DNA from: a virus
Virus record (IMG/VR): IMGVR_UViG_3300015050_000735
Location: 1-42,882 of that record
Reading direction: 5' to 3' (one strand)
Length of the DNA: 42,882 nucleotides
Shown: piece by piece, positions 1 to 42,882 of the stretch
How the letters are laid out: each line of letters starts with the position of its first letter
Position numbering within the stretch: the stretch's first letter is position 1
Made by a program: the position numbers and the translations under genes
The notes under the pieces: generated by a model
What the model was told of the DNA's origin: nothing
Databases searched by the model: none
The model's input: only the letters and a program-made list of their open reading frames with translations

Positions 1-123
1 TGCACTTTGCATGCCAATGGTTCCTTATTTTCTAACACGGCTACGAAAGGAACGTAGGCATGGCGACTAGTGGCGTAGAGAGGACTTTGGGCATCCTGCT
101 CGCGAAGGTGGAAGGCATTGAAA
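1..123. repeat. Terminal direct repeat, left copy (identical to 42760..42882)
   Basis: Bases 1-123 (tgcactttgcatgcc...gaaggcattgaaa) recur exactly as the final 123 bases of the window. The unique unit is therefore about 42,759 bp, either circularly closed or terminally redundant. Confidence 0.9.
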
Positions 124-416
124 AGTCAATGCTGGCAGCCGAACGTGAAGCACATGAAACGAATGCCGCCGCCAATGTCAGCCGCGCCGCGATTCACCGG
201 AGAATGGATGATCTGCAAGGCGAGGTCTCCGATATCAAGACGGACATATCCGTGGTAAAGATCGACGTGGCCGATACGAAACGTGTCACGGAAGATGTGA
301 AGCGCTGGCGGCTCATGGGCCTTGGAGCGCTGGGGGTGACGGGTATCGCGGCGTCCGCGCTTACATCCCTGATCGCCTATTATTGGGATGTCGTCATTCG
401 ATCTCTTCGCGGCTAG
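60..416 (+). CDS. Coiled-coil protein with C-terminal transmembrane helix (118 aa); likely lysis-cassette accessory protein
   Basis: ORF preceded by AAGGAA Shine-Dalgarno. Heptad-like N-terminal part and hydrophobic tail LMGLGALGVTGIAASALTSLIAYYW. On the closed genome it follows the endolysin/holin-like genes. It resembles a Rhizobiales phage family (DUF1515-like) from memory. Confidence 0.65.
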   Translation: MATSGVERTLGILLAKVEGIEKSMLAAEREAHETNAAANVSRAAIHRRMDDLQGEVSDIKTDISVVKIDVADTKRVTEDVKRWRLMGLGALGVTGIAASALTSLIAYYWDVVIRSLRG

Positions 417-675
417 TCGCTCTCTGACCATGATGCGCCGCTTCTTCCTCCGCCACCTTATCAGGATGATTGGCCTGTCCTATAAGGTACAGATGGTGAG
501 GATGTTCTGGAGCTTGTGGTGAACCAAATCCCCCGCTCCAGATTTGGCATACTGCCTCGCAACCCAAACTGCGTTGGCTACCAGATTCCCATCCATCTCC
601 CCACCCCAGCAACAGCACATACAACAAGGATAAGCCATACACGGAGTAGGGCGGATGACTCAGAGCGACGGGAGA

Positions 676-939
676 TCATTGTGGTTCGAATTTCGCCTTT
701 AGACGCTCGTATTCTGAGCGTTCCTTTTCCGCTTCCTCACGTTCACGGCGCTTTTGATCTAGTTCATCGACTTTCTCATTCCAGTGCATCATAGCTTGGT
801 CAGCCAGATCCGAGACCCATTGATAAACACGCCGGTCGCATCCGGTATGGTCTGGCGACCAATTAATCCAGAACTCAATCTTGTCTTTCACATCGTGCAT
901 CTCGAACTCGATCTTGATACTCGCTCGATGGTCGCCCAT
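676..939 (-). CDS. Hypothetical protein (87 aa), last gene of the leftward operon
   Basis: Intact ORF with balanced composition and a charged helical tail (DELDQKRREREEAEKERSEYERLKAKF). No family recognised. Confidence 0.6.
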   Translation of the reverse strand: MGDHRASIKIEFEMHDVKDKIEFWINWSPDHTGCDRRVYQWVSDLADQAMMHWNEKVDELDQKRREREEAEKERSEYERLKAKFEPQ

Positions 940-940
940 C

Positions 941-1174
941 CTATTCCTCCATCGCCTTACTGATCATAGCTCGCCAGCACACTGCGATCGGGTCGGCGTC
1001 TCTGTCGAAATTGTCTTCTGCAAATTCGCACATCTGCGGGGTCGGCTCTCTCATTGCTTCGAGAACGGCGCGAGCGAACTCACGCGCCACGGTTATCGGC
1101 ATGTCGCCCTGACCAAACGCGCGGCACTTTGGTTCAAGCGCCTTCGCCATTCTCTCGACCATGCTGTCGCTCAT
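941..1174 (-). CDS. Hypothetical protein (77 aa, start at MSDSMVERMAKAL)
   Basis: ATGA overlap with the upstream zinc-ribbon ORF. Shares an A-x-x-EAMREP-x-x-x-M motif with the product of 18380..18619. Confidence 0.55.
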   Translation of the reverse strand: MSDSMVERMAKALEPKCRAFGQGDMPITVAREFARAVLEAMREPTPQMCEFAEDNFDRDADPIAVCWRAMISKAMEE

Positions 1175-1335
1175 TGTCCGTCTCCGGGATGTGGTGTCTT
1201 CAAAACGATATGCTTCTGCGAGCGAACATCGAACAGGCGCCCGCATTCGCACGGGACATCGGCAGGCCAGCGCTCTACGCGGTGTTCGCTGCCACAAGCG
1301 CTGCATTCGAACACGATCGCTGTCTTACTTCTCAT
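1171..1335 (-). CDS. Small zinc-ribbon protein (54 aa), below the ORF-track length cutoff
   Basis: Hand translation gives MRSKTAIVFECSACGSEHRVERWPADVPCECGRLFDVRSQKHIVLKTPHPGDGQ. GGAGGA lies upstream of the ATG at 1335. The stop overlaps the next start (ATGA). CxxC...CxC metal-binding pattern. Confidence 0.55.
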   Translation of the reverse strand: MRSKTAIVFECSACGSEHRVERWPADVPCECGRLFDVRSQKHIVLKTPHPGDGQ

Positions 1336-1353
1336 CTTATCCTCCGTGAACGT

Positions 1354-1569
1354 TCATCGGGTTTGGGGAGATGGCGCCTTAAACTCTGCCGGGAGAAGAA
1401 CGTTTGGCGGAGCGTCATCGAACATCCATGCAATTTGCGCCGGGGAATATCCGGCAAGACCGCAGCCGATAGGAGTAAGGGTGAACGTCAGATAACGTCG
1501 GCGGATTTCTCCCTCGTCCCATGTGACGCAGAATTCTCCGCGCAGTCGGGTGATGCGCCACTCTGGCAT
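1354..1569 (-). CDS. Small protein (71 aa) whose first ~26 residues resemble the N-terminus of prophage tyrosine integrases; possible truncated int remnant
   Basis: Internal start MPEWRITRLRGEFCVTWDEGEIRRRY matches, from memory, the R-L-x-G-x-F-x-V-x-W...RRRY N-termini of Rhizobiales integrases. No catalytic domain follows. It overlaps the upstream HTH gene by 82 nt. Confidence 0.4.
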   Translation of the reverse strand: MPEWRITRLRGEFCVTWDEGEIRRRYLTFTLTPIGCGLAGYSPAQIAWMFDDAPPNVLLPAEFKAPSPQTR

Positions 1570-1721
1570 TCGAAAGCCTCCACGTCTTCTTTTCGGATGC
1601 GGAGCAACTTGCCCGCTAGCCTGAACGCTGGCAACTCTCCGCGCGATATCATGTTGCGGACGTGGCGCTCGGAACACTGCCACATCTCGGCAACCTGTGC
1701 AGGTGTCAGCGCGCGTGTCAC
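1488..1721 (-). CDS. Excisionase-family (MerR-like) helix-turn-helix DNA-binding protein (77 aa)
   Basis: LTPAQVAEMWQCSERHVRNMISRGELPAFRLAGKLLRIRKEDVEAF is the classic excisionase-family HTH pattern. ATGA overlap with the upstream gene. Confidence 0.75.
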   Translation of the reverse strand: MTRALTPAQVAEMWQCSERHVRNMISRGELPAFRLAGKLLRIRKEDVEAFECQSGASPDCAENSASHGTREKSADVI

Positions 1722-1990
1722 GTCTCGTTGTCCTGTGCGCGGAGGATGGCGGACATGGCGTCTCTGATATTGTCCGGAGCGTATAGTTCAAGGTGCGCGT
1801 TGACGCTGTCGGGGGCAACCATTGCCCACCCTTCGCAGCCGTCCGCGCCGCAAGCGCAAGGCAGCGCATTCAGAACACGCCCTCCCATGTCGATAAAGCC
1901 GAGAACGGCCCACTCATCGCTGAGATCGGAACGCTTCGCATAGGCGCGGACAAACTCTTCTCGCGACAGCTCACGCATCACCGCCTCCAT
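1718..1990 (-). CDS. Hypothetical protein (~90 aa; start ambiguous, 1990 or 1978)
   Basis: ORF with good composition (MEAVMRELSREEFVRAYAKRSDLSDEWAVLGFIDMGG...). Cys cluster CACGADGCEGW. Stop overlaps the next start. Confidence 0.55.
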   Translation of the reverse strand: MEAVMRELSREEFVRAYAKRSDLSDEWAVLGFIDMGGRVLNALPCACGADGCEGWAMVAPDSVNAHLELYAPDNIRDAMSAILRAQDNET

Positions 1991-2261
1991 TGCCAAGGGC
2001 GGCGCGGGCATCATCGACGAAAATACCTGCGGCAACATCGCCATGCTCACGGCGAACAAGGGCTAGATCGTAGCGCGCCAGCGCGGTTTTAACTTCCTCC
2101 AGCACTCGCACCCTCTCTTCCTGGCGGGTGCGTTCGGACATGAGGGCACGGGCGATAACAGACTCCGCAAATGGGCGGTTTGCTTCTCGAAAGCGCGCTG
2201 GTATATCGGCGACTATCTCCCGCGCCGCCTGCATCAGATCCTCGGGGATTGTCTCAGACAT
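1971..2261 (-). CDS. Hypothetical protein (96 aa)
   Basis: Intact ORF in the operon, overlapping its neighbours by a few nt. No family recognised. Confidence 0.6.
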   Translation of the reverse strand: MSETIPEDLMQAAREIVADIPARFREANRPFAESVIARALMSERTRQEERVRVLEEVKTALARYDLALVRREHGDVAAGIFVDDARAALGNGGGDA

Positions 2262-2625
2262 CGGACGGCTCCTTCAGATTGCGGATGGCGGTGTCGGCTA
2301 TTTCGTCGTAGGCTGACTCCGCTTCTTGCGCGAACGACGACCGCGAGCGGCCGGCTTTGACAGCGGCTTCTGCAAGAGCCTCCATGTCGGATCGCTCCAC
2401 CAGTTCCCGCTCCACCCCCTCGACGGGAACCGGAGCGTCCAGTGCAGCATCAATGGCGGCGAGGGCAGCATAGGCGTGCGCTTGCTCGGAACTCATATCG
2501 AGCCGATCGGCGACTTCGCACGTCCTGTTGACGACTTTGTGCAGCCAGTCGGGCCACTGATCGCAGTCCCATGCTTGCGTTTCGAGGACTTCCGCCTTCC
2601 TTGCCTGTGCGAGTGCTTGGGTCAT
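2254..2625 (-). CDS. Hypothetical acidic protein (123 aa)
   Basis: Intact ORF with a 4-nt overlap with the upstream gene. No family recognised. Confidence 0.6.
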   Translation of the reverse strand: MTQALAQARKAEVLETQAWDCDQWPDWLHKVVNRTCEVADRLDMSSEQAHAYAALAAIDAALDAPVPVEGVERELVERSDMEALAEAAVKAGRSRSSFAQEAESAYDEIADTAIRNLKEPSDV

Positions 2626-2939
2626 GTCAGCGCTCCAGTCTTGCGCGAAATTTCCATATACCGGCCGATCTTCGCTGCCTTCTCCGCAACCTCTATTTCG
2701 GGCGCCGGGAGCAGACCTTCAGAGACGCAGATTTCATAGACGGCAACGAGATCAGCATATTCTCCAGCGATCCGCTGAGCGTTATTGAGAGGCTGTCCAA
2801 CCTGCACTTCGGAAAGCCCGAAGCGGAGAGCCTTCATCACGCGCTGCCCGACTTCGTCGCACTCTTCCGCTAGGCAAGTCAGCAAGTGTTCCGATCTGTT
2901 CACCTTCAATCTCCTTCGTGATTTGCGCCTGCCGGCCAC
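2622..2939 (-). CDS. MazG-like all-alpha NTP pyrophosphohydrolase family protein (105 aa)
   Basis: Helix LLTCLAEECDEVGQRVMKALRFG carries an EExxE-type motif typical of MazG-like proteins. The start codon at 2939 is GTG by hand check; an alternative GTG lies at 2903. Confidence 0.55.
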   Translation of the reverse strand: MAGRRKSRRRLKVNRSEHLLTCLAEECDEVGQRVMKALRFGLSEVQVGQPLNNAQRIAGEYADLVAVYEICVSEGLLPAPEIEVAEKAAKIGRYMEISRKTGALT

Positions 2940-3322
2940 ACCGCATAGAGCGGGCGGCGAGCTAACTGCTGTTTCGGTTCCTTCGCCGGGGCTTTAGGCC
3001 GGGAAGGGATTGACTGCTTCGGGCGCGTGTTCATGCCCATGAACTGCTGACGCACTGTTTTCGCGGCGAGCGGCGTATCCCGATTTGCTGTTTTCCAGCC
3101 GTGGCATTTCGGGCATACTGCTCGACAGTTTTCGAGGCTGTTATCCTTGGAGTTCGCGTCCAGGATCAGGTGATCGTATTGAACGCCTAGCGCGAGGTTC
3201 GCCGTGCAGCGAGTGCCTTCGGGAAGGCCATACCAAGAACCGACAGCCTCACAGACAAGGCCGGATCGCTTCAATGCCTGTTTGCGGACTGCCGCGTTGA
3301 ACTCTGCGCGCGCCACGTTCAT
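2906..3322 (-). CDS. HNH endonuclease (138 aa)
   Basis: HNH/zinc motif CEAVG...GVQYDHLILDANSKDNSLENCRAVCPKCHGWKT. Confidence 0.8.
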   Translation of the reverse strand: MNVARAEFNAAVRKQALKRSGLVCEAVGSWYGLPEGTRCTANLALGVQYDHLILDANSKDNSLENCRAVCPKCHGWKTANRDTPLAAKTVRQQFMGMNTRPKQSIPSRPKAPAKEPKQQLARRPLYAVWPAGANHEGD

Positions 3323-3531
3323 TCCCCTTGGGTGAGAGCGGAACGACCGGCGTCGATAAGGAATTGCAGTATAGCTGGGTAGATCGAGATAGACGCCGAA
3401 GGGCTTGAGCCGTGCGTCTCAATCTTGATGCCGTTGTCGCGAGGAAAGTTCGCCCGCGCCAGTCTAACCACGGCTTCGAGGGTGTCCAAGACTTCCTGAT
3501 AATCGCGTTTCTGATATTCTGTCAGTTTCAT
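3319..3531 (-). CDS. Hypothetical protein (70 aa, start at MKLTEYQKRDYQEVL)
   Basis: The internal ATG shares one nt with the upstream stop (TGATG). The sequence upstream in the long ORF is Arg/His/Pro-rich and looks non-coding. Confidence 0.55.
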   Translation of the reverse strand: MKLTEYQKRDYQEVLDTLEAVVRLARANFPRDNGIKIETHGSSPSASISIYPAILQFLIDAGRSALTQGE

Positions 3532-3719
3532 CACCCTCTCCTGCTCTCTTCCATGACCGCCGCGATGAAGAACTCCCGCCACTGTCGCCAGAACCGCATT
3601 TCCTCGACTTCCCTGATCAGCCGTCGCGTTGTCGTGTTGTATGCCTGCACGTAAGGCCGGGAGCGGGTGTGCGGCTTGACCGGGATGGGGCGAGGGTGTT
3701 CGAGCGGGGAGAGGTTCAT
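3531..3719 (-). CDS. Hypothetical protein (62 aa)
   Basis: ORF exactly bridging two genes, with ATGA and TGATG overlaps at its two ends. Confidence 0.5.
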   Translation of the reverse strand: MNLSPLEHPRPIPVKPHTRSRPYVQAYNTTTRRLIREVEEMRFWRQWREFFIAAVMEESRRG

Positions 3720-4114
3720 GCTGCCTGCTCCTGTGGTTCATTGAACTGGACGCCATGACGCGCGCCGAACTCGGCTATGATCTCCATCAGATCCGACATC
3801 TCGGCCTTGGACAGGTCCGACGATGACCGGCCGAGATTGACGAAGCCGTTCCCGTCCAGGTTCGGCACCATGCGGACCTCACGCTTCAGTGCGTCGAGGA
3901 AGATCAGTTTGAAATCGTCTGGCGTGAGCGTCAGGCCATGATATTTGACCTGACACGCGACATCGGTCAGCATCGCCCACATGCGATCGTTCTGCTCGTT
4001 CGTGCGCTTCGCCTCTTTGAACTCGATACGCATTCCAGGCTTGGCGTTGCGTGCCCACATTGCGGCCTTGGCGACATCTGCCGCGCCGCGAATGATGATG
4101 GTCCAGCGAGACAT
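3716..4114 (-). CDS. ninB: NinB/Orf-family recombination mediator (132 aa, start at MSRWTIIIRG)
   Basis: RTNEQNDRMWAMLTDVACQVKYHG...MVPNLDGNGFVNLGRSSSDLSKAEMSDLMEIIAEFGARHGVQF aligns by eye with lambda NinB (RSLDQNRKLWACLGDVSRQVEWHG...VVPNLAGNGFVVIGQSTSRM...ELIQAFGTERGVKW). Confidence 0.88.
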   Translation of the reverse strand: MSRWTIIIRGAADVAKAAMWARNAKPGMRIEFKEAKRTNEQNDRMWAMLTDVACQVKYHGLTLTPDDFKLIFLDALKREVRMVPNLDGNGFVNLGRSSSDLSKAEMSDLMEIIAEFGARHGVQFNEPQEQAA

Positions 4115-4124
4115 CTGCGGCTCC

Positions 4125-4661
4125 TCAGAACGGAAATGATCGGTAAATTGTAGCGTCGTGCATCTGCTTCCCATCCTTGCTGGCTTTGCCTCGAAGGGGC
4201 TGTGTCAACGCACGTTCAACCGACCACCCATATTTGAGACGGAGATTGAGCGTTGACTGCTCAATCCCGACTTCCTCAGCCCACTCAGCCGCCGTCTTGA
4301 CTTGCCCGTTAAACTCAAGAAACCGAGACGACCGCCTGTTGCGGCACTGTTCCTTGCGCGTTGCCCAGCGGCAGTTTCCGGGCTCGTAGTTCCCATCGTT
4401 GTCGATGCGGTCTATTGAATGAGCCTTGGATGGTCTGCGTCCCATGTCTTCCAGGAAGTTGACGAAGTCAGCCATCCAACGGTCGCAAACCTTGATGCCG
4501 CGCGCACCATAGCTGTCGTATCGGTTGTTCTTCGGGTTGTTGCAGCGCGCGCGCAGGTTCATCCAAATGGAATACTCAGGCGAGTATTTCCCCGCCGTCT
4601 TGTATCCGTGGCGATAGTTGCGGGCGCGCTCGCTCGGTGGGATGAGTTCTACGGTGCTCAA
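4125..4661 (-). CDS. HNH_3-like (His-to-Ser variant) DNA-binding protein with C-terminal HTH; homing-endonuclease-like (178 aa)
   Basis: YSIWMNLRARCNNPKNNRYDSYGARGIKVCDRWMADFVNFLEDMG..SIDRIDNDGNYEPGNCRWATRKEQCRN followed by an HTH-like tail. Paralog of 13618..14274. Confidence 0.7.
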   Translation of the reverse strand: MSTVELIPPSERARNYRHGYKTAGKYSPEYSIWMNLRARCNNPKNNRYDSYGARGIKVCDRWMADFVNFLEDMGRRPSKAHSIDRIDNDGNYEPGNCRWATRKEQCRNRRSSRFLEFNGQVKTAAEWAEEVGIEQSTLNLRLKYGWSVERALTQPLRGKASKDGKQMHDATIYRSFPF

Positions 4662-5056
4662 AAGGGAACCTCCCCTAAATCGTCGTCCAGATCGCGCCCA
4701 CCGTGCGTGCGCGGGTCGTCTCTGTCGGCCTTCTGGCGCTCCTGCTTCGGAGCCGCTTCACGCTTCTCCCCGCCCTGCATGGTGAGTTCCGAGACGCGGA
4801 CGGTGAAATACGTCTTGCCGTCATGCTCGCGCTTGCCGAGATCGCCTGACACCGAGACGGCGTTGCCTTTGGACAGGTGAGGTTCCAACGCCTCGCCCCG
4901 CTTGCCGAACAGCGAGCAATCGAACCACAGCGTGCCCTTGCGCTCGCCATAGCCATCATCGACGGCGACGGTGAAATTGAGAACGGCTGTTCCGTCCTGT
5001 GTCCTGCGGAGTTCGGCGTCCTTGCCGAGACGGCCTGCGATTACGATGGTCTTCAC
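4658..5056 (-). CDS. ssb: Single-stranded DNA-binding protein
   Basis: OB-fold start MKTIVIAGRLGKDAELRRTQDGTAVLNFTVAV...LWFDCSLFGKRGEAL and acidic C-terminal tip DDDLGEVPF. Confidence 0.9.
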   Translation of the reverse strand: MKTIVIAGRLGKDAELRRTQDGTAVLNFTVAVDDGYGERKGTLWFDCSLFGKRGEALEPHLSKGNAVSVSGDLGKREHDGKTYFTVRVSELTMQGGEKREAAPKQERQKADRDDPRTHGGRDLDDDLGEVPF

Positions 5057-5065
5057 GGTGTTCTC

Positions 5066-5785
5066 CTAGAGTGGGCGCTGCGGGCTGTTGGCGAGGTGAG
5101 GGGGAAGAGACGGCGGCAGATCGCCGGGGAAGTCGTCAGCCGCGACGATTTCTTCCTTGCGCGTCTTGCACCGCTCAGCGGCTTGGGCGAGGAAGGGCGC
5201 GCTCCACGTCTTGCGGATTTCGCGATACAGGTTCTCGACCTGTAGGACGGACGTGCATCCGAGAAGGTCGTTCTCGAAATAGGTCCAGGAATCGTCTTCC
5301 CGCAGCTTGTGGCTGCTCTCGCCGCCGAGAAGCTTGTGGAGGCGGGTCATCTCGTGCTTGGCGATGCCGTTGACGTAGACCTTGCCGTCCTTCTCGTTCG
5401 TGTCGAGCGCGACCCACGGGCTGTCCAGATCGTAGAGATACTGGCCGATGCCCCACAGGACCGCAGCGCGCTTGAATGCGTCGGATAGCGCGCCTTTCTC
5501 AGCCTCGATATCGCTGTCTCCGGCGCCGTTGGATTTCCAGATCCATTCACCGTTGAACTTGATGCCGATGCGGCATACAGTCTTCTGCGCGGCGTGCGGA
5601 TAGTCGCATTGCCAGTTCTCCGGCCCGCACACTTCATCAAGGCGCTGCATCACGTCGCGCGCATCGATGTAAGCAAGGGCAAGGCCCTTCTTCTTGTCCT
5701 TGCTGGTGGAGCCGACGCGCCAGGAAATGCGGTCTGGCGGGAAGGGCAGCTTGAGGGCTGCGAGGTGGATTGGCTTTTCGGTCAT
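5066..5785 (-). CDS. Rad52/Rad22-family single-strand annealing protein (239 aa)
   Basis: ISWRVGSTSKDKKKGLALAYIDARDVMQRLDEVCGPENWQCDY...GALSDAFKRAAVLWGIGQYLY matches the phage Rad52-like SSAP pattern. It sits next to ssb and ninB. Confidence 0.78.
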   Translation of the reverse strand: MTEKPIHLAALKLPFPPDRISWRVGSTSKDKKKGLALAYIDARDVMQRLDEVCGPENWQCDYPHAAQKTVCRIGIKFNGEWIWKSNGAGDSDIEAEKGALSDAFKRAAVLWGIGQYLYDLDSPWVALDTNEKDGKVYVNGIAKHEMTRLHKLLGGESSHKLREDDSWTYFENDLLGCTSVLQVENLYREIRKTWSAPFLAQAAERCKTRKEEIVAADDFPGDLPPSLPPHLANSPQRPL

Positions 5786-5955
5786 TGCCGTGGCTTCCTT
5801 TCAGCCTCATCAATCAGGAAGTTTGCGACCATCTGCCGGGCCTCTTCGAAGCCATACAGGCGGATCAGATCGCGGATTGCGCATCGGGCGGAATAGTCGA
5901 GCATCCCTTCCGGGATTTCGAACACCGTCCGCTCGTCCTCTCTGGCGTGGGTCAT
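5782..5955 (-). CDS. Small hypothetical protein (57 aa), below the ORF-track cutoff
   Basis: Hand translation gives MTHAREDERTVFEIPEGMLDYSARCAIRDLIRLYGFEEARQMVANFLIDEAERKPRQ. ATGA overlaps at both ends (5952-5955 and 5782-5785). Confidence 0.5.
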   Translation of the reverse strand: MTHAREDERTVFEIPEGMLDYSARCAIRDLIRLYGFEEARQMVANFLIDEAERKPRQ

Positions 5956-6182
5956 GACGGGTCGTCTGCCGGGATTTCATCGACTGTGATGTCGATGTTG
6001 GGCTGGATCGTCCTATCTTCCGGCACGTCGAGCGATGCTGCGATGACTAGTGAGCGGAAAGCAGTGTCGGGAACGTTGACGGTGATCTTCACCCCGATCT
6101 CGTCACGCGACAGAGACGGCCACCGCTTCGTCATTCGAACGACGCCGCCGCGATCAACCGCAAGGAATACCGTGTCTTTCAT
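5952..6182 (-). CDS. Hypothetical protein (76 aa, start at MKDTVFLAVDRGG)
   Basis: ORF within the operon with a plausible internal ATG. No family recognised. Confidence 0.55.
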   Translation of the reverse strand: MKDTVFLAVDRGGVVRMTKRWPSLSRDEIGVKITVNVPDTAFRSLVIAASLDVPEDRTIQPNIDITVDEIPADDPS

Positions 6183-6183
6183 C

Positions 6184-6282
6184 TCACATCCTCTCGAAAA
6201 GAAACGCGCCATAGACCGCAGCGAGGATCAGCGCCGTGGAAAGACGGGGCCGTGTCGCGAGCCATTCGATTGCGGGGGTCAT
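6184..6282 (-). CDS. Possible 32-aa membrane micro-protein
   Basis: Hand translation gives MTPAIEWLATRPRLSTALILAAVYGAFLFERM. The start overlaps the upstream stop (ATGA at 6279-6282) and the stop lies 1 nt before the next ATG. Confidence 0.35.
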   Translation of the reverse strand: MTPAIEWLATRPRLSTALILAAVYGAFLFERM

Positions 6283-6683
6283 GGCTTGGCCTCGCGAGCG
6301 GATTTCGGCTTGATTTCGTGCAAGTCATGGCCGAACCCTGCACCGTCGCAATTGGTGTTCTTGCACCACCACAACGGGGCAAGCCGCGATTCCTCGGAAC
6401 CAAGCATCCCGACGATTGCCGTCTGCATTCGCGGGCGATATTCGAGGCGCATCTTGTCGCTGAGATACTTCCCGCCGCAGTGCCAGCAGTGAACCCGCAC
6501 GGGCAAAGCGGGCGATTGTGGAGGGGCGAATAGCGTTTCCTTCTTGGGGTTTGGTTGCCCAAACGCGCTGACGGCAACAGCTTCCAATTCGCTATCGAGC
6601 GCTGTGCGGATGACATCGACTTCGGCTGTTGCCTTTGTCGTCGCGGCTTCAAACGCGCGGCGGAACATCTTGGTTTTGCTCAT
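6279..6683 (-). CDS. Hypothetical Cys/His-containing protein (134 aa, start at MSKTKMFRRAFEAA)
   Basis: ORF with VHCWHCGG...WWCKNTNCDG, suggesting a zinc site. Start is coupled to the upstream micro-ORF (TGATG). Confidence 0.6.
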   Translation of the reverse strand: MSKTKMFRRAFEAATTKATAEVDVIRTALDSELEAVAVSAFGQPNPKKETLFAPPQSPALPVRVHCWHCGGKYLSDKMRLEYRPRMQTAIVGMLGSEESRLAPLWWCKNTNCDGAGFGHDLHEIKPKSAREAKP

Positions 6684-6835
6684 CACATCATCTCCACTCG
6701 TGCAGAACATCCGCCCAGCGAACGCCAGAACGCGGCATTGGCGAGGGCTTCGGATTTGCGGGAAAACGGGCCGGACCAAAAGAGCGGCGGCAATACACGG
6801 TCGCTGAGAGGGGTGACGATCACGCGATAGGCCAT
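6683..6835 (-). CDS. Possible 50-aa protein, below the ORF-track cutoff
   Basis: Hand translation gives MAYRVIVTPLSDRVLPPLFWSGPFSRKSEALANAAFWRSLGGCSARVEMM. TGATG overlaps at both ends. Confidence 0.4.
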   Translation of the reverse strand: MAYRVIVTPLSDRVLPPLFWSGPFSRKSEALANAAFWRSLGGCSARVEMM

Positions 6836-7182
6836 CACGCGGCCTCTAGCTTTGCCAGCGCGGCATCTGCGGCATACATGGCCGTGAGAAGCCCGCCCAA
6901 TTCAGGGGCGATCATCGATACAGCGTCCTTCCAAGCAGCTACGCGCCGCAGCGCTTCCGCAAGCTCGTCTATGCTGTTCACAGCACGGACGATGAAGGCG
7001 GCGTTGGCTTCGAGTTCGGCGTCTTGCGTTCGGTCGCCTAGAGAATTCCTGTCGTAAGGGCGGTAGATAAAACCACCTTCCATCCTCACCGAAAAACGGT
7101 TCACCTGCCCCGTCTCATCCAGCGCGTAGATCGTCATTCCGTCTCTGAGCCAAGGCGTCGGCGTGTGTGCGGTCGTGGTCAT
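6835..7182 (-). CDS. Hypothetical protein (115 aa)
   Basis: Intact ORF. N-terminal HTPTPW motif followed by a helical C-terminal part. Confidence 0.65.
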   Translation of the reverse strand: MTTTAHTPTPWLRDGMTIYALDETGQVNRFSVRMEGGFIYRPYDRNSLGDRTQDAELEANAAFIVRAVNSIDELAEALRRVAAWKDAVSMIAPELGGLLTAMYAADAALAKLEAA

Positions 7183-7509
7183 CTACGCAGCCCTTTCCTG
7201 AACGGCGTCGTCAGCCCAATCGCGGGCGTCCGAAAGGATTTCATCCATCGCATCGTGAACCCGCATATCCGCGCGTTCGGTGGCGGATACGGCGCGGTTG
7301 CCAAGGTTTGCCGCGATCTCGACTGCCTCGATCAGAACGTCATCGCAGATCGTCGCGATCTGACGGGCGTAGTCCGAATAGGTGAGGGCGCTTTCGGCTT
7401 GCAGTTCCATCGTGGCAATCGCGGAGCAGTGCAGCCCGTCTTTGAGCGCACAGAGCTGCGCACAGGCCCGCTCGATTGCGACGGTGAGGTCACGCTTGTC
7501 CTGGTTCAT
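7183..7509 (-). CDS. Hypothetical acidic protein (108 aa)
   Basis: Intact ORF abutting its neighbours. No family recognised. Confidence 0.6.
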   Translation of the reverse strand: MNQDKRDLTVAIERACAQLCALKDGLHCSAIATMELQAESALTYSDYARQIATICDDVLIEAVEIAANLGNRAVSATERADMRVHDAMDEILSDARDWADDAVQERAA

Positions 7510-7513
7510 CTGA

Positions 7514-7984
7514 TCAGCCTCCAGCCTTGGCGACTTTTTTCAGTCCGTCATCGAGTTTGTTCCGCAAGGTCTGTTCCTCGCTCGTTGAAATCGCGCTCAG
7601 AAGCGCTTCGAACTCGTCCGGGTTACGAAAGAACAGAGCCGCGTCATGGGGGGTCTGTATGGAGCAGACGTAGCGCCCGGACGCCTCCTTGAGGTTCGTG
7701 AGATAAGCAATCCGCTTCGAACGGCTGTCGTTCATGTCGTCGCCGAGGTGGTCCCGCAGCTCTTCAAGCGTTGCAATCAGCTCGTCGCGTAGATCGCCGA
7801 GATCGATGGTTGCTTTCCGATCTGCCGCGTCAAACCAGCCCTCGACAAACTCACGAGCCGCCCACATCTTCACGCGCCGCTCAGTCTCATCCGCATAGGA
7901 CCAGCCACGGATTTCCTTGCCGTCTAGCGTGACGGTGATCTCGTCTTTGTCGTTGTCGACTACGCGGGGGGCGGTCATCTTCAT
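7514..7984 (-). CDS. Hypothetical protein (156 aa, start at MKMTAPRVVDND)
   Basis: GAGAGGAAATG gives a good Shine-Dalgarno for the ATG at 7984. Confidence 0.62.
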   Translation of the reverse strand: MKMTAPRVVDNDKDEITVTLDGKEIRGWSYADETERRVKMWAAREFVEGWFDAADRKATIDLGDLRDELIATLEELRDHLGDDMNDSRSKRIAYLTNLKEASGRYVCSIQTPHDAALFFRNPDEFEALLSAISTSEEQTLRNKLDDGLKKVAKAGG

Positions 7985-8004
7985 TTCCTCTCGGCCCATT
8001 GAAG

Positions 8005-8026
8005 GACCGGCGCGGGAACGCCGGTC
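8005..8026 (-). other. Intergenic 8-bp GC-rich hairpin (GACCGGCG-N6-CGCCGGTC)
   Basis: Perfect inverted repeat between the stop at 8038 and the start at 7984. No U-run follows on the transcribed strand. Confidence 0.45.
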
Positions 8027-8037
8027 GATGAAGGGGT

Positions 8038-8265
8038 TCAGGTGGCTTCTGTTGGGTATTTCTCGCCGCAGAACGGGCAGTGGCTGGCAAACATCTTCAT
8101 AGCTTTCTGTTTGCCTCTGCCCGTCTCGATTTGCTCCGTCTCTACGAAGAGGTTTGGATTGTCGGGATGCCGAGGCGAGAAAACGAACGCACGAGTCAGG
8201 AGCGTATTTCGCTCGGCGAGTTTTTCATCGATCTTGTCGGCGCAAGTGCACATGGTCTTCGTCAT
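8038..8265 (-). CDS. Hypothetical small Cys-containing protein (75 aa)
   Basis: Intact ORF with MCTCADK...HCPFCGEKY, suggesting a zinc ribbon. Confidence 0.6.
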   Translation of the reverse strand: MTKTMCTCADKIDEKLAERNTLLTRAFVFSPRHPDNPNLFVETEQIETGRGKQKAMKMFASHCPFCGEKYPTEAT

Positions 8266-8299
8266 TCTCCCTGTGGCGAACCGTTCGCCGTGGATGGTG

Positions 8300-8689
8300 T
8301 CAGGCGGCGCGCTGATCCGTGATGACGTTCTCGGAGAGCGTCTTCATCGTCGCGACGAGCGGGTTGAGGAACTCGACTTCGATGTTGTTCGCCCTACCGA
8401 GGTCGATGACCTTGCCGAGGGAGCGCAAGAACTCATTGAGCCGAGCCTGCTCCGGGGTCGGTTGTGCAGCCACGAACGCGGCTGCCTTTTCCAGAGCCTC
8501 GAACGGAGTGTCGGCAACCTCCACGTGGTAGGCTTCGCCATAAGTCGTGCTCTTGTCGGTCCATGCCATGTAGGCGGTCGGCTGCTCGTGCGACTTGATG
8601 TTGAGGTGCGCCCTCGGGGAGGCCATCCCCTTCGCCACCATCGCGGCGGAAAGGTCGTTCACGCGCTTCTGTGCAATCTTGATGTCCAT
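8300..8689 (-). CDS. Hypothetical protein (129 aa)
   Basis: Intact ORF with balanced composition. No family recognised. Confidence 0.62.
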   Translation of the reverse strand: MDIKIAQKRVNDLSAAMVAKGMASPRAHLNIKSHEQPTAYMAWTDKSTTYGEAYHVEVADTPFEALEKAAAFVAAQPTPEQARLNEFLRSLGKVIDLGRANNIEVEFLNPLVATMKTLSENVITDQRAA

Positions 8690-8724
8690 CTTCGTCTCCT
8701 GTGTCTCTGGTGGGGTTCTCGCCG

Positions 8725-9513
8725 TCAGGCGGTGGGTGGGGTGGTGGAGGACGCATCTACCGGCGACTGCCCGGTCACTGACGCGCCCTCCATGCTGCCA
8801 TCCTGCGTCGACCGGATTTTTTCACCGGCAGGCGGCTGCATTCGAATGAAGGCGGCGCGGGCCAACGTGACGGGACATTCCGAAGAGTGCGGAATTTCGT
8901 CGCAGTTCACATGTTCCGCGCTGCAAAATTCGCAGCGGAAGTGTGCGGCCGTGCTCGGCGCCGGAAACGTGCCGCGCCATCCGATCTTTTCTTCCGCCCC
9001 GAAGCCGAGAGCATTGAGCGGCGCGAAAAGCAGATGGTTCCGCGCTGCCATGCGCTCATAAGCGCCCTTCCAGTAGGCGATGCGGTCTTCGTCGGAGATC
9101 GGGGCGCTCTCTTTCAGGACAGCCGGAAACAGCGCCTTCCGTGCGATCTCCTGCATCGTGCGAGCCGCCGTCTCAAAATGGCCGAAGTCCACACCAACAG
9201 CGTCAATACTTTCGAGGGCTTCGCGGTAACTGTCCGAAGTTTGTAGCGGCTTTCCGGACAGGAGCGCCCAAGCGATCTTGCGGGCATCCTCGACTGTGAT
9301 TTCCATCAGAGTTGCGCTACCGTTAGTCTCGCTTTCCGGTTCTGCCTCGCGAAGGATTTCCGCCAATTTGTTCGGAGACGCGACCAGCGCAGACTTGATG
9401 GCGCGGAGATCGCCAAAGGTCAGGCTGCTATCGGTGACAGGTTCGTGATCGGCGCGGTTGGCGTTGAATGCCAGTTCCGAGTTCAGTCGATCTGTGGTCG
9501 TTGGGACATCCAT
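8725..9513 (-). CDS. Hypothetical protein (262 aa, start at MDVPTTTDRL)
   Basis: GGAGACGAAGATG Shine-Dalgarno. Cys/His cluster FRCEFCSAEHVNCDEIPHSSECP near the C-terminus. Confidence 0.62.
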   Translation of the reverse strand: MDVPTTTDRLNSELAFNANRADHEPVTDSSLTFGDLRAIKSALVASPNKLAEILREAEPESETNGSATLMEITVEDARKIAWALLSGKPLQTSDSYREALESIDAVGVDFGHFETAARTMQEIARKALFPAVLKESAPISDEDRIAYWKGAYERMAARNHLLFAPLNALGFGAEEKIGWRGTFPAPSTAAHFRCEFCSAEHVNCDEIPHSSECPVTLARAAFIRMQPPAGEKIRSTQDGSMEGASVTGQSPVDASSTTPPTA

Positions 9514-9526
9514 CTTCGTCTCCGTT

Positions 9527-9546
9527 CCGTGCCCCGATGCGTGGGG
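9527..9546. repeat. 20-nt perfect direct repeat, copy A (CCGTGCCCCGATGCGTGGGG)
   Basis: Identical to 10310..10329. On the transcribed minus strand it reads CCCCACGCATCGGGGCACGG, with CCCC/GGGG hairpin potential. It lies 14 nt upstream of the start codon at 9513. Confidence 0.9.
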
Positions 9547-9550
9547 CGAG

Positions 9551-10020
<470 letters not shown>

Positions 10021-10021
<1 letters not shown>

Positions 10022-10290
10022 CACGCGGCAACCCACTTCGCCCACGCCTCGGGCGTGATATCGAAAAGCGCCGTGATGCCGTGCAGGACAGGAATATCGG
10101 CGGCTAGGCTGATCTTGCTGCGGCTGTTCGGGCCGTCCTTCGCAAGCTCCATGACGCCGCGTGTCGTCGCCCAGTAGATCGCCATCTTGGCGGACTTGAG
10201 CGGCATTGAACGCGCCGTGATGTCCTGATTGTCTTCGATCAGTCCGGCGAACACGCCGCGATGCTCCGTGGTGACGAGAACTGCTTTCAT
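10021..10290 (-). CDS. Conserved hypothetical phage protein (89 aa)
   Basis: MKAVLVTTEHRGVFAGLIED...AKMAIYWATTRGVMELAKDGPNSRSKIS...LHGITALFDITPEAWAKW. AGGAGG Shine-Dalgarno upstream. The pattern is recalled from other phages but the function is unknown. Confidence 0.7.
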
Positions 10291-10309
10291 GCTGGTTGCC
10301 TCCTTCTGG

Positions 10310-10329
10310 CCGTGCCCCGATGCGTGGGG
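10310..10329. repeat. 20-nt perfect direct repeat, copy B (CCGTGCCCCGATGCGTGGGG)
   Basis: Identical to 9527..9546. Lies 20 nt upstream of the start codon at 10290. Confidence 0.9.
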
Positions 10330-10343
10330 TATGGGTGAATTGC

Positions 10344-10526
10344 TTAGGAATTGCCGCGAAGCTTGTTCGAGCGGTCGAGCCAGTATTGGCCTTTCTCGTA
10401 GAGCTTTTCAGCCTTGGCGAACTGACAGCGCTCTGCCGCTTCGTTGGCGTCGGCGAGATAGCGACCACCGCGTTCGTCGGCTTCCGCGATCTTTTCGCTG
10501 AGCGACTTGGCTGGCTTCGCGTTCAT
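10344..10526 (-). CDS. Hypothetical protein (60 aa, start at MNAKPAKSLSEK), first gene of the leftward operon
   Basis: AAAGGAGACGGACATG Shine-Dalgarno. The N-terminal extension in the ORF track looks non-coding. Confidence 0.6.
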   Translation of the reverse strand: MNAKPAKSLSEKIAEADERGGRYLADANEAAERCQFAKAEKLYEKGQYWLDRSNKLRGNS

Positions 10527-10620
10527 GTCCGTCTCCTTTTGATGTCCTATATTCACCACAAGTGAAAACAGAATGCAAGTGCAATCTGAGGGAAAAGTGA
10601 CGGTGAGTGAAAATAATTTG
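10527..10620 (-). promoter_or_regulatory. Leftward early promoter/operator region (PL-like)
   Basis: AT-richer spacer upstream of the first leftward gene. It contains GTGAA half-sites (TTCACC-ACA-AGTGAA at 10552..10566) and the 9-mers AAAAGTGAC (10593..10601) and GAGTGAAAA (10604..10612), both of which recur in the cI/cro intergenic region. Confidence 0.5.
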
Positions 10621-10640
10621 CCTCGGCTCGCGTGGCGTGC

Positions 10641-10680
10641 CATAAGAAAAGCCCCGGCGGGATGAATCCGACCGGGGCGC
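10641..10680 (-). terminator. Rho-independent terminator (minus strand)
   Basis: GCCCCGG(10651-10657)/CCGGGGC(10672-10678) stem, extendable to about 10 bp. On the minus strand it is followed by TTTTCTT. Confidence 0.65.
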
Positions 10681-11207
10681 GACAGAACTATGACAGAACT
10701 ATTGAGACGCGGATGTTATAACGTAACGTTTCTAGGAACGCAACTCGTTTCGCATCCGAAATAGTCAGTCGCGGTGAATTTGTTTCCGGTGTCGAGCTGC
10801 TCGGATGTCCCGGCTTCTCATCGACCCAGGTTCACAAGGCGACGGTCTTAAGGGGCGATTGTCCCGTCGTGCCGATCATCCGGTGCTTGAATTCCCCGAC
10901 AGGTGCGGTGGCCGCGACCGATTTTCGCGGAAACGAAATTGCTCGGAACCGTGACCCATAGGACGAGCGGCCTTGAAATACCCGGCAACCCCGGGCGGTC
11001 AAAAGCGGGTCGATTTGTCAGCAGGATGACAACCTGCCCATTTCGACACGTAGCAGAGCCGAATGTCTGCTAGGCGGCGATGCGGGGCAAACGCATCGAT
11101 CCTCGCGAGAGGAAAGGCTGGACCAATTACGCGGACCGCAAGGTCTTCCCCTCGTCAGGGACTTGTCGGGCGCTGTCCCTTCAAGGCGGAAAGGGTAGTA
11201 GCTATGC
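10681..11207. other. ORF-free, hairpin-dense region (candidate structured RNA, origin or recombination site)
   Basis: No convincing ORF on either strand. Tandem 11-mer GACAGAACTAT x2 (10681..10702). Palindrome AACGT-A-ACGTT (10720..10730). The word GCGGTGAATTT (10771..10781) is identical to part of the cI/cro operator. Many 5-7-bp stems, for example TAGCAGA/TCTGCTA and TTGTCA/TGACAA. Confidence 0.35.
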
Positions 11208-11540
11208 CTAACTGTCAGTACCAGTCAGGGCTTTTAACACACGAATGGCCTGATCTCGGTTTCGGTCGTCAATCAAGCGTACCAAGTCGATAACCTCGCC
11301 ATCCTTGGTCGGGTCGACTTCCAGGATATGAGACGGCGTGACGTTAAGGGCCTCGGCGAGGGCTTCCAGCATACCTTGATTATAGGCGCTCTGGCCGCGC
11401 TCTAGATAGGATAGCGCGCTCGGCTGCACGCCGACACGCTCCGCCAGTCGTTCCAGCGTCAGCCCGCGATAGAGCCGCCACGCCTTAAGGAAGGTGCGGC
11501 GATACTGTTTCCGCTGATAGACCGTTTTCTGTTTAGCCAT
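11208..11540 (-). CDS. CI-like repressor, XRE-family HTH (110 aa, start at MAKQKTVYQRK)
   Basis: LTLERLAERVGVQPSALSYLERGQSAYNQGMLEALAEALNV is a canonical XRE HTH. It is divergent from a cro-like gene. Confidence 0.8.
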   Translation of the reverse strand: MAKQKTVYQRKQYRRTFLKAWRLYRGLTLERLAERVGVQPSALSYLERGQSAYNQGMLEALAEALNVTPSHILEVDPTKDGEVIDLVRLIDDRNRDQAIRVLKALTGTDS

Positions 11541-11634
11541 GAACGGATGGTTGCTCCAAAAAAAATGCAGCTTCCATCCCGATTGAGTGAAAAAGTGACT
11601 TGCGGTGAATTTCACCATGAGTTAAGACAGGGGC
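11541..11634. promoter_or_regulatory. Divergent promoter/operator region between the cI-like and cro-like genes
   Basis: Perfect palindrome GGTGAA-T-TTCACC (11604..11616). GAGTGAAAA (11585..11593) and AAAAGTGAC (11591..11599) are shared with the PL region. GGATGG/CCATCC inverted repeat around the cI Shine-Dalgarno. Confidence 0.6.
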
Positions 11635-11859
11635 ATGGAAGAGACGCATCCCCTCCGCACATGGCGCAAATCCCAAGATAAGCCGCTCAGCCAATCGGAG
11701 CTTGGCGACAAGCTGGGCATCGGACCTTCGCAAATCTCGCAGATTGAGAGTGGTCTTCGCGGCTGCTCGCTCGGCGTGGCGATCAAGATCGTGGCGCTGA
11801 CGGACGGCGCTGTTCCGCTCGAAAGCCTTGTGGCTACGAATTCGGAGTCGGCAGCGTGA
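11635..11859 (+). CDS. Cro-like HTH regulator (74 aa)
   Basis: LSQSELGDKLGIGPSQISQIESGLRGCSLGVAIKIVAL is a Cro/CI-type HTH. Its position is divergent from the repressor. Confidence 0.8.
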   Translation: MEETHPLRTWRKSQDKPLSQSELGDKLGIGPSQISQIESGLRGCSLGVAIKIVALTDGAVPLESLVATNSESAA

Positions 11860-11861
11860 CC

Positions 11862-12125
11862 TCAGTGCGCCACCATCCGACAGCAGTTGCAGGCGCTCGC
11901 CAGCACCCCGTCGCACCAAGCCGCGACCGTCTTTCTGACGTTCATGCGCGCAACCTCTTCCGGAACCACAAGACGGCAGACGACCTCGTTCTCGAACGAG
12001 CCATCGTGGATCGATCTTCGCGTGACGTAGAACGTGTATCGGGTGTTGCCGTTTCCGAGGTCTTCCGGGTCGGTCATTCCTGTCGCGAACACGTCCGGCA
12101 CGGCGCAATTCTCCACGATCTGCAT
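11862..12125 (-). CDS. Hypothetical protein (87 aa, start at MQIVENCAVPD), oriented head-on to cro
   Basis: Strong third-position GC bias on the minus strand. GGGAGG Shine-Dalgarno upstream of the ATG at 12125. Balanced composition. The overlapping plus-strand ORF (11856..12251) is Arg/His/Ser-rich. Confidence 0.6.
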   Translation of the reverse strand: MQIVENCAVPDVFATGMTDPEDLGNGNTRYTFYVTRRSIHDGSFENEVVCRLVVPEEVARMNVRKTVAAWCDGVLASACNCCRMVAH

Positions 12126-12222
12126 GGTGCAAGCCTCCCTCATAACGAGGTGAAGCCTGACACGCATTTTCGTCCGGGGGCATATTCACGCGGCGAGGTC
12201 CACAGCCTTTTGCCGGCTCAGT

Positions 12223-12235
12223 TAACCACTGGTTA
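12223..12235. promoter_or_regulatory. Perfect palindrome TAACCA-C-TGGTTA in the divergent intergenic region
   Basis: Read directly. It lies 13 nt upstream of the methyltransferase start. Related TTAACC/GGTTAA arms occur at 19744..19762. Confidence 0.35.
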
Positions 12236-12247
12236 CGGGGCAGGGAC

Positions 12248-13033
12248 ATGAGCGCGATCCGCAAGGAAGTCGTGATCGGCGAGTGTCGGCTGCTGCTCGG
12301 CGACTGCCGCGACATGGACATCGAACCTGTCGATGCAGTTATCAGCGATCCTCCATACGGCATCACCGCGAACAAGTGGGACACGGACTTTGCGGCGGAC
12401 TGGATTTGGGGCCTCCAGACGGAGGTCTACGTGATGACCGCCTCGCAGCCCTTCACCTCGAAGCTTGTGATGGCGAAGCTGAAATGGTTCCGCCACGAGT
12501 GGGTCTGGATCAAAAATCGCGGCAGCAACTTCGCCAACACAGTTCGCGAACCGATGAAGGAGCACGAGTCCGTTCTGGTCTTCGCGCCGGACCGGTGGAC
12601 CTACAACAAGCAGATGCAGGCGCGGACTGGCGGCGGTGCTGATCGGGTTAAATATGCCTTCACATCTAGGACCGAGACGACAAACTACGGCCATATTGGC
12701 GCTCCCGCAGAACGTCAAGGGGATCTTCGCGTCCCGTCGAGTTGGCAGAAATTCAATTGCGAGGTCGGCAAGCACCCGACGCAGAAGCCGGTAGCACTGT
12801 TCGAGTATCTCGTCCTCACTTACTCGAACGAAGGCAACATAGTCTGCGACCCCTTCATGGGCAGCGGAACAACCGGAGTAGCGTGCATCAACCTCGGTCG
12901 TAAATTCCTCGGTATCGAGCTTGACGAGACGTATTTTGAGGCCGCGTGCGAGCGCATCCAATATGCTTTTGATGCAAAACATCGCGATCAGGTCCCCGTT
13001 CAAGAGCTTCTGTTCTCAGGGGACGCCGCCTGA
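12248..13033 (+). CDS. DNA methyltransferase, N6-adenine/N4-cytosine beta-class (261 aa)
   Basis: N-terminal catalytic motif VISDPPYGI and C-terminal AdoMet motif VCDPFMGSGTTGVACINLGRKFLGIELDETYFEAA. Confidence 0.88.
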   Translation: MSAIRKEVVIGECRLLLGDCRDMDIEPVDAVISDPPYGITANKWDTDFAADWIWGLQTEVYVMTASQPFTSKLVMAKLKWFRHEWVWIKNRGSNFANTVREPMKEHESVLVFAPDRWTYNKQMQARTGGGADRVKYAFTSRTETTNYGHIGAPAERQGDLRVPSSWQKFNCEVGKHPTQKPVALFEYLVLTYSNEGNIVCDPFMGSGTTGVACINLGRKFLGIELDETYFEAACERIQYAFDAKHRDQVPVQELLFSGDAA

Positions 13034-13302
13034 TGTCCCTCATCTCCCCCACCCTCATTCAATCCGTCGCGCAATCCCCCCGCCGCGACGTGACGCAGCC
13101 AGCGGGAGAGGCCCAATCCTCTCGGCGGACCTCGCTGGCTGCACCCCTTCCCATCCCGCAGGCATCCTCCTCCCAAGCCACTGCGGGCAACTCGGCATCG
13201 ATCGCCCATGACCTCGGCGATCTGCCACCTTTATTCGATCCTGCCTTCCTCGCTGCATGGCGTGAGACGCAGGGGCAAACTGTTGATGCGGAGGCGCTGT
13301 GA
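13033..13302 (+). CDS. Possible Pro/Ser/Ala-rich disordered protein (89 aa)
   Basis: TGATG coupling at both ends and moderate GC3. Low-complexity sequence, so the coding status is uncertain. Confidence 0.45.
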   Translation: MSLISPTLIQSVAQSPRRDVTQPAGEAQSSRRTSLAAPLPIPQASSSQATAGNSASIAHDLGDLPPLFDPAFLAAWRETQGQTVDAEAL

Positions 13303-13616
13303 TGGACTGGGAACCTCGCGTTGGGATGCCGGTGCTGTGCGTCAGCGATTTGAACGGCCATCGCGCTTTTAAAAGCTGGTCCGGATCGATCCCGACAAGG
13401 GGGGGCGTATACTTTATACGAGAGGTTTTGCCAGACCCCCGACGCGGGTTCAGCGGTGTCTTTCTCCGGCTGCGTGAGATTGTGAACCGTCCATATGACT
13501 CGCATGTTGGCCCCTTCGAGGCCGCTTTTGCAGTCAAGCACTTCCGCCCTCTCGATGAACGCCGGATAGATGTGTTTCGGCAGATTCTTGTCGACTGCCC
13601 GCTTGAGGTTGCTTGA
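13302..13616 (+). CDS. Hypothetical protein (104 aa)
   Basis: MDWEPRVGMPVLCVSDLNGH...GGVYFIREVLPDP. The ATG is coupled to the upstream stop. Confidence 0.62.
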   Translation: MDWEPRVGMPVLCVSDLNGHRAFKSWSGSIPTRGGVYFIREVLPDPRRGFSGVFLRLREIVNRPYDSHVGPFEAAFAVKHFRPLDERRIDVFRQILVDCPLEVA

Positions 13617-13617
13617 T

Positions 13618-14274
13618 ATGCAGGCTCTCAACCTAACAGGCCAGAGATTTGGCAGGCTAATCGCACTTGAACGCGCCCCATCTTCATCGCGTGCGAAGTG
13701 GGTATGCCAGTGCGATTGCGGTTCTCTGAAGGCCATTTCTGCTCTCCATCTTAGGAAAGGGGATACGTTGTCATACAGATGCCTTCACGCCCAGCGAACG
13801 TCAGAAGCGAAGAAGACACATGGGTTTAGTAGGACTCCTGAACACAACGCATGGCTCGGGATGAAGGCGCGGTGTTACAACGAGAAAAACGGTCAGTTTC
13901 ATAACTATGGTGCACGAGGCATCTCTGTTTGTGAACGGTGGTTGGAGAGTTTTCTAAGCTTCTTAGACGACGTTGGGGAGAGACCATCATCGTCCCACTC
14001 TATTGATCGCCGTGACAACGATGGAAACTACGAACCCGGCAATTGTTATTGGGCTACGAAAACCGAGCAGGCACGCAACACCAGATCCAATCTGACGTTT
14101 GATGTTGCAGGCGAGCGGATGTCGCTTATCGAGATCACAGAGCGCTGTAACCTTCCATACAAAAGAATTCATTTACGTCTCCAAAGGGGCAAAGGCTTAG
14201 AGGACGCCGTAGGCAAAGACATATTCCGCGCTGTCCTGACCAAGGCTCCCACTCCTGAGAAGGAGCCAGCATGA
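13618..14274 (+). CDS. HNH_3-like (His-to-Ser variant) DNA-binding protein, free-standing homing-endonuclease-like gene (218 aa)
   Basis: MQALNLTGQRFGRLIAL...WLGMKARCYNEKNGQFHNYGARGISVCERW...HSIDRRDNDGNYEPGNCYWATKTEQARN. Paralog of 4125..4661. It is visibly more AT-rich than its flanks. Confidence 0.72.
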   Translation: MQALNLTGQRFGRLIALERAPSSSRAKWVCQCDCGSLKAISALHLRKGDTLSYRCLHAQRTSEAKKTHGFSRTPEHNAWLGMKARCYNEKNGQFHNYGARGISVCERWLESFLSFLDDVGERPSSSHSIDRRDNDGNYEPGNCYWATKTEQARNTRSNLTFDVAGERMSLIEITERCNLPYKRIHLRLQRGKGLEDAVGKDIFRAVLTKAPTPEKEPA

Positions 14275-14447
14275 CAACCCTCCTGATCGGCACCGCGCAC
14301 GTCCTTGGCCTTGCAATCGGCTTCTATGCCGGCTGTCGCTATTCCCGGACTGAGATCGCCCGTGCTGAGCTTCGCGGCCTGACCAATCGCCGGGTGTTGG
14401 AACTCTCCCGCACCGACGCTGAGAACGCAGCGGGGATGGTGTCGTGA
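14271..14447 (+). CDS. Small membrane protein (58 aa), below the ORF-track cutoff
   Basis: Hand translation gives MTTLLIGTAHVLGLAIGFYAGCRYSRTEIARAELRGLTNRRVLELSRTDAENAAGMVS. GAGAAGGAG Shine-Dalgarno. ATGA and GTGA overlaps at the two ends. Confidence 0.5.
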   Translation: MTTLLIGTAHVLGLAIGFYAGCRYSRTEIARAELRGLTNRRVLELSRTDAENAAGMVS

Positions 14448-14629
14448 GCGCGAAACTCCGCGAATGGTTCGCAACGAAGCTTCTGGAATGGAGTGGCGAT
14501 CTCCTCATGGCAGCAATGCGCGTCTGTCCAGAGATGTTTCCAGAGCCAGAAGACGACGATTTTGATGATCCATACGACGATGTGATCAACCCGCGCGTCG
14601 CCGACTATGACGGGGGGCTCCCGTTTTGA
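14444..14629 (+). CDS. Small acidic protein (61 aa)
   Basis: GTG start overlapping the upstream stop. Acidic run PEPEDDDFDDPYDD. Confidence 0.5.
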   Translation: MSAKLREWFATKLLEWSGDLLMAAMRVCPEMFPEPEDDDFDDPYDDVINPRVADYDGGLPF

Positions 14630-15129
14630 TCTCCCTACTCTCCCCAGGGAAAGCGCCGCTCGATCTCGCTGGCGCATCCCGTATCCATATTGTCGTTCGA
14701 AGCCCTTACAGCCGAACGACCAAGCTTACGTTTCCCTGCTCGCGCGATCAGCTTCCCGGCCATACGCGCGGCAACATTACCGAGGCTTTCGAAGCAGTCT
14801 TCCGCCTCGCCATCTTCGGTCTAGGGTGCCTTCTCGTGCTGATGATAGGCATTGCGAAGGCGCATGAGGCGCGCACGGTCGCGGGGCAACCTTTGGGGTG
14901 GACCTATGGCTACGAATGCTGCTCGGCCGTCGACTGTAGCGTCACGGGCGACAGGGACATCTCGGAGACGCCGGAAGGCTACCGCATCGAGATCACAGGC
15001 GAAATCATACCCTACGGCGACAAGCGCATCAAGCGTTCGAGAGACGAATTCTTCCACCGCTGCACGCCGGGCGGGGTAGCCACCGCGCCGCGCAGCATAT
15101 GCCTCTATGTTCCCAATCGGGGGTTTTGA
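14626..15129 (+). CDS. Cys-rich membrane-anchored/exported protein (start uncertain)
   Basis: Hydrophobic segment VFRLAIFGLGCLLVLMIGIAKA-HEA, then WTYGYECCSAVDCS...GYRIEITGEIIPYGDKRIKRSRDEFFHRC...ICLYVPNRGF, a pattern recalled from Rhizobiales chromosomal and phage proteins. The only in-frame start I can find upstream is the TTG at 14626. An 8-bp hairpin at 14692..14720 lies in the putative N-terminal region. Confidence 0.55.
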   Translation: MISLLSPGKAPLDLAGASRIHIVVRSPYSRTTKLTFPCSRDQLPGHTRGNITEAFEAVFRLAIFGLGCLLVLMIGIAKAHEARTVAGQPLGWTYGYECCSAVDCSVTGDRDISETPEGYRIEITGEIIPYGDKRIKRSRDEFFHRCTPGGVATAPRSICLYVPNRGF

Positions 15130-16865
15130 TGCAGTCCACAACCTTCCTCGACGGGCGGGTGATGCTGCATTGCGGCGATTGCCTCGACGTGCTGGCGAGG
15201 ATGCCGGAGAACAGCGTCGACTCCGTGGTAACGGACCCGCCCTATCACCTCACCAGCATCGTGAAGCGGTTCGGCAATTCCAACCCTGCCGACGTGGAGA
15301 AGAACGCTGCGGGGCGCAAGATCGCAGGGCAGGGCACAAGCCCTCACGGACGGGCAGCGGCCGGTTTCATGGGTAAGCAATGGGACGGCGGCGACATCGC
15401 GTTCCAGCCTGCCACATGGGCCGCTGTGCTGCGCGTCCTGAAGCCGGGCGGCTATCTGCTGGCCTTCTCAGCAACGCGAAGTTATCACCGGATGGGAGTA
15501 GCGATTGAAGATGCTGGTTTTGAGATCAGAGACCAGATAGGATGGTGTTATGCTTCTGGATTCCCCAAGTCTCTCAACGTTAGCAGAAAGCTCGACGGAA
15601 CTCGTTGCTCTTGTGCGCGACCCGAAAGACCCGATCCGCTTCTGCAACACGACTTGCGATGTGTGCGGAGTGCCGATGTATCGTCGCCCGAACCTGTTCG
15701 TAAAGAACGCCCGGAAGTTTTGTTCCAAGGGGTGCCGGAACACGGCCTACACGGCGCAATGCTACGGGCCGAATCCGAAGAAGGCGGTCAAGGGTGCGAA
15801 GAACAAAGCCTGGAAGGGCGGCGTCACGCATCGCAAGAGGCGCGGGAACTACGTTTCGGTGAAGTATGTCCGTTGCCCGGGTCACCTGCGTTCAATGGCG
15901 AGGACGGACGGCTATGTGATGGAACACCGGAAGGTGATGGCCGAATGGATAGGCCGGCCGTTGACCCGGATCGAATGCGTCCACCACGTCGATCACAAGC
16001 CGCTGAACAATCAGCAAGCGAACTTGGAACTGTGGCCGGACAACCGAAGCCACAAGATGGCGGAGCATGGCCGCATTGCGGAAGGTGCGGCAAACCGATT
16101 GTTCCTGACGGACTAGGGACCGCTCTAAAGCCGGCTTGGGAACCGATCTGTGTTGCCCGCAAACCTCTCTCGGAAAGTTCGGTCGCGGCCAATGTCCTGA
16201 AATGGGGCACGGGTGCGCTGAACATCGACGGTTGCCGGGTCGAGGCGGCCGATCAGGAATCGCTCGCGGCGAATTGGGACCGAGCAAAACACACGGACAT
16301 TCGCGGTGGAAAATATATCGGGGGAACGGCTCAGGGCATAAAGCTCAATTCGAAGCCTGGGGATGGCCGCTGGCCCGCCAACATCGTCCACGACGGCAGC
16401 GACGAGGTGCTGGCGGGGTTTCCTACATCAGAAAGCACCATTGGTAAGCCGCGCGGCGCTGCGAGTGGTGCCGGATGGGGTATGACGCAGACCGGGGCCG
16501 AGTATGACGACGCCGGTTCCGCAGCCCGCTTTTTCTATTCCAGCAAGGCGGACGCCGAGGACCGCATTGGTTCCAAGCACCCGACCGTCAAGCCTCTCGA
16601 CCTCATGCAGTATCTCTGCCGCCTCATCACGCCACCGGGCGGGACCGTGCTGGACCTATTCGCGGGCACCGGCACCACGGGCGAGGCTGCATGGCGCGAG
16701 GGTTTCAAAGCCATCCTGATCGAGCGCGAGGCCGAATATCAGGCCGATATCGCGCGCCGCATGGATCTTGCCGTGAAGCCTGCCAAGCGCGCGGCGGTTG
16801 CCAAGACGAAGAACAATCTCATGGGCGCCGAGGGCACGCCTCTATTCGGGGGAGAAGCCGCATGA
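15129..16865 (+). CDS. DNA methyltransferase (beta-class, DPPY...FxGxG) carrying a ~0.5-kb insertion, with its reading frame still open
   Basis: The ATG at 15129 is coupled to the upstream stop (TGATG). N-terminal part: VVTDPPYHL...GWCYASGFPKS. C-terminal part: GTALKPAWEPICVARKPL...HPTVKPLDLMQYLCRLITPPGGTVLDLFAGTGTTGEAA. The central ~170 codons are Arg/Pro/Glu-rich with weak GC3. Confidence 0.8.
   Translation: MQSTTFLDGRVMLHCGDCLDVLARMPENSVDSVVTDPPYHLTSIVKRFGNSNPADVEKNAAGRKIAGQGTSPHGRAAAGFMGKQWDGGDIAFQPATWAAVLRVLKPGGYLLAFSATRSYHRMGVAIEDAGFEIRDQIGWCYASGFPKSLNVSRKLDGTRCSCARPERPDPLLQHDLRCVRSADVSSPEPVRKERPEVLFQGVPEHGLHGAMLRAESEEGGQGCEEQSLEGRRHASQEARELRFGEVCPLPGSPAFNGEDGRLCDGTPEGDGRMDRPAVDPDRMRPPRRSQAAEQSASELGTVAGQPKPQDGGAWPHCGRCGKPIVPDGLGTALKPAWEPICVARKPLSESSVAANVLKWGTGALNIDGCRVEAADQESLAANWDRAKHTDIRGGKYIGGTAQGIKLNSKPGDGRWPANIVHDGSDEVLAGFPTSESTIGKPRGAASGAGWGMTQTGAEYDDAGSAARFFYSSKADAEDRIGSKHPTVKPLDLMQYLCRLITPPGGTVLDLFAGTGTTGEAAWREGFKAILIEREAEYQADIARRMDLAVKPAKRAAVAKTKNNLMGAEGTPLFGGEAA
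15550..16116 (+). CDS. HNH endonuclease nested in the +1 frame of the methyltransferase gene (188 aa from the ATG, or 167 aa from the GTG at 15613)
   Basis: Zinc-ribbon CNTTCDVCG...FCSKGC and HNH core GYVMEHRKVMAEWIGRPLTRIECVHHVDHKPLNNQQANLELWPDNRSHKM. Strong third-position GC bias in this frame. Confidence 0.82.
   Translation: MLLDSPSLSTLAESSTELVALVRDPKDPIRFCNTTCDVCGVPMYRRPNLFVKNARKFCSKGCRNTAYTAQCYGPNPKKAVKGAKNKAWKGGVTHRKRRGNYVSVKYVRCPGHLRSMARTDGYVMEHRKVMAEWIGRPLTRIECVHHVDHKPLNNQQANLELWPDNRSHKMAEHGRIAEGAANRLFLTD
15600..16116 (+). mobile_element. Homing-endonuclease-gene-like insertion within the methyltransferase coding sequence (left boundary approximate)
   Basis: Methyltransferase-like sequence stops near ...GFPKSLNVSRKLDG (ending at about 15599). 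It resumes at G-L-G-TALKPAWEP, whose GGA-CTA-GGG codons contain the HNH stop TAG (16114..16116). Confidence 0.6.
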
Positions 16866-17086
16866 ACATCGCCTTCGTTCCCCGTTCCTCTCTCCCCACC
16901 CGTCTGGCTCTAGGCTGGACGATCATTCCCGGCGCGCCCCACCCGGCCTCGTGGGCGGTGTTGATGCAGATCCCTGAGATTGCGGTGGATACGCCGGTCC
17001 CATGCTTTCCAGAGCCTATCCGTGGCAGCACCAAGAGCCAGAGCGCACGGTCGCGAAACAAGGTTCGCTACGCGGGGGCTGAGTGA
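16862..17086 (+). CDS. Possible small protein (74 aa, MNIAFVPRSSLPTRLALGW...)
   Basis: ATGA overlap with the methyltransferase stop and TGATG overlap with the rusA start. Confidence 0.45.
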   Translation: MNIAFVPRSSLPTRLALGWTIIPGAPHPASWAVLMQIPEIAVDTPVPCFPEPIRGSTKSQSARSRNKVRYAGAE

Positions 17087-17454
17087 TGGAATTCGACCTT
17101 CCAATGCCGCCGTCCGTCAACAGTCTCTACACGAACGTGTCAGGTATCGGGCGCGTCAAGACGAAGCTCTATCGGAAGTGGATCACCGAAGCCAGCTGGA
17201 TGCTGGTCACTCAACGGAATCAGCGCGGTAGACACAAGCGAGTTGAAGGTCGCGTGTCAGTTACTGTGAAGGCGATGCGCCCGCAAAGGGTCCGCGATCT
17301 GGACAACATACTGAAGGCCATCATGGACCTTCTGAAATCAACGCAAACCATACGAGACGACAGCCAGGTAGTCGAGATCAAGGCGCGGTGGGTTGATGAA
17401 GGCGTTCCTTGCTCGGTGCTGATCTGTGCGGCTGAAGAGGAAACGGCTGCATGA
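17086..17454 (+). CDS. rusA: RusA Holliday-junction resolvase
   Basis: LPMPPSVNSLY...RVRDLDNILKAIMDLLKSTQTIRDDSQVVEIKARW aligns by eye with E. coli RusA (LPWPPSNNRYY...RRRDLDNLQKAAFDAL...DDAQVV). Confidence 0.88.
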   Translation: MEFDLPMPPSVNSLYTNVSGIGRVKTKLYRKWITEASWMLVTQRNQRGRHKRVEGRVSVTVKAMRPQRVRDLDNILKAIMDLLKSTQTIRDDSQVVEIKARWVDEGVPCSVLICAAEEETAA

Positions 17455-17831
17455 AGCTTCGTGAGCAAGAGCCGGAAGGGTTCGCCGACTTCTGGACTGC
17501 ATGGATGCCCTATCGCCGCAAGAATGATGGCAGGGGAGAAGCCCGCACAGCCTATCGCAAGCACGTCCTGTCCGGTGCAGAGCCGCAGGACATCATCGAC
17601 GGCGCCCGCGCCTACCTCAGAAGCCTGACAGACCGCGACAAGCCATACATCCCGCTCGCCGCAACCTGGCTCAATCGCGAAGCCTACGAGGATTGGGCAC
17701 AGGAGGAACGCGATTATCAGAAGCGCCTCGCAGAACGATCAACCAACGTCGTCAACATCAACCGTCCTCTGCCTCGCTCCAAATGGGCGATGGAATACGA
17801 CCGGACCAAGAGCAAGCAAGCAGCGGAGTAA
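17451..17831 (+). CDS. Hypothetical protein (126 aa), replication-module associated
   Basis: EGFADFWTAWMPYRRKNDGRGEARTAYRK pattern, seen from memory in phage replication regions. ATGA overlap with rusA. Confidence 0.62.
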   Translation: MKLREQEPEGFADFWTAWMPYRRKNDGRGEARTAYRKHVLSGAEPQDIIDGARAYLRSLTDRDKPYIPLAATWLNREAYEDWAQEERDYQKRLAERSTNVVNINRPLPRSKWAMEYDRTKSKQAAE

Positions 17832-17836
17832 GCGTC

Positions 17837-18292
17837 ATGTTGGAAGAGTCACCGATTGGATACAATCCGGAGTTCGCAAAGGCTGTCCTCGCCAAGCGGG
17901 AACACGCCGAACGCCTGAAGCATACCAACATGCTGTTGCGCGAGGCGGCTCAGGCAAAGGTAGAGATCGAAGCGAAGAAGGCCAAGCGCATCGATATCCC
18001 GTTCCGCGAACTCATGGCGATGATCCCGCGCACGACATTCCAGAAAATCGAGCGGCGGGCCATCCTCGTGTTCGGCATACGGTCCATCCATATCAAGGGC
18101 CAGTCCCGCAAGCGCGATGTTGTTCTGGCGCGGCAGTTCATCTGCTATTGGGCGTGCCGGCGCACGGCATTCTCCCTGCCTCAGATCGGGCGTTTGCTGG
18201 GTGGTCGCGATCATACGACAGTCCTGCATTCCGTAAGCGCCTACAGGGCCAAGCGGAAGCGCATGGGCCGCAATCTTCCCCCGGCGAGGTGA
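17837..18292 (+). CDS. DnaA domain IV-like HTH DNA-binding protein (151 aa)
   Basis: SRKRDVVLARQFICYWACRRTAFSLPQIGRLLGGRDHTTVLHSVSAY matches the DnaA C-terminal DNA-binding domain signature. Confidence 0.72.
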   Translation: MLEESPIGYNPEFAKAVLAKREHAERLKHTNMLLREAAQAKVEIEAKKAKRIDIPFRELMAMIPRTTFQKIERRAILVFGIRSIHIKGQSRKRDVVLARQFICYWACRRTAFSLPQIGRLLGGRDHTTVLHSVSAYRAKRKRMGRNLPPAR

Positions 18293-18296
18293 AGAC

Positions 18297-18383
18297 ATGA
18301 CCAAAACGCGCAAGTTTGAATGGGTTCTCGTGGCGGCAAGCGTTGCCGTTCTCGCGATGGTTTGGTGGAACATATTGGCATGA
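18297..18383 (+). CDS. Possible 28-aa membrane micro-protein
   Basis: Hand translation gives MTKTRKFEWVLVAASVAVLAMVWWNILA. GAGGTGA Shine-Dalgarno. ATGA overlap with the next start. Confidence 0.35.
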   Translation: MTKTRKFEWVLVAASVAVLAMVWWNILA

Positions 18384-18619
18384 CCATGATCGAACGTGTA
18401 GCCGCATCCATCGTCATCGCCCAGAAGCGCGGTCTGGACCGTAACGGGGTGGCGAGAGCTGCGATTGAGGCAATGCGCGAACCGGAAGTCGAGATGATCG
18501 CTGCATTCTGGAGACAGAAGAACCGGGGCGCGCAAGATCCGGGAGAATGGAGCGAATTTAGGAGCGATTATGACGCCTACCGCGCCATGATCGACCAAGC
18601 CCTGAAGGACGAAGCATGA
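18380..18619 (+). CDS. Hypothetical protein (79 aa, start at MTMIERVAAS)
   Basis: Shares the AAIEAMREPEVEM motif with the product of 941..1174. Confidence 0.58.
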   Translation: MTMIERVAASIVIAQKRGLDRNGVARAAIEAMREPEVEMIAAFWRQKNRGAQDPGEWSEFRSDYDAYRAMIDQALKDEA

Positions 18620-18921
18620 CCATGCTCACCGGTCTGGCCGCGCTTTCGGACGCCGTTTACATGATGAGGCAAATCGATCGCCCCAAGAATGTTGAGATCC
18701 GAGTCGATCGGTTCGCGACCTTGCTCGAAGCAATTGAACGGTATGGAACTACGATAGTTCGAGGTGAACCATCGGCCGATGTCAAGTTTGCGGAGTTCAT
18801 GGGCGTGAAAGTACTTGAAGATTTCAAGATGCCGCCCGGTTTTGCCTGCATAATCGCAGATGGCGAGGTTGTCGATATTCTGGATCTTCGCGACTGCCTG
18901 GAACGGGAGCCTAGCGCATGA
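18616..18921 (+). CDS. Hypothetical protein (101 aa)
   Basis: Intact ORF with 4-nt overlaps at both ends. Confidence 0.6.
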   Translation: MTMLTGLAALSDAVYMMRQIDRPKNVEIRVDRFATLLEAIERYGTTIVRGEPSADVKFAEFMGVKVLEDFKMPPGFACIIADGEVVDILDLRDCLEREPSA

Positions 18922-19457
18922 AGCCACCTAGCGCAGATCGCCATTGGTTCGTTTTGAGAACCAACCCTAAATGCGAGGAGAAGGCCGCGTCCAATCTGCG
19001 CAAGGCTTCGTTCGAGGTCTATTTCCCCCGCCAGCGTATCGAGCGCAAGAACAAGCGCACCCACGTCAAGCACGTCATCGAACGGCCTCTGATGCTCCGC
19101 TATATCTTCATCGGCATGCCGGCCAACGTGAAGCACTTCGGCTTCGCCCGCGCCTGTGAGGGTGTGGAGGACTTCCTGCGCAATAACCAGGTGCCTCTGC
19201 GCATTCCGTTCCGAGCCGTGGAAGAGTTCTATCTCGCAGAGGTGGACATGCGCTTTGACGAGACGGAACAGGCCCGCAAATATATGGCTGAGAAGTTTGC
19301 CGAGGGCACGAACCACGTTCTCACGGAAGGCCCATTCGAGGGCCAGACCATGCGCATCAAGAAGCTTCTCGACACGGGCGACGTGGACGGTATCGTGCGC
19401 CTGTTCGGTGGCGAAGTGAAGATCCGGGTCAAGACGGACAAACTGGCAGCGGCGTAG
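18918..19457 (+). CDS. NusG/RfaH-like transcription antitermination factor (179 aa)
   Basis: NGN-type start HWFVLRTNPKCEEKAASNLRKASFEVYFP and a KOW-like C-terminal part (LTEGPFEGQTMRIKKL...VRLFGGEVKIRV). It sits at the early/late boundary. Confidence 0.72.
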   Translation: MKPPSADRHWFVLRTNPKCEEKAASNLRKASFEVYFPRQRIERKNKRTHVKHVIERPLMLRYIFIGMPANVKHFGFARACEGVEDFLRNNQVPLRIPFRAVEEFYLAEVDMRFDETEQARKYMAEKFAEGTNHVLTEGPFEGQTMRIKKLLDTGDVDGIVRLFGGEVKIRVKTDKLAAA

Positions 19458-19464
19458 GAGATTT

Positions 19465-19728
19465 ATGATGGATTTTCCGAAGCACGAAGCATCGTTGCAC
19501 CTGACGCACAACGACCACAAGGCTGTCTATGAGACGGTGGAAGACTCTGTCGGGTTTGGCCGGCACGGATATGAACCAGAGTGCTGGGTATCGCCAGAAC
19601 AGATGCAGAAGGCAATCGAGACGAACGACTGCTGGACGCTCCAATGGTATCCGCGCACGCCGGTAGGCTTTTGCCTGCTGTCGGCGGCGGACCTCGATGT
19701 GCTGTTGAAAGCCGCGTGCGAGGACTGA
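19465..19728 (+). CDS. Hypothetical protein (87 aa)
   Basis: Intact ORF with balanced composition. No family recognised. Confidence 0.62.
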   Translation: MMDFPKHEASLHLTHNDHKAVYETVEDSVGFGRHGYEPECWVSPEQMQKAIETNDCWTLQWYPRTPVGFCLLSAADLDVLLKAACED

Positions 19729-19968
19729 ATTCACCCCTTGCGCGTTAACCAAGGATCGGTTAATTCTGAGTGCGGATGATTTGGTAACCACCCGGCGGAC
19801 CATCTCAGGATGGGAATACACGCCAAGCCAAACCCAGCGCCCACGTGCGGCGCGCGTCAGCGGTTTATTGCCCCGACATTTAGCATTTGCCATCAAGGCA
19901 TGACTTGATCCGCATCGTGCGGATAGGCGGCTGCGGCCGTCGCTTCTCAAACGAAAAGGAATACGGAC
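19729..19968 (+). promoter_or_regulatory. Intergenic region upstream of the late (packaging/morphogenesis) genes; candidate late promoter/leader
   Basis: 240 bp without an ORF. TTAACC-N7-GGTTAA (19744..19762), TGGTAACCA (19781..19789) and the hairpin ATCCGCA-TCG-TGCGGAT (19908..19924). Confidence 0.35.
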
Positions 19969-20301
19969 ATGGCTTCAATCACGAAGCTCGAATACCGCGT
20001 GCGCAAAGTCGAGCGCTACATCATCACCCGATACGAGGAACGGGAAGAAGAGCCTGGGTGCGCACAGGCTGGCAGCAGCTCGGTGCGAGGCGAGTTTTCG
20101 GACGCCAACACGGCTTACGAAGTCGCCTACGCTCTGTGCAAGGTTGAACATGAAGCGCATCTCGGCTGGCCGATCGATGACGAGCGGGTTCAGTATCCGC
20201 GCCATCCGCACGAGCCGAACTATTCGAGCGATATGGATCATCGCACCGCGCAAGCAATAGCCGCTAACGTACCTGCCGGCGACTCTCGCGCGGCTCTCTG
20301 A
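19969..20301 (+). CDS. Hypothetical protein (110 aa)
   Basis: AAAGGAATACGGACATG Shine-Dalgarno. Intact ORF. Confidence 0.6.
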   Translation: MASITKLEYRVRKVERYIITRYEEREEEPGCAQAGSSSVRGEFSDANTAYEVAYALCKVEHEAHLGWPIDDERVQYPRHPHEPNYSSDMDHRTAQAIAANVPAGDSRAAL

Positions 20302-20434
20302 CAACATCGCGGGCTGGAGCAATCTGGCCCGCCCACCTTTGCCCGCCCAGTCCCATCAATCCTCAGAGATGCCTAAGCTCAAGGGGACATGCGCGCGGGC
20401 AAGCCAGTCCCGCGACAATCCGAAAGGACCGCAC

Positions 20435-20788
20435 ATGCCAGCCGGTCGTCCGTCCACATACAAGCCTGAATATTGCGAGGACGTGGTTGCTCTCGGAAAA
20501 GACGGCAAAAGCGTAGCGCAGATGTGCGCTCATTTCGACATTTCCAGGCAGACAATCGACAATTGGGCGATTGCGAATCCTGAATTCCTAGAAGCGCTCA
20601 ATCGCGCGAAGGTCCACATGCAGGCAAAGCTTGAGGAATTGGGCTTTTCTGGCTTGGTGAACAAGGATTTCAACGCGGCTGTGTGGAAGACGACGATGGC
20701 CGCTCGTTTCCGTGACGACTATACGGAGCGCAAGGAAGTGTCTGGCGGCTTCAACGTCACGATTGCCAAGGATGCAGCCGACCTGTAG
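20435..20788 (+). CDS. terS: Terminase small subunit (117 aa, start at MPAGRPSTYKPEYCE)
   Basis: GRPS-x-YKPEYCE...HTH-like SVAQMCAHFDISRQTIDNWAIANPEF is the typical terS N-terminus. GAAAGGA Shine-Dalgarno. It lies immediately upstream of terL. Confidence 0.72.
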   Translation: MPAGRPSTYKPEYCEDVVALGKDGKSVAQMCAHFDISRQTIDNWAIANPEFLEALNRAKVHMQAKLEELGFSGLVNKDFNAAVWKTTMAARFRDDYTERKEVSGGFNVTIAKDAADL

Positions 20789-20851
20789 TTGCAAAGTAAG
20801 TGGCAAGGCAGGTGAAAATGCCCCGAAACACGGCGTTATACCAATCGGCGG

Positions 20852-22261
20852 TTGAAATTGGCTGATTTCAGCCTCACTGCCAAGCAGTCGGAACTCAAAC
20901 CGCTGCTCAGTTCCACAGCCCGTCATGTGCTTCTGTTCGGTGGGTCCAGGTCGGGAAAGACGTTCCTGTTCTGCTACGGGATAGCCACAAGGGCATTGAG
21001 GGCTGCTGGTTCCCGGCATGGCATCTTCCGCAAGCACGGTGTTGCGGTAAAGCAATCGGTGGGCAAGGACACCTTTCCGAAGGTGATGCAGTTTGCTTAT
21101 CCCGATGCTCCCTACAAATGGTATGAGCAGGATGGGCTGTTTGCATTCCCGAATGGGTCTGAGGTCTGGCTTGCCGGGCTGGATGACAAGGAACGCATCG
21201 ACAAGGTTCTCGGCAAGGAATACGCCACCACCTACGAGAACGAAGCGTCCGAGATCAGCTATGATGCTCACACGACGCTGGAATCGAGACTGGCGCAGAA
21301 GGTTGCGGTCACTGTCGGGGATGGGGAATATCTCAGGCAGAAGAACTACGTCGACCTGAACCCGACAACGCAGTCGCACTGGACCTACAAGATGTTCGTC
21401 CAGGGCATCGAGCCTCTGGAGAAAAAGCCGCTTCCCCGCGATGACTATGTGTGGGGAATTGCCAATCCCTCGGACAACAGGGAAAACCTTGATCCTGCCT
21501 ATATCGCTGGGCTGGAGCTTATGCCGAGAGCGAAGCGTGCACGCTTCTTCGAAGGCAAGTTCTCAGGCGATTCCTCCGATGCGTTGTGGACCAGGTCGGT
21601 TATCGACAACAGCCGCCTCTACATCAGGACCGAGACTGAGCTTCCTCATTTCAAGCGCGTGGTGATTGCGCTCGATCCGGCCATATCCAGCGAGACGGGA
21701 TCGAACGAGACGGGCATCATTGCCGCTGCTACGGATGGGCCAGGTCAGGGATATGTGCTTGCCGATGGGTCTGGCGTGTTCAAGCCGGAGGAATGGGCAC
21801 GATCTGCCATCCATCTCTATCACTACTACAAGGCGGACAGAATCGTCGCCGAGGCCAATCAGGGCGGCGAGATGGTGACTGCGGTCATCCATGCCCAAAA
21901 CCCTGACATTCCGGTGACGTTGGTCAAGGCAAGCCGAGGCAAATACATCCGGGCCGAACCTGTTGCAGCTCTCTATGCGAGAGGTCGCATTCGCCATGTT
22001 GGCGAGTTTCAAGAACTGGAAGATCAGATGTGCGTGTTCACGTCTGACTTCGACCGCAAGCAGGAAGGCTATTCGCCGGACAGGCTCGATGCGCTGGTGT
22101 GGGCCTTCACTGAACTGTTCCCCGGCCTGATCTCGGACAGGGGCAGGCAGATGGCGCCTCAGTCCGTCGCTCATGGCGAGTATGACATCTTCGCAGCCGA
22201 AGAGACGGCAAGACGGCTGAACCGGCAGGCGATTGCCGGCATGGAATACGATCCCCTCTAG
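20852..22261 (+). CDS. terL: Terminase large subunit (469 aa; TTG start as given, exact start uncertain)
   Basis: Walker A motif LLFGGSRSGKTF, an ATPase N-terminal half and a nuclease-like C-terminal half (ALDPAISSETGSNETGI...DRIVAEANQGGEM). Its position is before the portal gene. Confidence 0.88.
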   Translation: MKLADFSLTAKQSELKPLLSSTARHVLLFGGSRSGKTFLFCYGIATRALRAAGSRHGIFRKHGVAVKQSVGKDTFPKVMQFAYPDAPYKWYEQDGLFAFPNGSEVWLAGLDDKERIDKVLGKEYATTYENEASEISYDAHTTLESRLAQKVAVTVGDGEYLRQKNYVDLNPTTQSHWTYKMFVQGIEPLEKKPLPRDDYVWGIANPSDNRENLDPAYIAGLELMPRAKRARFFEGKFSGDSSDALWTRSVIDNSRLYIRTETELPHFKRVVIALDPAISSETGSNETGIIAAATDGPGQGYVLADGSGVFKPEEWARSAIHLYHYYKADRIVAEANQGGEMVTAVIHAQNPDIPVTLVKASRGKYIRAEPVAALYARGRIRHVGEFQELEDQMCVFTSDFDRKQEGYSPDRLDALVWAFTELFPGLISDRGRQMAPQSVAHGEYDIFAAEETARRLNRQAIAGMEYDPL

Positions 22262-22270
22262 GAGACGGCA

Positions 22271-22633
22271 ATGACGTATTTTGCGAACCAATGGGCTGCG
22301 CGGTCTGTGTCGCGCATCATCTCAGCAGCCGGCACGACCAATGCGACGAGTGCCAAGGCTGCGAGCGGGTATCTGCATCAGGTAGTAGGCTACAATGCGG
22401 CTGGAGCAGCCCGATACCTGAAGATCTACAACAAGGCGAGCGCGCCGACTGTCGGCACGGACACGCCAATCCTGACGTTGTATCTGCCGGCACTGACGGC
22501 ATTCGCTGTTGACTTCCCCGCGCTCTATTTCAGCACGGGCATTGCCTATGCGCTGACGACTGGAAGTGCGGATGCGGACACTGGCGCGCTCACGGCTGCC
22601 GATGTCCTCGGCCTCAACGTGATCTACGGGTGA
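22271..22633 (+). CDS. Hypothetical protein (120 aa), probably virion-associated
   Basis: GGAGACGG Shine-Dalgarno. Ala/Thr/Gly-rich and beta-like. Located between terL and the portal gene. Confidence 0.6.
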   Translation: MTYFANQWAARSVSRIISAAGTTNATSAKAASGYLHQVVGYNAAGAARYLKIYNKASAPTVGTDTPILTLYLPALTAFAVDFPALYFSTGIAYALTTGSADADTGALTAADVLGLNVIYG

Positions 22634-22637
22634 CGCC

Positions 22638-23021
22638 ATGAGCGGTTTTTTCGGACTGCCGTTCAATGGTGTGCTCTATCGCCTTGTCGGCGCCAACATG
22701 AACTCGACATCGGACCAGGCGTTCGTGCGGATGCATGGCTTCGCAGCCTATGTCATCAACAACATCTACGCCGTGAATCCGAGTGGCAGCGCCGCTTCTG
22801 CGGTTGGCGGCATCTACACGGCTGCGGCCAAGGGCGGGACGGCCGTCGTTGCTGCATCGCAGGCTTTCACCTCGCTAAGCGGCACCAATACGAATCTGAT
22901 CCTGACGACGGCGACAGCCGGGCGCAACAGGCGAACGGAAGACCTCATCCTGTCGCTCACCACAGCGCATGGGTCCGCCGCGACGTGCGACCTTTACGTG
23001 TTCGGATTTGGCGTAGCTTGA
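22638..23021 (+). CDS. Hypothetical protein (127 aa), probably virion-associated
   Basis: Intact ORF whose composition resembles that of 22271..22633. Confidence 0.6.
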   Translation: MSGFFGLPFNGVLYRLVGANMNSTSDQAFVRMHGFAAYVINNIYAVNPSGSAASAVGGIYTAAAKGGTAVVAASQAFTSLSGTNTNLILTTATAGRNRRTEDLILSLTTAHGSAATCDLYVFGFGVA

Positions 23022-23476
23022 CGCCTCTCACCCTGTCCGCAGTTGAGTATATCTGCCTCAACATGCGGGAAGCGGACCAAGCCGAAATCTACGGCATGCG
23101 GTCGCATGATAATCCGATGCAACTGGCGAAAGAGGTCGTGATCGCTGCCACGTTCGGCAAGGCGGCTGTCGCGAAACACAATGGCCTCCCTGCTGCGGTT
23201 GTCGGTGTTTCCCCGATCTGGCCCGGCGTATGGGAAGCATGGGCCTTCGGAACGGACGATTGGCAGAAATGTGCCGTGTCCGTCACTCGCTATGCGTTGG
23301 GCGTGTTGCGTCCGTTCATCCTGTCCCGTGGCGCGCATCGTATGCATTGCGCCAGCCGCATCGATCACACCGAAGCGCATCGGTGGTTACAGGTTCTAGG
23401 CGCCAAGCCTGAAAGCATCCTGTCCGGCTATGGCCGGGATGGGTCCGATTACATCATGTTCGCATGGAGACGATAG
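23018..23476 (+). CDS. Hypothetical protein (152 aa from the TTG at 23018); possibly GNAT-fold acetyltransferase-like
   Basis: TTGA overlap with the upstream stop. The pattern ICLNMREADQAEIYG...SPIWPGVWEAWAFGT...HRMHCASRIDHTEAHRWLQVLGAKPE resembles a phage acetyltransferase-like family from memory. The functional call is weak. Confidence 0.5.
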   Translation: MTPLTLSAVEYICLNMREADQAEIYGMRSHDNPMQLAKEVVIAATFGKAAVAKHNGLPAAVVGVSPIWPGVWEAWAFGTDDWQKCAVSVTRYALGVLRPFILSRGAHRMHCASRIDHTEAHRWLQVLGAKPESILSGYGRDGSDYIMFAWRR

Positions 23477-23477
23477 C

Positions 23478-23669
23478 ATGTGCATTGTTAAGCCTCCCAA
23501 ACCGCAGGCTGCACCGCCGCCGCCCAATCCCAACATGGCGAATATCGCGGCTGCGAACGAAATGCGCCGTGCTGCCTCTGAGGGAACGGGTGCGCGAGAC
23601 AACATGCTGACGCGCCTGTCGGATGAGGATGTCCGCAACTCGGCCACCAAGAAGAGGCTCGGCCAGTGA
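23478..23669 (+). CDS. Small virion protein, T7 gp6.7-like (63 aa, start at MCIVKPPKPQ)
   Basis: The N-terminus MCIVKPPKP resembles T7 gp6.7 (MCFSPKIKTPK). Located directly upstream of the portal gene. Confidence 0.5.
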   Translation: MCIVKPPKPQAAPPPPNPNMANIAAANEMRRAASEGTGARDNMLTRLSDEDVRNSATKKRLGQ

Positions 23670-25258
23670 ACGCGGAAGAAATCTGCAAGCGCTTCGACAA
23701 GCTGCATGCGGATCGCGGGGCAGTCATGTCCCACTGCCAGGAAATTGCCGAGTTCATCTATACACGTCGCGCCTCGTTCAACACGGAGCGGACAGAGGGC
23801 GACAAGAGGCAGCAGCGCATCTACGATTCCACCGGCACGCATGCGCATGAGCTTCTAGGCGCTGGCCTGCATGGCATGGCCTCCAATCCGGCAAGCCGCT
23901 GGTTTTCGATGAAGACCGACGACGAGGGCCTGAACGGCCTCGATACGGTCAGGACATGGCTCGATGACGTAGCCGACCGGATGTATTCGCGGATGCATTC
24001 GCCTCGGTCTAGCATCACGACGCACCTGCATGAACTTTATCTGGACCTTGCCGCGTTCGGCACGGCTGTCATGTTCATCGGCACGACCAAGGACGAGACG
24101 CTTTTGTTCCAGACGCGGTTTCTCGGCGAGTGCGTGATTGACGAGAACGCGGAAGGTTCGGTCGATACGGTCATCCGTGAGTTTACGCTCACCGTACGCC
24201 AGATGGTGCAGAAGTGGGGCGATCAGGTTTCCGAGGATGTGCGCAAGAAGCACGCCGATGGGAAGCTTGATGACAAGATCACGGTCCTGCATGCGGTGTT
24301 TCCAAGAGAGGATCGCGACGACCAGAAAGAGACGCCGGACAACATGCCGTATGCGTCGATCTATGTGGAGAAGAAGGCCAAGAACGAGCTTCAGAACGGC
24401 GGGTTCGAGGAATTCCCCTACGCTGTGCCGCGTTGGTATAAGGCCAGTGGCGAACGCTATGGCCGCTCTCCCGCGATGTCTGCCCTCCCTGATGTGAAGA
24501 TGCTTCAGGAGATGATGAAGACGACCATCAAGGCGGCACAGAAGATTGTCGATCCTCCCTTGCTGGTGCCTGATGATGGCATGATCGGCCCGGTTAGGAC
24601 CGTGCCTGGTGGGCTGAACTTCTACCGCGGCGAGCGTGAGATCGTCCCGTTGATGACGGGTGGCAACATCCCGATCTCGCTGGAGATGATGCAGGATCTG
24701 CGCACGCGCATCATGAACACGTTCTTCGTGGACCAGTTGCAGTTCTCCGGTGACGCCAAGATGACGGCGACCGAGACGATGCAGCGCACTGAGGAACGCA
24801 TGCGCCTGCTTGGTCCTATCCTCGGCCGCATGGAAACTGAACTGCTTGGACCGATCGTGACGCGGGTCTTCGGCATCATGATCAGGGCTGGCGAATTCCC
24901 GCCCCAGCCGCAAGAGCTGGATGGCGTTGAATGGCGTGTCGAGTATTCCAGCCCGATTGCCTTGGCCCAGCGTGGGCAGAAGGTGGATCGCGCGGTGATG
25001 ATGCTGACGATTGCAGGTCAGATGGCGGCGTTCGATCCGAACATCATGGCCCGCTTCGACAGCGAGAACTTCCTGCCCTGGATTGCGGGTGAGCTTGGCG
25101 TCGATCCCGATCTTGTCCTGGACGATAGCGAGTTCGAGCAGAAGCAGCAGGCGCAGCAGATGGCTAACATGGCAGGCCCGGCACAGGTGGCGGCGGATGC
25201 CTTCGCCAAGGCAGGGCAGGGCGCCAAGGCGTTCGCAGAAGCAGGAGCGATGCAATGA
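23666..25258 (+). CDS. Portal (head-to-tail connector) protein, podovirus/T7 gp8-like (530 aa)
   Basis: The size and the position between terL and the scaffold/capsid genes fit a portal. GTG start overlapping the upstream stop. Confidence 0.85.
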   Translation: MNAEEICKRFDKLHADRGAVMSHCQEIAEFIYTRRASFNTERTEGDKRQQRIYDSTGTHAHELLGAGLHGMASNPASRWFSMKTDDEGLNGLDTVRTWLDDVADRMYSRMHSPRSSITTHLHELYLDLAAFGTAVMFIGTTKDETLLFQTRFLGECVIDENAEGSVDTVIREFTLTVRQMVQKWGDQVSEDVRKKHADGKLDDKITVLHAVFPREDRDDQKETPDNMPYASIYVEKKAKNELQNGGFEEFPYAVPRWYKASGERYGRSPAMSALPDVKMLQEMMKTTIKAAQKIVDPPLLVPDDGMIGPVRTVPGGLNFYRGEREIVPLMTGGNIPISLEMMQDLRTRIMNTFFVDQLQFSGDAKMTATETMQRTEERMRLLGPILGRMETELLGPIVTRVFGIMIRAGEFPPQPQELDGVEWRVEYSSPIALAQRGQKVDRAVMMLTIAGQMAAFDPNIMARFDSENFLPWIAGELGVDPDLVLDDSEFEQKQQAQQMANMAGPAQVAADAFAKAGQGAKAFAEAGAMQ

Positions 25259-25401
25259 AAAAGCCGACGACGAAGGCCAAGCCAACGGCCAAGGATAACG
25301 AACTGAAGCAGATTGCCGAACTGGCGTCCCGCTATGCGGTGGCCGATCCCGGCAAGGATGCGCGGGACGATCTCTTCCGCAGGATGGCGAAACTTGCATA
25401 G
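25255..25401 (+). CDS. Possible 48-aa basic protein, below the ORF-track cutoff
   Basis: Hand translation gives MKKPTTKAKPTAKDNELKQIAELASRYAVADPGKDARDDLFRRMAKLA. ATGA overlap with the portal stop. Confidence 0.45.
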   Translation: MKKPTTKAKPTAKDNELKQIAELASRYAVADPGKDARDDLFRRMAKLA

Positions 25402-25660
25402 CCGCGAACAGATCGCCCGCGACATCCGCATCGTCAACGGCACGGAAGAGGGCGAACGGCTGATCGGGTATCTGCTCGATTTCTGCCATGTGCTCCGCGA
25501 CTCCATGCCGAAGAGCGGCAACGACAACATCTGGAAGATCAACGAGGGGCAGCGCACGGTCGGCAATGAGATCGTGGCTCTCCTCGTCAACGGCCCTGAG
25601 CGGTTCAAGGCGGAAACCCTTCGCTCACTCGCCAGGCAAGCAGAAGGAACTGACATTTGA
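25394..25660 (+). CDS. Hypothetical protein (88 aa from the TTG at 25394)
   Basis: REQIARDIRIVNGTEEGERLIGYLLDFCHV...NEGQRTVGNEIVALL. The upstream part of the track ORF overlaps the previous micro-ORF and looks non-coding. Confidence 0.5.
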   Translation: MHSREQIARDIRIVNGTEEGERLIGYLLDFCHVLRDSMPKSGNDNIWKINEGQRTVGNEIVALLVNGPERFKAETLRSLARQAEGTDI

Positions 25661-26520
25661 CCGACGCACCCGCGCCCGCTCCGGCGGATAACGCGGCGCC
25701 TGCACCGATTGCAGAGGCCGCACCAGCGACAACCTCATCCCCGAGCTGGCTTGACGATCTTCCCGACGATCTCAAGACCAGCCCGTCCCTGTCCAAGTTC
25801 GAAACCAAGGAAGGGTTTGCGAAGTCCTACATCAACCTCGAAAAGATGCTCGGCTCTGAAAAGGTGCCAGTGCCGAAAGAGGGAGATGCCGAGGGCTGGA
25901 CCCGATACCTGAAGGCTGGCGGTCTGCCCGATACGCCTGACGCCTATGGCTTCACCAAGCCCGAGACGGTGCCAGAGGGCTTCAACTACGACGAAGGTCT
26001 CGACAAGCGCATCGCTGGCATGATGCACAAGGCCAATCTGCTTCCATCACAGGCGAAGGCCATGCGTGAGGAACTGATGGGACTGGTCGCCGAGGGCGCG
26101 CAAGAGAACCTGAATGCCTCGAAAGCGCAGGAAGCAGCGAAGGCCCTCGATGTCCAGCGCGGCACGGATGCTCTGAAACAGGAATGGGGACCGGCATTCG
26201 AACAGCGCGGCAAGGTAGCCGGGGCTGCAATCAACAAGTTCCTCTCGCCCGAGACAATCGCGGCGATGGATGCGGCGGGGCTGGCGAACAATCCGGCCAT
26301 CATCAAGGACATGTATAACCTCGGCGTGAAGCTTGCCGGCGAAAAGGAATTGATCGGCGTTGCCGAACAGAGCCAAGCGCCTACCGATCTTGACGCAGCC
26401 ATTGCGGATCACCGTTCCAAGCATGGCGCGGCATTGCAAGACCGTTCCCACCCGGACCACAAGTTGCGGGTGGCTGAGATGACAGCACTGTTCAACAAGC
26501 GGTTCCCCGCACAGCAGTGA
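25657..26520 (+). CDS. Scaffolding protein (287 aa)
   Basis: Ala/Pro-rich N-terminus followed by a long helical, charged region. Located between the portal and major capsid genes. Confidence 0.7.
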   Translation: MTDAPAPAPADNAAPAPIAEAAPATTSSPSWLDDLPDDLKTSPSLSKFETKEGFAKSYINLEKMLGSEKVPVPKEGDAEGWTRYLKAGGLPDTPDAYGFTKPETVPEGFNYDEGLDKRIAGMMHKANLLPSQAKAMREELMGLVAEGAQENLNASKAQEAAKALDVQRGTDALKQEWGPAFEQRGKVAGAAINKFLSPETIAAMDAAGLANNPAIIKDMYNLGVKLAGEKELIGVAEQSQAPTDLDAAIADHRSKHGAALQDRSHPDHKLRVAEMTALFNKRFPAQQ

Positions 26521-26667
26521 TGTTCCGCAGACAAGCCGCAAGGCCCTGCAAGACAGCCTGAAAGCAGGCCGTCCATCGGGACGTAAAGCCGAAGGAAAGC
26601 CCGGCCTCGCCGGACAACTGACCGACAAACACCCCGAAAATTCAACCGTTTTGAAAGGAGAGGACAC

Positions 26668-27582
26668 ATGTCCGCTCAAATCACTACGGCGTTTGTCGAG
26701 CAGTATAAGGCAAACGTCTATCACCTGCTTCAGCAGAAGGGTTCGAAACTGCGCGGGATCGTCCGCCTCGAATCCGTCACCGGCAAGAACGCCTTCTTCG
26801 AACAGATCGGTTCGGTTGCCGCACAGGTCCGCACGACCCGCCATGCCGACACCCCCATCCAGGACGTGCCCCATGCGAGGCGTCGTGTTTCGCTCGCCGA
26901 TTACGAACATGGTGCGATGATTGACGACCAGGACAAGATCCGCATGCTCATCGATCCGACCTCGGACTATGCGCAGGCTGCGATGTGGGCGCTCGGTCGT
27001 TCGATGGACGATGTCATCATCGCCGCCATCGACGGCACGGCCTATACCGGCGTTGACGGCTCGACTTCGACCGCGTTCGATACCAGCATGATCGTGGATG
27101 TCCAGACCGTCTGGCCCGGCGTCACGGCTGCGGATACCGGCCTGAACCTCGCCAAGCTGATCGAGGCGCGCAAGCTCCTCGGCGAAAACGATGTCGATCC
27201 CGACGAGGAAGTCTACGTCATCGTCAACTCGACGCAGATTTCGTCTCTTCTCAAGGACGAGCGTGTTGCGTCGAAGGACTACAACGCGGCTCTCCCCCTG
27301 ATGGAAGGCAAGATCGGCAAGGCTGGCGGCTGCACGCTCATCCCGTGCAATCGCATCGGCACTGACGCCAACAGCGATCAGAAGGTGCCGTTCTTCACCC
27401 GGTCGGGCATGCTGCTCGCAACCGGCGAGGACATCACCACCCGCATCGCCGAACGTGCCGACAAGGGCTTCAACACGCAGGTCTATGTCCGCATGTCCAT
27501 CGGGGCAACCCGCATGGAAGAGAAGCGCGTGGGCTACATCGAATGTGATCCGGGCGCGTCCCCGATCACTGACGACGCTTGA
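26668..27582 (+). CDS. Major capsid protein (304 aa)
   Basis: Strong GAAAGGAGAGGA Shine-Dalgarno. The position after the scaffold gene fits. The pattern FVEQYKANVYHLLQQKGSKLRG...RHADTPIQDVPHARRRVSLADYE...LIDPTSDYAQAAMWALGRSMDDVIIAA is recalled from phage major capsid proteins. Confidence 0.85.
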   Translation: MSAQITTAFVEQYKANVYHLLQQKGSKLRGIVRLESVTGKNAFFEQIGSVAAQVRTTRHADTPIQDVPHARRRVSLADYEHGAMIDDQDKIRMLIDPTSDYAQAAMWALGRSMDDVIIAAIDGTAYTGVDGSTSTAFDTSMIVDVQTVWPGVTAADTGLNLAKLIEARKLLGENDVDPDEEVYVIVNSTQISSLLKDERVASKDYNAALPLMEGKIGKAGGCTLIPCNRIGTDANSDQKVPFFTRSGMLLATGEDITTRIAERADKGFNTQVYVRMSIGATRMEEKRVGYIECDPGASPITDDA

Positions 27583-27603
27583 GCCGTGAAAGGAGAATAG
27601 ATC

Positions 27604-28104
27604 ATGGCTGTCACCACTCAGAAGTCCACGGAATACACGAACGTCACCGCCGTCCCGCAGGTTAATGTCGGCACGGTGGACATGCACGGTCGTGTGCGCG
27701 TGGCCTACTTCACTCATGCACAGTCGGGGGCTGGCGATGCGACGTCCTCGGTTGCTCTGTGCAAACTGCCGGCGGGCCGTGTCCGCCTGCTGCTCGGTTC
27801 CTCGTTCATGTATGTCAACTGGACCACGGCGAGCGCTACGCTCGATCTCGGCTGGGATGCATACACGGATGTGGAAGGCGATGCTGTCGTCGCCGATCCG
27901 AATGGCCTAATCGACGGCCTCGATGTCGATGCGGTCGGCTTGCGGTCGGGCGAAGATCTCGTGACGCTTGCTGCCATCCAGGCGACGGGCGGAACGAAGC
28001 TCTTCGAAACCAATGCAGGAGTCGTGATCCGGGCAACCTCGCAGGACACCGCGATTGCCGATGGCGACGATCTGGTTGGGTATCTTCTCTACGTCCTCGA
28101 CTGA
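27604..28104 (+). CDS. Hypothetical structural protein (166 aa), possibly a capsid accessory/decoration protein
   Basis: GAAAGGAGAA Shine-Dalgarno. It follows the capsid gene and precedes a terminator. Confidence 0.62.
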   Translation: MAVTTQKSTEYTNVTAVPQVNVGTVDMHGRVRVAYFTHAQSGAGDATSSVALCKLPAGRVRLLLGSSFMYVNWTTASATLDLGWDAYTDVEGDAVVADPNGLIDGLDVDAVGLRSGEDLVTLAAIQATGGTKLFETNAGVVIRATSQDTAIADGDDLVGYLLYVLD

Positions 28105-28124
28105 TCAGCTTCACGTGAAACCGG

Positions 28125-28156
28125 AAAGGGGCGGGCTTCGGTTCGCCCCTTTTTTC
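28125..28156 (+). terminator. Rho-independent terminator after the capsid genes
   Basis: AAAGGGGCG-N10-CGCCCCTTTTTT. The stem is 28128-28133/28144-28149, followed by a T-run at 28150-28155. Confidence 0.75.
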
Positions 28157-28173
28157 ATGCGCGAGGATAACCA

Positions 28174-30990
28174 ATGGCGACAGACGTAGAGATTGCCTCG
28201 CTCGCGCTGACCCGCATCGGGCATTCGAATATCTCCTCGTTCTCCTCGACGGGGGACAAGGCGCAGCGTTGGTTCAATTCCAACTATGAGACGATCAAGA
28301 AGGCGCTGCTCGCAGAGCATGCGTGGAACTTCGCGATCAAACGCGCCACGCTGTCATCCACGACGGCACCGACGAACGAATATACCAACGCCTACACCCT
28401 CCCCACCGACTTCATCCGCCTCGTGCGCCTCAATGGCGACAGCAAGGCTGGATACCGCGTAGAGCGCGGCACGCTGGCAACCTACGAGGCGACCGCCGTC
28501 ATCGAATACGTCTATGACGTGACCGATGAGGCGACGTTCACAGCCAGCTTCACGGACCTCCTAGCCCAGCGTCTCGCGGCGGAGTCCTGCTTCTACTTCA
28601 CCGACAATACCAGCCTCACCGAAATGTCCTGGAAGGTGTTTCAGGACAAGTTCGCCAAGGCCAAATCGATCGACAGTCGCGAGTCGGCACCCCGCTACAG
28701 GTCCGCCAACATGGCGCTTGCGCGCCTTGGTGAGACGACGCGGCAGGGTGAGGATGGGGCGAACATTCTTGAGAATGCGTCTCGCATCATCGAGGCGAAC
28801 TACGGCACGGTTCGCAAGGCTCTGTTGCGGGAACATCCGTGGAATTTCGCGGTCAAGCGTGTCGCGCTCGTGGCTGCGACGGCGCCCGTCAATGACTACA
28901 CCTATCGCTATACGCTGCCGGCGGATTTCCTCCGCATGGTCAAGCTCAATGCGAGCAACGAGGTCACGCATCGGATCGAAGCGGGCTATCTCGTTTCGGA
29001 CTCTGCCACGGCCACCATCGAATATATCTACGATGTCACGGACGAGGATCTCTATTCGTCCGACTTCCTCGACGTGCTGGCACAGAGGCTTGCGGCTGAG
29101 GCTGCTGCGGCGATCAATCCCCAATCCGCACAGAGCATGTGGAGCCTATATCAGGCCAAGCTTGCCCAGGCCAAGGCGACGGATAGCCGTGAGGCCACAC
29201 CGCGCAAGAAGGCGGCAAACCTTGCGCTGCTGAAGCTTGGTGAGGTCGCCGGAAGGCAGGGCGATGATGCTGCTATCTCGCGTGAGAACGCGGCGCGGGT
29301 GGTTGAAGGGCTTTGGGATAGTTGCCGAGCCGCACTGCTTCGTGAGCATCCCTGGAACTTTGCCATCAAGCGGGTATCGCTGTCCGCCACGACAACGCCC
29401 GTCAATGATTTCGCCTATGCCTATACGCTGCCTGCTGACTTCTCCCGCATGGTCAGGCTCAACGCAAGCAACGAGGTGACGTGGAGGATTGAAGGCGCTC
29501 GGCTTCTGACGGATTCCGCCACGGCGGTCATCGAATACGTCTACAGCGTCACGGACGAAACACTGTTCGATGTCCAATTCTCGGAACTTCTTGCCCAGCG
29601 CATTGCGGCCGAAGCTGCCGCTGCCCTGAACCCAGGTGCTGCCTCGGCGCTCTGGACTGTTTACCAGCAAAAACTCCTGGTGGCCCGAGAGGTGGATAGC
29701 CGCGAGTCGGCGCCCCGCAAGAAGGCCGCGAATATCGCCTTGCTCAAGCTTGGAGATATTGCCGGGAAATCCGGGAACGACGCTCTTGCCGCTCGGGAAT
29801 CGGCTGCGCGCACTGTCGAGGGGCTATGGGACAGTTGCCGCAAGGCGCTTCTGCGGGAGCATACTTGGGGCTTCGCAACCAAGCAGGCCGCACTCGTTCT
29901 CTATGGGGGTAACGCCTACACCCTCCCTGCCGACTTCATCCGTGCGATCCGAGTTAATTCGAGTGAGTCCGAATCAATCCAGATCATCAATGGGCGGCTC
30001 TACACTCTCGCGACAACGCCGACCCTCGATTACATCTATGACATTACCGACGAGACGCTATTCGATGCGCAGTTTTCGGAAGTTCTGGCGCAGCGTATAG
30101 CAGCTGAGGCAGCAATCTCGGTCAACCCCGGCGCAGCGTCCGCGTTGTGGACGGTTTACCAGCAGAAGCTCCAAGCCGCCATCATCGCCGACACGACGGA
30201 GGCGAAGCCATCAGGCGTTGTCGCAAACCTTGCCATGTCGCGTCTTGGTGAGGTCGCGGGCCGCAATGGCGCCGAGCTTCTGATTGCCCGCGCCTCGATC
30301 AAGCGTCATCTCGATTTCAGTTATCCGATCGCTCGTCAGGCCCTGCTTCGCGAGCATTCGTGGAACTTCGCCGTCAAGCGGGCGATCCTGACCAAGGACA
30401 CGATCCGCACCATCACCGGGGCGACTGCGGCGAACCCTGTCGTGATCACGTCGGCGGCTCATGGCTTTGCCAACGGTGCGACGGTCTACATCGATTCCAT
30501 CCTCGGCATGACGCAATTGAACGGTCGCACCTTCACGGTGGCGAACCAGGCGACGAACACGTTCCAACTGTCGGGTGAGAACGGCCTGACCCATACCGCT
30601 TATGCGTCGGGCGGCTATGCCTATCCCTACATCGCCAAGGAATACAAATACCGGTTTGCGCTCCCGGCCGATTGCCTGAAGCTGATCAGGATCAACCGGA
30701 CCGAGGCTGACGAGTATCGGGTCGAGCAGGGCTACGTCTACACCGACGAGAGCGAGGTCGATCTCGAATACGTCATGGACGTGACGGACGAAGACGATTT
30801 TGATTCCCAGTTCACCGATGTGCTGGCCCAGCGTCTCGCGGCAGAGGCGGCAATTGCGTTGAACCCAAGCGCGTCTGGCGCGCTGTGGAACATCTATGAG
30901 CAGAAGCTTCGCATGGCCCGCACGATGAGCGCCCGTGAGGGCACGCCGCGCGGGATCGACGCCGACACATGGATCGACGCCCGTGCCTAG
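28174..30990 (+). CDS. Tail adaptor-like polyprotein: five tandem T7 gp11 (tail tubular protein A)-like modules (938 aa)
   Basis: There are five ~170-aa units, starting near nt 28174, 28699, 29209, 29719 and 30214. Each has A-L-x-R/K-L-G...ALLREH-x-WNFA-x-KR...YTLPADF...IEY-V/I-YDVTDE...LAQR-L/I-AAEAA. The N-terminal pattern matches T7 gp11 (ILASIGE...RQIQSRGWTFN). Confidence 0.82.
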   Translation: MATDVEIASLALTRIGHSNISSFSSTGDKAQRWFNSNYETIKKALLAEHAWNFAIKRATLSSTTAPTNEYTNAYTLPTDFIRLVRLNGDSKAGYRVERGTLATYEATAVIEYVYDVTDEATFTASFTDLLAQRLAAESCFYFTDNTSLTEMSWKVFQDKFAKAKSIDSRESAPRYRSANMALARLGETTRQGEDGANILENASRIIEANYGTVRKALLREHPWNFAVKRVALVAATAPVNDYTYRYTLPADFLRMVKLNASNEVTHRIEAGYLVSDSATATIEYIYDVTDEDLYSSDFLDVLAQRLAAEAAAAINPQSAQSMWSLYQAKLAQAKATDSREATPRKKAANLALLKLGEVAGRQGDDAAISRENAARVVEGLWDSCRAALLREHPWNFAIKRVSLSATTTPVNDFAYAYTLPADFSRMVRLNASNEVTWRIEGARLLTDSATAVIEYVYSVTDETLFDVQFSELLAQRIAAEAAAALNPGAASALWTVYQQKLLVAREVDSRESAPRKKAANIALLKLGDIAGKSGNDALAARESAARTVEGLWDSCRKALLREHTWGFATKQAALVLYGGNAYTLPADFIRAIRVNSSESESIQIINGRLYTLATTPTLDYIYDITDETLFDAQFSEVLAQRIAAEAAISVNPGAASALWTVYQQKLQAAIIADTTEAKPSGVVANLAMSRLGEVAGRNGAELLIARASIKRHLDFSYPIARQALLREHSWNFAVKRAILTKDTIRTITGATAANPVVITSAAHGFANGATVYIDSILGMTQLNGRTFTVANQATNTFQLSGENGLTHTAYASGGYAYPYIAKEYKYRFALPADCLKLIRINRTEADEYRVEQGYVYTDESEVDLEYVMDVTDEDDFDSQFTDVLAQRLAAEAAIALNPSASGALWNIYEQKLRMARTMSAREGTPRGIDADTWIDARA

Positions 30991-33478
30991 CGCAAACGTC
31001 ATCCAGACCAATTTCACCGCAGGCGAGATCAGCCCAAGGCTTTATGCCAGGGTGGACATCGCGAAATATCGCAATGGCTGTCAGAGGCTTGAGAACTTCA
31101 TTGTCCAGCGGTTCGGCGGGATCAGGAAGCGTGGTGGGACGGAGTATATCAACGAGATCAAGAGTTCGGCCAGCACGGTTCGCCTGGTCCCGTTCATTTA
31201 TTCGATCACACAAGCCTACATCCTGGAGTTTGGCAACACCTACATCCGCTTCTACACCAATGGCGGCGTGGTGGAGTCGGGCGGTTCCCCGGTTGAAGTG
31301 ACGACGCCGTGGGACGCGACGGAAGTATGGGATCTGCAATTCGTGCAGAGCGCGGATGTGCTTTACATCACGCATCCCGATTATGCGCCTCGCACTCTGT
31401 CCCGCACCAGTGCAACGGTCTTTGCGCTCGATGAACTGGAGTTTCTCGACGGGCCGTATCTCGAACTGAACGAGACGCCGACGACGATGACGCCGGCCGA
31501 AACCGGCCACGTCACGCCGATTATGACGACCAATACCGCACCCTCCGGGACGGCGGCGGATAGCGGCGGGGCTGCAACGGCGTGGCAGGTGTTCGATAGA
31601 AATCCCAATACCATCTTCGCCGTCGCGGCGAATACAGGCTGGGTATCCTACGACTTCGCCGGGGCTACGACGAAGGTTGCGGATGCCTACTGGCTTCAGG
31701 CGCATCCCCAAAGCAGTAGCTCGTCTTGGGCAGCTTCGGCATGGAACTTCGAAGGCTATGACGGGTCTAGCTGGATTGTTCTCGACAGCCGCAGCGATGA
31801 GCGCGGATGGGCTGCGGGCGAAAAGCGGTATTTCGAATTCAACAACGAAACCGCGTATCAGTCCTATCGGCTTACGGCGCTTGCGTCTGACAACTCCGAT
31901 GCTGCGTTCTCGTTTGCGGAACTGGCTATCCACGAACGGGCGCAGAACCAGACCGCATTCAATCTTACGGCGTCGGCGGTCACAGGTATCAACGACGACA
32001 CCGGGTTTCAGACGACCGATGTAGGGCGCCCGATCCGGTTGCTCGGCGGGGATGGTGTGTGGCGTTGGGCAAAGATCATTGCCAGGACATCCACGACTGT
32101 CGTCACGATTCAGCTTTACGGCCATGCCCTTCCCGATACGTCGCCGATCATCAACTGGCGTCTTGGCGCATGGTCGGATGAGACGGGCTGGCCCGCATGC
32201 GTCGGCTTCTACAACGGGCGCCTGTGCTTTGCCCGCACCGCAACCCAGCCGCAGACGGTGTGGATGTCGGTTGTGGACGACTTCACCAACTTCGCGGTGT
32301 CGTCTCCGCTTGAGGATGACGATGCGATCACGGCCACGATTACATCGGAGAGCCTGAACGAGATCAAGTGGCTTGCCGAATCCACAGACCTGTTTGTCGG
32401 CACGACCGCTGCAATTCGAACCATTGGCCCGACTGCCGGGTCGACGGCGTTCTCGCCGACCAATATCAAGCAGAAGCGAGAGACTAATTTCGGGGCATCC
32501 GAGATCTTCCCTGTTAGGGTTGGGACAACCGCGCTCTACTCCGGCTACTACCGCAAGGACATTCGCGAGATTTCCTATTCGTTCGAGTTGAACGGCTATG
32601 TCTCGCAGGACATGAGCATCCTTGCCGAACACGTCCTGTCCAAGGGCGTGAAGCAGATTGCCTATGCGCAGAACCCGGATTCAGTGGTGTGGATGGTGCT
32701 TGACAACGGCTCGCTTGCCGGAATGACCTATGAGCGGGATCAGGAAGTTGTCGCGTTCCATACCCATGTTCTCGGCGGAACCAGCGTCACGGTTGAAAGC
32801 GTTGCCTCTATCCCTGGAACAGGCTGGGATGAGGTATGGCTTGTCGTCAAGCGCACGATCAATAGTGGCACGGAACGCTATATTGAGCGGCTGACTGTCG
32901 GGCTGGACGATGCGGACGAACCCTATCTCGGCACGTTCCTCGATAGCCATCTGATTTACGACGGCGTCAGCACAGGAACGATTTCCGGGCTGGCTCACCT
33001 GAACGGCCAGAGCGTTTATGTGTGGGGCCTCCCGTCCACCGTTAGCCCCGGCGTCGATGCCGTGAAGCAAGGGCCGTTCACCGTGTCGGCCGGGTCGATC
33101 ACGCTGACCCAAAACATGACCTATGCCTGTGTCGGTCTGGCCTATACGTCCGACATGGAAACGCTCTCCCCGGAAGCGGCGGCTGCGGGTGGGACCGCTC
33201 AGGCGCAGTTGGGCAAGATTTCGGAAGTGTTCGTCCGCGTCAACCGCTCCTATTACGGTTCTCTCGGCCCGATGAACGGCACGCTGGAAGCGTTCGACTA
33301 TGCACAGTCCACCGATGTTGACGGCGACTATGGGTCGGCCACGGCGGCCTATACCGGAGATATTCGCGTGCAGATCGAGATGGATTGGAACCGTCAGAAG
33401 CGGCTCCTGCTGAGGCATAGCGACCCGTCGCCATTTCATTGCCTGGGCTTGATTGCTGAAACGAGAGTGAGCGGCTGA
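30983..33478 (+). CDS. Tail tubular protein B / nozzle (T7 gp12-like), 831 aa from the GTG at 30983, with an inserted discoidin-like domain
   Basis: VIQTNFTAGEISPRLYARVDIAKYRNGCQRLENFIVQRFGGIRKRGG is typical of gp12-like N-termini. It follows the adaptor gene. Confidence 0.78.
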   Translation: MPSANVIQTNFTAGEISPRLYARVDIAKYRNGCQRLENFIVQRFGGIRKRGGTEYINEIKSSASTVRLVPFIYSITQAYILEFGNTYIRFYTNGGVVESGGSPVEVTTPWDATEVWDLQFVQSADVLYITHPDYAPRTLSRTSATVFALDELEFLDGPYLELNETPTTMTPAETGHVTPIMTTNTAPSGTAADSGGAATAWQVFDRNPNTIFAVAANTGWVSYDFAGATTKVADAYWLQAHPQSSSSSWAASAWNFEGYDGSSWIVLDSRSDERGWAAGEKRYFEFNNETAYQSYRLTALASDNSDAAFSFAELAIHERAQNQTAFNLTASAVTGINDDTGFQTTDVGRPIRLLGGDGVWRWAKIIARTSTTVVTIQLYGHALPDTSPIINWRLGAWSDETGWPACVGFYNGRLCFARTATQPQTVWMSVVDDFTNFAVSSPLEDDDAITATITSESLNEIKWLAESTDLFVGTTAAIRTIGPTAGSTAFSPTNIKQKRETNFGASEIFPVRVGTTALYSGYYRKDIREISYSFELNGYVSQDMSILAEHVLSKGVKQIAYAQNPDSVVWMVLDNGSLAGMTYERDQEVVAFHTHVLGGTSVTVESVASIPGTGWDEVWLVVKRTINSGTERYIERLTVGLDDADEPYLGTFLDSHLIYDGVSTGTISGLAHLNGQSVYVWGLPSTVSPGVDAVKQGPFTVSAGSITLTQNMTYACVGLAYTSDMETLSPEAAAAGGTAQAQLGKISEVFVRVNRSYYGSLGPMNGTLEAFDYAQSTDVDGDYGSATAAYTGDIRVQIEMDWNRQKRLLLRHSDPSPFHCLGLIAETRVSG

Positions 33479-33972
33479 TGTGCATTATGGCGCTAGGTGG
33501 GCTTGCCGGCGTGCTTTCGGCGCTGGGAACCGTTGTCGGAGCAGCGGGGTCGATCGCGTCCGGCATTTCGGCGAACAACGTCGCGAAATACAATGCCGAG
33601 GTGGCGCAGAACAACGCCAATGCGGAGCGCCAGCGCGCGGCGTATGAGGCGGATATCACCAAGGGCAGGGTGCGCCAGGTTGTCGGTGCGCAAAGGGCCG
33701 CAGGGGCGGCTTCTGGCCTTGATGTGAGGTCGGGCACGCCTATTGCTGTGCTGGGAGATACGGCCAAATCGGGCGAACTGGACGTGCTGGCCCGGCTCTA
33801 TCAGGGGGAGAGCGCGGCAGTGGCTTATGAGAACGACGCCCGGCGCATGAAGGCAGAGGGCAAGGCTTCGCAGATGGGCGGCTTCATCAATGCCGGAACA
33901 TCGCTCCTGTCCGGCTTTGGCAACATGGCCGCGAAGCAGTATGCCAAGAAATACAACCCGATGGCGACCTGA
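33478..33972 (+). CDS. Internal virion protein (gp14-like position), 164 aa with N-terminal hydrophobic segment
   Basis: MCIMALGGLAGVLSALGTVVGAAGSIASGI followed by a helical region. TGATG coupling on both sides. Confidence 0.6.
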   Translation: MCIMALGGLAGVLSALGTVVGAAGSIASGISANNVAKYNAEVAQNNANAERQRAAYEADITKGRVRQVVGAQRAAGAASGLDVRSGTPIAVLGDTAKSGELDVLARLYQGESAAVAYENDARRMKAEGKASQMGGFINAGTSLLSGFGNMAAKQYAKKYNPMAT

Positions 33973-36482
33973 TGCCGAAGTTCCCAACATATGAGCGATC
34001 GGTGGGGCTGGGCGGGGGTGCCACGGCCTCCTATGCCTCGGATGGCGCATTCACCGCGCCTGGCCGTGCATTGGCAGGGCTGGGCGCAACTGTTGCCAAT
34101 CTCGGCGAGACGTTCGGCGCGGAAGCGGAGAAGATCCGCAATACGCAGGATGAGGCTTGGTTTTCCAAGGCCCGCGCACAAACCGCAACCGAGATGATTG
34201 CGGCAGAGCAGGAGGCGCAGAAAGCGGCGACCGGCGAGGCAGGGACATACATTGCGGATGTCGGGGAGCGGTTCAAGACCAGTCGGGATACTAAGCTTGC
34301 GGAAGCGCCAAGCCCGCGCGCGCAGCAGCTCTATACCCAATGGGCGGACAGCTATGGCGTAGACCTCACTCAAAGGTCTACCCGGTTCCAGGCTGAAAGC
34401 GAACTGACAAAGCGAACCGGCGATTTCGCCGAGGCGATGAACGCGCATTCTCAGGCGATCTTTGCCGATCCTGATCAGTATGACAGCGTCTACAAGCGCG
34501 CGATGGACGACTTCGAGGGCGCCCGCAAATGGATGACGCCTGAGCAGGAGACGAAGGCGCGGGAGACGGTCGACCGCAACCTGAAGCTCTCGCGTGCGAA
34601 GAGCATGGCGCAGTTCAAGCCGGAGGACTTCCTTGCCGAGGTCGGCCGCAACGTTAAAGTGCCGGGCGGTCCTCAGCAGTGGCGCGAAGCCATCTCATCC
34701 ATCGAAAGCGCTGGGTCTGGCGGATATGCCGCAATTGGCCCGCGTCATCCAAAGATGGGCCGCGCGCTGGGCAAATATCAGATTATGGAGTCCAACATTG
34801 GGCCGTGGTCGGAGAAGCATCTCGGCCGGCGGGTGACGGCTGAAGAGTTCATGCGCGATCCGAGCATCCAGGACGCGATCTTCGATGGCGAATTCGGCTC
34901 CTATGTGAAGCGGTTTGGCGACCCCGGTAAAGCCGCGCAGGCATGGATCGGCGGAACGGGTGGCGTGGGCAAGGTCGGGCGGAAGGACGTTCTCGGAACG
35001 AGCATCGGCGAATACGAGGCGAAATTCAATCGCGCCCTGTCCAAGCTAGGCGGCGGTGAGACGGAGATCAGGCAGGGCGGCGACTTCTCAAAAGACCCGC
35101 GCTATGCCGGCCTATCCATTGACGAGATCATGGCGTTGCAGAACGATGCGCAGCGCACGGTCAGCACCCAGCAAAGCACACAATACGCCTCGCTGAAAGA
35201 CCAATTGGAGCTTGGAATTGCCACGGGCCAGATCACGGGCGAAAACCAGATCCTCGGCTCGGGGCTGAATGGTGGCGACCAGGCAACGCTTCTCGGCAAA
35301 CTGCGCACTGCTCAGGAGGATGGCCGCAACCTCACGGAAGCATGGACCGCATTCCGTGACGGGTCTCTCTCGCTCGATTCCTACGACAGCAAGGCGAAAA
35401 CCCTTGTCGATCGGATGGAACGTTCGCTTATGCAGGACAGTGGCGCGACGGGTGATGCGACGAGTGGGGCATCGCCAAGCGCTACCATAGGAGGGGCTGC
35501 GGAACAGCCGACCGGAGGTCTTGGTCGGAGTATCAGGTCCATTTGGACTGACGAGATGGTTCGCCGCACGGGCATTGTTCCGATCGGCACGGTGTCCGAG
35601 ATCAATCGCGGGCTGGAAAGCGGTAAGGTAAAGGACGTGGCTGCCGCTGCTTCCCGCGCAGCGCGTATTCAACAGATTGATCCGGCCGCTCTCAGCAAGC
35701 GCGACAATGGCTCCAAGGCGGCTGACGCGGCCACGGCATTCAATCACTATGTCGATACAGTCGGAATGACCGAGGAACAGGCCGCGCAGAGGATTATTGA
35801 TCAGCGCGACCCTGAAAAGGTGGCGGCTCGCAAGTCGCTGATGGACTCGGAACCGGCGAAGAAGTTCATCAAGGACAAGGCGTCGGAAGCGACAGTCCGC
35901 GATATCTTCGATCCCGGCGTGTTTGGCTTCGACCCTCAGTTGGGAGAGAACCCGCGCCAGGCAGCGGCGATGGTCGGTGAATACCGGTCGATCCTGGAAG
36001 AAAGCCTGTTCGACGCGAATGGCGATGTGGACCTTGCCAAGACATATGCGGACCAGCGCTTTGCGCTTCGCTATGCGCCATCCTCGTTCACACTGGCCGG
36101 CGACAACATCATCACGCGCCTTCCCCCTGAGCGGACCTATCCGGCAGGGCAGGACGGGACGCACGACTATGTGCGCCAACAGGCTATCGAGACGCTGAAG
36201 GCGGAGGGCGTCGAGACGGAGAAGGTGTTTCTCCAAGCCGACGAGAACACGGACGCTGACTGGCGGGCGAAGAAGCCCGCGCGCTACCGGCTGTTTTACG
36301 AGAAGGACGGGAGCGTGGAGATGTTCAACTTCCCGTTCTATGCCGTTCCGCCAGAGGGGGCAGGTCTGTCAGGGAACAAGGCAAAGTGGGAAGAGAACAA
36401 GGCGCAGTTGGAAGCGGGCCGCAACCGTGACAAGTCCTTGGACAACTTCCTTGACGGTGATCCTCTGACGGGTGGCAACTGA
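33972..36482 (+). CDS. Internal virion protein with lytic transglycosylase (SLT) domain (836 aa)
   Basis: ISSIESAGSGGYAAIGPRHPKMGRALGKYQIMESNIGPWSEKHLG at about nt 34690..34830 is an SLT-type catalytic motif. Located in the ejection-protein block. Confidence 0.78.
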   Translation: MPKFPTYERSVGLGGGATASYASDGAFTAPGRALAGLGATVANLGETFGAEAEKIRNTQDEAWFSKARAQTATEMIAAEQEAQKAATGEAGTYIADVGERFKTSRDTKLAEAPSPRAQQLYTQWADSYGVDLTQRSTRFQAESELTKRTGDFAEAMNAHSQAIFADPDQYDSVYKRAMDDFEGARKWMTPEQETKARETVDRNLKLSRAKSMAQFKPEDFLAEVGRNVKVPGGPQQWREAISSIESAGSGGYAAIGPRHPKMGRALGKYQIMESNIGPWSEKHLGRRVTAEEFMRDPSIQDAIFDGEFGSYVKRFGDPGKAAQAWIGGTGGVGKVGRKDVLGTSIGEYEAKFNRALSKLGGGETEIRQGGDFSKDPRYAGLSIDEIMALQNDAQRTVSTQQSTQYASLKDQLELGIATGQITGENQILGSGLNGGDQATLLGKLRTAQEDGRNLTEAWTAFRDGSLSLDSYDSKAKTLVDRMERSLMQDSGATGDATSGASPSATIGGAAEQPTGGLGRSIRSIWTDEMVRRTGIVPIGTVSEINRGLESGKVKDVAAAASRAARIQQIDPAALSKRDNGSKAADAATAFNHYVDTVGMTEEQAAQRIIDQRDPEKVAARKSLMDSEPAKKFIKDKASEATVRDIFDPGVFGFDPQLGENPRQAAAMVGEYRSILEESLFDANGDVDLAKTYADQRFALRYAPSSFTLAGDNIITRLPPERTYPAGQDGTHDYVRQQAIETLKAEGVETEKVFLQADENTDADWRAKKPARYRLFYEKDGSVEMFNFPFYAVPPEGAGLSGNKAKWEENKAQLEAGRNRDKSLDNFLDGDPLTGGN

Positions 36483-39469
36483 TGCCCTTTGACCGGACCA
36501 CTCCCCTTGATGGCGGATATGTCGGCGTGTCGGAATATGACAGGCCAGACCCGGCGTTTCTCGACACGTTGGGCGCGGCCTTCCGCCAAGAGAACCTGAT
36601 CGGCTCCTACATCACTTCGGCGCGGCGGGAGGTGGACGACTTCTACAAGGTCGATCCGGCCTATAACCCCTTCGATGATCTCAAGGGCTATGAGGATTAC
36701 GCCGACAGGTTCGAAAGCGCATTCAATCCGAATGCCGCTGCTGCGATCAAGACGGACATCGACAAGGAAAAGAAGGACCGCGAAATCCTCGCTGCGTCGG
36801 GCTGGACCGGTGTTGGCCTTCAGATGGGCGCGGCGCTTGCAGACCCGACCATCCTGCTCCCCGGTGGCGCATTGGTTAAGGCGGGGCAGATCGGCTACAG
36901 GACAGGCCGCACGGCTGTTGCAGTCGGTGCTGCAGCGGGCATAGGCACAGCGGTCCAGGAAGCGGGTCTACAGGCCACGCAGGAAATCAGGCCGGGATCA
37001 GAGTCAGCGCTTGCCATAGGCGGCTCCATGCTGCTTGGCGGGCTGGTAGGCGCGGCGGGCGCAAAGTTCTTTTCCAATGCGGAATGGAACGCGTTCTCGC
37101 GCAGCCTTAAGGACGATCTCGCGTCTGAAGTCCCGAACCCGGATGAGATTGTCGAGACGATCGTCACGCGGGCACAGTCGGCCGGCGCCGCTGCGGTGGG
37201 CGACAATATCAAGCTGGACGATTTGGGCGTCGGTGGGCCGCGCATCGCACAGGCTATTGCCAAGGCAACGGCGGCGGCGAAGATCAACCCCGGCATCCAG
37301 ACCATGCTCTCGCCGTCGAAGAAGGTGCGCGAGACATATACACAGCTTGTCGATAACCCGATCTATTCCCGCATGAACATGGAAGGGCAAACGCTCGGCG
37401 CGGATGTGGAGAACCTGGTCAAGGAATACCAGCGCGGCATGTTGAGCCAGTGGGTCCGTTCGAGCCGCGACCTCTACAAGGAAGCCAAGACCGGCGGCTT
37501 TACCGGGACCAAGTCGGATTTCTATGAGGCCATATCGAAGGCCGGGCGCCGTGGCGATGTCGATCCGAACGGGAACGAGTTTGTCACGCGCGCCGCTCAG
37601 GAGGCAAGGGCCAAGGTCTTCGACCCGCTCCTGAAGCGCGCTCAGGCGATCGGGGTGCTGCCGGACGATATCAAGGTCGAGACGGCGGCAAGCTATGTCA
37701 CCCGCCTGTGGAGCCGCGAAACGCTGGTCGGGCGCGAAGACGAGTTCCGGTCTATTGCGCGGGACTATTTCCGAAAGGAGATCGCGAAGATCCCTGCGGA
37801 TAAGAGGCCGGATTTCGTCAACGAGGCGGACCTGAAGGATTATGTGGAGGAAGTCGTTTCGTCGGTATTCAACAACCTGACGGGGCGCGGGGCAGGGGAT
37901 GCGCCGTCATGGCTGGTTCCGGTCAAGCGCGGGCCTCTGAAGGAACGCACGTTCAAGATCGCCGATGCCCTGGTCGAGGACTTCCTGGAAAACGACATGG
38001 AACTGATCATGCGCCGCTACACGCGCGTGATGGGTGCTGAGGTCGGGCTTGCCGAGAAGTTCGGCCGGGCGGATATGAAGGATCAACTCGACGCCATCGG
38101 CAAGGATTACGAGGCGCTGCGGAAGCAGGCTAAGACGCCGGAAGAGCGAGAGAAGCTGACGCTGGACGAAAAGCGGGACCGCAAGAACCTGGAAGCCTTC
38201 CGCGACATGATCCGGGGCACCTATCGGGCGGCGGAAGAGTCGTCGGAATGGTCGCGTCTCACGCGCGGCGCGCTGGCGTGGAACTACATGCGCCTGCTGG
38301 GCGGCGTGGTGATGACGAGCCTGACCGATGCGTCCCGGCTGCTCGGCGTTCACGGCGTGCGCAACACGATGAAGGAAGCCCTCCCGGCCCTTGTGTCGAA
38401 TACGGAGGCAGTAAGGATCGCCAAGGCCGATGCGCGCGATCTCGGTGTCGTGTCGGAAACCGTCCTGCAAACCCGGCTGGCGTCACTTGCCGATCTGAAC
38501 GATCCATACGCCTACGGATCGAAGTTCGACCGCTATCTGTCCAATGCGACCAATCTGTTCTCCAAGGCGACGGGGCTTGCCTGGTGGAACGACACGATGA
38601 AGATGATGGCGTCGGTCATGACGCAGAATCGCATCCTGAAGAACGCGGCGGACTGGTCGAAGGCTGGTGAGCGGGAACGTGCCTATATGGCCTTCCTCGG
38701 CATCAACGAGGATATGGCCGGGCGCATCGCCAAGCAGTTCGAAAAGCACGGGGTGGAAGAGAACGGCATTCGCGGCGCCAACATCTCGCAATGGGATGAC
38801 GAGATCGCACGCCGTGCCTATGGCGCAGCTCTGGCAAAGGACGTTGACCGGACCATCATCACGAAGGGTGTGGCGGACACCCCTCTGTGGATGAAGACGA
38901 ATTGGGGCAAACTGATCATGCAGTTCAAGTCCTTCGGGCTTGCCTCGCATCAGCGCGTCCTCATTGCCGGGCTTCAGGAGCGCCCGCACAGGCTGGCGGA
39001 GCAACTGGTTTTCGCCACGGCCATTGGCATGATGATCTCCTATCTGAAGTTCGTGGAACGCGGGGATATGGATGAGGCCGAGAGGCTTTTGAAAAACCCC
39101 GGACTGTGGATCGCGAACGGGCTGGACAGGACCGGAATTCTGTCCCTACCATTTGAGGTGTCGAACACGGCCGAGAAGCTGGGCGCACCGTTCGGCATCA
39201 CCACGGCGATGCAGAAGATGGCAGGGGATGAAGATGTTGGCGGGCCAGTTTCTCGTTATGCCTCACGCAACAAGCTGGGCGCGGTGCTTGGGCCGAGCGC
39301 CGGGCTATTTCAGGATCTGGCCGTGATTGCCGAACAGCTTTCGAAGGGCGACCTGAAGCAGAGCGGGGCGAACGCCATCATCCGCCAGATCCCCGGCGCG
39401 ACACTGCCGGGTGTCAGAAGCGCGATCCACCTCGGGGTTAAGCCCGCGCTTGTGGACGCGGTGGAATGA
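36482..39469 (+). CDS. Large internal virion / ejection protein (995 aa)
   Basis: The size and position fit. Gly/Ala-rich hydrophobic segments (GAALADPTILLPGG..., AVAVGAAAGIGTAVQEAGL, LAIGGSMLLGGLVGAAGA). Confidence 0.68.
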   Translation: MPFDRTTPLDGGYVGVSEYDRPDPAFLDTLGAAFRQENLIGSYITSARREVDDFYKVDPAYNPFDDLKGYEDYADRFESAFNPNAAAAIKTDIDKEKKDREILAASGWTGVGLQMGAALADPTILLPGGALVKAGQIGYRTGRTAVAVGAAAGIGTAVQEAGLQATQEIRPGSESALAIGGSMLLGGLVGAAGAKFFSNAEWNAFSRSLKDDLASEVPNPDEIVETIVTRAQSAGAAAVGDNIKLDDLGVGGPRIAQAIAKATAAAKINPGIQTMLSPSKKVRETYTQLVDNPIYSRMNMEGQTLGADVENLVKEYQRGMLSQWVRSSRDLYKEAKTGGFTGTKSDFYEAISKAGRRGDVDPNGNEFVTRAAQEARAKVFDPLLKRAQAIGVLPDDIKVETAASYVTRLWSRETLVGREDEFRSIARDYFRKEIAKIPADKRPDFVNEADLKDYVEEVVSSVFNNLTGRGAGDAPSWLVPVKRGPLKERTFKIADALVEDFLENDMELIMRRYTRVMGAEVGLAEKFGRADMKDQLDAIGKDYEALRKQAKTPEEREKLTLDEKRDRKNLEAFRDMIRGTYRAAEESSEWSRLTRGALAWNYMRLLGGVVMTSLTDASRLLGVHGVRNTMKEALPALVSNTEAVRIAKADARDLGVVSETVLQTRLASLADLNDPYAYGSKFDRYLSNATNLFSKATGLAWWNDTMKMMASVMTQNRILKNAADWSKAGERERAYMAFLGINEDMAGRIAKQFEKHGVEENGIRGANISQWDDEIARRAYGAALAKDVDRTIITKGVADTPLWMKTNWGKLIMQFKSFGLASHQRVLIAGLQERPHRLAEQLVFATAIGMMISYLKFVERGDMDEAERLLKNPGLWIANGLDRTGILSLPFEVSNTAEKLGAPFGITTAMQKMAGDEDVGGPVSRYASRNKLGAVLGPSAGLFQDLAVIAEQLSKGDLKQSGANAIIRQIPGATLPGVRSAIHLGVKPALVDAVE

Positions 39470-39651
39470 TCTGGTTCGCATTCTTCGGGGCTGCTGTTGC
39501 CCTGTCTTATTGGGCTGGGCGCAATTCGCCCGGCTATGGCGTTGCCGTGTTCCTTGTGTCTGTTGCCCTGTGGCAGGTCGTGAACGACGGGCCGGGCAGT
39601 TTCCTGGAGCCGTCAGACTGCAACTACGGTCACGCCGCGCGCGACTGCTGA
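39466..39651 (+). CDS. Small membrane protein (61 aa)
   Basis: Two hydrophobic helices (IWFAFFGAAVALSYWA, GVAVFLVSVALWQVV). ATGA overlap with the upstream gene. Confidence 0.5.
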   Translation: MIWFAFFGAAVALSYWAGRNSPGYGVAVFLVSVALWQVVNDGPGSFLEPSDCNYGHAARDC

Positions 39652-39677
39652 CCTAACCGAACATCATCAAGCCATCC

Positions 39678-39703
39678 AAGCCGTCCTCCGGGGCGGCTTT
39701 TCT
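39678..39703 (+). terminator. Probable rho-independent terminator
   Basis: AAGCCGTCC-TCCG-GGGCGGCTT stem (one G-U pair) followed by TTCTG. Confidence 0.5.
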
Positions 39704-39718
39704 GCATGGAGAATCCGC

Positions 39719-40879
39719 ATGGGCGACGTTAATCAATGGCAGTTCCCCCCCAACATCGCCGGCAAGGTCGTTGGCTGGTCTGACAACGGGAAAGAGTTGG
39801 TCAATCGAAGCGTCGATGACATTTCAAAAGTCCAGACGCAGTTCGACAAGCAGGGCGCACTCTATGCCGCCTCGACATATGGAACGGACGCGGCGACGAA
39901 AATATCCGGGACACTCACTGGCGAGCATACGCAGGCGAAGTCCCTGCTGCATCTCGAAATGGTCAACGAGGGGTCTGGTCTTGCTACCGGACCTTCGCGC
40001 GCTGGCTACACCTTTACCGCCGCCGCGTTCAAGGAGGGGTATCCGAACCTCACGGCTGCTGATGGTGAGATAGACACGTCACTCTTTACCTATCGACAGG
40101 TCAATGGCGATGTGTGCGCCATCCTTGGGAACGGGGTGATCATCAACGGTTTTGGCGCCTTCATGGAGGCGGCATCCCAATCCATTGATGCGGTGACGTT
40201 TGCCACGAAGCATTCCATCCAGATCCATGCCGCTGTTGTGAATGACCGGGACGGCGGGGAGTGGGGCTATGACTGCGCGAAAATGGCGGGTCAAGGCGGC
40301 ACGGCATTCTATGGCTACAGCGCTACCGACGCCGGCTGGGATTACGGGCTACAGCTCCGGCACAAGGGGAAGACGCAGCTTGAACAGATCACGGCCAACG
40401 CTTCTCTGCGCATCTATCAGTTCGACACCCCCGCGAATTATTATGACATACGGGTGATCGCGGATGTTTTCACTCTGACCAACAGCGCCGGAGACAAACT
40501 AGGAATCGCGACTCCTGTGTCTGTGGGCTACACGCCGACCGCGACAGATGCGGATGGAGCGGATGCCCCCGTAGCAGCTACGATTTCTGGAGAATGGGAG
40601 TATGCCTCCTCCAAGGTGAGGAAAGTGTCGATCCAGGCAACCATGACGGATATCGGCGCCATGACCGGGGCAATTCGCCTCACTCTTCCGGCCACTGCTG
40701 TCAACCGGGGGACGTGCATCAAGTATTGGGTCGGGGAGAATCTCAACACTGGTGCCACCCTGCGCGGTCGTGTTCTGCCGAACACCGCCTATGTCTATGT
40801 CGTAAAAGCGAACGATAACAGTTTCCCGTGTGTCAACGGTGACCTGATCTACATCGCAGGCGAATACGAGACGGCCTGA
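39719..40879 (+). CDS. Tail fibre/spike (receptor-binding) protein candidate (386 aa)
   Basis: GGAGAA Shine-Dalgarno. It is the last large structural ORF. Gly/Thr/Ala-rich and beta-like. No specific family recognised. Confidence 0.55.
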   Translation: MGDVNQWQFPPNIAGKVVGWSDNGKELVNRSVDDISKVQTQFDKQGALYAASTYGTDAATKISGTLTGEHTQAKSLLHLEMVNEGSGLATGPSRAGYTFTAAAFKEGYPNLTAADGEIDTSLFTYRQVNGDVCAILGNGVIINGFGAFMEAASQSIDAVTFATKHSIQIHAAVVNDRDGGEWGYDCAKMAGQGGTAFYGYSATDAGWDYGLQLRHKGKTQLEQITANASLRIYQFDTPANYYDIRVIADVFTLTNSAGDKLGIATPVSVGYTPTATDADGADAPVAATISGEWEYASSKVRKVSIQATMTDIGAMTGAIRLTLPATAVNRGTCIKYWVGENLNTGATLRGRVLPNTAYVYVVKANDNSFPCVNGDLIYIAGEYETA

Positions 40880-41047
40880 TCACCATAGCGGCGGCGTTGG
40901 CGGTTCCTGCCCAAGCCTAAGCATCAACAGCGCCATGCCCACAAGCGCGACAAGGCTGAGGATGCCAAGCACTACGAGTCCGATGTCCTTCCATGACAGG
41001 ACGATCTCGCCCTTCCATCTGGCTCTGTCGCGCGTCAGTTCGTCCAT
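40880..41047 (-). CDS. Small single-pass membrane protein (55 aa) on the reverse strand, below the ORF-track cutoff
   Basis: Hand translation gives MDELTRDRARWKGEIVLSWKDIGLVVLGILSLVALVGMALLMLRLGQEPPTPPLW. GGAGAGGA Shine-Dalgarno and high GC3. The stop abuts the fibre gene stop. Confidence 0.5.
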   Translation of the reverse strand: MDELTRDRARWKGEIVLSWKDIGLVVLGILSLVALVGMALLMLRLGQEPPTPPLW

Positions 41048-41114
41048 ATCATCCTCTCCGTTGCGGCAAGCCTAGACCGGCTCCCGCCCGACTTCAACAC
41101 ATAAGGAAACCGAC

Positions 41115-41735
41115 ATGGACCTCGACAAGGGCCACACGCGGCTCATCATCGATATGTGCCTGAAACACGGGCTGCTCCGCAATCAAGCAGCCTATGTGCT
41201 GGCAACGGCGTGGCACGAGACGGCGCACACGATGAAGCCCGTCCGTGAGTATGGCGGCGAAGCCTATCTCCGCAAGAAGAAATATTACCCCTACGTGGGC
41301 ATGGGCTTCGTGCAGCTCACATGGCTGGAAAACTACAAGAAGGCCAGCAAGGAACTCGGCGTCGATTTCGTGTCAGATCCGAAGAAGCTTCTCGAACCGA
41401 CCTATTCGGCGGAGATCCTTGTCATCGGCTCTCGCGACGGGTGGTTCACCGGCAAGAAACTGTCCGACTATATCACTCTGGCGAAGTCGAATTTCGTGGA
41501 CGCCCGGCGCATCATCAATGGCACCGACAAGGCTGTGATGATCGCCGGCTATGCCAAGGAATACAACGCCGACCTGAAGCGCATTGGATACGGCGAGAAA
41601 ACCTCACCCGTGCCCGTCCAACCTTCCCCGGCTCCGAAGCCAGCCGAACCCGTCAAGCCCGCTCCTGTGGCAGGGAAGGGCGGTTTCTGGGCAATCCTCG
41701 CGTCAATCCTGGCGAAGCTGTTCAAGCGGGGCTGA
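41115..41735 (+). CDS. Endolysin, GH19/COG3179 chitinase-like muramidase with Pro-rich linker and C-terminal amphipathic helix (206 aa)
   Basis: LATAWHETAHTMKPVREYGG...YVGMGFVQLTWLENYKKASKELGVDF...GWFTGKKL...ARRIINGTDKA fits the GH19-like endolysin pattern. The tail is PVPVQPSPAPKPAEPVKPAPVAGKGGFWAILASILAKLFKRG. Confidence 0.78.
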   Translation: MDLDKGHTRLIIDMCLKHGLLRNQAAYVLATAWHETAHTMKPVREYGGEAYLRKKKYYPYVGMGFVQLTWLENYKKASKELGVDFVSDPKKLLEPTYSAEILVIGSRDGWFTGKKLSDYITLAKSNFVDARRIINGTDKAVMIAGYAKEYNADLKRIGYGEKTSPVPVQPSPAPKPAEPVKPAPVAGKGGFWAILASILAKLFKRG

Positions 41736-41924
41736 GGACTTCGCGCCGACAATATGCGTCATCCCGCTTTCCGTCTCGGCAATGAGGCGGTCGTTCCGGA
41801 TGTAGAGCTTCACGATGTTGCTGTCGAAAGCCTCAAGATAGCTTGCTCCCGAACGCGGCTGGACTCCTTCCGGAAGGGGGAAGATCGGCGCTTCGAGGGG
41901 ATACCAACGGCCTGAATATCTCAT
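41703..41924 (-). CDS. Possible reverse-strand protein (73 aa, start at MRYSGRWYPLEAP)
   Basis: This is the only plausible ORF in the 230-bp gap. Moderate GC3 and balanced composition. Its 3' end overlaps the endolysin 3' end by 33 nt. The Shine-Dalgarno is weak. Confidence 0.4.
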   Translation of the reverse strand: MRYSGRWYPLEAPIFPLPEGVQPRSGASYLEAFDSNIVKLYIRNDRLIAETESGMTHIVGAKSSAPLEQLRQD

Positions 41925-41964
41925 TCGCAAACCCTACCACATTCCCTCATTGGAGTGAACAGAA

Positions 41965-42282
41965 ATGACGCCCGAAAGCATCTCGCCAATCCTCATGATT
42001 TTCGTGCGTTACGCCATCCACGGCGTCGGCATTTGGCTTGCCAGCAAGGGCTTCTCCGATAGCGACGTGTCCACCGTTGTCGATCAGCTCGCCTACATCG
42101 TCACCGGGGCGATCATCGCTGCGATTCCTCCAATCTATGCCGCGATCAAGCGCCCGTCCGTCAAGGCGATGGAAACCGCCAAGGCCGTCGATCAGCTTGT
42201 GCCAAAGGGCGAAGACGTGGTGATCAAGACGCCGGCTGGCGTTCCCGACATCGTGGTTCCGGGACAGGATAGGAAGCGCTGA
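41965..42282 (+). CDS. Holin-like membrane protein (105 aa, two hydrophobic helices)
   Basis: ISPILMIFVRYAIHGVGIWLA and LAYIVTGAIIAAIPPIYAAI helices with a charged C-terminus. Located next to the endolysin gene. Confidence 0.55.
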   Translation: MTPESISPILMIFVRYAIHGVGIWLASKGFSDSDVSTVVDQLAYIVTGAIIAAIPPIYAAIKRPSVKAMETAKAVDQLVPKGEDVVIKTPAGVPDIVVPGQDRKR

Positions 42283-42683
42283 TGCTCGCCTCAATCGTCG
42301 CCAAGCTTCTCGGCTCTGCCGGGTTCGGCTTTCTCGACCGCGTTCTAGGCCATCTGGAGCGCAAGGCCGATTCCGAGAACGAACGTCGCAAGATCGATGC
42401 TGCGCGGGAAGCGTCATTCAACGCCGAAGCGGCGGGCGTCGTCAAGGCCGGGATGCAGTTCCCGATGTTTTGGGTGGCATGGTCCATTGCCGCTGTCCCA
42501 ACATGCATCTGGCACGGATGGGGGATGATGGACAGCACCTTGAACGGCGCACTGCCTGACGTGGCCGCGCTTCCGCCGCAGCTCAAGGAATATGCCGATA
42601 TCGTCTTTGGAAATATCTTCTACTCAGGAGCCGCACTAGGCGGGGCACAGGTCATCGCCACAGCCATTAGAGGCCGCAAATAA
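42282..42683 (+). CDS. Membrane protein (133 aa), lysis-cassette member
   Basis: TGATG coupling to the holin-like gene. Hydrophobic segments MQFPMFWVAWSIAAVPTCIW and FYSGAALGGAQVIATAI. Confidence 0.55.
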   Translation: MLASIVAKLLGSAGFGFLDRVLGHLERKADSENERRKIDAAREASFNAEAAGVVKAGMQFPMFWVAWSIAAVPTCIWHGWGMMDSTLNGALPDVAALPPQLKEYADIVFGNIFYSGAALGGAQVIATAIRGRK

Positions 42684-42759
42684 CGAAGCGGGCTGACGCG
42701 CGACGGGCATCGTGCGCCGACCCTGACCAACAGCGATCTCCGGGACCGCCGAAGGCTGA

Positions 42760-42882
42760 TGCACTTTGCATGCCAATGGTTCCTTATTTTCTAACACGGC
42801 TACGAAAGGAACGTAGGCATGGCGACTAGTGGCGTAGAGAGGACTTTGGGCATCCTGCTCGCGAAGGTGGAAGGCATTGAAA
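42760..42882. repeat. Terminal direct repeat, right copy (identical to 1..123)
   Basis: Exact 123-nt identity with the window start. It contains the promoter-proximal region and the first 21 codons of the gene at 60..416. Confidence 0.9.

Follow-up and report, generated by a model that had tools for sequence, protein, structure and literature searches.

How can a homing endonuclease gene come to lie, out of frame, within a DNA methyltransferase gene whose own reading frame stays open throughout? Homing endonuclease genes are thought to persist in essential or useful genes only by means of self-splicing introns, inteins or splitting of the gene. The locus that raises the question is found in a viral sequence of 42,882 nucleotides (IMG/VR record IMGVR_UViG_3300015050_000735), the whole of which is referred to here as the window. 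The window has a GC content of ~60% and long alternate-frame ORFs are common in it. An initial annotation, made from the letters of the sequence, had seen two possible explanations: either a mobile nuclease gene has invaded a permissive loop of the methylase in a way that keeps it translatable, so that the segment is dual-coding, or the methylase is dead and its open frame an accident of high GC.

The host gene (15129..16865, + strand) is a complete beta-class N6/N4 DNA methyltransferase gene in which the insert is read through, as judged from the ORF list, Pfam, PHROG and AlphaFold2 with Foldseek. Its 579 codons, including the stop, encode a product of 578 amino acids and 61.7 kDa that contains VVTDPPYHL, GWCYASGFPKS, GTALKPAWEPICVARKPL and DLFAGTGTTGEAA. 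The protein matches PF01555 (N6_N4_Mtase) in Pfam with an E-value of 1.2e-22, and the match to phrog_67 runs as one stretch over residues 1-554 (3.5e-63). The catalytic motif IV (DPPY) can be read at 15234..15245 and the AdoMet-binding motif I (FAGTGTTG) at 16659..16682, both on the + strand, and the order of the two, with DPPY N-terminal to the FxGxG of motif I, fits a beta-class enzyme. In an alignment of 90 methylase sequences Asp36, Pro38 and Tyr39 of motif IV and Phe511, Gly513 and Gly515 of motif I are invariant, and the catalytic and AdoMet motifs remain so among the homologues that bear the insert. The AlphaFold2 model has a pLDDT >90 in the methylase core on both sides of the insert. 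Comparison of this core with PDB structures using Foldseek gave matches to CcrM (6pbd, 1.2e-9), M.BceJIV, M.RsrI and MboIIA, and the alignments to the known methylases span ~540 columns, with both halves forming a single methyltransferase fold. In the model, the methylase fold is intact despite the insert, and it would seem likely that the enzyme is active with the loop in place. The methylase segment of the phage is Rhizobium-phage-like, and a second methylase and a second HNH protein are encoded nearby.

The inserted element was placed by alignment to insert-free alleles together with the repeat GACGGA, which is present at both junctions. It spans 513 bp, or 171 host-frame codons, on the + strand (15600..16112), with the boundary ambiguous within the six nucleotides of the repeat (15594-15599 and 16107-16112). 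The 171 extra codons sit between GFPKS...LDG and LGTALKP. The insertion site is a permissive, naturally variable surface loop, with the GFPKS strand on one side and the GWGTALKP motif on the other, since the loop at exactly this position ranges from 10 to 70 amino acids amongst the insert-free alleles. After the insert, insert-bearing alleles read G(L/I)G where insert-free alleles read GWG. In the host frame the 171 residues include 21 glycines, 20 arginines, 20 prolines and 18 glutamates, and the GC3 of this frame is 0.45, as compared with 0.71 for the native parts of the methylase and 0.78 for the HNH frame across the same DNA. Residues 168-307 have a pLDDT <50 and no secondary structure in the AlphaFold2 model, so that the Gly/Arg/Pro/Glu-rich peptide is modelled as a disordered loop.

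In the +1 frame the same DNA encodes an HNH homing endonuclease (15613..16116, + strand), identified through PHROG, through related ORFs and through AlphaFold2 with BFVD. Translated from a conserved GTG at 15613 it has 167 amino acids, a mass of 19.2 kDa and a pI of 10.1. An in-frame ATG at 15550, preceded by AGGA 9-12 nt upstream, provides an alternative start that would give 188 amino acids (15550..16116, an ORF that contains VHHVDHKPLNNQQANLELWPDNRSHKM). The GTG has a weak Shine-Dalgarno sequence and the ATG falls inside conserved methylase codons, and from the sequence the start codon appears ambiguous between the two. No promoter-like site was found on the + strand. The ORF fills the insert except for ~13 nt and its stop codon, TAG (16114..16116), lies within GGA CTA GGG (16110..16118), the first host codons past the insert. 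The HNH protein matches nine HNH endonuclease families of PHROG at E ≤0.1, six of them at ≤1e-5, the best being phrog_20891 (1.4e-16); a tenth match, phrog_2308, is to a family of no known function. While the copy in the window does not match Pfam HNH_3 at an E-value of 0.01, 41 of 51 close homologues (49-72% identity) do, the best with 6.4e-9. Related ORFs in the relatives are 54-72% identical to it.

All four cysteines of the N-terminal zinc ribbon of the HNH protein (C15, C18 ... C37, C41; 15655..15735, + strand) are invariant both in an alignment of nine copies, the window and L001-L008 (A3), and in one of 51 sequences (A4). In the catalytic core, HHVDHKPLNNQQANLELWPDNRSHK (15982..16056, + strand), His124, His125, His128, Asn133, Asn137 and His147 are invariant in A3, and the same holds in A4 except for His124, which is nearly invariant (≥90%). 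The AlphaFold2 model of the protein has a pLDDT of 82, with a strand-strand-helix arrangement at residues 122-151. A search of BFVD with this model returned 33 matches at ≤1e-3, mostly viral HNH or homing-endonuclease models (best 4.9e-9), the top one being named 'intron-encoded HNH endonuclease'; a Foldseek search of the PDB gave nothing significant, with I-HmuI at an E-value of 3.1. What the initial annotation had read from the sequence, namely the 579-codon methylase ORF with its VVTDPPYHL and GWCYASGFPKS sequences, the Arg/Pro/Glu-rich segment of weak GC3, the HNH gene of strong GC3 in the +1 frame and the position of its stop inside GGA-CTA-GGG, was therefore borne out, and alignment to uninterrupted homologues, which it had proposed, refined the limits of the insert.

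The openness of the host frame can be assessed codon by codon, as a host-frame stop arises only where an HNH codon has T as its last letter and the next codon begins with AA, AG or GA. In the window T is found at 0 of 43 such contexts as against 20 of 123 positions elsewhere. Seven control genes of the window have T at 12.7% of such contexts, and at the control-gene T3 rate the chance of finding no stop in 43 contexts would be ~0.003. The initial annotation had suggested synonymous shuffling of the HNH codons, taking a stop-free host frame in more than ~10% of shuffles to speak against dual coding; of 20,000 shuffles 1.0% left the frame stop-free, with 3.7 stops expected, and for eight viral relatives the figure was ≤0.04%. 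Because one control gene has a chance open run of 178 codons in the same alternate frame, the window alone, a ~1% event, is only suggestive of selection, and it is the comparison of sequences that is decisive. In the eight viral relatives pooled, T occurs at 0 of 403 dangerous contexts and at 260 of 1169 positions elsewhere (Fisher p = 1e-37, the relatives being homologous and not fully independent), and in 17 genomic relatives from many phyla at 0 of 665 as against 314 of 1829. When 87 distinct relatives were gathered by HNH similarity alone, these again being homologous and hence not fully independent trials, 81 had no stop in the host frame. These 81 embedded copies have T at 0 of 3369 dangerous wobble positions as against 21.3% elsewhere, and no host-frame stops as against 674 in the other alternate frame, whereas each relative that is split or free-standing has between 1 and 31 stops in the host frame. 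The host frame is open even where the GC3 is 0.37-0.49 (L020, L023, L027 and L063). Judged by these codon patterns, host-frame stops are demonstrably and specifically avoided, and the open frame is kept by selection and not by an accident of high GC.

The host-frame product also has conserved features of its own. A CxC (TGC TCT TGT, 15606..15614, + strand) at the left end of the insert and a CxxC (TGC GGA AGG TGC, 16077..16088, + strand) at the right end bracket the element in all 51 of the insert-bearing homologues examined. The CxC persists among lineages that differ in what the HNH frame reads at this point, and also where it lies upstream of the HNH ATG (L003 and L005); the CxxC is retained in L005 even though the HNH tail that overlaps it is altered there. 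These alignments show a conservation of the host-frame cysteines that does not depend on the HNH frame. Around the CxxC, at residues 310-340, the pLDDT of the AlphaFold2 model climbs to ~80. The two pairs are proposed as the halves of a four-cysteine clasp, and the four cysteines may well bind zinc. Dozens of diverged copies, then, keep both frames open and conserved.

The relatives of the locus show the nuclease lineage in several settings. The closest backbone relative (P0016/L028) is without the insert; the outer parts of the window methylase are 92-100% identical to the insert-free protein, while the insert is flanked by sequence like that of other insert-bearing methylases (67-88% identity) and the DNA of the relative matches the window only outside 15479..16364. 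Such a swapped central cassette is consistent with, though no proof of, co-conversion during homing, in a methylase family that is mosaic in general. The element is patchily distributed, and many alleles of the same methylases are free of it. In nine relatives (L016, L018-L021 and L023-L026) the same HNH lineage is nested, likewise in frame +1, within an intein-like element, intein blocks included, that interrupts methylases of this family a few codons upstream of the site in the window. In the low-GC L055 and L090 it splits the methylase at the same loop, the N-fragment stopping just before the HNH gene and the C-fragment having its own Shine-Dalgarno sequence and ATG. This is the arrangement of nrdA in Aeromonas phage Aeh1, a gene split by the free-standing homing-endonuclease gene mobE, where the endonuclease gene likewise lies in a conserved gene with neither intron nor intein. 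For the window itself a split of this kind was rejected, as the methylase is unsplit and forms one continuous ORF. Finally, in L017 a related free-standing HNH copy adjoins an insert-free methylase gene.

In each of these contexts, embedded, intein-nested, split or adjacent, the HNH lineage is found with N6_N4 methylase genes, and this tight and exclusive association might mean that the HNH protein is a working partner of the methylase, as in a restriction-modification-like or addiction pair, with the overlap selected for co-inheritance and co-regulation. The second methylase and second HNH protein encoded nearby could be taken in the same way. However, the patchy distribution with its many insert-free alleles and the close insert-free relative with its swapped central cassette do not favour a partnership. 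Insertion where the DNA of the gene is most conserved, and the resemblance of the HNH protein to homing or intron-encoded enzymes, are likewise typical of homing elements, and we regard such a partnership as unlikely.

It might also be that the insert is translated and then removed or cut, through an unconventional cysteine-dependent splicing or through proteolysis of the loop. This would need an open frame, as is observed, and could make use of the conserved cysteines at both ends of the insert; the same HNH lineage sits a few codons upstream, in methylases of this family, within a genuine intein-like element, and a disordered loop of 140 residues would be an easy target for a protease. Nevertheless, neither Hint or intein blocks nor a domain of Pfam or NCBIfam were found in the host-frame insert, it ends PDG|LG with neither a C-terminal Asn nor a +1 Cys/Ser/Thr nucleophile, and its sequence, which the HNH frame constrains, is modelled as unstructured, so that removal at the protein level seems quite improbable. 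A conventional intein, for an insert that begins TRCSC and has the same end, domain searches and model, was rejected.

Removal at the level of RNA, by an unrecognised self-splicing intron or other excision such that the host-frame insert is never used, is very unlikely indeed. Phage group I introns often carry HNH genes, the name of the top match to the HNH model points the same way and the short junction repeats might, in principle, allow pairing to a guide. An Rfam E-value scan of 15300..16400 gave nothing intron-like, however, only chance snoRNA and miRNA matches at E ≥1; the ~13 nt outside the HNH ORF leave no space for a ribozyme core, and splicing would remove the reason both for the absence of T from the 3369 wobble positions and for the host-frame cysteines in every homologue. 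With no Rfam match and host-frame stops strictly avoided, group I and group II introns were both rejected, and the initial annotation, which had excluded intein and intron alike, was right on both counts for the window. There is next to no chance that the methylase is dead and its frame open as a by-product of high GC, despite the GC content of the window, its common alternate-frame ORFs and the 178-codon run of the control gene, given the 1% shuffle probability, the open frames at low GC3, the 81 of 87 open relatives set against 674 stops in the other alternate frame and the motifs invariant in insert-bearing homologues; of its two explanations the dual-coding one is thus upheld.

The most probable explanation, in our view a strong one, is therefore that an HNH homing-endonuclease gene of the free-standing type has lodged in a loop of the methylase and that both frames are used, without splicing. 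Frame +1 would give, from an internal start, a zinc-ribbon HNH protein of 19-21 kDa. This is presumably an active nuclease whose target would be the conserved methylase sequence of insert-free alleles, and repair of the cut would copy the element in. Frame 0 would give a stop-free, hydrophilic, disordered linker of ~170 residues, the ends of which are probably clasped by the CxC and CxxC, most likely around zinc, and the two halves of the methylase would then fold into one active enzyme with neither RNA nor protein splicing. It is possible, as a more tentative proposal, that the window element represents a portable splicing-free mobile cassette, made up of the +1 nuclease that spreads it and a harmless host-frame disordered linker with a four-cysteine (zinc) clasp that travels with it. 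Besides lying naked in the loop, this dual-coding HNH module occurs within an intein a few codons away and, in AT-rich phages, as a conventional insert that splits the gene; on the same tentative view, a single lineage of homing endonuclease would alternate between splicing of the protein, read-through and splitting of the gene. The choice of mode may depend on the cost of keeping the host frame open, and the series may show how inteins gain or lose endonucleases.

The initial annotation had known of no described example and thought this a new way of sparing a host gene. The arrangement has in fact been published (Arsenault et al. 2025, PMC11855218), from methylases of mycobacteriophages and under the name of ShiLan domain, and only the lineage is new. 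The host gene family is the same (window against gp65, BLASTP 3e-28), with GFEIRD, SGFPKS, GWGTALKP and NID/RWP motifs in common. In both the host frame is stop-free through the insert and an alternate frame encodes a zinc-ribbon HNH protein, which starts just inside the insert (GTG at nt 18-20 in ShiLan and nt 14-16 in the window) and stops at its extreme right edge; neither has an intron or intein signature and both host-frame products are modelled as looping out. When the ShiLan HNH codons were shuffled here, 1.9% of the synonymous shuffles were stop-free. The HNH proteins of ShiLan and the window are distantly homologous (tblastn 1e-6, ~30% identity). The ShiLan insert, on the other hand, follows GWGTALK|P, while that of the window lies six codons upstream, before (L/W)GTALKP, and its HNH gene is in frame +2 rather than +1. 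Its host-frame product has no CxC...CxxC and is described as a hairpin or helical bundle (PMC11855218), in contrast to the cysteine-bracketed disordered loop of the window, and it resides in actinobacteriophages, whereas relatives of the window element occur in many phyla. Orthology was considered and rejected, as site, frame and the ~30% HNH identity are all against it; on these comparisons the window element is of the same kind as ShiLan and of a distinct lineage.

Two further systems are comparable. Pacc40 gp60, likened here by description, also has an out-of-frame nuclease-like ORF in a methylase gene, with a disordered and uninterpretable in-frame product, and related free-standing copies adjoin insert-free methylase genes, as L017 does among the relatives of the window; it differs in methylase family and in site, and the authors regard its assignment to HNH as less secure (PMC11855218). 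In the system of an intein preprint a nuclease gene similarly overlaps an open host-frame segment, in another frame or on the other strand, but the window element is without any splicing domain, and the preprint lists HNH only in-frame within inteins and none in methylases.

The splicing-free route was put forward in 2025 on the strength of some ten mycobacteriophage genes, without statistics on stop avoidance (PMC11855218). What is new over that proposal is that selection on the open host frame is demonstrated, and that the element appears to carry an adaptation in the form of the cysteine clasp. With at least 200 matches in viral contigs, plus genomes from many phyla, this third route is common and spans a wide phylogenetic range. 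Overlaps of this kind systematically escape notice because gene callers keep only one of the two ORFs, annotating either the long methylase or the short HNH gene. At a single locus, one nuclease lineage is represented by copies that are naked, nested in an intein, splitting the gene or free-standing. They form a tractable comparative series, which could serve to test how selfish elements keep their cost low and how endonucleases come to be acquired by inteins.

The methylase ORF runs from 15129 to 16865 on the + strand (579 codons including the stop, from the ORF list). Motif IV, DPPY, is read at 15234-15245 and motif I, FAGTGTTG, at 16659-16682, both on the + strand, and this order, IV then I, marks a beta-class methyltransferase. 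The product matches Pfam N6_N4_Mtase (1.2e-22), and its match to phrog_67 is one stretch covering residues 1-554 (3.5e-63). Nested in it, on the same strand in frame +1, is an ORF that in its longest reading spans 15550..16116, matches PHROG families annotated as HNH endonuclease (best 1.4e-16) and holds a CxxC...CxxxC zinc ribbon plus the core HHVDHKPLNNQQANLELWPDNRSHK. Its stop codon, TAG at 16114-16116 (+), falls within the GGA-CTA-GGG codons of the methylase frame. All the elements of this arrangement that the initial annotation had observed, the position of the TAG among them, are borne out by the ORF list, the motifs and the Pfam and PHROG matches. The same is true of its statement that third-position GC is weak in the host frame and strong in the HNH frame. 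Codon-position GC shows which frame dictates codon usage: GC3 is 0.71 in the native parts of the methylase, and within the insert it is 0.45 in the methylase frame vs 0.78 in the HNH frame.

In nine aligned copies of the HNH protein H124, H125, H128, N133, N137 and H147 are invariant, as are the ribbon cysteines C15, C18, C37 and C41, and in an alignment of 51 sequences the catalytic and ribbon residues are again invariant except for H124, which is nearly so. The window copy has no Pfam match at E 0.01; HNH_3 is matched by 41 of 51 close homologues. Metagenome gene calls list 366 homologues as small proteins in their own right. The AlphaFold2 model of the HNH protein (pLDDT 82) matches 33 viral models at E 1e-3 or better, of which those with names are mostly HNH or homing endonucleases, the best being an "intron-encoded HNH endonuclease" (4.9e-9). 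Neither a profile search against PDB sequences nor Foldseek of the model against the PDB gave a significant match.

Aligning the methylase to uninterrupted homologues, a check foreseen in the initial annotation, bounds the extra segment by ...GFPKSLNVSRKLDG and LGTALKPAWEP, at a place where insert-free homologues have a native loop of 10-70 aa. The hexamer GACGGA, Asp-Gly in the host frame, is found at both junctions (15594-15599 and 16107-16112). Together, the alignment and the repeat put the insert at 15600..16112 (513 bp, 171 codons), with the repeat as the margin of uncertainty. The GACGGA pair could be a duplicated target or microhomology used for insertion; several relatives have (D/N)G at the left junction and (D/E)G at the right.

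An intron can be dismissed, as an Rfam E-value scan of 15300..16400 found none and the HNH ORF covers the insert except for about 13 nt, in line with the earlier remark that little non-ORF sequence is left for an intron core. The reading of the insert as an intein was also rejected, since in the host frame it lacks Hint blocks, a terminal Asn and a +1 nucleophile, and matches no Pfam or NCBIfam domain; the view that the HNH gene is not part of an intein therefore stands.

The conserved HNH reading starts at GTG 15613, nucleotides 14-16 of the insert. A second candidate start in this frame, the ATG at 15550, is preceded at 9-12 nt by AGGA; it is also open and sits within the conserved GWCYAS codons, and either could be the start. 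At its other end the HNH ORF takes in the first host codons 3' of the insert. These read G-W-G in insert-free alleles and G-(L/I)-G in insert-bearing ones, where the CTA or ATA codon creates the HNH TAG. A scan of the + strand for promoters and terminators found no site accounting for HNH expression.

A further alternative is that the open host frame is an accident of high GC content. Since position 3 of an HNH codon is position 1 of a host codon, a host-frame stop needs an HNH codon ending in T followed by a codon beginning AA, AG or GA. In the window HNH, T is found in 0 of 43 such dangerous contexts vs 20 of 123 others. Synonymous shuffling of its codons, the check proposed with the dual-coding reading, left the host frame free of stops in only 204 of 20,000 trials (1.0%), where 3.7 stops would be expected. 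In seven ordinary window genes T stands in 12.7% of dangerous contexts, giving P of about 0.003 for 43 contexts. In favour of an accident, one of these seven, a long structural gene (36482-39469), has a chance stop-free run of 178 codons in the alternate frame that matches the host frame; at such a GC content, arguments from the open frame of a single sequence are therefore weak. Taken by itself the window is suggestive and not conclusive.

The search for relatives used similarity of the HNH protein as its one criterion, and whether the host frame was open had no influence on which were chosen. In all eight viral contigs with an HNH 54-72% identical to that of the window, the HNH lies within a methylase ORF open throughout; shuffles were stop-free in at most 0.04% of trials and, pooled, T occurs in 0 of 403 dangerous vs 260 of 1169 other contexts (Fisher p = 1e-37). 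A single-sequence scan of genome contigs with the HNH gave no matches, while an alignment-based scan of the same contigs succeeded, yielding 18 loci in bacterial and archaeal genomes (Polaromonas, Reyranella, Deinococcaceae, Solirubrobacterales, Cupriavidus, Myxococcales, Spirochaetes, Bacteroidetes, Verrucomicrobia, a Methanospirillum MAG, Chloroflexota and others). The host frame is open in 17 of these, with T in 0/665 dangerous vs 314/1829 other contexts, and the open copies include GC3 values as low as 0.37-0.49. A wider viral scan gave at least 200 matches, of which 80 were kept; among these are 69 distinct copies, 64 of them without a host-frame stop. Taking the 81 distinct embedded copies, the wobble base before AA, AG or GA is C 1205 times, G 1619 times, A 545 times and T never, vs 21.3% T at other wobble positions, and the host frame has no stops vs 674 when this DNA is read in the other alternate frame. 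Six relatives are left, all split or free-standing; they have 1-31 host-frame stops each, 91 in total, and 30% T at dangerous positions. On these stop and wobble-T counts the high-GC accident is rejected. The absence of both host-frame stops and dangerous T's from 81 embedded copies supports the dual-coding reading of the initial annotation, and at the level of sequence evolution we hold dual coding of the insert with high confidence.

In 51 of 51 insert-bearing homologues from a protein search the host-frame insert starts with CxC and ends with CxxCG.P (in the window, 15606-15614 and 16077-16088, both +). At the left end the HNH-frame reading differs wholly between lineages, and in L003 and L005, two of the related loci, the likely HNH ATG is at or after the host-frame CxC; at the right end L005 has an altered HNH tail (VPDAVCRVYLMD vs AEGAANRLFLTD) and keeps the host-frame CxxC. 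These cysteines, kept where the HNH frame differs or its tail is altered, are therefore under selection in the methylase frame. Away from the cysteines host-frame conservation mirrors that of the HNH, the host-frame LEGR, for example, being WKGG in the HNH. Codon choice may also make the host-frame peptide more hydrophilic: measured against synonymous shuffles over 20 related, and so non-independent, copies, the shift is slight but consistent (mean z -1.0 in hydropathy, -1.5 in hydrophobic fraction).

An AlphaFold2 model of the methylase, built with 90 homologues, has a core with pLDDT above 90 either side of the insert, a region without secondary structure at residues 168-307 (pLDDT below 50) and a pLDDT of about 80 around the CxxC-GTALKP segment. 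It matches CcrM, M.BceJIV, M.RsrI and MboIIA over both halves, and the catalytic and AdoMet residues are invariant in a mixed alignment of insert-bearing and insert-free proteins. We infer that the insert would be looped out of the methylase with its ends tied by a four-cysteine clasp, probably around zinc. The clasp may thus bind zinc, and the methylase may be active with the loop in place.

Not all relatives are naked, that is, embedded in the methylase ORF without an intein. In L016, L018-L021 and L023-L026 (e.g. L021:953-1969) the HNH is nested, again in frame +1, in an intein-like element carried by members of the same methylase family, WVYG/CLSEDTE...DQIVSRNHRC...VWCIRVPSGAFVARRNGKVFITGN/SGFPKS, inserted at G/SGFPKS. 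This element aligns end to end with the published intein of ShiLan gp65 (3e-17). The intein-like segments of L021 and L026 had no NCBIfam match, so their intein status rests on that homology. The intein frame is stop-free across the nested HNH, and its reading there is homologous to the host-frame peptide of the window; an out-of-frame HNH in an intein is absent from the architectures listed by the 2025 actinobacteriophage intein survey. In two low-GC phages (L055:2045-3593 and L090:1103-2701; HNH GC3 about 0.26) a member of this HNH lineage occupies the same loop and divides the methylase between two ORFs. The old host frame has 20-31 stops, and the C-terminal fragment has its own strong Shine-Dalgarno and an ATG overlapping the HNH 3' end; the fragments bear extra tails, possibly complementary. 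On the Curtobacterium pusillum plasmid pCPAA3 (L017:2700-3639) a free-standing HNH lies immediately 3' of an intact, uninterrupted N6_N4 methylase, and within the HNH match its former host frame has a single stop against about 4 expected, which would fit a recent exit from the embedded state. A neighbour-joining HNH tree roughly separates intein-nested from naked copies and nests split and free ones among embedded ones; built on about 150 aa, with a distant outgroup and class labels assigned heuristically, it lacks the strength to show a direction of evolution. A distant member of the HNH lineage, L027:293-2458 from a Cloacimonadota MAG (GC3 0.49, T in 0/54 dangerous wobble positions), lies, in the same frame relative to its host gene, inside a methylase of another N6_N4 subfamily (PF01555 4.5e-40) with its own cysteine-rich junctions.

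In a megablast of 14900..17100 against GenBank phages the sole match, 63 nt long, was to the methylase of a Rhizobium phage, and there is thus no close sibling genome among them. A relative lacking the insert, as sought in the initial annotation, was found in methylase P0016 (contig L028), similar to the window at the methylase ends. Identity to P0016 is 92% for window methylase residues 1-60, 100% for 61-112 and 97% for 501-578, and falls to 51% in the left insert flank (113-157) and 55% in the right (328-360). Against the nine insert-bearing methylases aligned, both flanking blocks show 64-88% identity (67-88% in all but one of the nine), whereas the two ends of most of these methylases are only 48-66% identical to the window; the exceptions are P0002 and P0004, whose C-terminal ends are 77-92% identical. 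At the DNA level L028 matches 15123-15478 at 88% and 16365-17089 at 81%, extending on the 3' side into the downstream neighbour of the methylase gene, with no detectable match in the central 886 bp. This mosaic pattern is consistent with the trace expected of homing with co-conversion of the flanks, and, as the family is mosaic in other segments too, it is not counted as proof. Residues 361-420 and 421-500 each have a different nearest homologue, in a family that is strongly mosaic.

The window is an entire 42.9-kb metagenomic phage contig. About 2 kb upstream, at 12248-13033 and 13570-14274, it carries a second N6_N4 DNA methyltransferase, uninterrupted (phrog_67, 5e-61), and a further, free-standing HNH endonuclease belonging to another family (phrog_374, 9e-67). 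Ordinary phage genes, for a RusA-like resolvase, large terminase, portal or head-tail adaptor and tail protein, lie at 17083-17454, 20852-22261, 23666-25258 and 28174-30990.

The initial annotation knew of no described example of such an arrangement; one was in fact published in 2025. Arsenault, Gosselin and Gogarten (Genes 2025; PMC11855218) describe the "ShiLan domain", a segment of 202 aa inserted in gp65, the DNA methylase of mycobacteriophage ShiLan, and in about ten relatives. Its host frame has no stop, intron and intein features are absent, it hides a 195-aa HNH in another frame, and it was proposed to remain in the protein as a loop; Pacc40 was reported as a second case (PMC11855218). 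That work was computational and includes neither a test of stop avoidance nor proteobacterial examples nor a cysteine clasp (PMC11855218). ShiLan gp65 and the window methylase belong to one family (BLASTP 3e-28), and the hidden HNH is a distant homologue of that of the window (tblastn 1e-6, about 30% identity). The ShiLan insert, however, follows GWGTALK/P, at a site six codons further downstream than in the window, and its HNH uses frame +2 where that of the window uses +1; 1.9% of shuffles of its HNH codons are stop-free. Given this homology at a different site and in a different frame, the window represents a new, far more widespread lineage of the kind described in 2025, not a new kind, and novelty is limited by that description. 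From its sequence, the gene may yield an active 62-kDa methylase with a zinc clasp, and an HNH protein from an internal start that could cleave in homing. What gives the finding its significance is how broad the lineage is and how strong the selection signal, together with the probable cysteine clasp in the host frame and the series of naked, intein-nested and split forms.

Follow-up and report, generated by a model that had tools for sequence, protein, structure and literature searches.

In T7 the tail adaptor gp11 (tail tubular protein A; PDB 6R21, 7EY7) is a chain of a single ~196-aa module and forms one ring, and the question raised by the locus described here is how a podovirus would use five such modules in a single polypeptide. 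The window, the whole stretch of 42,882 nt that was analysed (IMG/VR record IMGVR_UViG_3300015050_000735), is a complete ~42.8-kb podovirus genome with a 123-bp terminal repeat. An ORF at 28174..30990 (plus strand, as are all features below) encodes a protein of 938 aa plus stop, along which the 190-position profile of PHROG 394 ('tail protein') matches in five distinct places (E=6e-173). With an HMM made from the units, the envelopes fall at aa 5-175, 175-345, 345-516, 516-681, and 681-927 and thereby place the unit boundaries at nt 28699, 29209, 29719, and 30214, exactly where the original prediction, in proposing five tandem adaptor modules, had put them. The copies were expected to be ~170 aa long, and this is so for unit 1 (aa 1-175; 28174..28698), unit 2 (aa 176-345; 28699..29208), unit 3 (aa 346-515; 29209..29718), and unit 4 (aa 516-680; 29719..30213), but not for unit 5 (aa 681-938; 30214..30987), which reaches 258 aa owing to an ~83-aa E1-FCCH-like beta-barrel inserted in its beta ('fibre dock') domain (about aa 742-824; 30397..30645). 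The insertion appears as an alignment gap in units 1-4, is recognized by Pfam PF16190 (aa 758-816; 31.4 bits, cut-off 29.5), and matches the FCCH domains of Uba1 and Uba6 in Foldseek.

The units are 36-61% identical to one another in protein and 49-63% in nucleotide sequence, and synonymous sites between them are saturated (pS 0.58-0.82). Tandem Repeats Finder reported no tandem repeat in the DNA, which agrees with old duplications, and self-BLASTP of the protein returned the full-length self match only; the repeats were resolved by the unit HMMs instead. That the array is an assembly duplication or a decaying, non-functional gene is scarcely credible given this divergence, an uninterrupted 2.8-kb frame, a GAGG ribosome-binding site at 28163..28166 (7 nt 5' of the ATG), and coupled translation with the nozzle gene. 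Independent assemblies carry orthologues, among them a five-unit protein of 936 aa, and comparison with this 72%-identical orthologue indicates purifying selection on every unit (pN/pS 0.19-0.37; 0.19, 0.37, and 0.21 in units 2, 3, and 4). The view that the copies are no product of assembly is thus borne out.

Some of the landmark motifs, said to be kept in every unit, are degenerate in units 1, 4, and 5. Likewise, the linker SRExxPRKKAAN, described as conserved, is exact only at junctions 2-3 and 3-4; the corresponding sequences are SRESAPRYRSAN at junction 1-2 and TTEAKPSGVVAN at junction 4-5. The junctions are ~5 residues long, and the shorter motif D-S-R-E-x-x-P-R is kept at three of the four. 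A repeated motif of this kind could mark sites at which a polyprotein is cut into five paralogous adaptors that then form separate rings; stacked rings of separate paralogous adaptors are known from phi24B, and the scaffold protein of this phage has a weak match to a PHROG labelled 'protease' (phrog_458, E=2e-10). We regard such processing as improbable. The sequence D-x-R-E-G-T-P-R also precedes the C-terminal tail in single-unit adaptors, which argues for an ancestral structural element rather than a new cleavage site; junction 4-5 is without the motif in both five-unit orthologues; the linkers of other multi-unit lineages are quite different; and a scan of about 40 ORFs across the complete genome found no protease family. 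Of the meanings offered at the outset for the array, cleavage is the one for which we found no support.

Several lines of evidence support the identification of the units as gp11-type adaptors, as originally predicted. Pfam SU10_adaptor (PF24175) matches the five-unit protein at 29.8 bits (cut-off 27), and multi-unit relatives carry recorded matches to PF17212 'Tube'. An AlphaFold2 model of unit 5 (pLDDT 92.3, pTM 0.83) matches in Foldseek the adaptor chains 8ck1_E, 9efk, 8vb4_M, 6r21_M, 9vvr_T, and 7ey7_M, structures that include the adaptors of Carin-1, LME-1, PhiM1, and E1004 as well as T7 gp11. The best matches by structure and sequence together are the adaptors of Carin-1 (8CK1 chain E; E=1.6e-6 by fold), LME-1 (9EFK), and SU10 (gp11; PF24175), phages whose T7-like tails combine a dodecameric adaptor with a hexameric nozzle; their adaptors, unlike the five-unit chain, are single-unit and form a single ring. 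Searching the PDB by sequence alone, the unit profile found one significant match, again 8ck1_E (2.6e-6), and comparison of folds was required to go further. Similarity to T7 gp11 itself is clear in fold (Foldseek probability 1.00, TM 0.50 on target) and in domain plan, with a short alpha1, a helix bundle, a beta 'fibre dock', and a C-terminal embracing helix, but is marginal in direct sequence comparison: hhalign of a 76-sequence profile gave E=0.0047 and a probability of 7%, with a collinear alignment that includes the W-x-F motif. The description 'T7 gp11-like' therefore holds for fold, family, and synteny and does not imply close sequence similarity. In the full-length monomer AlphaFold model, one secondary-structure pattern occurs five times over, each unit having its beta 'fibre dock' domain; overall pTM is 0.42 and linker pLDDT 62-70, so that the orientation of the units relative to one another is undefined.

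The position of the gene agrees with this identification. The order is portal, scaffold, capsid, a 166-aa ORF, the five-unit adaptor, nozzle, and internal virion proteins, and T7 gp11 occupies the same slot between capsid and nozzle. The portal gene lies at 23666..25258 (T7 gp8 type; Pfam PF12236, E=2e-144), and the gp12-type nozzle gene, expected directly downstream of the adaptor, is at 30983..33478 (PHROG 376, E=5e-197). Its likely start is the GTG at 30983, overlapping the adaptor stop codon, with an alternative GTG at 30935; the N-terminus of the nozzle protein aligns with its orthologues. Separating the capsid module from the adaptor gene, at 28128..28155, is an intrinsic-terminator-like hairpin (GGGGCGGGC-UUCG-GUUCGCCCC, then U6) with an RNA fold of -26.4 kcal/mol (z = -4.78; none of 200 shuffled sequences reached this stability), the same position as the T-phi terminator between genes 10 and 11 of T7. 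A simple pattern scan had overlooked this hairpin. Six-frame translation of the whole genome identifies the five-unit gene as its sole adaptor homologue.

The two ends of the chain differ. In T7, the alpha1-alpha2 loop of gp11 touches the nozzle and the C-terminal helix touches the portal, with the embracing helix and R196 binding the portal (PMC6702177). In the protein described here, alpha1 and the alpha1-alpha2 and alpha3-alpha4 loops of unit 1 resemble those of single-unit adaptors: its head is 68% identical to theirs, the heads of units 2-5 are 36-42% identical, and their alpha3-alpha4 loop is retained in unit 1. The other units have in common a derived nozzle-side face, with a conserved head (ANLAL.RLGE.AGRQGDD) and loop (NPGAA). 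Unit 5 combines this derived, internal-type head with an ancestral-type core, the FCCH insert, and a C-terminal tail of the single-unit type, REGTPRGIDADTWIDARA (30934..30987), which is found on the last unit only, is modelled as helical at unit residues 252-257, carries a motif common to the ends of single-unit adaptors, and is the counterpart of the portal-embracing helix. Units 1-4 are without an embracing tail, and alpha1 of the next unit follows straight after; in T7 the helix ends the only module, and here it ends only the last. By clustering, unit 1 groups with the first units of relatives and with single-unit proteins, unit 5 groups with last units, and units 2-4 are of an internal type. 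Portal-type and nozzle-type features thus lie at opposite ends of the chain, and the units are specialized by position, with unit 5 the candidate partner of the portal and unit 1 the candidate nozzle-docking unit. This pattern of heads by position is clear only in the lineage of the window and mild in one other; in four further lineages the only single-unit comparators are distant and mostly uninformative. Units 1-4 have a net charge of -1 to -2 and are less acidic than single-unit relatives (-8 and -14), a difference that could be either favorable or unfavorable in a DNA channel.

The same evidence bears on whether all five units line the channel. In an alternative arrangement, only the terminal unit or units would form channel rings, and the rest would project as twelve bead-like arms for fibre docking, host binding, or decoration. 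A beta 'fibre dock' domain is indeed retained in every unit, the units do not pack in any fixed way in the monomer model, and in some relatives adaptor chains are joined to pectate-lyase or other domains (P0008, P0011, and Vibrio phage VP2 Q6RCF4), as though the family served as a scaffold for surface modules. The complete genome also contains no recognizable fibre gene: a 386-aa ORF in the slot of gp17 (fibre) has no family or PDB match, and neither has an insertion in the nozzle protein. We nevertheless consider projecting arms unlikely. The portal tail is on unit 5, which is without the ancestral nozzle-facing loops, and those loops are on unit 1, four units away; with the two sets of features on opposite ends, each end appears tied to a partner of its own, and the chain must span the distance from one to the other. 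Linkers of 5 residues would allow little freedom, and the internal units keep a common derived face under purifying selection. Docking of fibres, one of the functions suggested originally, is possible as an added role.

Copy number, which the original prediction had thought worth surveying in related phages, varies widely. Among the best 150 matches of a family of ~13,000 members, relatives have 2, 3, 4, 5, 6, 7, 8, or ~15 units. The closest sequence relatives are single-unit, FCCH-bearing adaptors of ~261 aa (P0160-P0200, P0167) from related uncultured podoviruses and a Nitratireductor indicus genome record. Their heads are like that of unit 1, and their FCCH insert, core, and tail are like those of unit 5; their genomes are collinear with the window but encode one unit only. 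Across independent assemblies, orthologues with five, three, two, and one units occur in otherwise collinear genomes, and the units are orthologous by position, which points to stepwise growth from 1 to 2 to 3 to 5 units. The partners are conserved despite these differences: across the 1-, 2-, 3-, and 5-unit genomes the nozzle is 62-69% identical (64-75% over its N-terminal 150 aa) and 821-831 aa long, the portal is 71-73% identical, and the gp16-like protein is 995-1000 aa long. Multi-unit proteins from metagenomes and UniProt (P0002-P0157; A0A516M5L4, A0A6J5LSM0, A0A516L4P3) have the same architecture in the adaptor slot, with 2 to ~15 units and, in some, C-terminal pectate-lyase or other domains; the placement between the capsid and nozzle genes is also kept in relatives. 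These proteins belong to other lineages that have expanded independently, with linkers quite unlike those described here, and none is annotated or described. Judged from these sequences, adaptors with between 2 and ~15 units are common across metagenomes and have many independent origins.

These copy numbers also speak to how the units are arranged. The units could be fused laterally, side by side within a single pseudo-12-fold ring. In T7, neighbouring gp11 subunits alternate two loop conformations on the 6-fold nozzle (PMC6702177), so a two-unit fusion could make a hexamer of dimers, and 2, 3, 4, and 6 units all divide 12. However, 5, 7, 8, and ~15 do not, yet all occur; only one unit in five has the portal tail and only one has the nozzle-type loops; and, judging from helix lengths in the models, 5 residues seem too few to connect the top of alpha4 with alpha1 of a lateral neighbour. 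We consider a lateral arrangement very improbable. Tandem-fused tail-tube domains are known in siphoviruses, where the two domains of T5 pb6 and of the P74-26 tube protein lie side by side and a trimer forms a pseudo-hexamer. The resemblance is that a ring-forming tail module has been duplicated and fused in one chain; the difference is that those fusions are lateral, whereas the copy numbers of the adaptor do not divide the ring symmetry, which argues for axial stacking. The original remark that a five-fold chain does not map simply onto a 12-fold ring is therefore apt: five does not divide 12, and copy numbers of 2-8 and ~15 fit stacking rather than subdivision of a single 12-mer ring.

The reading that we favor, with a probability of roughly 60%, is that twelve chains form five coaxial dodecameric rings, with unit 1 at the nozzle and unit 5 at the portal; of the three meanings first suggested for the array, stacked rings are the best supported. 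The sole head-to-tail adaptor is a covalent five-module chain, twelve copies of which would assemble on the portal. The C-terminal unit 5 would grip the portal via its embracing tail, units 4, 3, and 2 would be stacked below, and the N-terminal unit 1 would meet the hexameric nozzle with its ancestral nozzle-facing loops. From the top of one unit, where the C-terminal tail of a free adaptor would go up, each ~5-residue junction would pass into alpha1 of the unit above. The resulting adaptor tube may be roughly 30 nm long instead of ~6 nm, lengthening the podovirus tail, and tail length would follow from how many modules the gene encodes. A possible benefit is that the tail could reach across a thick surface layer or capsule, or could have additional tiers for docking.

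Also in favor of stacking, no other part of the tail module grows with the number of units, and rings stacked from separate chains are known in phi24B and Pa223; GP4 is placed in the same multi-ring class. The tail of phi24B contains two coaxial dodecameric rings of paralogous adaptors (gp64 and gp62), and its authors describe one to three rings (preprint 10.64898/2026.04.10.717836). In Pa223, two rings of one SU10-like adaptor (gp63-a and gp63-b) together measure 120 A, and the C-terminal 14 residues of the lower ring are at the ring-ring interface (preprint 10.1101/2025.06.11.659172). In both phages, homologous dodecameric rings stacked head to tail lengthen the tail, and the portal-side and nozzle-side rings are specialized, much like the opposite ends of the five-unit chain. 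These rings are separate polypeptides, from two paralogous genes or from one gene in two conformations; in the phage described here, by comparison, one uninterrupted ORF without consistent internal start signals encodes all five modules as a single covalent chain, and in relatives a chain has up to ~15. Against stacking, known stacked rings use separate chains and number three at most, the full-length model has no defined unit orientation, and the head pattern is clear only in this lineage.

What is new is the covalent multi-module adaptor; the adaptor module and stacked rings were known. We found no description of multi-unit adaptors in the literature. With two five-unit queries, a search of 50,697 deposited phage genomes found single-unit genes only, with spans of 520-620 bp; high 'coverage' in this search reflects several query units collapsing onto one place. 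An apparent second unit in pelagiphage and Manatee Spring records was rejected, as the longer spans extend into the nozzle gene. Representative bacterial and archaeal genomes, scanned with two narrow peptide patterns, yielded five loci, all single-unit. Annotation pipelines leave multi-unit adaptors unnamed or mislabel them.

Adaptor rings are usually taken as a fixed, minimal part of short tails, of which recent structures show one to three in a stack. More generally, though at slightly less than even odds in our judgment, uncultured T7/HTVC010P-like phages may have repeatedly evolved a tail tube made wholly of adaptor modules, its length encoded in how many modules the gene strings together (1 to ~15, or about 6 to 90 nm) without a tape-measure protein. 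If so, the copy number of a domain would set podovirus tail length and make it a modular, evolvable trait, by another mechanism than the tape-measure ruler of long-tailed phages, and a simple rule for designing tails of a given length is suggested. The collinear genomes with one, two, three, and five units would form a natural allelic series relating tail length to adsorption through capsules and surface layers, and the morphological line between short- and long-tailed phages would be blurred.

The gene at 28174-30990 (+) encodes a protein of 938 aa in which the head-to-tail adaptor module is repeated five times. The PHROG 394 profile ('tail protein', 190 positions) matches it along five separate stretches (E=6e-173), the Pfam family SU10_adaptor (PF24175) is recognized above its cut-off of 27 (29.8 bits), and an HMM made from the units themselves places them, from N- to C-terminus, at aa 5-175, 175-345, 345-516, 516-681, and 681-927, in agreement with the original prediction of five modules in one reading frame and with its unit boundaries exactly. 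Two details of that prediction hold in part: units of about 170 aa do not include unit 5, which is 258 aa long because of an FCCH-like insertion of about 83 aa (Pfam E1_FCCH, aa 758-816; Foldseek likewise matches it to the FCCH domain of E1 enzymes), and the linker SRExxPRKKAAN, described as conserved, is exact at two of the four junctions and inexact at the other two. The copies are, as proposed, diverged in DNA (49-63% identity between units, with saturated synonymous sites, and 36-61% in protein), and Tandem Repeats Finder found no DNA repeat in the gene.

A confident AlphaFold model of unit 5 from a 76-sequence alignment (pLDDT 92.3, pTM 0.83) begins with a short alpha1 and a long alpha2, continues through a beta domain to alpha3 and alpha4, and ends in a short helix at the C-terminus. 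Its best full-length Foldseek matches in the PDB are podophage tail adaptor chains: those of Carin-1 (8ck1_E, E=1.6e-6), LME-1 (9efk), PhiM1 (8vb4_M), T7 (gp11; 6r21_M and 7ey7_M), and E1004 (9vvr_T). The full-length model repeats one secondary-structure pattern five times over with junctions of about 5 residues, the relative orientation of the units being undefined (pTM 0.42). Because profile comparison with the T7 gp11 sequence is marginal (E=0.0047, probability 7%), the predicted likeness to T7 gp11 is one of fold, family models, and synteny and not of close sequence similarity; the nearest characterized relatives are the adaptors of SU10, Carin-1, and LME-1.

The five-unit adaptor is both real and maintained. 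Independent assemblies with the same synteny contain an orthologue of 936 aa (72% identity) and a three-unit one of 603 aa, which leaves a negligible chance that the arrangement is an artefact, and together with the divergence of the copies these orthologues uphold the earlier argument against an assembly duplication; comparison of the window gene with the 936-aa orthologue gives a pN/pS of 0.19-0.37 for each of the five units. Surveying related phages for module number, as the original prediction suggested, gives close relatives with one (262 aa), two (435 aa), three (603 aa), and five units (936 aa), in genomes with capsid proteins 73-80% and nozzles 62-69% identical to those of the window. 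Only the adaptor scales across this series, while the nozzle (821-831 aa) and the gp16-like protein (995-1000 aa) stay constant.

The units are specialized by position, a pattern that is clear in the window's own lineage only. In a tree of units, the first units of the two-, three-, and five-unit proteins group together and with single-unit adaptors, the last units form one cluster, and the internal units form a separate clade, which points to stepwise growth from one to two, three, and five. The head of unit 1, from alpha1 through the alpha1-alpha2 loop into the start of alpha2, is 68% identical to that of single-unit adaptors, compared with 36-42% for units 2-5, and unit 1 retains the single-unit type of alpha3-alpha4 loop (LTDNS.LTE). 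Every unit after the first, the last included, has the same conserved, derived type of head (ANLAL.RLGE.AGRQGDD), and its alpha3-alpha4 loop is shorter (NPGAA). The FCCH insert is confined to the last unit, as is the C-terminal tail known from single-unit adaptors (REGTPRGI.AD.W..ARA). In T7 gp11, the alpha1-alpha2 loop touches the nozzle, and the portal is gripped by the end of alpha4 and a C-terminal embracing helix (R196) (PMC6702177). The two loops by which first units differ from the rest are both on the face of the up-down bundle nearer the nozzle, so that a nozzle-type face is found at the N-terminal unit only and a portal-type tail at the C-terminal unit only; the portal and nozzle partners are themselves conserved. 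This separation of portal-type and nozzle-type features onto different, distant units, together with the very short linkers, makes it unlikely that the units are pendant arms serving docking or binding. Somewhat less likely again is a polyprotein that is cut into separate adaptors, each stacking as its own ring: the junction motif, which single-unit adaptors also have, is ancestral, junction 4-5 lacks it, and a scan of about 40 ORFs detected no protease family.

We give a probability of roughly 60% to the reading that twelve chains form five coaxial stacked rings, a covalent counterpart of the stacking seen in phi24B and Pa223. In phi24B, paralogous adaptors with 18% identity form two dodecameric rings, one on the portal and the other making the 12-to-6 transition to the nozzle, and its authors put the number of adaptor rings at one to three (preprint 10.64898/2026.04.10.717836). 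In Pa223, one SU10-like adaptor forms two stacked rings that differ only in the last 14 residues; the interface between the rings holds the C-terminus of the lower one, and together they lengthen the channel by 120 A (preprint 10.1101/2025.06.11.659172). Those stacks are built from separate chains; the window protein joins its modules covalently and has five, against a known maximum of three rings. The chain would leave a unit from the top of alpha4, the point from which the tail of a free adaptor goes upward, and enter alpha1 of the next after about 5 residues, so that the C-terminal direction would run towards the portal. We infer that twelve chains would form rings stacked in the order portal-unit 5-unit 4-unit 3-unit 2-unit 1-nozzle, a tube of about 30 nm at about 6 nm per ring.

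An exact 123-bp direct terminal repeat (1-123 and 42760-42882) indicates a complete genome, circularly assembled or terminally redundant, with about 42.76 kb of unique sequence; a six-frame HMM search of it found no second adaptor homologue. A T7/HTVC010P-type structural module surrounds the five-unit gene: large terminase (20852-22261), gp8-type portal (23666-25258, PF12236), a Bbp19-like protein, scaffold (25657-26520), major capsid protein (26668-27582), a 166-aa gene without family match (27604-28104), the adaptor gene, and, directly downstream as predicted, a gp12-type nozzle gene (30983-33478; PHROG 376, E=5e-197), which probably starts at a GTG (30983) overlapping the stop codon of the adaptor gene, followed by gp14-, gp15-, and gp16-like internal virion proteins. 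Between capsid module and adaptor gene lies a strong terminator-like hairpin with U6 (28128-28155; -26.4 kcal/mol, z -4.8), missed by a consensus terminator scan, and after it a GAGG ribosome-binding site. T7 has its T-phi terminator in the equivalent position. The hairpin would make capsid expression high and tail expression lower. The 166-aa gene is conserved in position and 81% identical to the copy of the three-unit relative; at 17-26% identity to other copies despite capsid proteins 73-80% identical, it behaves as a swapped cassette, and since LME-1 has a head decoration protein in that slot, it likely encodes one.

The window nozzle exceeds the PHROG 376 profile by about 120 aa, and its inserted region (about aa 170-360) has matches to separate PHROGs (17517, 38477, and others) and none in Pfam. 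Nozzles adjoining other multi-unit adaptors contain a CBM_5_12 domain, and the insert may itself be a nozzle-borne carbohydrate-binding module. No tail fibre or spike gene is recognizable anywhere in the genome; the T7 fibre-gene position, after the gp16-like gene, holds a 386-aa ORF (39719-40879) with no PHROG, Pfam, or PDB match. Among close relatives, the fibre-slot gene of one contig (L011:14257-15185) has a SPRY domain, and the internal-virion-protein slot of another (L002:13081-14898) gives a weak ART-PolyVal (ADP-ribosyltransferase) match. The early region is lambdoid, with NinB, SSB, an Erf-like annealing protein, RusA, a NusG-like protein, and two DNA methyltransferases (2906-5785 (-), 12248-13033, 15099-16865, and 17083-19457; also HNH and DnaA-C HTH). 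It is combined with the T7-type structural module, and no phage RNA polymerase was detected. The virus is a mosaic podovirus, possibly temperate; single-unit relatives within large bacterial contigs (Nitratireductor indicus and Candidatus Phyllobacterium onerii) hint at alphaproteobacterial hosts.

A profile search run exhaustively over 1.84 billion representative proteins yielded 13,388 family members. Among 157 family proteins (P0001-P0157), whose ranking favors multi-unit proteins, so that such proteins are a small minority of the whole family, 65 have one unit, 28 two, 25 three, 14 four, 13 five, 5 six, 3 seven, 3 eight, and one, of 2,416 aa, about 15. Since some copy numbers do not divide 12, a lateral fusion placing the units within one ring is very improbable. 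Nearly all of these proteins begin with Met at a unit boundary, and a short tail, in most cases with an Arg near the C-terminus, follows their last unit. Extreme relatives are P0016 (2,416 aa), P0054 (1,725 aa), and P0015 (1,472 aa), with about 15, 9-10, and 8 units. Some multi-unit adaptors have C-terminal pectate-lyase or other domains. Large C-terminal extra domains occur on chains of one to four units (P0008, at L007:197-4789, P0011, P0052, P0083, P0088, and P0103), and Vibrio phage VP2 Q6RCF4 is fused at its C-terminus to Ig-like domains; the domain of P0008 is a pectate-lyase-type spike on a Gly-rich linker, and adaptors of this type and that of VP2 look like carriers of their own receptor-binding or depolymerase modules. 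In the three-unit P0035 (538 aa), unit 1 and units 2-3 cluster with different single-unit groups, and the protein may derive from two different adaptor genes that fused, not from internal duplication.

Searches of 50,697 deposited phage genomes, and a narrow pattern scan of representative bacterial genomes, turned up single-unit genes only; BFVD holds three uncharacterized multi-unit proteins. In other multi-unit lineages too, the gene lies in the adaptor slot and a second adaptor gene is absent. Across ten lineages, units group by lineage with single-unit relatives interleaved, which implies at least eight to ten independent expansions. Apparently undescribed in the open-access literature searched, multi-unit adaptors are a widespread and recurrently evolved class.
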